DNA from: Candidatus Saccharimonadota bacterium
Lineage (GTDB): Bacteria > Patescibacteriota > Gracilibacteria > UBA1369 > 2-02-FULL-48-14
Direction: 5' to 3'
Assembly (NCBI GenBank): GCA_041661045.1
Contig: JBAZVE010000001.1
Span: forward strand, 1,230,001 to 1,262,000
DNA: 32,000 nt
The first letter of the stretch is position 1. Every line of letters starts with the position of its first letter. Positions 1 through 32,000 of the stretch are shown in pieces. The position numbers and the translations under genes are program-made. The notes under the pieces are model-generated. The model was not told the origin of the DNA. It did not search any database and was given only the letters and a program-made list of their open reading frames with translations.

Positions 1-183
1 ATTACTAACGTTATAAAAATCAACTAAAGTTAGTTTACCCTTAATGATGTTCTTTGATGTAATCAAAGGGATTCCATCTGTTACTGGCTTAGGCGTAGCA
101 TGTGTGCCATCGCGAACATCAATACATTCAAATGCTTTAGTAATTTTCCATTCTTTTGGTATTGTTGTTTTAATCATAGTCAT
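1..183 (-). CDS. hsdS: Type I R-M specificity subunit HsdS, second copy (N-terminal part only; the gene runs off the left edge)
   Basis: Absent from the ORF track because it has no stop inside the window. The reverse strand from the ATG at 183-181 reads MTMIKTTIPKEWKITKAFECIDVRDGTHATPKPVTDGIPLITSKNIIKGKLTLVDFYNVSN, open to position 1. The pattern P.eW...(x)..DG.H.tP....GiP.i..kNI is the typical opening of an HsdS target-recognition domain. The start lies 10 nt after the stop of the upstream ORF and is on the same strand as hsdM. Confidence 0.6.
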   Translation of the reverse strand, partial: MTMIKTTIPKEWKITKAFECIDVRDGTHATPKPVTDGIPLITSKNIIKGKLTLVDFYNVSN

Positions 184-193
184 TGGCAAAAAA

Positions 194-2008
194 TTATTTA
201 AAACTTTCAAAAATTACCTTCATGTCATCAAAAATAGCTGGTTTTTCTTCCAAGGCAATTTCAACATATGCTTTTCTAACTTTTATCTTATCTTCTTCAA
301 AAATTCTACCGCAGAAAATAGAAAATATTTCTTTCCCTTGAAATTCATTTTTCCAATTATCGCTCGAGAGTGCTGCTTCGAGCCTGGCCTGTTCAGAATC
401 CATCCACTGCTTTAAATTTTCTTCCGACAAATCTGTGGATAACTTGGATATAGAGCTCAGGGTACTGCTAATCATTTCTAATTTTATTGTATCTAAATCT
501 TTTGTTTCTACTGCTCGAATTGTCGATATTTCAAAACCGTGATTTAAAGCAAGGTATTCCTTGGTATTTTGTAGCAAATTTAATTTTAGCGATTCGGTCG
601 CAATTTCTTTGATTTTCGTCTCAATGAAAGTCTGTGTTAGGTCTGTCTTTTTCGCTGTTATACAAAATCTTTCCGCGACTTTAAAAAGAATTTCTGAATC
701 CAGGAAATAATTTTCAAGGTGTCTCTTTTTTAGGCATTTTATTTTACCGCTAGTTTCAACAGTACTTATTTGTTCATCCGAAAGACCATCCCTATCGCGA
801 ATCAGGTAAAGATCTATTCCAAAAATTGAATTTCTTATCTCTTGCTCAAATGCATTAAGAGCAATTAATTTTTCAACGGATCCTATTGGTACAATCTTTG
901 CTTCTGGTAGATATTTTTGTGCAATTGCATGGTAGGTCAAACGGTCTAAACTGCTGCCCTCACCCTCAACAAAAACAAGTTTCTTACCTACAGCAAAGAG
1001 GCCAAGATTCTCTCCAATCAATTGCACGAGTTCTTTATGGCTGTGATTAAGCTCGCTAAGCTTATGTGCTTGGTTTGAACCCGTTTGCACAGAGTCTATA
1101 AAATAAACGTCTCCGGTAGAATAATATGTGGAAATTAAATCAGCAGAGTGCGTTAGGAAGATAAATTGATTCGTATGGTCACCAATGGTTTTTAAAGTTT
1201 CTATTAACTTAAAAGCCAATGTTGGATGTAGATGTAGTTCCGGCTCATCAACAATAATTACGGAATGTTTTATATCTTTTCTCGCAACATCAAAAATCAC
1301 TTTAACGACTTCTTGCTCACCAGAGCTTAGAGAGCTAAACGGTAAAATATTACCAGTGGTGTCTTTATATTGAAATTCTCGTGGGGATTCTGGTTTGATG
1401 TCCTGTAATTCCTTCCCTGGTAATAGTTGCACAAAAATTTCCTTGTACTTATCCAATGGATCAGGATTCTCCTGAATGATTCTTTCACCTTCGCTTGGAT
1501 TTTTCTTTAGCTCGTCTGCAAGTTTTTTATCGCGGACTGCATATTTTTGATAAATATATGTCATGAAATCCTGCCACCTACTTGTAAAGTTCCCATAACC
1601 CCAATTATAGGGGGTGTCCGAGTCATCCGGATCTGATCCGAGCCAATTGACCTGCGGATAGTTCACTGTTTTTATATTTCTGTCGGAGTCAATCTGAACA
1701 AGAGAGCCAACATATCTAGCCCGGCCTCCAAAACGTCGATTCTGTATATACTGCTGTAAAGATTGATTTACTTGTCCTTGTTGAGTGGTAATGGAAGTTC
1801 CTCGAAAGGCAGTAGTTTCCTCTTCCCTTGTGGCTAGCACCGTTAGCGTCAACTGTGAGTCTCCTTGCAAAGTTTGTACTAACGCTCCTTTTAGTCTCGT
1901 TTTCCCCGACCCATTTGCTCCCGCAATTATCACGATATCACCTAAATTTTCAAACTTTAGATTTTTAATCGGCGGAAAATCTTTGATTTCTAGTGACTGT
2001 ATTTTCAT
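194..2008 (-). CDS. Single-chain ABC/SMC-type ATPase fused to a C-terminal TOPRIM/DUF4435-like nuclease domain (OLD-family or fused PARIS AriA-AriB-like)
   Basis: 604-aa ORF. The ATPase half has Walker A GANGSGKT, ABC signature LSSGEQ, Walker B IIVDEPELHLHP and H-loop LTHS. The C-terminal half has LVFVEGEGSSLD (TOPRIM Glu) and LIRDRDGLSDEQ (DxD). It sits in the operon between the dinD-like gene and hsdS2. Confidence 0.75.
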   Translation of the reverse strand: MKIQSLEIKDFPPIKNLKFENLGDIVIIAGANGSGKTRLKGALVQTLQGDSQLTLTVLATREEETTAFRGTSITTQQGQVNQSLQQYIQNRRFGGRARYVGSLVQIDSDRNIKTVNYPQVNWLGSDPDDSDTPYNWGYGNFTSRWQDFMTYIYQKYAVRDKKLADELKKNPSEGERIIQENPDPLDKYKEIFVQLLPGKELQDIKPESPREFQYKDTTGNILPFSSLSSGEQEVVKVIFDVARKDIKHSVIIVDEPELHLHPTLAFKLIETLKTIGDHTNQFIFLTHSADLISTYYSTGDVYFIDSVQTGSNQAHKLSELNHSHKELVQLIGENLGLFAVGKKLVFVEGEGSSLDRLTYHAIAQKYLPEAKIVPIGSVEKLIALNAFEQEIRNSIFGIDLYLIRDRDGLSDEQISTVETSGKIKCLKKRHLENYFLDSEILFKVAERFCITAKKTDLTQTFIETKIKEIATESLKLNLLQNTKEYLALNHGFEISTIRAVETKDLDTIKLEMISSTLSSISKLSTDLSEENLKQWMDSEQARLEAALSSDNWKNEFQGKEIFSIFCGRIFEEDKIKVRKAYVEIALEEKPAIFDDMKVIFESFK

Positions 2009-2054
2009 AAGTAAATTATTAATTCAATTTTTTGCTAACCACTCACTATTTGCA

Positions 2055-2927
2055 CTAATCCTTAAGTAATTTTGCTTTTGTGATTTGAGGTGAAGTCACA
2101 TCAACTTTCAGAGTCTTCTTGCCCCCAATTCTTTTTTTCACTTCGTCTATGTGTTCTTGGGCGGATAAATCCTCGGGCATGGTCCCTCCGATGTCTTTTA
2201 TAGCCTTTCTGACTTTTCCACCCACAATAAAATGGGCTTTTGAGGCACGACTCTCACCAATGGCCTCTCCCTCTTGCAATTTCGATCTTAGCTGTTCATC
2301 AGTCTGAGTTATCCTAAAGAGGTTAGCCGCTAACTCTGTGGCACCAGCTCTATCAAGTATTTTATCGTCACCAATCTGTTTTTGCTCTTGTATTTGTTTA
2401 TTAGTTAGCCCGTATAAGCCCAAATAACCAGCATCATTGAACTTACCGAAATTTCTTACTCCGGAATCCTGGGCTGTTTTGAACAGTTTTTTATTATGAT
2501 TTGTGACCTCATCTCGGGTTAAAAGCCTTTTTTCATCATCCGTTAAGGCCTCAAGGAGTTCTTGTTTCCTGGTTTGAGTGGCAAAATAGGTTTGAGCCAG
2601 CGCAATAGGCTCTTTCGTCGAATCTCCATTTTGAGCAATAAGGTAACAAGCGTACCTGGAAAGCTTATAGTCAGGTATTGACTGAATGGCTCCTTTGCCG
2701 CCTTTTATCACTTTGCTGATGTCGGCAAAGTGATCCTCAACAGGTTGTTCACTTAACGAACATGCAGTTTTTGCTTTTTCGATGACATTCTCAAAATTAC
2801 TCCACTTGCTATATTCTAAAATCACCATCAATTCTCTCGCTTCCCAATATTCCACGCCGTGCTCGTCAACTTTTTTGATGTCTTCAAAACCTTTATTCGG
2901 AGACATAGGGCTTAAATTTTTGATCAT
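2055..2927 (-). CDS. dinD: DNA-damage-inducible protein D (DinD)-like protein
   Basis: 290-aa ORF that can be aligned by eye along most of its length with E. coli DinD as I recall it. Shared segments include W.AReL...LgYS....F..vi.kAk.AC, DHF, LSRYACYL.AQNGD, AQTYFA.QTR.QEL, DEKRL..R.E...HNK.L, TELAANLFR.TQT and GGTMPE.L. Confidence 0.8.
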   Translation of the reverse strand: MIKNLSPMSPNKGFEDIKKVDEHGVEYWEARELMVILEYSKWSNFENVIEKAKTACSLSEQPVEDHFADISKVIKGGKGAIQSIPDYKLSRYACYLIAQNGDSTKEPIALAQTYFATQTRKQELLEALTDDEKRLLTRDEVTNHNKKLFKTAQDSGVRNFGKFNDAGYLGLYGLTNKQIQEQKQIGDDKILDRAGATELAANLFRITQTDEQLRSKLQEGEAIGESRASKAHFIVGGKVRKAIKDIGGTMPEDLSAQEHIDEVKKRIGGKKTLKVDVTSPQITKAKLLKD

Positions 2928-2937
2928 ACTTTATCAA

Positions 2938-4449
2938 TTAAGAAATATTCAACATTTTGAGATGTCCCTCCATCTCTTTTTCCAGCCTTTGAAGTTCTGG
3001 TTCGAGCTTTTTAAGTTCAGCTAGGTTTGCTGCGATGTCGATTTCTTCTTCCTCCTCAAAAGTGTCCACATATCTTGTGATATTCAGGTTGTAGTCATTT
3101 TCTTTGATCTCTGCCAACATCACTTTCCTGGAAAACTTGTCGATTTCTTCACGATTTGCGTAAGTATTGTAGATTTTATCAATATTTTCTTCACTCAACG
3201 AATTTTGGGCTTTACCCTGCTTGAATTCTTTTGAGGCTTCTATGAACAGGATGTCTTTCCTCTTTTCGTTGGCACCGCCTGTTTCTCGTGATCTATCTAA
3301 AATCAAAATGGCGACAGGAATACCGGTTGTTTGAAAAAGTCCGGCAGGAAGACCGATGACGGCGTCAACACTATTTTCTTCTATGAGGGATTGTCGAATT
3401 TTGCCTTCAGCTCCTCCTCGGAATAAGACTCCGTGAGGTACAATTACAGCCACTCGGCCGCTCTTAGCTTTGGCGGTTTCCACCATATGTGTAATGAAAG
3501 CGAAGTCACCTTTATCCTTCGGAGGAACACCACGGAAGAAACGGTTATATTTGTCGTTTTCTGCATTCTCAGCTCCCCATTTTTTGAGAGAGAAAGGGGG
3601 GTTCGCTATTACTACATCAAATTTCATCAAACGATCATCTTCAACAAGTAAAGGGTTGTTTAAAGTATCGCCCCATTCAAGCCTTGTGGAATCCTTGCCG
3701 TGCAGGAACATGTTCATACGCGCCAACTGATAAGTTGAACCGGTGCTTTCCTGCCCATATAAGGCGTAGTTTTTAGATCCCTGCTTTTCGATTTCTTCTC
3801 CAGCCAATAACAGAAGACCCCCTGATCCACAGGCCGGATCACAAATACGGGCACCTTCTTTGGGCTGAGCAAGTTTTGCCAATAATCGTGAAATATGACG
3901 TGGTGTGAAAAACTCACCCGCTTTCTTTCCGGCTTGTGATCCAAATTGACCGATCATGTACATGTAGGCGTTTCCGATCACATCATCGTCCATGCTGCTC
4001 AGATCAATCGTATGAAAGTCATTTATAAGATGGCGAATCATCTTGTTGCGCTGCTCAACTTTTCCCAGAGTCGATTCTGAATTGAAGTCCAAACCGCTAA
4101 AAATTCCTTCAAGTTTTCCTTTATTATTCTCTTCTATTCGGTGCATCACTTTATTCATCTCTTCTCCGATATTGTCTTTTTCGTGAATCGAGTAGATGTA
4201 ATCAAAGGAAGAATCTGGAGGGAGATAGAATCGGCTGGACTTCATTTTCTCCTGAATACGGCCTTCATCATTGCCAAGACGATCTTGGAGTTTTTGATGC
4301 TCCTTCTTTGCAAGATCACTTAGATACTTAAAGAAAAGCATGGCCAAAACATAGTCTTTGTATACCGCAGCATCCAAGGAAGTACGGGAAGAGTCCGCAG
4401 CACTCCAGAGGACTTTGTTTAAATGTTCTTGAGTCGTTGAATCGCTCAT
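2938..4449 (-). CDS. hsdM: Type I R-M N6-adenine DNA methyltransferase subunit HsdM
   Basis: 503-aa ORF with SAM motif I ICDPACGSGGLLL and catalytic motif IV VIANPPFS. The HsdM N-terminal region reads LWSAAD..R......YKDYVL.MLFFKYLSD, and the tail is a coiled coil. The start is 4 nt after the hsdS stop. Confidence 0.93.
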   Translation of the reverse strand: MSDSTTQEHLNKVLWSAADSSRTSLDAAVYKDYVLAMLFFKYLSDLAKKEHQKLQDRLGNDEGRIQEKMKSSRFYLPPDSSFDYIYSIHEKDNIGEEMNKVMHRIEENNKGKLEGIFSGLDFNSESTLGKVEQRNKMIRHLINDFHTIDLSSMDDDVIGNAYMYMIGQFGSQAGKKAGEFFTPRHISRLLAKLAQPKEGARICDPACGSGGLLLLAGEEIEKQGSKNYALYGQESTGSTYQLARMNMFLHGKDSTRLEWGDTLNNPLLVEDDRLMKFDVVIANPPFSLKKWGAENAENDKYNRFFRGVPPKDKGDFAFITHMVETAKAKSGRVAVIVPHGVLFRGGAEGKIRQSLIEENSVDAVIGLPAGLFQTTGIPVAILILDRSRETGGANEKRKDILFIEASKEFKQGKAQNSLSEENIDKIYNTYANREEIDKFSRKVMLAEIKENDYNLNITRYVDTFEEEEEIDIAANLAELKKLEPELQRLEKEMEGHLKMLNIS

Positions 4450-4453
4450 AATT

Positions 4454-5026
4454 TCAAGTGGTTAGAAGTTGGTTTATGGTTCCTTCAGTAATACTTTTGC
4501 TGAGGTCTATTTTTCGGTTTAAAAGTTTTTCTCTTTCCTGCCAATTATCACTTATCTCAATAATCATTTTTTGGATGGCTAATGATGGGACAGGAATGGA
4601 TAACTCTTCCAAGGCTCCTCGCAAAATGGTTTTGATAGTGCTACCCGTAAGAATTTTCTGAATACTATTTTGTCCTGCTTCGGAATTTAGGTAAATGGAC
4701 AAATATTTGGGGAGGACATTTTTGTCTTTAATTTTCAATATAAAGAGTGATGAGGCGGCGATAATACCTTCTGGCTCTTTAACGAAAACCCCTGCCCGAA
4801 AAACTCCTCGTGAAGAGAGAAGAACATCGTTTTTGGTAATAAATGCGTTTGTACGAGGCAAAGTTAAGTTGACGCGGATCAATTCAGGATAATTTATACT
4901 GCCGTCGTCATTTATGTTTTTTGCTAGTAAAACCTGAGTTTCACCCCGAGGATCACTTTTTAGAGCTTCTCGAAAGGTATAGCCTGCTATGATTTCCGAA
5001 ATTTCTTTGAGACATTTACTTTGCAT
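4454..5026 (-). CDS. hsdS: Half-size type I R-M specificity subunit HsdS (one target-recognition domain plus one conserved helical region)
   Basis: 190-aa ORF immediately upstream of hsdM. One TRD-like region (EISEIIAGYTF...) is followed by the conserved helix IPVPSLAIQKMIIEISDNWQEREKLL. It is about half the length of a canonical two-TRD HsdS. Confidence 0.75.
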   Translation of the reverse strand: MQSKCLKEISEIIAGYTFREALKSDPRGETQVLLAKNINDDGSINYPELIRVNLTLPRTNAFITKNDVLLSSRGVFRAGVFVKEPEGIIAASSLFILKIKDKNVLPKYLSIYLNSEAGQNSIQKILTGSTIKTILRGALEELSIPVPSLAIQKMIIEISDNWQEREKLLNRKIDLSKSITEGTINQLLTT

Positions 5027-5032
5027 GCTTCA

Positions 5033-5062
5033 TGTATACAGCTATTACAAAATTAATGTCAA
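5033..5062 (-). promoter_or_regulatory. Candidate sigma70-type promoter of the R-M operon
   Basis: On the minus strand, TTGACA (5062-5057, consensus -35) is followed by an 18-nt spacer and TATACA (5038-5033). The hsdS ATG lies only 6 nt further at 5026, which implies a leaderless or near-leaderless transcript. Confidence 0.4.
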
Positions 5063-5200
5063 TACTTTTCAATGCACACCGTGAGCATACTGCATTTATG
5101 ATGCCTGCTGCGTGAGGTAAATTTCGTCCTTCCAAATTGGTTGGCTGAATCATACAGTACCCACTTGGTTAGGCAACCTTTTAAATGCTACACTTCCCCC

Positions 5201-5959
5201 ATGTCCAAATACTACAATCCTCACCGCACGCGGAATCTCTACGATCCTAAGTCGTCGGAGCCGTTTCGAATCAGTCGCTCTAAAATCGACCTGTTCATAA
5301 AATGTCCGAGGTGTTTTTATTTGGATCGGAGGTTGGGAGTGGGGCAGCCGCCGGGGTATCCGTTTTCGTTGAATTCGGCGGTGGATACGCTGCTGAAGAA
5401 AGAGTTTGATCTGCATAGGGCGAAAGGGACGGCGCATCCGTTGATGGAGGCGTATGGGCTGGAGGCCGTGCCGCTGGTGGATGAGCGAATGGATGAGTGG
5501 AGGGATTCGTTGCGGAGAGGAATTACCTATGAGTTTCCGGGGACGAATCTTGTGCTGACGGGAGGAGTGGATGATGTGTGGGTGAAGCCGGATGGCGAGC
5601 TGCTGATTGTGGACTACAAGGCGACTTCCAAAGAAGAGGAGGTTTCGCTCGATGCGGAGTGGCAGGACGGCTACAAGCGGCAGATGGAAATTTATCAATG
5701 GCTGTTTAGGAGGAATGGCTTTCGCGTTTCGGACACGGGCTACTTTGTGTACTGCAACGGCGACACGGACAAGGCCGCGTTTGATGGGAAATTGGAGTTC
5801 AGCATTAAGCTGATTCCGTATACCGGCGACGATGGGTGGATTGAGGGTGTTGTGGGGGCTTTGTATAAGTGTTTGCAGGGCGGAGAGATTCCGGCATCCG
5901 GCAAAGAGTGCGACTTTTGCGCGTACCGGGAGGCGGTGAAAGGGGTGGAGCACTTGTAA
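5201..5959 (+). CDS. PD-(D/E)XK nuclease, Cas4/RecB-family-like, with four cysteines (CxxC...CxxC)
   Basis: Motifs GGVDDVWV (Asp), LIVDYKAT (D-x-K) and RQMEIYQWL (RecB-family QxxxY). CPRC lies near the N-terminus and CDFC near the C-terminus. I prefer the ATG at 5201 (MSKYYNP...) over the TTG at 5141 used in the ORF track. Confidence 0.75.
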   Translation: MSKYYNPHRTRNLYDPKSSEPFRISRSKIDLFIKCPRCFYLDRRLGVGQPPGYPFSLNSAVDTLLKKEFDLHRAKGTAHPLMEAYGLEAVPLVDERMDEWRDSLRRGITYEFPGTNLVLTGGVDDVWVKPDGELLIVDYKATSKEEEVSLDAEWQDGYKRQMEIYQWLFRRNGFRVSDTGYFVYCNGDTDKAAFDGKLEFSIKLIPYTGDDGWIEGVVGALYKCLQGGEIPASGKECDFCAYREAVKGVEHL

Positions 5960-6018
5960 AACTTTTCCTTACCCATCTCCCCTGCTTGTGTTAAAGTAGG
6001 CACGAGCTTTTTTCACGC

Positions 6019-8481
6019 ATGACTTATTTCATCATTGCACTTGTTGCTATTGGAGGCGTTGCACTCGTTGGGGGCTTCCTTTATTTCCTGCGGGCTGAGG
6101 CGGATCGCAAGCGCTCGCTTTCGATGTCGTTCCTAAAAATTCGTATTCCTAAAAAGGAATCTAAAGAAGATAAAGAGCAGGATACGGAGTCCATGGGTTC
6201 GCAACGGGACTTTAAAGACACACTGGGGGTGATGAAGCAGTTTTTTGAATCTTTGGCTTCGCTGGAAGATGAGACTTGGCGCAAGCATTTTTTTGGGAAT
6301 GATTTCATCTCTTGTGAGTATGTCATTCGCGACAATTTGATCGACTTTTTCTTGGTGGTTCCTCACCACCTCACCACCGTAGTGGAGAAGCAGCTCACGG
6401 CTTTTTATCCGGATTGCTACATTGAAGAAGAGCCCGATTACAATCTCTTTCAAGAGGGGTCTAAGGCCGCTTATGCCACCTTCACCCTCAGCAAGTCTTA
6501 CTCCTACCCCATCCGCACCTATCAACGAATGACGGCGGATCCGCTCAACACCATGACCAATGTGCTTTCCAAGTTGGAGACCTATGAAACTGCAGGCATT
6601 CAAATCATGATTCGCCCCCTACACAACCACTGGCAACACAAGGGGCGCAAGCTGGCTAAAACCGTGATGGAAGATAAACATGAGGGCTTTTTGCACGGCT
6701 TCAATCCTTTGGTTTGGCTTGGAGATATGTTGAATATTCTTTTCCGCGGAGAGGCGGGGAAAGAGCACGAAGCCGGAGGCGGGCGCACCACTTCGGTTTT
6801 GGATGAACAAGTGAAGGCGATTGAGGAAAAAAATACTCAAGTGGGATTTGAAACGGTGATCCGTTTGGTGGCGGTTTCCAATGCCCATAATAAAGCAGAA
6901 GCGCTGCTGCACAGCATGAAGACCGCCTTCGCCCAGTACACCACCACCGACAACAATGCTCTTTCGGCACGGGATAATTATTTGGGGGATTTGGTGCATC
7001 ACTTTTTGATGCGTGACATGAAACGACCGCTGCGCTTCCTCTTTTCAGAGAAAATGATTTTGTGTCCGGAAGAGCTCGCAAGCCTGTTCCACCTCCCCAA
7101 TATTCGTTACAATCGCGCCCCCACCATCAACTGGCAAAATTATAAAATTGCCCCTCCCCCTTCCAACATTCCGGATGAAGGGATTTTGTTGGGACACAAT
7201 ATTTACCGTGGAGTGAAGAAGGAAATCCGCATGAAGAATGAGGATCGTTTCCGTCACTTTTATGTGATTGGACAAACGGGTACCGGTAAATCTTCCATTT
7301 TACAGGTGATGGTTCGCCAGGATCTACAGAATGGCAAAGGGATTTGTGTGGTGGATCCACACGGACAGCTCATCGATGATATTCTTCCGTTCATTCCTCG
7401 AGAACGCGCCGATGATGTCATTTATTTCAATCCAGCCGACCTCGATCGACCGCTGGGGCTCAACTTGCTGGAAGCCGAGACTCCGGAGGAACGCGACTTG
7501 GTGGCCATGGACGCCATGAACATGATGATCAAATTGTTTGATGAAGAAATATTTGGACCCCGCATTCAGGATTATTTTAGAAACGGGTGTTTGACTTTGA
7601 TGGAATACAAAGACGGCGGCTGTCTCACCGATATGGTTCGCCTCTTTACGGATGATGATTTCCAGTATGAGCGTACCAAAGACCTCAAAAACCCCATCGT
7701 GAAATCGTTTTGGGATCAGCAGATGGCCAAGACCGGGGCTCGAGAAAAGCAGGAAATGATTCCGTACTTTGCCGCCAAGTTCGGTCAGTTTGTGACCAAC
7801 GGAATGATGCGTAACATCATTGGGCAAACGCACAGCGCCTTTGATTTTACCGATGTGATGAGCACCAACAAAATCTTGCTCATGAATCTTTCGAAGGGAG
7901 AAACCGGAGACATCAACAGTAAACTGTTGGGTATGATTATTGTGTCCAAGCTCCAAGTGGCGGCCTTGCGCCGGCAGCGGCTTCCCAAAGAGATGCGAAA
8001 GGATTTCTTCCTCTACATCGATGAGTTCCAAAACTATGTGACCGATTCCATTGAAGTGATTTTGTCCGAAGCTCGAAAGTACCGTCTGGGCCTCGCCATG
8101 GCGCATCAGTATTTGGCGCAGCTGGAAGCGGATGGAAAGAAGGGCAAGGGCGTGAACCTGAAAGATGCCGTATTCGGGAATGTGGGAAGCATCATGGCGT
8201 ACAAAATTGGCGCGCAAGATGCGGAGTACATGGCCAAAGAAATGGCGCCGGTGTTCAGTGATCAAGATCTCATCAACATCGATAAGTACAAGGCCGTGAT
8301 GAAACTTTCCATCGACACGCAGCCCTCCAAACCGTTCAGCATTGTTCCGCTGAATCCTTATCTTGATAAGGGCGACCCTGAAGCGGCCGAAGCCTACAAA
8401 CAGCTCTCCCGCCTCAAATACGGCCGCGATAGAGAGTTTGTGGAACGGGAGGTGTTTAGGCGCCTCGGAACTGTCATTTAA
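6019..8481 (+). CDS. Membrane-anchored VirD4/TraG/TraD-like (type IV coupling protein-like, FtsK/HerA-superfamily) ATPase
   Basis: 820-aa ORF with an N-terminal TM helix (FIIALVAIGGVALVGGFLYFL). Walker A is VIGQTGTGKSS followed by VVDPHGQ, Walker B is FFLYIDEFQNY, and RKYRLGLAMAHQYLAQL is typical of T4CP/TraD. Confidence 0.75.
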   Translation: MTYFIIALVAIGGVALVGGFLYFLRAEADRKRSLSMSFLKIRIPKKESKEDKEQDTESMGSQRDFKDTLGVMKQFFESLASLEDETWRKHFFGNDFISCEYVIRDNLIDFFLVVPHHLTTVVEKQLTAFYPDCYIEEEPDYNLFQEGSKAAYATFTLSKSYSYPIRTYQRMTADPLNTMTNVLSKLETYETAGIQIMIRPLHNHWQHKGRKLAKTVMEDKHEGFLHGFNPLVWLGDMLNILFRGEAGKEHEAGGGRTTSVLDEQVKAIEEKNTQVGFETVIRLVAVSNAHNKAEALLHSMKTAFAQYTTTDNNALSARDNYLGDLVHHFLMRDMKRPLRFLFSEKMILCPEELASLFHLPNIRYNRAPTINWQNYKIAPPPSNIPDEGILLGHNIYRGVKKEIRMKNEDRFRHFYVIGQTGTGKSSILQVMVRQDLQNGKGICVVDPHGQLIDDILPFIPRERADDVIYFNPADLDRPLGLNLLEAETPEERDLVAMDAMNMMIKLFDEEIFGPRIQDYFRNGCLTLMEYKDGGCLTDMVRLFTDDDFQYERTKDLKNPIVKSFWDQQMAKTGAREKQEMIPYFAAKFGQFVTNGMMRNIIGQTHSAFDFTDVMSTNKILLMNLSKGETGDINSKLLGMIIVSKLQVAALRRQRLPKEMRKDFFLYIDEFQNYVTDSIEVILSEARKYRLGLAMAHQYLAQLEADGKKGKGVNLKDAVFGNVGSIMAYKIGAQDAEYMAKEMAPVFSDQDLINIDKYKAVMKLSIDTQPSKPFSIVPLNPYLDKGDPEAAEAYKQLSRLKYGRDREFVEREVFRRLGTVI

Positions 8482-8492
8482 CCCCTCTGTTT

Positions 8493-9113
8493 ATGGCTTT
8501 AAGTAAAAATAAATCCATCGGTCTTCTGCTTATTATCCTTCCGCCGATTTTTATCCTGGTGGCGCTGTTTTGTTTTGCCCTGGTGAATATGATTTTGGGG
8601 TCCAATCCGTTGGCGAATGAAGAGATCTCCGAGCTCCAGGCTGCCTTGAACACCAGCCTTGCCTTTATCGGTTTGCTTGGAACCCTGGGCGTGATGATTG
8701 GAATTCCTCTTGGAATCTTTTTCTTGGCGCGAAAAGACACCACCGCCGCACGGCTCTCGCAAGTGGATGCTCGTTCCGGAAAAGGTCCTTCTTCCGTGAT
8801 TCCTGCTGAGCTTAAAGGATGGAACTGGGGTGCGGCCGGACTCACTTGGATTTGGGGCGCGTACCACAGTGTTTGGATTTCTCTTTTATCTTGGATCTCT
8901 CCGATCAATCTCTTTTGGTGGATTGTGCTTGGCCTCCATGGCAATGAATGGGCGTGGCGAAGCCAAGAATGGGCCAGTGTCCAAGAGTTTAAAAAAGCTC
9001 AAGACAAATGGAAAATCTGGGGAATCTTCTTTGTGGCACTCAAGGTGGGCGCCTTTGTCCTTGCCCTGATCTTTGGGATCACTGTCGTTTTGTTGTCTAG
9101 CTTTACAGGTTAG
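8493..9113 (+). CDS. Polytopic membrane protein of unknown function
   Basis: 206-aa ORF starting 12 nt after the ATPase stop. It has several hydrophobic helices (LLLIILPPIFILVALFCFALV, LAFIGLLGTLGVMIGIPLGIFFL, W-rich GLTWIWGAYHSVWISLLSWI, IFFVALKVGAFVLALIFGITVVLL). Confidence 0.6.
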   Translation: MALSKNKSIGLLLIILPPIFILVALFCFALVNMILGSNPLANEEISELQAALNTSLAFIGLLGTLGVMIGIPLGIFFLARKDTTAARLSQVDARSGKGPSSVIPAELKGWNWGAAGLTWIWGAYHSVWISLLSWISPINLFWWIVLGLHGNEWAWRSQEWASVQEFKKAQDKWKIWGIFFVALKVGAFVLALIFGITVVLLSSFTG

Positions 9114-9214
9114 ACTGTCTCCCTAGGGAGGGATTGTGATCTGTAAAATTACTGGTGGTTCTTTGGATCGCCCTATTTTGTCAAGGCGAGTGGGCGGCGC
9201 GATGCGCGGTTTTC

Positions 9215-9223
9215 TGCTATAAT
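9215..9223 (+). promoter_or_regulatory. Candidate extended -10 promoter element (TGcTATAAT)
   Basis: TGCTATAAT sits about 54 nt upstream of the ATG at 9277. No convincing -35 was seen. Confidence 0.3.
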
Positions 9224-9276
9224 GATAAGAATTCTTGAATTGAAATCAGGATTCAAAAATAAAACTAAAAATAAAA

Positions 9277-10512
9277 ATGATCGTCAAAAAAACCTTTGCG
9301 CTCGTATTCAGTTCTCTGTTCATGGCTTTGCAAGTCAGTGGGACTTTATTGGCCTTGGCGGAAGACAGTGTTCCCCCTCCTCCCGAAGAAGAGGCTGAGT
9401 ATTACATACAAACCTTCATTATTACGGCCTACTATTCTCCTTTGCTCGGTCAACAAAACTATGTGACCGGTTCGTATGAAGGGGATATTACTTTAAATGG
9501 AAGGGGGACCAATGGAGCGGATGGAACTCCGGTTTTTCCGGGTATGATCGCCGCTCCCAAGAGCTACCCTTTTGGCCTTAAGATCTATATCCCCGGAGTA
9601 GGAACCACCTCAGTCAATGATAGAGGAGGTGCCATTGTAACCGCCGGAAATCGAGGAAATTCTTATGACCGTTTGGATATTTGGATGGGACATGGAGATG
9701 AAGGTCTCCGTGCAGCACTCGGTTGGGGAAAACGAACGGTGGAATGCCGTGTCTATGGGGTTAAGCCTGAGATTGAAGCTGCCGTTTACTTCGATCAATA
9801 CCTGACCGTTGAAAACATCTACACTCAAACCTTTTTGAACACTTTGGAATTCCCCGATGACCTTTATTATGGAGATTCCGGAGAGGAAATCACCAAAATG
9901 CAGCAATATTTGGTGGATTGGGGTTACCTCACCGAAACCAATGGCTTTTATGGAGCGGACACCGCTCAAGCCTTGTTTGAATTCCAAACCGACTACGCCA
10001 TTGTTTCAGATTCCGAAGAGCTTGGAGCCGGTCATTTTGGACCTCAAACTCGTCGAAAATTTGACGATTTGATCCTGGGCGGCGTTTCGGACGAAATGGT
10101 TAAATTGCAAAAGGGACAGAGCTTGATGAGTAAGTATCCTCACTTGTTTGAAGAGAAGGAAAGCTTTGGAACCGCACTCACGCTTGGGGACAGCGGAGAA
10201 ACCGTGACTCGCCTGCAAGAAGAACTGCAAACGCTTGGATTCTTGCGCATTGCTCCCACCGGACTTTTTGGAGAAAGCACCGCGCACGCCCTTTATAAAT
10301 TCCAACAATCTCAAGGCATCGTGACCAGCGAAACCGACAGTGGAGCCGGTTACCTCGGGCCTCAAACGCGCAGCGCGCTCAACTCCATTTTGGCCAGCCG
10401 TTACGAAAGCAAAAGTCTCATGGCCTACCAACGCGAAGAACTCGAAGCGGGTCGCTTGGCCCTTATGATGCCGGACAAGACTTTGGCGAGCCTCCAAAAG
10501 GAGGATTTCTAG
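9277..10512 (+). CDS. Secreted 3D-domain protein with peptidoglycan-binding (PG_binding_1-like) repeats
   Basis: Signal peptide (...LLALAEDS). The 3D-domain-like core reads ITAYYSP...G.NG.G..GADGTPV.PGMIAAP..YPFG.KIYIPG.G...V.DRGGAI. Repeated PG-binding units include GDSGEEITKMQQYLVDWGYL...ADTAQALFEFQ and GDSGETVTRLQEELQTLGFL...ESTAHALYKFQ. Confidence 0.8.
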   Translation: MIVKKTFALVFSSLFMALQVSGTLLALAEDSVPPPPEEEAEYYIQTFIITAYYSPLLGQQNYVTGSYEGDITLNGRGTNGADGTPVFPGMIAAPKSYPFGLKIYIPGVGTTSVNDRGGAIVTAGNRGNSYDRLDIWMGHGDEGLRAALGWGKRTVECRVYGVKPEIEAAVYFDQYLTVENIYTQTFLNTLEFPDDLYYGDSGEEITKMQQYLVDWGYLTETNGFYGADTAQALFEFQTDYAIVSDSEELGAGHFGPQTRRKFDDLILGGVSDEMVKLQKGQSLMSKYPHLFEEKESFGTALTLGDSGETVTRLQEELQTLGFLRIAPTGLFGESTAHALYKFQQSQGIVTSETDSGAGYLGPQTRSALNSILASRYESKSLMAYQREELEAGRLALMMPDKTLASLQKEDF

Positions 10513-10539
10513 GGGAGGAAGATTGTAAAGATTGCGCTC

Positions 10540-10712
10540 GGTACGGGAGCCTTTATGTACCTCGCCCATTCTTTACAATCTTCCCCAGAATTCCCTCGTT
10601 AGGGAGCCTTTATGTGCTTCACACCTCTTTAGAAATCCCTCGTTATAGTGGACTGGTACGGGAGCCTTTATGTACCTCGCCCATTCTTTACAATCTTCCC
10701 CAGAATTCCCTC
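10540..10712. repeat. 57-58 bp tandem repeat (about 3 units) between convergent genes
   Basis: 10540-10597 and 10655-10712 are identical 58-mers (GGTACGGGAGCCTTTATGTACCTCGCCCATTCTTTACAATCTTCCCCAGAATTCCCTC). The unit between them (10598-10654) is a degenerate copy that keeps GGGAGCCTTTATGT. A weak fourth start (GGGAACCT) overlaps the tsaE stop. Confidence 0.85.
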
Positions 10713-10713
10713 T

Positions 10714-11124
10714 TTAGGGAACCTCCGTTACCGTGATTTCTCGTTCATCCCCGCCCTTGTGCTCTAGGTGGATTCGTAAATGGGGTCGTTGGAGCTGTGC
10801 TTCTATTTTTTCCGGCCATTCGATCACCAAGTGTTTCCCCTGCGCCAAGTGTTCTTCCAGTTGATCCAAAGTGAAGGGGTCTAGCTTTTCGAGTCTGTAC
10901 AAATCGTAATGAATGAGGCCAGGGTGTTCTGAAATCAATGTGAAGGTTGGGCTTTTGATGGCGCTTGCTTCAATGCCGAGTGCCTCCGCCAAGCCTTTGA
11001 CGAGCGTGGTTTTTCCCGCCCCCAAGTTCCCGTAGAGCAGCCAAATTTTGTGCTCCGGGTACTGCTCAAGCAAGGATTTTGCCAAAGCCATGGTCTCCGC
11101 GGCGGTTTGAGTGGTATTTTGCAT
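10714..11124 (-). CDS. tsaE: tRNA t6A37 threonylcarbamoyladenosine biosynthesis ATPase TsaE (YjeE)
   Basis: 136-aa ORF with P-loop LYGNLGAGKTTLVKG, then SPTF.L..E, HYDLYR and IEWPE, the standard TsaE motif series. Confidence 0.9.
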   Translation of the reverse strand: MQNTTQTAAETMALAKSLLEQYPEHKIWLLYGNLGAGKTTLVKGLAEALGIEASAIKSPTFTLISEHPGLIHYDLYRLEKLDPFTLDQLEEHLAQGKHLVIEWPEKIEAQLQRPHLRIHLEHKGGDEREITVTEVP

Positions 11125-11174
11125 GAAAATATGCTATTATTACTAGATTAAAACAAAATCAAACCAAAAGAAAT

Positions 11175-13349
11175 ATGAAGACACTCCGCAGTCAGCTCCA
11201 AAATCGTCATGTTCGAGAGTGGATTTCGCTCTTAACCCTTTTGGGAGTTTCGGTCTTTGGAGTGAATTACCGTTACGAAACACACCTGCTCTTCACATCC
11301 CTCACCGGCACGGAGGAGCATGATCCTTTTGATGGAACGGTGATGCCGATTCAGGAATCTCCGCGTTGGACGCACTTGACGGATGAGCAGTGGGACATGA
11401 GTTACCAAGAGCTTCCCAAGTCTGCGCTTGGACCTATTCCGGAATATCGCAATGATTATTTGACTTTTGACTCTGATGACTTGGTGTGGGGAAATGCTGA
11501 ACACGATATCATTCGAGACACCAAAATCACCTTCTCCGTGGCTTATGGGGACAACTATGAGTTCGACGACTCTGGTGAAGGATCTGGAACTCACCCCGCT
11601 GTGGACATTAAAGTTCCCGAAAATACGCCGGTCTACAGCATTGCCAACGGAGTTGTGATCAGTGCCGGGACTTCCAGCAGTTTTGGAAAATATATTGTGG
11701 TGAGACACAACGGTGTCCCCGATCCCAATTTCCCAGGACAAACCACCACCTTGGATAGCAGTTATTCTCACCTTTCTGATTTCTTTGTGACGGAGGGAGA
11801 GGAAGTAGCCAAGGGTGAAGTGATTGGCCAAGTGGGAGACACGGGAACGGCCACGACTTATCATCTGCATTTTCAGCTCGATACTGACGATGCGCCTTGG
11901 CATCCCTATTGGCCTTTCACCAGTGCAGAGGCCAGTGCCGCCGGATACAGTTTTTGGGAGGCGGTGACTGCCGGAGTTGGAGAAGAGAATATGTACAGAT
12001 ACACGCGCAATCCTTTGGATTTTGTCCAAGACCATTTGGATGAGGACGCCACGCTCACGGATGCGCCCATTGTTTCAACCGTAGAAAGCACGGCCACTCC
12101 AGAAGAAGAGGAGCCGGAGGAAGAGGAAACCCCCACTGAAGAGGAAGTGGATTCTTCCGTGGTGAGCATCGACTTTAGTGACCTCGAAATCAGTACCCCC
12201 GCGTTCATTATGCCGGGGCAAAACGAAAGCATCCGCATCACCCTTTTGGACGAGGCGGGCGAAGTGAGAAAGGACGCCGATTTTGAAGGCTCCATGACCC
12301 TCACTGTTTCGGACGAAAGCACCGCCAAGCTGAACCGTAGCTCGATCAATGCGGCGGACTTTGAGGATGGAGTCGCGGAGCTCTCGCTTTACGCGGACCA
12401 TGAAGGAGAAGTGACCCTTACGGCAACGGTTGCCACGCGCAGTTACTATTCTTCCACCGTGTATGTGATCGCCAGCATTGAACCTTTTGCCAAGTTTGGC
12501 GTTGCGCACGATGGGTTTTTTGTTCCCGGCAAGCCGGAAAGCATTCAAATTCAATCTCAAGACCTCACCGGTAAGCCCACTCCAGGATTTTATGGAGATG
12601 GAACCATTGAGCTCGACCTTGTGCAGGGATCCGGATCGTTTTCTAAGGATAAGTTCACTAAAAAGGATTTAACTACCGGTATTGCCACGGTGGATTTCAC
12701 CTCTGATTCCGATGAAAATGTGATCATTCGCGTGACTTATGGAACCAAGGTGACCGAAAGCAGCACCCTGGAATCTCAGCTCTTTAGTGATGTTTCCGAA
12801 CTGCATGAATTTTATACTTCTGTGAGCTACTTGTTTGAAAAAGGCACGGTTCAGGGTTATCCCGACGGTTCCTTTAAGCCCGACAATACTGTTTCCCGCG
12901 TGGAGGCGCTCAAGTTCATCTTCAGCGGTCTCGACCAAGGAGTGAACAGCGGACTCACCGTTAGCTTCAGCGACACCTCAAATGGTGAGTGGTATTCCGA
13001 TGTCTTAGCCACCGCCGCCTCCAATGGCGTGGTGCAGGGTTACCCCGATGGTTCCTTTAAGCCCACTCAAGGGGTGAACCGCGTGGAATTCCTCAAGATG
13101 ATTGGCACCTTAGGCCTCGAAATCGACCCTGTGGTTGAAGAAGATCCTTACGAGGATGTGAACAACCTCTCTTGGTACGCTCCTTTCGTTGCGTATGCCA
13201 AGGAAAAGAACCTCTTCCCCATCAGTGGTGATTTGTTCTACCCCGGGGACCCCATGAGCCGCATTGAAGTGGCCGAGGTCATTTACCGAATGATCGTGGT
13301 GGAACAAAATGGCGGAACCCCGTACACCAGCCTCATGCAGGCAAATTGA
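11175..13349 (+). CDS. M23 family metallopeptidase with Ig-like middle region and three C-terminal SLH repeats
   Basis: 724-aa ORF with an N-terminal TM helix. M23 motifs are HPAVDI (HxxxD) and YHLHFQL (HxH), followed by an acidic PEEEE linker. Three SLH-like repeats are present (FSDVSELHEFYTSVSYLFEKGTVQGYPDGSFKPDNTVSRVEALKFI, FSDTSNGEWYSDVLATAASNGVVQGYPDGSFKPTQGVNRVEFLKMI, YEDV..LSWYAPFVAYAKEKNLF). Confidence 0.85.
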   Translation: MKTLRSQLQNRHVREWISLLTLLGVSVFGVNYRYETHLLFTSLTGTEEHDPFDGTVMPIQESPRWTHLTDEQWDMSYQELPKSALGPIPEYRNDYLTFDSDDLVWGNAEHDIIRDTKITFSVAYGDNYEFDDSGEGSGTHPAVDIKVPENTPVYSIANGVVISAGTSSSFGKYIVVRHNGVPDPNFPGQTTTLDSSYSHLSDFFVTEGEEVAKGEVIGQVGDTGTATTYHLHFQLDTDDAPWHPYWPFTSAEASAAGYSFWEAVTAGVGEENMYRYTRNPLDFVQDHLDEDATLTDAPIVSTVESTATPEEEEPEEEETPTEEEVDSSVVSIDFSDLEISTPAFIMPGQNESIRITLLDEAGEVRKDADFEGSMTLTVSDESTAKLNRSSINAADFEDGVAELSLYADHEGEVTLTATVATRSYYSSTVYVIASIEPFAKFGVAHDGFFVPGKPESIQIQSQDLTGKPTPGFYGDGTIELDLVQGSGSFSKDKFTKKDLTTGIATVDFTSDSDENVIIRVTYGTKVTESSTLESQLFSDVSELHEFYTSVSYLFEKGTVQGYPDGSFKPDNTVSRVEALKFIFSGLDQGVNSGLTVSFSDTSNGEWYSDVLATAASNGVVQGYPDGSFKPTQGVNRVEFLKMIGTLGLEIDPVVEEDPYEDVNNLSWYAPFVAYAKEKNLFPISGDLFYPGDPMSRIEVAEVIYRMIVVEQNGGTPYTSLMQAN

Positions 13350-13394
13350 CATTTTAAGTAAAAGGTCTATTATTCATGCTTCTAACCTTGGAGC

Positions 13395-13868
13395 ATGGAG
13401 TCTTTTTCTGCACTTACAGGTCGCTTGGAGGCCTTGCAGCGTTCTCAATATCACATCGACCTCTTGCAGGACGAGATAGCCGAAGAAAGAGACCCCACTG
13501 TGCTCGCAGATATGCGTGAGGAATTGCACGATCGTTTGGTCCAGCTTGGGAATACGAATCTTAGAGATCTTAACCCAAACGAGCTCACCTACCTCACCCA
13601 GACCGCTCGAGCTATTCAAGCCTTGGAATCGCAGGGCTTTAGGTATGAGATTATCCATCAACTGGATATGATTCCCCCTTCTGCCCGCTACTCGCGTTTA
13701 GCTAAAGCCGTCTTCAATCTTCAAAGCGCTTTACGAAATGGTAATAAGTCCAAAGGACAAAAGATCGTTGCGAGCATAAAGTTGCTGCTCATGGAAGTTC
13801 CATCGCTCCGCACTCCCTTGGTGACAGAAGTTCTTCAAACCCGCATACACCGGAGAAAAGCATCTTAA
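13395..13868 (+). CDS. Hypothetical protein (helical, no motif recognised)
   Basis: 157-aa ORF and the longest frame in this interval. Nothing in it is recognisable by eye. Confidence 0.45.
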   Translation: MESFSALTGRLEALQRSQYHIDLLQDEIAEERDPTVLADMREELHDRLVQLGNTNLRDLNPNELTYLTQTARAIQALESQGFRYEIIHQLDMIPPSARYSRLAKAVFNLQSALRNGNKSKGQKIVASIKLLLMEVPSLRTPLVTEVLQTRIHRRKAS

Positions 13869-14003
13869 CATTAACCTTATTACATGAACGCTGCACTTCT
13901 TCTTTCCCTTGCCACGACCTTCCGGGCGGCGCCAGTTGGCTTAGCCTTGAGGGGTGCGTGGATCTTGGAACCGGAAGGGTGTGGGGAGAGATGTAGTTTT
14001 GGC

Positions 14004-15578
14004 CTAAGACTCCAGCCTTGCCAGTTCACTGGATGCCTGCACTTTGTGAAGTACATCTTGGATGATGCCCACTACTGCACTCGCAGCTGGATCTGAGCGT
14101 AAAAACTCCAATGCTGCCACGCCGTTCATGACGGCACTCAGATCAAATCCATCTCCTAGTGTCTTCATATCAAGAGACACCTCAATCAATGAGGCTTGCC
14201 GCGTCAGTTCTTCAGAGATGCCTCTTGCCAAAGCTAAATACAAGAGTGCTTGTTCAGTAAATTCCGGGTTTTCTGCAGCGCCCTTTGCTAGCTTTTCTCC
14301 AAGATGACGAAAAAATGTAGCGATTTTAAAGCCTTCATAGAACTGTTCCACTACCGGTTCAACCTTAGCGTTTAGGATGTCCTCTGTTTCTTTAATGTGG
14401 TCCTCATTGATCCAAAAGCGGTACCAAGTGGCAAACCTGTGGGACAACTGTGGAACAATCCAAGCTAATTTTTCTGTTTTTTTCGTGAGATCTTCGAGAA
14501 AGTTCTTCCCAAGCAGCCTTTCTATAACAAGCCTTGTGCTTGCATCCTCCGGCTTCAGTCCCGATTGAAGTGCTGCTTTTCTTGCGTGGCTCTGCAAGCC
14601 TTTTTTCAAAAGTGGTCTTTGGTCTAAGTCGGGGTGAACCATTTGTAATCTCACGAAATCTATCAAACTGTTCTCCCCCAGCACCGGAGCTTTCAACTGT
14701 GATGAGGAACGCGCTTTCAGCATGGCACTCCACACATCTTCCGGGCAACCAGCCCTTTGCTCCACAGTTTGACCCAAGAAAAGCCGGTCAATAATGGCCT
14801 TGACGACAACTCTCCTTGTAGACAAATCTTCAAGGGTAAGGATGGTAGCTTTAGCCATCAGTGGAAAGTTACCCTTGGGATCCAACTGCATTTCCTTCAT
14901 GCTTAAAAATAGCTCTGAGAACCAATCTGCCAAAGTCTCCCTACGGGCAGCTGGCAACCCTACACCCACGATATAAGAAGAGTGAGCTTTGTTTATCACT
15001 CTAGCAGAGGGCGTACTCACCTTATCATCAACGTGTGGATCAAAGTTTTTTTCATAAGCAATCTTGGAACCAAACTTTGGGCCGCCTTCATCCTTGAAAT
15101 ATACATTCAAAATCTTCACAAAGAGCTGGCTTACTTCGTCGGAGAATCCTCTTGTATCAAGGTCTATGCTCTCTACTACCAAGACTAATTTGCTCGGGTC
15201 TTGCATGAATAGCTCTTCCAGAATTTTTTTGGGGTTCCTTTGCTCGGGAGGCAATACTCTAATTATTTGAGAAATCTCTGTACTGAACCCAAGAAGCGCA
15301 TCAGGTAGTCTTTCGAATTCTGGGTTGGGGAAGCTGTCTCTCAACTGTTGTGGCTCTTTATACTCAGTCGCGTCAATTTCCTCTCTTTTTTTTCTGAATG
15401 CATTTATGGCGGCTTCATCCCTCGCGACTGCCTCCCGATAAGCGTGCAGTGCCTCCTGGGCAAAAAGACCCATTTTTCCGAACTCCTCCAGTTGTTGTAG
15501 CGTTTCGGGCATGTCAACAGCAGCATCCACTCTGGTGAGTGCTGTTATTTGCCCCTCTGGTGCTGCTCCTTTACTCAT
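14004..15578 (-). CDS. Hypothetical 524-aa protein, predicted mostly alpha-helical
   Basis: Long uninterrupted ORF and the last gene of a co-directional minus-strand cluster. No signal peptide, TM helix or catalytic motif recognised. Confidence 0.65.
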   Translation of the reverse strand: MSKGAAPEGQITALTRVDAAVDMPETLQQLEEFGKMGLFAQEALHAYREAVARDEAAINAFRKKREEIDATEYKEPQQLRDSFPNPEFERLPDALLGFSTEISQIIRVLPPEQRNPKKILEELFMQDPSKLVLVVESIDLDTRGFSDEVSQLFVKILNVYFKDEGGPKFGSKIAYEKNFDPHVDDKVSTPSARVINKAHSSYIVGVGLPAARRETLADWFSELFLSMKEMQLDPKGNFPLMAKATILTLEDLSTRRVVVKAIIDRLFLGQTVEQRAGCPEDVWSAMLKARSSSQLKAPVLGENSLIDFVRLQMVHPDLDQRPLLKKGLQSHARKAALQSGLKPEDASTRLVIERLLGKNFLEDLTKKTEKLAWIVPQLSHRFATWYRFWINEDHIKETEDILNAKVEPVVEQFYEGFKIATFFRHLGEKLAKGAAENPEFTEQALLYLALARGISEELTRQASLIEVSLDMKTLGDGFDLSAVMNGVAALEFLRSDPAASAVVGIIQDVLHKVQASSELARLES

Positions 15579-15686
15579 ATTTGCAATGGATGGAATTCTA
15601 ATCTTTTAATTATAGCATTTTTTCTCTGTTAAATCCAGGCTAATCCTGCCGGTTGGCTTAGAGAGTCTCGATAAGTGATAATCCTT

Positions 15687-16448
15687 TTATCTACGCCTTG
15701 GTCTCTCCATCATCGCCTGTATGTGATTAGGGAAATCTTCTTTCCGGCCTTCCTTTTCCAGCAGGTATTGGGTTAAAGCCATCAGACTAAAACCATCTCT
15801 TAAGACTTCTTCTTGTTCAGACTCCGCAGGTTTGGTGGTGATTACGCTTTCAAGCTCTTGAAGATCAACCACCCCTTTGATAGCACCTTTTCTAACTGCA
15901 TTAGAAATCTTTTTTGCCTTTGTAATGCCGTGTCTCTGAATAGTTTTTTCTAAAACCCTGCGCCATTCACCTTCTGTGTACGCATCGGCGGCAGCATTTT
16001 CTGTTGCGTAGGCCCGTCCTTCTCCAGCGTAGTAGGCAGATGATCGTGCGCTTCCTGCATTCGATTGTTTAGGCTCTATCCCCACTGCTTTGTCGTAAAG
16101 ATGTCGATGCTCATGTACTCCTAGCAGTCCGGCCCATGTCTCCTCCACAGGAAAGGCTTTCATCATTAGAAGATTGAGGTCAGTTCGATCTGCAACAAAT
16201 ATAGGTTGTGCCGTTGTAAACAAACGATGCTCGAAAGGAATAATGCATTTGTATCCTTGAATTCCTGTACCACCTTCAACACTTATCAATCGATCCCCTT
16301 GCAACTCTACCCAAAGTACTCGACTTTTGAAACTACGCATTGTAGCTAAAAGCCTTTCATCTTCTTGGTTTCTTCCTGGAGCCGAAAGAACTTTATCCAA
16401 GCCCCTATCGTAGAGGGCGCGGGCTTCTACTTCACTTAGATGAGTCAT
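15687..16448 (-). CDS. Hypothetical protein with HExxH motif (possible zinc metallopeptidase)
   Basis: 253-aa ORF. LLGVHEHRHLYD contains HEHRH (HExxH), with Glu-containing segments (YYAGEGRAYATE) about 30 aa downstream as possible third-ligand candidates. No signal peptide. Confidence 0.55.
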   Translation of the reverse strand: MTHLSEVEARALYDRGLDKVLSAPGRNQEDERLLATMRSFKSRVLWVELQGDRLISVEGGTGIQGYKCIIPFEHRLFTTAQPIFVADRTDLNLLMMKAFPVEETWAGLLGVHEHRHLYDKAVGIEPKQSNAGSARSSAYYAGEGRAYATENAAADAYTEGEWRRVLEKTIQRHGITKAKKISNAVRKGAIKGVVDLQELESVITTKPAESEQEEVLRDGFSLMALTQYLLEKEGRKEDFPNHIQAMMERPRRR

Positions 16449-16560
16449 GAGAGAGAAATTTTATAGCCTAAACTACAATATGTTTATGGATTTGTAAAGA
16501 GCCTTCGGGCCAGGGGCTTTTGCCGTACTGAACAGTTATGAGATGCTGGGATGACAGACA

Positions 16561-17223
16561 TTAGCTCGCGCTCCGTCCTTTGATCAAATCCATCATGATT
16601 TCCTGTAGCATTTTTTCCCTTTCAAATTCCTCTGGATTGAAAGGTTTTGTGGTAGGGTGCTGCTTGATCAGTTCCCGTCCAGTAGTCATGGCAAAGGCAG
16701 CGAAGGCAAGCATGATCTCATCATCCACTCCACAGTCCCTCAATATATGGCGGACCCTCAAGATAGCTTGCATCAACCTTTGTCCCATGGTGGCGCCTAA
16801 CCTCCTACTGGGATCTTTCACAATTTCATAGAATTCCTCGAATTCTTGATTGAGTTCTCGTAGCACCCTTTCTAAATCTGGATTCGTGGTCATTTGCCCC
16901 ACCCTGATCCGTCTTTCTTCTCGAAGATAAGCCGCGGCATCGCTGTTTAAAGCTTCACTAAGGACAGGATGCAAAGCAGCCAAAACTGAAGGGGCTTCAA
17001 TGACATCCATAAGCTGAGTGCCTTCTTCCGCACACACCATTTCAACTTCTGGTGAAGCAGGCATCGCGGCCTCAGCAGGTGCTGAATCTCCACTTTCTAC
17101 TGCATCAACTGTTGTGACTGTTGGGTCAATTGGGTCTGTATCCGCCATAAATAATTGCTTATATCTGTTGATTATACCCCTAATCGGACTTTTGGTAAAT
17201 AGGGTGCCCTCCCAAAGCTTCAT
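16561..17223 (-). CDS. Hypothetical protein
   Basis: 220-aa ORF. The track start overlaps the upstream gene by 44 nt. An alternative ATG at 17148 (MADTDPIDP...) removes the overlap. The N-terminal region is acidic and looks disordered, and the C-terminal half looks helical. Confidence 0.5.
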   Translation of the reverse strand: MKLWEGTLFTKSPIRGIINRYKQLFMADTDPIDPTVTTVDAVESGDSAPAEAAMPASPEVEMVCAEEGTQLMDVIEAPSVLAALHPVLSEALNSDAAAYLREERRIRVGQMTTNPDLERVLRELNQEFEEFYEIVKDPSRRLGATMGQRLMQAILRVRHILRDCGVDDEIMLAFAAFAMTTGRELIKQHPTTKPFNPEEFEREKMLQEIMMDLIKGRSAS

Positions 17224-17764
17224 GGTTTATTTCTTTTCCCAGTCGATACTCACCCCCCTCATATGGATTCAATAGTTCGTAGAGGCGAAATTTGAATTTT
17301 ACGAGCTCTCGAACGAGATCAATCGCCGTTCCACGAATACGGTAGTTCTCCATAGGGTTGTCTTTCCTATAATCGTCACGGCCTCTCATCGAGAGCCTGG
17401 GGTGATGCGCTATGATTCTTGCCTCTAAGTCCACACAAAAACTACCTGGGATGAGTCCTTGCACCTGTATGCCCCTTTCTTGAGCCGTTCTCTGAATCTC
17501 TTCGTCTCCAAAGCGGTGAAGCTTGTGAATGCCTTTATCTTTGTGCCTTTTCCTTCCACTGTAGGTTTGTAGGAGTTCAGGATGAAAGTCGGTTGAGACG
17601 CCCTGCGTTGCAGAAGAAATTGTGCCTCCCGTATCTCTTGCGTCCCAATCTTCAAGTATTTCTACTAGAGATTTTCTACTCAGTTCATCCAGTTCTGGCC
17701 CTGCAGGAGAGATTTTAAAAATTTCCATAGATATGAATGGAACGGAGTTTAGCACCTCTCGCAT
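17180..17764 (-). CDS. Hypothetical protein
   Basis: 194-aa ORF in the same minus-strand cluster. No motif recognised. Confidence 0.5.
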   Translation of the reverse strand: MREVLNSVPFISMEIFKISPAGPELDELSRKSLVEILEDWDARDTGGTISSATQGVSTDFHPELLQTYSGRKRHKDKGIHKLHRFGDEEIQRTAQERGIQVQGLIPGSFCVDLEARIIAHHPRLSMRGRDDYRKDNPMENYRIRGTAIDLVRELVKFKFRLYELLNPYEGGEYRLGKEINHEALGGHPIYQKSD

Positions 17765-17824
17765 AGATTTACTATATCTACGAAGAACCCTGGGCTGGAT
17801 GATCCAACAACTATGAGATCTTTT

Positions 17825-18640
17825 CTACCTTTCCAAAGCTTCATACTGCCCGATGACACAATGTTTTTTTCGTGCATTTTCTGGGTTTTCAAAGGCTGGT
17901 ATTGCGCCAGTGAATCGAAATGGAAACCCTCTGAATTCCGTATCCGTCCCCTTTCGTGCAAGAATAAACTGATCTCCCACCCTATCTGTGAATGGACTCA
18001 TGGATTGCCTTAAAGAGAAAGTTGCTCTTGCTCCTGGGGTACGGTCTAAGATTTGAGAAATTGAGGGATTGGAAAGGAGTCGCCAAGGACAATCTATAAT
18101 CATCACTCCACCCGGATAGCCATCCGCTGGCTTCCTAAGCACCCTCCATGCTTCTTCGAGAGCTTCGAGGGTATTTGGGGTATACTGAAATCCTGAGGCA
18201 CACCAATAGAAATCAATCCAATCGTCTGGAATGGAGGCGAGATCTTGAATGTCACCCGAGATGAGTCGTGCAGAAAGCGATCTGCTTGGGCCAAGGCACA
18301 GAACCTCCTCCGGGATGAGGGATGGCTGTGGTTTCAGATCTATACCCATCGCCTCAATTTTCGGAGCTATCGCTATGGGGGAATCCGAAAATGTATCGAT
18401 TGTCCTACACAGTTCTTCAAGATGAGCTCCAGACCCACATGCCGCGCTCAAAACCCTCAGGATTCTTTGGTTTGTTATATCCAAGCGCTCCTCAATTTCT
18501 TCCTCAAAGGAAAAGCCTGGGCAGGAATCAAAAAGCTGCATCACGGCTTCCAAGGATCTACTCAACATTTCCGGGGGCAAATCGGCTTGTAACTCGGTTA
18601 AAGAGGTTTCGCTCATAGAGCTATAAAGAGTCACTTTCAT
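17825..18640 (-). CDS. Class I SAM-dependent methyltransferase-like protein
   Basis: 271-aa ORF. ILRVLSAACGSGAHL resembles motif I (hhDhGCGxG). AMGIDL resembles the acidic end of beta-2. WRVLRKPADGYPGGVMII resembles the RvLkPGG.l.i motif. The start overlaps the stop of the upstream lipoprotein gene by 4 nt. Confidence 0.55.
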   Translation of the reverse strand: MKVTLYSSMSETSLTELQADLPPEMLSRSLEAVMQLFDSCPGFSFEEEIEERLDITNQRILRVLSAACGSGAHLEELCRTIDTFSDSPIAIAPKIEAMGIDLKPQPSLIPEEVLCLGPSRSLSARLISGDIQDLASIPDDWIDFYWCASGFQYTPNTLEALEEAWRVLRKPADGYPGGVMIIDCPWRLLSNPSISQILDRTPGARATFSLRQSMSPFTDRVGDQFILARKGTDTEFRGFPFRFTGAIPAFENPENARKKHCVIGQYEALER

Positions 18641-19374
18641 TCACAAAGGCTTGGTATGCCCGTGAAATCAACCACAAACACATTCGTGCTGCCAAACATG
18701 CTGTCAGCACCACCAGTTTCTCTGAAGAAGGCTCTTCCAGGCTCTTTATCGACGAGTCCAATCCATCCCAAATTTCCTGTATGAATGGGTACTCCATTTA
18801 TGGCAAATGTTACGGTCTCAGAATCAAGGTTTTCACCTTTATTAACCACGAGCGCAGCCAAATAGCCACCAGGATATTCTTGAATGTCGGCCTCATGCCA
18901 GCTGCCATACCTAGCCCCATAGTGGGTCATAGATACTTCTTGATCGGGATATTTACTCCCCCAGAACTCAGCAAGAGCACTTGAATTTTTTGCACCTCCA
19001 AATTGTTCTGGATCCAAGATACATGCTTCAAAATCATCCGGTGGCAGCGGATTACACTCTTGATAAGCGGTCACAACTTGATTCTGCAGTGCATTATGAG
19101 GCTTTGGACCCCCATGATCACTCCCAAGACAATTTGCATATGTGGACTTAAGCACTCTTCTGGCTCTCACGACAGGTTGGTCAGCTAATCGTTCTACACC
19201 GTTTGATTCAGGTTTATCAACAACTGGCACCTCAGATCCCTCCTGCGCCTCTTGATGCATTTGAGGGACATCAGCGTCAACATCTCCGGAGGTATCACTT
19301 TTGGGGTCTAACTCACAGGCTGCTAGCCCTGCTGCTAGCGCTAGAGGCAAAGATCTTTTAAACATGGCGAACAA
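18637..19374 (-). CDS. Putative lipoprotein of unknown function
   Basis: 245-aa ORF with signal peptide and lipobox ...LALAAGLAAC|ELD. Confidence 0.65.
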   Translation of the reverse strand: MFAMFKRSLPLALAAGLAACELDPKSDTSGDVDADVPQMHQEAQEGSEVPVVDKPESNGVERLADQPVVRARRVLKSTYANCLGSDHGGPKPHNALQNQVVTAYQECNPLPPDDFEACILDPEQFGGAKNSSALAEFWGSKYPDQEVSMTHYGARYGSWHEADIQEYPGGYLAALVVNKGENLDSETVTFAINGVPIHTGNLGWIGLVDKEPGRAFFRETGGADSMFGSTNVFVVDFTGIPSLCE

Positions 19375-19462
19375 ATTAAATGGCTAAGGTGTGAGCCTAC
19401 TGGCATTGTGCTCTTTTTGCAATACGCAAAGGCTTCAGCTGAATGAAATCTATTATCAAATT

Positions 19463-19957
19463 TCAATTGATCTCAAGTTGTAAGGTCTCAAAAATTTCTA
19501 AGAAGTCGCTTTCTGGAAGCCATTCTGGGCTGGGACGATATTCGATTTCGATATACTCACTATCTAAAGAGATTTGGATTACAGAGCCCGTCCAAAGCTC
19601 TGCTTGGACTTTCATTTTCTTGGCTTCAATCCCATCAATGGTGATTAATTCTTGATCGGATAAATCACCATAAGGAGTTGGCATTGGCCCTTGCTCTCTG
19701 CAGATTCTTAGGTCATACGGGACCCAAAAGTCTCCCCCTGTTACATCTAGATGAGACTCTATCCACGCTTCGTTATAGGCGGTTAATTGGGGGCTGGTGA
19801 AGTTGGTGCAATGGGAATCTTCTTCAATAAGCCAACCCTCGCTGAGTTCTAGGGAATACCCATTTTCAGGATTTTTATAACTCACTGTCTCTACAGATGG
19901 GCTGGTGGAACAGCTTACTAATGAGAGAGAGAGGAGAAGGACAAAATATTTTTTCAT
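19463..19957 (-). CDS. Putative lipoprotein of unknown function
   Basis: 164-aa ORF with MKKYFVLLLSLSLVSC|STS (lipobox LVSC). Confidence 0.7.
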   Translation of the reverse strand: MKKYFVLLLSLSLVSCSTSPSVETVSYKNPENGYSLELSEGWLIEEDSHCTNFTSPQLTAYNEAWIESHLDVTGGDFWVPYDLRICREQGPMPTPYGDLSDQELITIDGIEAKKMKVQAELWTGSVIQISLDSEYIEIEYRPSPEWLPESDFLEIFETLQLEIN

Positions 19958-20076
19958 TTATTTGGGTTACTCATGCAAGTTACAGGTCAAACCTGATTTT
20001 ATCAAGATCACGCACTGGACCTACATAGGGACTTGACGGGGCATCCTATAAGTTCTAGACTGTACACTTAAATTTA

Positions 20077-20595
20077 ATGCCTAATACTCAGGATATGAGC
20101 GAGACTGGTGACCCCATTCAAGGTGAATATATTAAGGCAGAAAAACTCCGTAACAAAGAGGGAGCGGATGTCGGTTGGATTGAGTACGAAGGCCGTAGGG
20201 TTTTAAAACAAGTCGTTCATAATGGGTCGGTGTTTGTCGTCATTGATGATCGAGAAGATGCGCAGACAGACATTACAAGATTTGGAATTTATATTGGGAA
20301 AGGGGCTAGCCTAAAGGATGCTATGCAAGATTTGTTGACCAAATTAAGGGAAAACTGGGAGTTTGCTGTTCGTAGAGATAGAAGACATGCGGAAAGAGAG
20401 CTCTTAGACGCAGCAAGGGTTGCAACAGAGAAAACTCTTAGAGAGAACCTTGGAGATGAAATTGCAGATGTGGTGAGTATCACGGTTCAAGTTGTACCCA
20501 TTTCAGATCAAGATGATGTTCTTGTTAGCGCAGATGAGGCACTTCCAGAGTATACACCACCAGAATATTCCCTTCGTGAACCTTTAGAGGCGTAG
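20077..20595 (+). CDS. Hypothetical protein
   Basis: 172-aa ORF ending 12 nt before the distal att repeat. No motif recognised. Confidence 0.5.
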   Translation: MPNTQDMSETGDPIQGEYIKAEKLRNKEGADVGWIEYEGRRVLKQVVHNGSVFVVIDDREDAQTDITRFGIYIGKGASLKDAMQDLLTKLRENWEFAVRRDRRHAERELLDAARVATEKTLRENLGDEIADVVSITVQVVPISDQDDVLVSADEALPEYTPPEYSLREPLEA

Positions 20596-20607
20596 ACCGA
20601 TTGAGAT

Positions 20608-20653
20608 ATGGTACCCTGGGCAGGAATCGAACCTGCGACCAACAGCTTAGAAG
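20608..20653. repeat. Distal att site: 46-bp duplicate of the 3' part of tRNA-Arg(TCT)
   Basis: ATGGTACCCTGGGCAGGAATCGAACCTGCGACCAACAGCTTAGAAG is identical to 29469-29514. The flanking bases differ on both sides, and no tRNA 5' half is present here. Confidence 0.9.
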
Positions 20654-20789
20654 CCGTTTTCCACCTTCGGTATGCCTGATTATTGGCTTACCTTAGCCAT
20701 ATTCGACCATTCAGAGTTTTTGAGTCGGCGTTTATTCAACGACCAACAGCTCGTTTATGATTATGTCTTAAGTTTAGCGAAAATGAAAG

Positions 20790-21713
20790 TTATAACGCTT
20801 TTAATTCCTCAAAGGAAATTGGGTCGAGAATCATTTTTTCGATTTCATCTGCATAGCAAGCAGTTCCTATCCCTAAAGATCGTCTTCGATTTAACTCCAC
20901 TTTTTTCTCAATACCATCCTGAACCAAGGTACATTCTTCCTTAGAAGGGACCTGCCACTCTCCTAAATAGACTCCCAGGAGAAGAAAGTCTTTTTGCGTA
21001 TTGGTCATTATCTTCCCGTCCTTCACAACAATGTTTGTCGGTTCGGAAATGACAGGGCTTCCTGAGGAAACTGGAAAAAGTTGCACATCGACTTTAAAGC
21101 AAGGCTCATCGTTAAATCTCATGCCCCAACCAGAGGCTATACTTCCAGACTTGGATAAAGGGAATAGGTTATGTTCATCGTGGTATCCTTCTGGATATCC
21201 AATAATCACAATGCGCGAGGTCGCTTCTACTTCGATGAGTTTAGAATGCTTGGGAAGATTGTTCCGAGTGAATGCATGGGTGGGTACGAATGATAGGTTA
21301 AGAGGAAATCCGGCGAGTTCAGGAGCTTCGACTGAAGCGATCAAATTTGTGACTCTAATCGCTGCTATATCTACACTAGGATCACGAGAGAAAATTAAAT
21401 GTTGCTCAAGTAACTTTCGCTCAATTGGAACTTCTAATTGTTTTGCAGGAATGCCATTTTGTTGAGGGAAAACATAACGCAGCACAACCTTGTCTGGCAA
21501 AAGTAGCGTTCCAGGTGTTTCACTCAAAAAACAATGTTTTGCGGTAACCAAGTACTGTCCTTCAATCGTTACCCATCCAGGCTCACTAATCGTTTTCAGA
21601 CTCTCATCAGATATATGGCGATAGAAAAATCCCGTTCCTCCTTTCTCTCCCTGTGGCCATACTGTATTGAGTAAGACTATTGAACTGTTGATGTGTTCCT
21701 GTATCGGGGGCAT
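20790..21713 (-). CDS. Trypsin-like (S1 family, Trypsin_2-type) serine peptidase, no signal peptide
   Basis: 307-aa ORF. GTGFFY...YLVTAKHCF carries the His, DIAAIRV the Asp, and FPVSSGSPVI the Ser. IIGYPEG is also present. There is no N-terminal hydrophobic signal. Confidence 0.7.
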   Translation of the reverse strand: MPPIQEHINSSIVLLNTVWPQGEKGGTGFFYRHISDESLKTISEPGWVTIEGQYLVTAKHCFLSETPGTLLLPDKVVLRYVFPQQNGIPAKQLEVPIERKLLEQHLIFSRDPSVDIAAIRVTNLIASVEAPELAGFPLNLSFVPTHAFTRNNLPKHSKLIEVEATSRIVIIGYPEGYHDEHNLFPLSKSGSIASGWGMRFNDEPCFKVDVQLFPVSSGSPVISEPTNIVVKDGKIMTNTQKDFLLLGVYLGEWQVPSKEECTLVQDGIEKKVELNRRRSLGIGTACYADEIEKMILDPISFEELKAL

Positions 21714-21766
21714 TTGAAACGAGGTGAGACATTTCCAAGGTATCAGACGGACGGCTTCTCCGCGAA

Positions 21767-22648
21767 CTAAAACAATTCGAGCCGATTCACACCCTCCTCA
21801 AGGCTCTTTGCGGACATCTTCAAGTAGATCATAGTGGAGGCGAGGTTGCTGTGTCCCATGATTTCCTTGAGCTGAACAATACCAAGTCCTTGTTCCACGC
21901 TTACACTTCCGAAAGTGTGCCTCAACTGGTGGCAAGTGAAGCGAACTCCTGTGTGCTGTCCAATTCTTTTGCAGATTTTGCTCAAATTCTTTGGCGTGAG
22001 TTTTCCGCCTTGTTTTCCCGGAAAGAACCATGGCGTAGTGGCCTTTAGTCTCGTTTTCGAATACTGTGAAAGTGTTCGAACCAGCTTGTAATGAATTGGT
22101 ACCCATCGGTCCTTGTTCCCCTTTCCGTGGCGGACAAGGATGGACCGGTTCTTGAGGTCGACATCTGTGAGTTCCAAGTTCAGCAGTTCGCTCATGCGTA
22201 AACCCGTGAAGAGGAATGTTGAGATTATGGCGTGATTCCTTGTCTGCTCGAATTCGTAACGCCAAGGCAAGGTGAAGCTCCCATAGAGGATTTTCCGTGC
22301 GTCCTCTCCTGTCAACCTGCGCGGCAAAGGCTGTGCGGCTTTCGGTCTTTTTATGACCTCCAATGGATTGTCCTTCCTTAGTCCACGCTGCACACACCAG
22401 CCCATGAACCGCTTGAGATATTTGTGATTGTTTGAGTAGTGACTCTGAGACCATTGATACTTCTCCCTCCCTTCATAGAAGAACTCTCGTAAGGTAGCTT
22501 CGCTGACCTCGTTCAATTCCTTAAGGCCTGTTCGTCTTAGGAAGGTTCCGAACGACATTTCCATTGCTTTCACCGTTCGACCAGCCAGCCCCTCTTCTAG
22601 AGAGCAAAAACGGCGAAATTCCCGGTGAAGATTGGCTAGGTCGTTCAT
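21767..22648 (-). CDS. Tyrosine recombinase/integrase (XerC/D-phage integrase family), copy 1
   Basis: 293-aa ORF with GLRMSELLNL (Arg I), HGKGNKDRWVPI, HQLRHTF (H-x-x-R), GHSNLASTMIYL (His and the catalytic Tyr) and an N-terminal SAM-like core-binding domain. The ATG overlaps the upstream helicase stop (ATGA). Confidence 0.9.
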   Translation of the reverse strand: MNDLANLHREFRRFCSLEEGLAGRTVKAMEMSFGTFLRRTGLKELNEVSEATLREFFYEGREKYQWSQSHYSNNHKYLKRFMGWCVQRGLRKDNPLEVIKRPKAAQPLPRRLTGEDARKILYGSFTLPWRYEFEQTRNHAIISTFLFTGLRMSELLNLELTDVDLKNRSILVRHGKGNKDRWVPIHYKLVRTLSQYSKTRLKATTPWFFPGKQGGKLTPKNLSKICKRIGQHTGVRFTCHQLRHTFGSVSVEQGLGIVQLKEIMGHSNLASTMIYLKMSAKSLEEGVNRLELF

Positions 22649-24273
22649 TTCTTAAGTGGTTCAGTGATGATTTCAGCTTTGGGCCACAAAGCACTCCGGA
22701 TTTGATCGTCCGAAAGTGCCGGCAAACTGCTGTCTTTGCTGTCCCTCGTGTCCTCTACAGATTCAGGTTCACCGGACGGCAGGACGGGAAAGACAGAAGT
22801 TTTTGCGAAAGTATAGTGCCGACCACGATCGTCCTTTGAATATTCGAAGTGAATGCCAATTTCTTCAAGGTTTGACTTCACCTCTTTTAAGAACTTGCCA
22901 AGTACACTTGGATTTTTTGGGCACGCCTTTTCGTCGAGTTTCCAGTCACTCCAATGCTTTGTGAACTGATCCAAAAGTTCTGCAGGAGTGCCACGCCACC
23001 CTTCCTCGGTTTCCATAAGCTTTCTTACGGCAAAAGCTACTGGGTTTGCTTCCACGACTTCTTCGTTTTGCTTTTGAATATTGTTGTTGTAAGCCTTGAG
23101 GAAAAATTCACCTCCGTAACCCAGCGCTTCGCTGATTGCGTATCCCCACCTGGCAAAATCTGCCATCCTGGGGTAGTTTTTCAGCTTTACGGTTGGGTAT
23201 AGCTCAATGGCTTTGGAAAGAATGTCAAAAAAACCTCCAAGCATTGTGCTCCGGGCGAGTTCGAATTCTTCATCGATCTCTTGCTCTGTTCTTCTTGCGC
23301 TGCTTTCAATACGGCTCAGTTCAATAGTGAGGCTCCTATCAGTGAGATCAGGGGTCTCTACCATGTTACTGATTCCATTCAACCCTATGCAGCGGCGAAA
23401 GTTGTACACCACATCCTCATCGTCTGTATAAAGTTTCCTTTTGGTATTTCCTCCACCCGTTACTGCCCGACAAAGAGCATCCGCCTCGGCGTCACTGAGT
23501 TTTCTTAAATTGTCGTAGAATATGCAATGATGATGCTGCATTTGTTGCACGAGTTCGGATATCCTGGGAAAGCTCAGGATTCCTGCTTTTGAAGGATCCA
23601 CCAAGCTTTGAATAAACCTCATTGTTGTGGACTTTCCGGCCCCTTTCTCGCCATGTAAAACTAAGACGGCGTGTGGAATATCAGCAATGAGGCAAGTGAT
23701 CGTCCATGTTAGGAGGAGGCACTCATTTTCCTTGTTCTTTAATGTAATAAATCTGAGCAATAGGTGTGCATCTCCTCCGATGGTTTGAGGTGAGACTTGA
23801 GGGAGTTGGTGCTGATACGACCTAAATATCATCGGGGCATCTTCCTGCATCCATCCGTTTTTATCTACTCGAATAGCTTGGCCTTTGCCGAGGTCATACC
23901 AAAAACTTTCTTCATAAGAAGCTACTCTATTGGCCAGGTTGATTACTTCACCCTCGTGGATCGCCTTGGCAGCGAAGAGATCTTCCACCTTCTGTACAAC
24001 CTCCCTACCGAGCAGCCCTAAGCCCCCCTCAAATGATACTTTTTGAGCAAAATGTCTAAAATTTTTAGTTTCAATTGGAAAGTTCGTTCTCACTCCTTTG
24101 ATAACTGTAGAGAAAAATGGTGTGTCGAACTGATCGATAAAAAGCACTACTTCCATTTTTTCAAATATTTTCAGTAATTTTTCTGTGATTGAACCGGATT
24201 TCTCGTCTCCTTTCTCTAGAGAAATGACTTCCAGTATTTTCTTTTCTTCATTTTCATTTAGTGGTGTGTTCAT
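22645..24273 (-). CDS. P4/D5-family SF3 helicase-like replication ATPase
   Basis: 542-aa ORF with Walker A LVLHGEKGAGKST and Walker B-like CIFYDNL. AVTGGGNTKRKLYTDDEDVVYNFRRCIGLNGI matches the 'ltGGd....R.ly......f.....l..N' segment that I recall from P4-family primase C-terminal domains. The first ~200 aa are unassigned. Confidence 0.65.
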   Translation of the reverse strand: MNTPLNENEEKKILEVISLEKGDEKSGSITEKLLKIFEKMEVVLFIDQFDTPFFSTVIKGVRTNFPIETKNFRHFAQKVSFEGGLGLLGREVVQKVEDLFAAKAIHEGEVINLANRVASYEESFWYDLGKGQAIRVDKNGWMQEDAPMIFRSYQHQLPQVSPQTIGGDAHLLLRFITLKNKENECLLLTWTITCLIADIPHAVLVLHGEKGAGKSTTMRFIQSLVDPSKAGILSFPRISELVQQMQHHHCIFYDNLRKLSDAEADALCRAVTGGGNTKRKLYTDDEDVVYNFRRCIGLNGISNMVETPDLTDRSLTIELSRIESSARRTEQEIDEEFELARSTMLGGFFDILSKAIELYPTVKLKNYPRMADFARWGYAISEALGYGGEFFLKAYNNNIQKQNEEVVEANPVAFAVRKLMETEEGWRGTPAELLDQFTKHWSDWKLDEKACPKNPSVLGKFLKEVKSNLEEIGIHFEYSKDDRGRHYTFAKTSVFPVLPSGEPESVEDTRDSKDSSLPALSDDQIRSALWPKAEIITEPLKK

Positions 24274-24866
24274 AGTCGGTTTAGGTAGTTAATGGTTTCT
24301 GGAAAACTTTCCCTTCTCAGGTCTTTCGTGAATGCGATGACATCTCCGCCGGCGGCACATCCGTAACAGTAGAAACTATTCGTTTCCGGATACAGCGTGC
24401 ACGACGGGTGCCTCTCTTCATGGAAGGGGCACAGGATTACGAATCGGACTCCAATTTTTCTTGGATGAAGTCCGTTCCACTCTGCTATCTGAACAATAGG
24501 AGCTGCCTTTGCTCGTGCTTTGTCTTCTTCAGTCATGCGTACTCGTACCTGTGGGCTTGAGGATCCCAACATGGAAAGTTTCTTCAGAATTCTGTCCCGG
24601 GTAAGTGAGATAAGAGGAACAGCAACGGCACGAATCGTGTGATCCAGAAGTTTCTTTGTTTTTGGATCACTGGCTCTCTGCCTTTCCATCATTGCCCTAC
24701 ATTTCTCAGCCAGTCGCTGATATTTTTCGACATCATCAAGGAGAGTCCGATGAGTCTCAGCCTCGTACATGTCTGGGAAAGCTGCCTTGATGGTCTCCAA
24801 GTTCATCTGAGGCGAGCTACGGCGCCATGAGTTCTCCCACTGCTGGAATTGATCGTTTCTCTTCAT
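24270..24866 (-). CDS. DnaG-type CHC2 zinc-finger protein (primase zinc-binding domain only)
   Basis: 198-aa ORF. The C-terminal CPFHEERHPSCTLYPETNSFYCYGCAAGGDVIAF is the CHC2 zinc-finger signature. No TOPRIM or primase catalytic motifs are seen. It overlaps the helicase gene by 4 nt. Confidence 0.75.
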   Translation of the reverse strand: MKRNDQFQQWENSWRRSSPQMNLETIKAAFPDMYEAETHRTLLDDVEKYQRLAEKCRAMMERQRASDPKTKKLLDHTIRAVAVPLISLTRDRILKKLSMLGSSSPQVRVRMTEEDKARAKAAPIVQIAEWNGLHPRKIGVRFVILCPFHEERHPSCTLYPETNSFYCYGCAAGGDVIAFTKDLRRESFPETINYLNRL

Positions 24867-25111
24867 ATGCTGAATTCGTTAATTCGAGTCTTCAAAAAAC
24901 GCAGGTTCGATAGAACCGCATGGGCAGGAAGGTTCAATTCCTGCCGGGTGTACCGATCTAGTACCAAGTGGAGTCGAGGCTCATCGTTGAAATGGAACCT
25001 TAGACGGGGATCACCACTTTGTCCTTTCTCAATAGAGAGCAGGGCGAAACCAGCCGTCACCAGCACCGTTGCGGTGTTGAGGCATGTCGTTTGGAATTCA
25101 TTATCTTTCAT
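24863..25111 (-). CDS. Small DUF5659-like protein
   Basis: 82-aa ORF and first gene of the coupled operon, with a 4-nt overlap. The pattern F.T..L..A..L...GF.LL.IE......PR..F.F.D resembles the DUF5659 family as I recall it. Confidence 0.45.
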   Translation of the reverse strand: MKDNEFQTTCLNTATVLVTAGFALLSIEKGQSGDPRLRFHFNDEPRLHLVLDRYTRQELNLPAHAVLSNLRFLKTRINEFSI

Positions 25112-25196
25112 TTTATAAAGTTAAAGACTGAGCCAATTATAAAAACCCGCTTGCTGTTCGGAGCAGGGAGGATTGTATGGCTTTTTTAAGCCATTT

Positions 25197-25937
25197 TTAT
25201 CTATAGGAAGCAATTAGCTCGGCTGGGATCACCAAGCTAACTGCGTTTTTCTTGATAGTAAAAATCGGAAATCCAAACTTTTCTTTCGTTTTTTCATTTA
25301 CTCCTTCTATGGAATTTCGGACTGTTTTTTTCCAGTCGGAGGGGAAATCTCCAGTTTCTTTGCCTTTCATGTACTCATAAATCTCATCCATCTCTTTGCA
25401 CTCACCTATACTAGAATCGCACATTATGTCGCAGAGCTCGTCTTCGTTTGAGTTGGGCGTCAACTGACAGACGGCATCGAAGTAAACGAGCTTTGCTTTT
25501 TCTCGAAGGTACTGCAAAGGTGATTTTATCTCCTTGATGAGTTCTTGGTGTCTAGCTTCGAGGAAGTCGATGCAAAGGTCTAACCTTTTTTCGGCGTAAA
25601 AATAGTGGCCATCTCCGTTCTTTGGGATGTCTGCTACGACAACCTTACGGTCTAAAGCCAGAAAAAGTGCTGGCGTTGCTAGTTCGTCGTAGGTTTTTAT
25701 CAATTCCTGGGCAACTTTTTTCTTGAAAGAATCCAAGTGTTCAACGAGTGATGGTAAGGATCCCGCGCGTACTTCAGCAGTCTCTAGAAATTTTTCAGGA
25801 TCCTTAAGAAGCTCCTTGACCCGTTCAAAGTCTGATGTCCAATACTCTTCGTTAAAGTCCCGTCTCAACTCCACCGCTTCAACGAGCAGTGAATCTATCT
25901 TTTTTAATGCTTCTTTGGGAGTAACTTTGAGAATCAT
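25197..25937 (-). CDS. Hypothetical protein
   Basis: 246-aa ORF. The N-terminal half looks helical and the C-terminal third is Cys- and acid-rich. No motif recognised. Confidence 0.55.
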   Translation of the reverse strand: MILKVTPKEALKKIDSLLVEAVELRRDFNEEYWTSDFERVKELLKDPEKFLETAEVRAGSLPSLVEHLDSFKKKVAQELIKTYDELATPALFLALDRKVVVADIPKNGDGHYFYAEKRLDLCIDFLEARHQELIKEIKSPLQYLREKAKLVYFDAVCQLTPNSNEDELCDIMCDSSIGECKEMDEIYEYMKGKETGDFPSDWKKTVRNSIEGVNEKTKEKFGFPIFTIKKNAVSLVIPAELIASYR

Positions 25938-25975
25938 TGGCAGTTCATATTCATTACCGCCAATGTATCAGGCCT

Positions 25976-26428
25976 TCAGTCTTCTTCCAAGGTTTCGTGT
26001 CTGACAGACTCTTTAAGCATAGCTGGAAAGTCCACGATCTGAACAGTAATAGAGGTCTTGGCCTGCACTAGTCTATTTTTTAGGCGATTATATTCGATGA
26101 TCCCTTTCATCTTATTGGATAAATCTTTGTCTTGTTTTATAACTTTGAGGTGCTCCAGGTCCACTTCGCCGTCGCTAAATCCGGCGTCTTCTAGAAGTTC
26201 CTGGATGCGGGCCTGGACCGCATGGTGTGACTTGAGTTGGCTGGCGTAGGAGTAGGCACTATTTTTGGACCCCTTGAACTCACGAGTGCGAATTAGGCTC
26301 AAGTAGCCGTTGCAGAATGTATCCTTTCCGAAAGCAGCATAGGCTCGAGCGAAGGCCTCTTGAGGTGGAGTCAACCGGAGGCCACTTCGCGTAAGAACCG
26401 GCCGTGAGTGTGAAAAAATCTTTGCCAT
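25976..26428 (-). CDS. Terminase small subunit-like (Terminase_2-like HTH) protein
   Basis: 150-aa ORF. LTPPQEAFARAYA....(x)..NGY.S...(x)..SAYSYASQLKSHHAVQARIQELLE follows the 'LT.kQ..F...Y....N...A.......a...as.Ll....V...I' pattern of small terminases. This assignment comes from pattern recognition only. Confidence 0.45.
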   Translation of the reverse strand: MAKIFSHSRPVLTRSGLRLTPPQEAFARAYAAFGKDTFCNGYLSLIRTREFKGSKNSAYSYASQLKSHHAVQARIQELLEDAGFSDGEVDLEHLKVIKQDKDLSNKMKGIIEYNRLKNRLVQAKTSITVQIVDFPAMLKESVRHETLEED

Positions 26429-26455
26429 GACACCATTCTAGCGTAGAATCACCCT

Positions 26456-26567
26456 GTCGTTCAAAACCGTATTCAAGTTCCCCAGCGAGGTGCCCACCCT
26501 GATTTGCTCAGAGGTGGGTACCTAGCCACAAATCGGCTACCTCTTGGGGCAAGTGGTTTTGAACGAC
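26456..26567. other. 112-nt nested inverted-repeat element (candidate structured RNA or DNA-level ori/operator)
   Basis: P1 is 26456-26468/26555-26567 (13 bp, perfect). P2 is 26480-26490/26540-26549 (10 bp, one bulge). P3 is a hairpin at 26491-26520 (12 bp, one bulge, 5-nt loop). P4 is a hairpin at 26523-26539 (5 bp, 7-nt loop). It lies in the divergent intergenic region of the island. Two G-T pairs weakly favour the + strand as RNA. Confidence 0.4.
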
Positions 26568-26604
26568 CTAGGTACCCTCTTTTGCGTTCCTAACCAAAAA
26601 GCCA

Positions 26605-27225
26605 ATGCCAACAAGGGAGAAAACATATCCTTCCGCTGAAGTGCTCAAGAGTTACTGGTGGTACAGACTGTGCCAGGTTCTATTTTGGACGATTTTAGCC
26701 GCTAGTGCCGTGGCGGGCTTCTATAATGGCGGTGGCTTCATAATTGACGCTGTAACGGCAACAGGAATCAATGGTGCAATTCTATATGGCCTCTGGAAGC
26801 TGGTTTTATACATTGCCTACGGGAAACGGCCCCTTTCAAATGAGGAAACTGAGCATCAAAATAACATGTGGAAAACCGCCATTAGTGCAACTGTGGTCAT
26901 TGTCATTTGGATCCTTATAATGGCCATTTTTGAAGTCGGCAATGCTAAAGCAATCGCACCTACTGCGGAGGATATTTATGGCGAGCCTGACTGCGAGGAG
27001 TATCCGGAAAGCCCCCGGTGCTACGGTCCAGACCCTGGAATGACAGGTATGGATTGGCTCATACTCCTCACGATTGGTGGTGGGTTTATCGCATTCATAA
27101 ACTATGAAACGAAAAAAACAGAGAAAGCACGAGCGAATTGGTACCGCAACGAACGAAGACGAGAGTTGCGAGAAGAAAAGAAAGAACTTGCGAAAAAGGA
27201 ATACTGGGAGTCACTAAAATCTTGA
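26605..27225 (+). CDS. Membrane protein with charged coiled C-terminal tail
   Basis: 206-aa ORF with about four hydrophobic helices (e.g. LCQVLFWTILAASAVAGF, ISATVVIVIWILIMAIF, WLILLTIGGGFIAFI) and a Lys/Glu/Arg-rich tail. Confidence 0.6.
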   Translation: MPTREKTYPSAEVLKSYWWYRLCQVLFWTILAASAVAGFYNGGGFIIDAVTATGINGAILYGLWKLVLYIAYGKRPLSNEETEHQNNMWKTAISATVVIVIWILIMAIFEVGNAKAIAPTAEDIYGEPDCEEYPESPRCYGPDPGMTGMDWLILLTIGGGFIAFINYETKKTEKARANWYRNERRRELREEKKELAKKEYWESLKS

Positions 27226-27498
27226 TTAACACTTAACCCACGACATGAAAAAATACCCTTCCTGCCAATCTTAATTTTAATTCTCAGTTATTGATAGCAA
27301 TGTCAGACACTCGTAAAACGCAAAACTAGCGAAGCACCAAATATACTGAATATGGGACCCATGTTTTTCCCGACCCCCCCTCCCCCCGACCTTAAGTAAC
27401 CTTAAGGTTTCTTCTCTGATGACACCTGAGAGATTCAGCACCTTAAGTTGAGGACTTTTTAGCCAGCGACCATCTGCCACGCAGGCTTACGCTTTTGG

Positions 27499-28509
27499 AT
27501 GTTAATTGATGCCAAAAAATGTAAAATCATTTTGATGAATACACCAGAAGAAGTCTACGCGCATTATGAGGATCTGTTTAAAAAACTTTTTGGAGCTGCC
27601 TTCAAGAAAGATGTCCTGAATTTCATTGCCACGATTTTAAGGTTTGATGGTATGTTCATCGGGCACTGGGACCCTCTAGAAGAAGCTAAGGACAGCTTTA
27701 GAGATTTCCCTACAATTTTAGAAGAAGCTCAAGGTAATGGGAATCGTAAGCAGGAAATTAAAATTTCCCTTTTGATGTACTGTCACTCGATTGAAATGAC
27801 GGAAGTTCAAAATGTACTTGCTAACCTCTTAAGGGTTTTATCCGGAAAGCCTTTTAAAATGCGGCCGCTTTGGAATGAAGAGTTCATGAAAAAAAGGAAA
27901 AAATCCAAAGAAATCTTTTTTCAGCCCCCAGGTTTAACCAGCAAGTTCAAACAACTCAAAAAAATGGCGAGTGACGCAGGTGAAAACAATCTTACGGATG
28001 CATTAAATGAAATCTTTAATTCAGATCTAAGGAACTCGTTCTCCCATTCCGATTACTGCATTGACCTGAAAAAGGAGAAGTATAGATTTAGGGAGGGTGG
28101 ACCAGGAAGAGAGCTCGACCTTAGTTATGTTGAAGAGGTTATGGTGAAGGCGTTTGCTTTCTATGATGCATTTTTTACCGTGTGGGAGGCTTCTCTTCAT
28201 CAGATCACTGGTTTACCCCATTACCTCAAGACAACAGATTACGACATTTTAGAGTTACTCGTAGAAAATGGAAGGCTCTATGGGTTCGCACTTCATCATT
28301 CAGATGACACCAAATCCGTATTCGAAAGGCACCCTGAAAGTGTAAATTGTCAAAATTTCTTTTTTACAGATGAAGGTTTCGGAATTGCGATGGGTGACAC
28401 GGCTAAGTTTAGAAAGGGATGGTACTTGGAAGGTGAAGAAGTAATAGATTTCAAGAAGCTCAATGAAGACCGGCCCCTTGCAAAGATCAATTCAAAGGAT
28501 GCTTCATAA
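27499..28509 (+). CDS. Hypothetical protein with Rx4H motif (possible HEPN-type, Abi-like RNase)
   Basis: 336-aa ORF. LRNSFSHSDY (R178-N-S-F-S-H183, nt 28030-28047) fits the HEPN R-N-x-x-x-H signature within a helical context. The 3' end overlaps the convergent integrase gene by 23 nt. Confidence 0.5.
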   Translation: MLIDAKKCKIILMNTPEEVYAHYEDLFKKLFGAAFKKDVLNFIATILRFDGMFIGHWDPLEEAKDSFRDFPTILEEAQGNGNRKQEIKISLLMYCHSIEMTEVQNVLANLLRVLSGKPFKMRPLWNEEFMKKRKKSKEIFFQPPGLTSKFKQLKKMASDAGENNLTDALNEIFNSDLRNSFSHSDYCIDLKKEKYRFREGGPGRELDLSYVEEVMVKAFAFYDAFFTVWEASLHQITGLPHYLKTTDYDILELLVENGRLYGFALHHSDDTKSVFERHPESVNCQNFFFTDEGFGIAMGDTAKFRKGWYLEGEEVIDFKKLNEDRPLAKINSKDAS

Positions 28510-29383
28510 TCTGCTCCTGCATGTGCTTAACGGAAGCAGACAGGTAGATTGTAGTGGTCTTAATGTCGGAATGTCCAAGCATCTTTGAAAGGGTGAAAAT
28601 ATCGCAGCCCCCTTCGAGCATCATAGTGGCGAAGGTGTGGCGGAGCTTATGAGGTGAAAAATCGACCTTGGAGCGTGCTCTCAGTACCTCTACAACTTTC
28701 TTCAGTCCATTCACCGTGAAGGGTCCTTCACCCCTTAAACGGCAAAAGAATTGGATATCTTGTTTGTGGAGCCGGAGCCTGTCTTTTTTGTACTCTTCTA
28801 GTATGACTTTGAGGGTGCTACAAATCGGGACCATACGGTCCTTGCCTCCTTTTCCACTGAACACGGCGATGACGCTGTTCTCCAAGTCCACATCATTCAT
28901 CTTTAGTCCAAGCACTTCTTTGCTCCGGAGTCCGGCGAAAATCATGACGGCAAAGACGGCACGATCACGATAACGCTGGAAACGGTAGAAGCGCGGTTGA
29001 TGGAAAGCGTACTCAAGGAGCTTGAGAGCGTCCTGCTTGCTGATCCGTTTTGGGAGTTTCTTTTCAAGCTTGGGTTTTTCAATTGAGTCGATCGGGTTAG
29101 TGCTGATGTAGCCGCGCTTGGTACACCACTTTAGAAATGACTTCAGTCCTTTGTAATGGTTCAAAAATGTGTCAGCGGTCCATAGCCGCTTCAAACGGCC
29201 ATAGTAAAGAAATTCACGCAGGGAGTCCGGTGTGACCTCATTCAATTCAGTGATCCGTGGTTGGTGCTTGAGGTAAGCCCCCAAGGTGCTGGTGTACCAT
29301 TTTATAGTGGCCGGTGTGTAATTTTTAATAAGCCGAGCTTCTTCGCAGAAACTCGCATGGAGTTGGTTGATATTCATATTCAT
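28487..29383 (-). CDS. int: Tyrosine recombinase/integrase, copy 2 (adjacent to the tRNA)
   Basis: AGLRSKEVLGL, GKGGKDRMVPI, HKLRHTF and GHSDIKTTTIYL. I prefer the start at ATG 29383 (MNMNINQLHASF...), because the track start at 29503 would run into the tRNA. It is visibly paralogous to copy 1 (ELNEV.....LREF.Y.GR; DVDL.N..I.V..GKG.KDR.VPI). Confidence 0.9.
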   Translation of the reverse strand: MNMNINQLHASFCEEARLIKNYTPATIKWYTSTLGAYLKHQPRITELNEVTPDSLREFLYYGRLKRLWTADTFLNHYKGLKSFLKWCTKRGYISTNPIDSIEKPKLEKKLPKRISKQDALKLLEYAFHQPRFYRFQRYRDRAVFAVMIFAGLRSKEVLGLKMNDVDLENSVIAVFSGKGGKDRMVPICSTLKVILEEYKKDRLRLHKQDIQFFCRLRGEGPFTVNGLKKVVEVLRARSKVDFSPHKLRHTFATMMLEGGCDIFTLSKMLGHSDIKTTTIYLSASVKHMQEQIMKHPLN

Positions 29384-29468
29384 AATTTGGAGCCAAGGGA
29401 TATAAGCCTTTGGCTGTAGGTCATTGGCTCGACCCTCAAACTCTGAATTATGGCTTGTAGATAAGGAA

Positions 29469-29514
29469 ATGGTACCCTGGGCAGGAATCGAACCTGCGAC
29501 CAACAGCTTAGAAG
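29469..29514. repeat. Proximal att site (46-bp repeat forming tRNA-Arg nucleotides 32-76 plus 1 nt)
   Basis: Identical to 20608-20653. It starts at the first nucleotide of the anticodon loop and runs through the encoded CCA. Confidence 0.9.
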
Positions 29515-29545
29515 GCTGCTGCTCTATCCACTGAGCTACCAGGGC
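29470..29545 (-). tRNA. tRNA-Arg (anticodon TCT), CCA encoded
   Basis: The reverse complement folds by hand as GCCCTGG-TA-GCTC-AGTGGATA-GAGC-A-GCAGC-CTTCTAA-GCTGT-TGGTC-GCAGG-TTCGATT-CCTGC-CCAGGGT-A-CCA. It has a full cloverleaf, a TTCGATT T-loop and anticodon TCT. Confidence 0.95.
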
Positions 29546-29548
29546 ATT

Positions 29549-30280
29549 TTAGAAGAGGACTTGTTCGAGGAGTTCGGGATGGAAGTATAGATAAATATCC
29601 ACGGTGAGCGCAATGGTGTTATTTAAACTGTGGAAAGCCACGGAGGTCCAAACGGAACCGGTTTTTTGGGTGGCATAGTTTAAAATCAGCCCCAAAAAGA
29701 AGAGCGGGAGAAAGGTTTCGAGTTGAAAGTGGATGAGGGCAAAGAGAGTGGCGGTGATGATGCTGGACAGCCAGATGGGCCAAGTTTTTTGAAAAGTTCG
29801 ATAGAGAAAACCTCGGAAAAAGAGTTCCTCTAGAAGCGGGGCGAGCACGGAGATGACGAGGAAGGCCACCATGAGTCCGATGGCGTCGTAACCAAAGAGT
29901 GGAAGGTAGGATTCTTGCTCTTGGTAGCCCGGCAGATTGAGATCCGTATAATAAAGGATCGCCGCGAACACAAAAGAAACCAGGAGGTAAAAGCCATAAC
30001 AGAGCAACACGGTTTTGATGAGGAGCCAGGGCTTGATCTTTTGGAATCCGAAATCGGCCAAAGAAACATTGTATTTATCCACCACAAGAATCCAGAGTGG
30101 GAAAAATAAAATCACAAATTGGATGAGGTATTGAACTAGAAAAGAAAGGGTGGGATGGAATCCCTCCAGAGCATTGGCGGCCTCCGGAAGCGCCTCAAAC
30201 AGAAGGGTGAGTGCCAAAAAAAGCAGGAGGCTGAGGCTAAAAACTTTGAAAATGTCGCGGAGGGTGAAAGGTACTTGCAT
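29549..30280 (-). CDS. CPBP family intramembrane glutamic endopeptidase (CAAX protease/Abi family)
   Basis: 243-aa polytopic ORF with LLEELFFRGFLY (EExxxR), FALIHF (FxxxH) and AFHSLNN (HxxxN). The stop is 3 nt from the tRNA 5' end. Confidence 0.85.
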   Translation of the reverse strand: MQVPFTLRDIFKVFSLSLLLFLALTLLFEALPEAANALEGFHPTLSFLVQYLIQFVILFFPLWILVVDKYNVSLADFGFQKIKPWLLIKTVLLCYGFYLLVSFVFAAILYYTDLNLPGYQEQESYLPLFGYDAIGLMVAFLVISVLAPLLEELFFRGFLYRTFQKTWPIWLSSIITATLFALIHFQLETFLPLFFLGLILNYATQKTGSVWTSVAFHSLNNTIALTVDIYLYFHPELLEQVLF

Positions 30281-30330
30281 GGTTGTGCTTTGGCTCGCAT
30301 TATACGAAAAAATTTGTTAGATTGGAAGCC

Positions 30331-31371
30331 ATGGTTATTGAAAAAAACATCAACGATGGGGAGGAGATGAGTATGCCTCTGCAAGCGCAGTCCACTCAAG
30401 ACGAGCGGCAAAGTGAAAATGTGCTCAGGCCCCAAAGTCTTGAGGATTATATTGGGCAAGATGAAATTAAAAAGAACTTGGCGGTCTTTTTGCCGGCGGC
30501 ACGAAAACGGCAAGAAGCTATGGAGCATGTGCTTTTGCACGGCTGCCCCGGACTCGGGAAAACCACCTTGGCTTTTATTTTAGCAAAGGAAATGGGCGTA
30601 CAAATTCGGATCACCAGCGGGCCGGCCATCGAGAGGCCGGGCGACTTGGCGGCTCTCCTCACCAATTTGCAAGAAAACGACATCCTTTTTATTGATGAAA
30701 TTCATCGACTTCGCCCGGCCGTAGAAGAAATTTTATACAGTGCCATGGAAGATTTTGCGCTGGATCTTGTGGTGGGCAAAGGGCCTTCGGCCCGCAGCAT
30801 GCGTATTGGGCTCCCCCAATTCAGCCTGGTGGGTGCCACCACCAAACTTTCGGCCATCTCCTCCCCTCTCAGGGATCGTTTTGGCAATGTCCTCAAACTG
30901 GACTTTTATAACGAAGAAGATATTGGAAAGATTCTGCACCGCAGCGCACGGATCCTGGGCGTGGAAGTGGAGGAAGAGGCGGCTCAAAAACTAGCACAGA
31001 GCGCGCGGCGGACGCCGCGCGTGGCCAACCGTTTACTGAGGCGCGTACGGGACTTTGCCTCGGTTCAAAATAGCTCTCGTGTCGATAAAAAAATGGTGGA
31101 AGAAACCCTTGAATTGCTGGGGATCGATGGCCTTGGGCTCGACTCCACCGATCGCAAGCTTTTATTCACCCTGGCGGACAAGTTCAAGGGCGGTCCGGTT
31201 GGACTCTCCACCCTTTCCGCCGCCACCAGTGAAGAGGAGGAAAGCATCGAGGAAATTTACGAACCCTTCTTGATGCAATTGGGTTTTTTGGAACGCACGC
31301 CCAGGGGTAGACTTTTGACCGAAAATGGATATACTTACTTTGGCCTTCGCCGACCTAACCACCTTGTATGA
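30331..31371 (+). CDS. ruvB: Holliday junction branch migration ATPase RuvB
   Basis: LRPQSLEDYIGQ, Walker A GCPGLGKTTLA, Walker B ILFIDEIHRL, sensor GATT, RTPRVANRLLRRVRD and a C-terminal winged helix. I prefer the ATG at 30331 over the TTG at 30283 used in the track. Confidence 0.95.
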   Translation: MVIEKNINDGEEMSMPLQAQSTQDERQSENVLRPQSLEDYIGQDEIKKNLAVFLPAARKRQEAMEHVLLHGCPGLGKTTLAFILAKEMGVQIRITSGPAIERPGDLAALLTNLQENDILFIDEIHRLRPAVEEILYSAMEDFALDLVVGKGPSARSMRIGLPQFSLVGATTKLSAISSPLRDRFGNVLKLDFYNEEDIGKILHRSARILGVEVEEEAAQKLAQSARRTPRVANRLLRRVRDFASVQNSSRVDKKMVEETLELLGIDGLGLDSTDRKLLFTLADKFKGGPVGLSTLSAATSEEEESIEEIYEPFLMQLGFLERTPRGRLLTENGYTYFGLRRPNHLV

Positions 31372-32000
31372 AAACCTATCGAATCCTTCTTGTCTGCGCA
31401 CTGCTGCTCACGGCGTGTTCTTCGACCAAACTCAATGAACCGCTCACTCGAGATTATGAAACCACTGTCGGAGAGTTTAAATCTCTGGGAAGTGGCAAAG
31501 TCGCCGAAATCATCACTCATATCTTTGAGACTGAGGGGGGCGAAATTCTGTACGCCTATTCCGATCGCTATGATTTGGACAGCGACGATTACTTTGGACT
31601 TGAAGTGGAGGCTTATGGCGTGCTCACCACTTATGAAAACTTGGATAAGCCCCTTTTTGAGGTCAAACGGATCACGGATGCCCCCGAAAAAGATGAGGGC
31701 AGCGAAGAAGTGACCTCTGTCTCTTACCAAGATCCTGATTTTGGCTTTTCCATGAGCTATCCCAGCAATTGGACCTTGAGCACCACCCCCAATTCCGTCA
31801 TTTTAACCGCTCCCGCTCCGGCGGTGGAGGAAGAGGCGGAGGGGTCTGAACTTTCTGAAATTCGAGTCCTGGACAGTATTGTCATCGCACGAACGGAGGC
31901 CGCTCTTGAAAAAACGACTGAAGATGCTCAAGAAGACCGCGTCACCGAAATTCGTGACTTTGTGGCGGGGGAATACCTTGCCTTGGTTGGAATTGAGAAT
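31368..32000 (+). CDS. Putative lipoprotein (N-terminal 211 aa; the gene runs off the right edge)
   Basis: Absent from the ORF track because it has no stop in the window. The ATG at 31368 overlaps the ruvB stop (ATGA). It reads MKTYRILLVCALLLTAC|SST (lipobox LTAC) and is open in frame to 32000. Confidence 0.65.
   Translation, partial: MKTYRILLVCALLLTACSSTKLNEPLTRDYETTVGEFKSLGSGKVAEIITHIFETEGGEILYAYSDRYDLDSDDYFGLEVEAYGVLTTYENLDKPLFEVKRITDAPEKDEGSEEVTSVSYQDPDFGFSMSYPSNWTLSTTPNSVILTAPAPAVEEEAEGSELSEIRVLDSIVIARTEAALEKTTEDAQEDRVTEIRDFVAGEYLALVGIEN

Follow-up and report, generated by a model that had tools for sequence, protein, structure and literature searches.

What is the protein encoded between the subunit genes of a type I restriction-modification (R-M) system in this uncultured bacterium of small genome, and does its place there have any bearing on what it does? 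The gene, called X below, lies at nt 194–2008 on the minus strand of the window (the whole stretch of DNA analysed, 32,000 nt). From an ATG start it encodes a chain of 604 aa with the make-up of a single-chain PARIS-type (AriAB-like) protein, and this exact protein is already on record (P0001). The dN/dS ratio is 0.09 against a relative with 92% sequence identity and 0.075 against one with 85%, which marks X as a genuine gene that is kept under purifying selection. Given the 'Gracilibacteria' origin of the DNA, the use of genetic code 25 (UGA read as Gly), with mis-called ORFs as a consequence, was considered and rejected: the ORFs according to table 11 tile the window, and 10 out of 29 have TGA as their stop.

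The operon around X

Read along the minus strand, the operon consists of a half-size hsdS (nt 4454–5026), hsdM (nt 2938–4449), a dinD/Bro-N gene (nt 2055–2927), X and the first part of a second hsdS (nt 1–183). All are co-oriented, with intergenic gaps of 4, 10, 46 and 10 nt, and the R-M setting that the preliminary description gave for X is hence borne out, the operon being of type I. The half-size hsdS encodes 190 aa with one target-recognition domain (Pfam Methylase_S, E 2.7e-13), is matched by numerous PADLOC Specificity_I models and has a counterpart in two related loci (L081 and L002). The hsdM product is a type I methyltransferase according to TIGR00497 (290 bits, cut-off 243) and to the Pfam families N6_Mtase (E 1.4e-105) and HsdM_N. 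The dinD/Bro-N gene, a second piece of embedded cargo, matches the NCBIfam model for DNA damage-inducible protein D (321 bits, cut-off 242), PADLOC PDC-S13 (E 7e-101) and Pfam Bro-N. Only the 5' end of the second, full-length hsdS is present, as it is truncated by the window edge; it begins 10 nt past the stop of X and resembles the N-terminus of a 408-aa Methylase_S gene found at the equivalent position in L081 (34% identity over 53 aa). There is no hsdR within the window, and in orthologous operons this gene is located downstream. The terminator-like sites on the minus strand are weak and all lie within coding sequence, and the promoter and terminator scan gave site counts close to those expected from shuffled sequence.

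Domain make-up and family identity of X

The preliminary description had read X as one 604-aa chain with a complete ABC-ATPase motif set and a C-terminal set of TOPRIM motifs, and both parts of this reading are confirmed. The motifs were taken directly from the translation and from an alignment of 25 sequences, across which those of the ATPase and of the TOPRIM-like part are invariant or nearly so. The AriA-like ATPase half (aa 1–320, nt 1049–2008, minus strand) carries a Walker A (G30-ANGSGK36-T37, nt 1898–1921), the signature LSSGEQ (L227-SSGE231, nt 1313–1330) and a Walker B (D254-E255, nt 1238–1261), together with Q105 and H287 (H-loop). It is matched by Pfam AAA_21 (66.5 bits) and AAA_15 (56.6 bits), each above its cut-off. 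According to the profile search, the solved defence ATPase most similar to X is AriA from the two-protein PARIS system of E. coli B185 (AriA, PDB IDs: 8ux9 and 8v45, and AriB). A family profile searched against the PDB sequences retrieved 8ux9_B with an E of 4e-8, covering only a part of the ATPase (aa 133–294 of X against 267–432 of AriA), and a phmmer search of X against the same sequences also returned AriA over a part of the ATPase only. In a Foldseek search with the full-length AF2 model, the PtuA and retron ABC ATPases dominate. The insert between the Walker A and the signature is 197 aa long in X, compared to about 235 and 285 aa in longer AriAB proteins. With respect to two-protein PARIS, X is fused and its ATPase falls short by about 134 aa in the part of the insert that builds the hexamer scaffold of AriA.

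The C-terminal half comprises a predicted AriB-like TOPRIM core (aa 340–435, nt 704–991, minus strand), followed by an all-helical domain (aa 436–604, nt 197–703, minus strand). The core contains the segments FVEGE (aa 346–350, with E348; nt 959–973), IRDRD (aa 403–407, with D405xD407; nt 788–802) and HLENY (aa 430–434, with E432; nt 707–721), and D355 is another of its TOPRIM-like motif residues. In the AF2 model of this half (pLDDT 88) the core has a beta-alpha-beta-alpha-beta-alpha-beta topology, in which strand 1 ends in the Glu and strand 3 in the DxD, but Foldseek gave no significant match for it in either the PDB or BFVD. The best PDB match was the C-terminal region of an OLD protein (PDB ID: 6njx, E 0.11) and the best viral match of TOPRIM type an RloB-like protein (E 0.22), both non-significant, and the list of the 50 best matches does not contain AriB. 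The tail is modelled as helices only (pLDDT 87–98), has a conserved W552 and G558, and falls inside the match to the PADLOC AriAB model, which reaches profile position 662 of 694.

The Pfam and NCBIfam scans of X returned ATPase families only, with no Pfam DUF4435 or TOPRIM match at E ≤ 0.1. The family profile of the C-terminal half, searched against PDB sequences, did not find AriB at E ≤ 10, and its top matches were spurious helical proteins. A profile of the C-terminal alignment was also run against a set of 5.8 billion proteins; it retrieved mostly fragments, which were used solely as an alignment for structure prediction. The assignment of X to the DUF4435-type TOPRIM proteins is indirect, being transitive via its relatives and a BLASTP match. 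Among 41 relatives, the C-terminal halves match the AriAB model in all cases, the PADLOC model for stand-alone AriB in 29 and Pfam DUF4435 in 21 (best E 2.7e-11). P0124, which is 57% identical to X over aa 175–603 of the latter, scores 26.7 bits for DUF4435 (cut-off 27). BLASTP aligned X with a RefSeq "DUF4435 domain-containing protein" (E 2e-25), and E348, D405xD407 and E432 are all included in this alignment.

PADLOC profile matches to X were read apart from the coverage rules of that program. The whole chain is matched best by the AriAB model PDLC02981 (E 1.3e-58, 197 bits), while PDLC02982 gives E 3.7e-20 and the next model outside PARIS is PtuA (E 5.7e-23). The AriAB model performs far better on X than those for Old, GajA, PtuA and AbiL, and it also recognises the C-terminal half alone (E 3.4e-24). 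The profile searches thus do not place this half outside the TOPRIM/DUF4435 group, an outcome that the preliminary description had said would count against it, and its likening of X to PARIS stands through the AriAB model, though not through any Pfam DUF4435 or Toprim match to X itself. When X is numbered from aa 322, its catalytic elements become E27, D84xD86 and H109-E111, and the Glu, DxD and E-N-Y segments hold positions equal to those of the active-site segments of AriB (19–43, 80–87 and 109–115, with the catalytic E26; PMC12409363). This match was counted toward the identity of X, which is, as judged from its sequence, a merged PARIS protein (AriAB) with an ABC ATPase and a DUF4435-type TOPRIM in one chain. 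Fused ariAB genes have already been described (PMC9122126, PMC11464382), and merged PARIS proteins make up the "merged 1 and 2" clades of Burman et al. 2024 (PMC11464382). Like these, X begins with an AAA_15/AAA_21 ABC ATPase, continues with a DUF4435-type TOPRIM and ends in helices, and its motif spacing is that of AriAB proteins of 650–710 aa (27 aa from signature to Walker B, about 91–100 aa from Walker B to the TOPRIM Glu, 57–58 aa from Glu to DxD and about 200 aa from DxD to the end). It is unlike the long AriAB proteins in its weaker model score, the C-terminal half of the best relative reaching E 1.9e-69 where that of X has 3.4e-24. X is picked up by standard defence-finder models as they are, and its classification is unchanged.

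[quoted passage not shown] In addition to the layout shared with P2 Old, the PADLOC models for Old (E 2e-13) and GajA (E 1e-14) do match X, the best fold match of the C-terminal half, albeit non-significant, is to an OLD protein, and two relatives from the compact clade described below have sub-threshold matches to OLD-like_TOPRIM. However, AriAB outdoes both Old and GajA by more than 40 orders of magnitude in E; the Old match takes in ATPase residues alone (best stretch aa 244–321), while the GajA match (aa 221–419) enters the TOPRIM core and goes no further. The TOPRIM sub-type differs as well; OLD-like TOPRIM (PF20469) has no match in X and matches only 4 of the 41 relatives, all weakly, against 21 for DUF4435 and 29 for AriB. 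The operon contains no GajB-type helicase either, and altogether we find this reading improbable. An ATPase paired with a TOPRIM-family protein is also present in AbiL (AbiLi/AbiLii) and in RloA/RloB, encoded between Campylobacter hsd genes (PMC2928727). Those systems consist of two separate genes and have a TOPRIM of the RloB type, whereas X is a single gene; PADLOC AbiLi matches only its ATPase (E 8e-15), and the Pfam scans of X and its relatives gave no match to RloB (PF13707).

The compact clade and a predicted mode of action

X is a member of a widespread clade of compact proteins of about 604 aa, whose sole difference from longer AriAB proteins is the shorter insert between Walker A and signature. 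The suggestion that X is a distinct minimal variant therefore holds for its compactness and shortened ATPase insert, but X is not the minimal form, because fused versions of 524 aa exist. No conserved partner gene was found across 57 loci. Relatives with 74–76% identity to X are located among housekeeping genes or beside an integrase, and those belonging to the same sub-clade have no R-M genes within 8 kb, so that no dependence of X on R-M is indicated. Since other close relatives stand alone in this way, X is probably autonomous. The plasmid and phage collections, searched for close relatives, only yielded sequences with about 25% identity.

Known PARIS triggers are anti-restriction DNA mimics such as Ocr, and two-protein PARIS is activated when AriA lets go of AriB. 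In a covalent fusion no such release is possible, and this mechanism is thus not simply transferable to X. In analogy to E. coli two-protein PARIS, the N-terminal ABC ATPase would be both sensor and latch, holding the C-terminal DUF4435-type TOPRIM, a putative two-metal nuclease, in an inactive state until a phage protein docks onto the ATPase. An ATP-dependent rearrangement could then allow two TOPRIM domains to pair, after which host tRNA would be cut, translation would stop and the infection would abort; the trigger, the tRNA target and the mode of activation of the fused form are what we infer from this analogy. X would work as a cassette without partner genes, presumably transcribed, from the slot between hsdM and hsdS, together with a type I R-M operon that was acquired horizontally, and a phage that disarms restriction would then face one more layer of defence under the control of the same promoter. 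We consider it likely that X is such an autonomous single-polypeptide PARIS, with an ATPase sensor and latch and a predicted TOPRIM nuclease, co-transcribed with the acquired operon. With its fused and compact build, the shortest sensor insert and no way to release a subunit, it would be convenient for studying how merged PARIS is switched on.

Recurrence within type I R-M operons

The preliminary description had named the absence of an enrichment of homologues beside R-M or further defence genes as evidence against its proposal; an enrichment at R-M loci is in fact seen. Type I R-M genes were found at most 2 kb away in approximately 11 of the 35 unique loci of the close clade (about 30%), and the sub-clade which contains the X of the window has 9 of its 12 members linked to R-M (about 75%). 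About two thirds of the close relatives are not embedded in R-M. X is situated between hsdM and hsdS in the window and in L081, L002, L086, L088 and L090, and for L082, a locus with its left end cut, the hsdS side is seen. Where X meets hsdM and hsdS, the genes overlap or adjoin one another at a spacing of –4 to 16 nt, and the start of X overlaps the hsdM stop in L086, L088 and L090. X is 75–76% identical across operons whose HsdM proteins share only 28–29%, which shows that it has passed from one R-M family to another and come to lie in the same slot. Capture of X into R-M operons is thus recurrent, involving at least two unrelated type I families, and recurrence in one slot of unrelated operons argues more strongly than mere co-occurrence in defence islands for a selected link of PARIS to type I restriction.

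This placement raises the question of whether X could be a dedicated guardian, physically coupled to the Hsd complex like PrrC in EcoprrI, kept latent by the M and S (and possibly R) subunits and firing once an anti-restriction protein perturbs the Hsd proteins. The shared slot, the predominance of R-M linkage in the sub-clade and the overlaps with hsdM and hsdS are all in favour of such a role, for which PrrC provides the precedent, as it aborts infection by targeting tRNA once an anti-restriction factor has fired it (PMC12707154). Both PrrC and X have an ABC-type ATPase and a nuclease effector and are encoded within a type I hsd operon. PrrC has, however, a different nuclease domain with no TOPRIM, while the C-terminal half of X is TOPRIM-like, and PrrC is almost exclusively embedded (10.1101/2024.01.29.577857), whereas X has many stand-alone relatives. 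The 25 best PADLOC matches to X, of 115 in all, include neither PrrC nor RloC. For the members of the same sub-clade without R-M genes nearby, latency dependent on Hsd is impossible, and the movement of X between HsdM proteins that are 28% identical argues against a specific protein-protein interface. The PARIS ATPase is moreover itself the latch and the sensor (PMC11464382), and a guardian of this type therefore seems unlikely. We also put forward, as a rather doubtful extension, that a sub-lineage of compact single-chain PARIS proteins has specialised for type I R-M operons, moving repeatedly between unrelated hsd families and possibly reading the inhibition of restriction directly. Such proteins may sense DNA-mimic inhibitors together with the M2S complex, or in competition with it. 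If this were true, the sub-lineage would be the TOPRIM counterpart of PrrC and a natural system for asking how fused PARIS activates without subunit release.

At the other extreme, X might be a pure passenger, the junction of hsdM and hsdS being a general landing pad with no functional tie to restriction. Type I R-M systems often carry embedded genes (10.1101/2024.01.29.577857), unrelated cargo is present in the same operons, and most homologues of X are found outside R-M loci. Linkage to R-M in about 30% of the close clade and 75% of the sub-clade is nevertheless far above chance (taking as background our own rough figure of one or two hsd loci per genome), and the triggering of PARIS by inhibitors of type I R-M offers a ready selective reason for it. 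We thus regard the passenger reading as very unlikely, and retain that of an autonomous PARIS protein carried by the operon. Fusion of the PARIS proteins is a published idea, and so is a back-up role for PARIS when it is embedded in restriction or BREX loci (10.1101/2024.01.29.577857; PMC12707154 for the role as a guard), and X adds a further case to them. In the present operon, a bacterium with a small genome appears to stack a PARIS-type nuclease for abortive infection and a candidate resembling DinD in one type I system, a layered arrangement that is predicted by the "guilt-by-embedding" work. The unrelated cargo observed in these operons includes DinD/Bro-N, RhuM, AbiJ-like, NYN and DpnI-like genes.

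The gene and its operon

The preliminary description had read 194-2008 (-) as a 604-aa protein (X) that fuses an ABC ATPase with a TOPRIM-like module; the reading frame is real, and all of the motifs cited for it were recovered. The ATPase half carries Walker A (G30-ANGSGK-T37), Q105, the signature (L227-SSGE), Walker B (D254-E255) and H287, and the C-terminal half FVEGE (E348), D355, IRDRD (D405, D407) and HLENY (E432). Across 25 aligned homologues (60-88% identity), both sets show little or no variation. The dN/dS of X is 0.09 against a relative with 92% identity and 0.075 against one with 85%, and it is low in both halves, from which it follows that the gene is intact and evolving under purifying selection.

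The proposed setting inside a restriction-modification (R-M) operon was confirmed, and the operon is of type I. The same strand carries, in order, a half-size hsdS upstream of hsdM (5026-4454 (-), 190 aa, one recognition domain), hsdM (4449-2938 (-); TIGR00497, 290 bits), a DinD/Bro-N gene (2927-2055 (-); NCBIfam NF008573 (DinD), 321 bits; PADLOC PDC-S13, E 7e-101), X, and a second, full-length hsdS, which begins 10 nt past the stop of X and runs off the edge of the window (1-183 (-)). The successive gaps are 4, 10, 46 and 10 nt, and the terminator-like sites on the minus strand are weak and lie inside coding sequence. The block looks horizontally acquired, because its four genes (194-5026) have 37-42% G+C, compared with 45-54% elsewhere in the window, with the shift near 5030-5150.

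Relation to PARIS and size of the ATPase insert

X is already recognised by standard defence models. Its best PADLOC model is the fused AriAB (PDLC02981, E 1.3e-58) of PARIS, an anti-phage system made of the ATPase AriA and the DUF4435 TOPRIM nuclease AriB, and the closest non-PARIS model is PtuA (E 5.7e-23). Together with the DUF4435 and AriB matches of its relatives, this bears out the identity suggested previously, an ABC ATPase with a DUF4435-type TOPRIM and kinship to PARIS. The GajA, Old, AbiLi, retron ATPase-Toprim, HEC-01A and MAD3 models match at 1e-13 to 1e-16, mostly in the ATPase part, and only GajA and ATPase-Toprim_I-B among them extend into the TOPRIM core; that X would be a DNA nuclease of the OLD/Gabija kind is accordingly given a small probability. 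On the ATPase side, the best solved defence ATPase for the family profile is AriA (8ux9_B, E 4e-8, residues 133-294 against AriA 267-432).

Of the Pfam families anticipated for X, AAA_21 and AAA_15 were found in the ATPase half (residues 1-292), while the C-terminal half had neither a DUF4435 nor a Toprim match, and no Pfam match of any kind even at E <= 0.1. This half is nevertheless linked to DUF4435/TOPRIM, indirectly, by several independent lines. Taken alone, it matches the PADLOC AriAB model at 3.4e-24. Among 41 diverse relatives, the C-terminal halves match AriAB in all cases, stand-alone AriB in 29, Pfam DUF4435 in 21 (best 2.7e-11) and OLD-like_TOPRIM in 4. The relative P0124 (57% identical to X residues 175-603), which belongs to the same compact clade, reaches 26.7 bits for DUF4435, with a cut-off of 27, and further members of that clade have weaker DUF4435 or OLD-like_TOPRIM matches at the expected position. 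A BLASTP comparison with a 524-aa RefSeq "DUF4435 domain-containing protein" encoded on a conjugative plasmid of Campylobacter (E 2e-25) aligns Walker A, the signature, DEPELHLHP, (F/I)EGE..SLD, (R/I)DRD and (L/V)EN(Y/L)FL. A search of PDB sequences with the profile of the C-terminal family did not find AriB.

Residues 322-604, modelled with AlphaFold from a 44-sequence alignment (pLDDT 88, pTM 0.81), have a four-stranded beta-alpha core followed by an all-helical domain, strand 1 ending in the conserved Glu and strand 3 in DxD. The canonical TOPRIM layout likewise has Glu behind the first strand and DxD behind the third. With numbering started at residue 322, the conserved positions become E27, D34, D84, D86, H109, E111, N112 and Y113, the same active-site spacing as in AriB, whose segments 19-43, 80-87, 109-111 and 113-115 have been superposed on the M5 TOPRIM RNase and whose E26A substitution is the catalytic mutant (PMC12409363). 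A Foldseek search of the PDB and of viral models with the predicted structure gave nothing significant; the top matches, the C-terminal region of OLD nuclease (PDB, E 0.11) and a viral TOPRIM-type RloB-like protein (E 0.22), are both from TOPRIM families, and neither counts as evidence.

An exhaustive HMMER search for relatives (104 cluster representatives at E <= 1e-30) splits them into compact members of about 600-620 aa, with identities down to 28%, and longer ones of 625-710 aa. The distances between motifs are near-constant in both groups (27 aa from signature to Walker B, 91-100 aa from Walker B to the TOPRIM Glu, 57-58 aa from Glu to DxD and about 200 aa from DxD to the C-terminus), and the sole variable stretch is the insert between Walker A and signature, of about 197 aa in compact, 225-245 aa in intermediate and 283-291 aa in long members. 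E. coli AriA is offset from X by about 134 aa in this same region, which in AriA forms the helical domains building the hexameric scaffold (PMC11464382). The compact clade thus has the shortest sensor/scaffold insert among the AriAB proteins examined. The earlier suggestion of a distinct minimal variant holds for this insert and fails for overall size, since the plasmid proteins have 524 aa. The occurrence of the compact clade in Patescibacteria, Bacteroidota, Pseudomonadota, Planctomycetota, Actinomycetota, Cyanobacteria, Chloroflexota and others indicates horizontal spread. Fused ariAB genes were noted by Rousset et al. 2022 (PMC9122126), and two "merged" PARIS clades were described by Burman et al. 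2024 (PMC11464382); we found no prior description in the literature of the size series of the insert. One 524-aa fused ATPase-DUF4435 protein (L106 3914-5488) is encoded by the conjugative plasmid pCNZW441b1 of Campylobacter novaezeelandiae and is 25% identical to X; 14 further Campylobacter plasmids (C. jejuni, C. coli) carry similar matches.

Capture into hsd operons and proposed mode of action

Across 57 loci the family has no conserved partner gene; the neighbour seen most often is an HsdM homologue. In several relatives the gene occupies the same slot as in the window: hsdS'-hsdM-BroN-X-hsdS-(75 aa)-NYN in P0002 (92% identical to X; hsdS' being half-size), BroN-X-hsdS-BroN-hsdR in P0004 (85%; left end truncated, so that only the hsdS side is seen), hsdM-X-hsdS in P0006 (76%), hsdM-X-hsdS-hsdR with an EcoEI_R_C-type hsdR in both P0011 (75%) and P0022 (69%), and hsdS'-hsdM-X-hsdS-BroN-hsdR-YgjP at locus L002 (65%). 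The start of X overlaps the hsdM stop in P0006, P0011 and P0022. At L010 (44%) the order is hsdR-hsdM-RhuM-AbiJ-hsdS-X. The window protein is 75-76% identical to those of P0006 and P0011, whose adjacent HsdM are only 28-29% identical, and 65% identical to that of L002, where HsdM is 74% identical. These sequence comparisons therefore indicate that X was exchanged between unrelated type I families, landing in the same hsdM/hsdS slot. This incongruence between the X and HsdM phylogenies, of which we found no prior description in the literature, shows repeated capture within a small, non-random sample.

In a neighbour-joining tree without bootstrap, 9 of the 12 members of the sub-clade of X are R-M-linked (8 to type I, 1 beside a type III-like Res/Mod pair) and both type I families are intermixed, while the remaining branches are mostly not R-M-linked. 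Type I genes lie within 2 kb at about 11 of 35 unique close-clade loci and at about 3-4 of 40 in the distant compact clade, in a small and non-random sample; among 97 close-clade neighbours annotated with Pfam in reference genomes, unrelated genes predominate, and 2 of 15 loci have type I R-M genes. Even the R-M-rich sub-clade has stand-alone members (P0010, P0014 and P0007, 74-76%), among housekeeping genes or beside an integrase. A guardian resembling PrrC, physically dependent on the Hsd complex, would fit the position of X, and a recent review groups PARIS and PrrC as "RM guardian systems" (PMC12707154). Against such dependence, which we consider unlikely, speak the relatives that occur alone and the transfer of X between HsdM proteins sharing only 28% identity. 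That X is a pure passenger in R-M operons is very improbable.

The best-supported reading is that X acts autonomously, as a PARIS system in a single chain. Sensing and latching would fall to the ATPase half, and the TOPRIM half would be a two-metal nuclease that, by analogy with AriB, would respond to a sensed phage protein by nicking tRNA and halting translation (PMC11464382, PMC12409363). E. coli PARIS is triggered by inhibitors of type I restriction (PMC9122126, PMC12707154), and X, co-transcribed with hsd genes, could form a second layer against phages carrying such inhibitors. The analysis shows the identity and integrity of X, the selection acting on it, its place in the operon and its recurrent capture by R-M operons; we infer the trigger, target and activation route of the fused protein. 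Two-protein PARIS activates via AriB release, which is impossible in a single chain. A "guilt-by-embedding" preprint (10.1101/2024.01.29.577857) deals with known defence systems, along with candidates like PDC-S13, that are embedded in type I R-M, BREX and DISARM loci.

Cargo genes and surroundings

The DinD/Bro-N gene (2055-2927 (-)) is a second cargo gene of the window operon, and its position shifts among related operons: M-D-X-S in the window and L081 (the P0002 locus), D-X-S-D-R in L082 (P0004) and M-X-S-D-R in L002 (M, hsdM; D, DinD/Bro-N; S, hsdS; R, hsdR). Fusion of its domain to HsdS sometimes occurs, since the domain also matches positions 5-278 of 717, the N-terminus, in the PADLOC Specificity_I model PDLC03083. 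The N-terminus of the downstream HsdS is only 34% identical to its L081 counterpart, although HsdM is 91% identical; its recognition domain was probably swapped.

Past the hsd genes, a DpnI-like gene and a serine recombinase are found in L088 (the P0011 locus, 7281-9107), an NYN-domain gene in L081 (6963-7466) and a YgjP-like peptidase past hsdR in L002, which suggests that these operons are mobile multi-cargo islands. The type I operon of L010 (2496-11818) holds three cargo genes, RhuM, an AbiJ-like gene (AbiJ_NTD3 + Abi_C) and X. A possible separate defence cluster lies near a stand-alone 75% relative (L083 2665-7737): a UvrD-type helicase and a second AAA_21 ATPase of 394 aa, the latter accompanied by a small partner gene.

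An NCBI MAG named Candidatus Gracilibacteria contains the exact X protein. TGA is a stop codon in the window, where standard-code ORFs tile the sequence and 10 of 29 end in TGA. Gracilibacteria are expected to read UGA as glycine; here, either the Gracilibacteria label or the expected code does not apply. An 820-aa protein encoded next to the island on the opposite strand (6019-8481 (+)) weakly matches TrwB/VirD4-type coupling proteins and HerA-type ATPases, and may belong to a mobile element or DNA-uptake apparatus. Sizeable ORFs of 267, 206, 157, 524, 253 and 220 aa had no Pfam match at E <= 1e-4 (5150-5953 (-), 8493-9113 (+) and 13395-17223). The sole tRNA gene in the window, tRNA-Arg (TCT) (29470-29545 (-)), is far from the island and therefore not an obvious integration site. 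Host cell-envelope genes, for a peptidoglycan-binding-domain protein (9277-10512 (+)) and an M23 peptidase with S-layer-homology repeats (11175-13349 (+)), flank tsaE (10714-11124).
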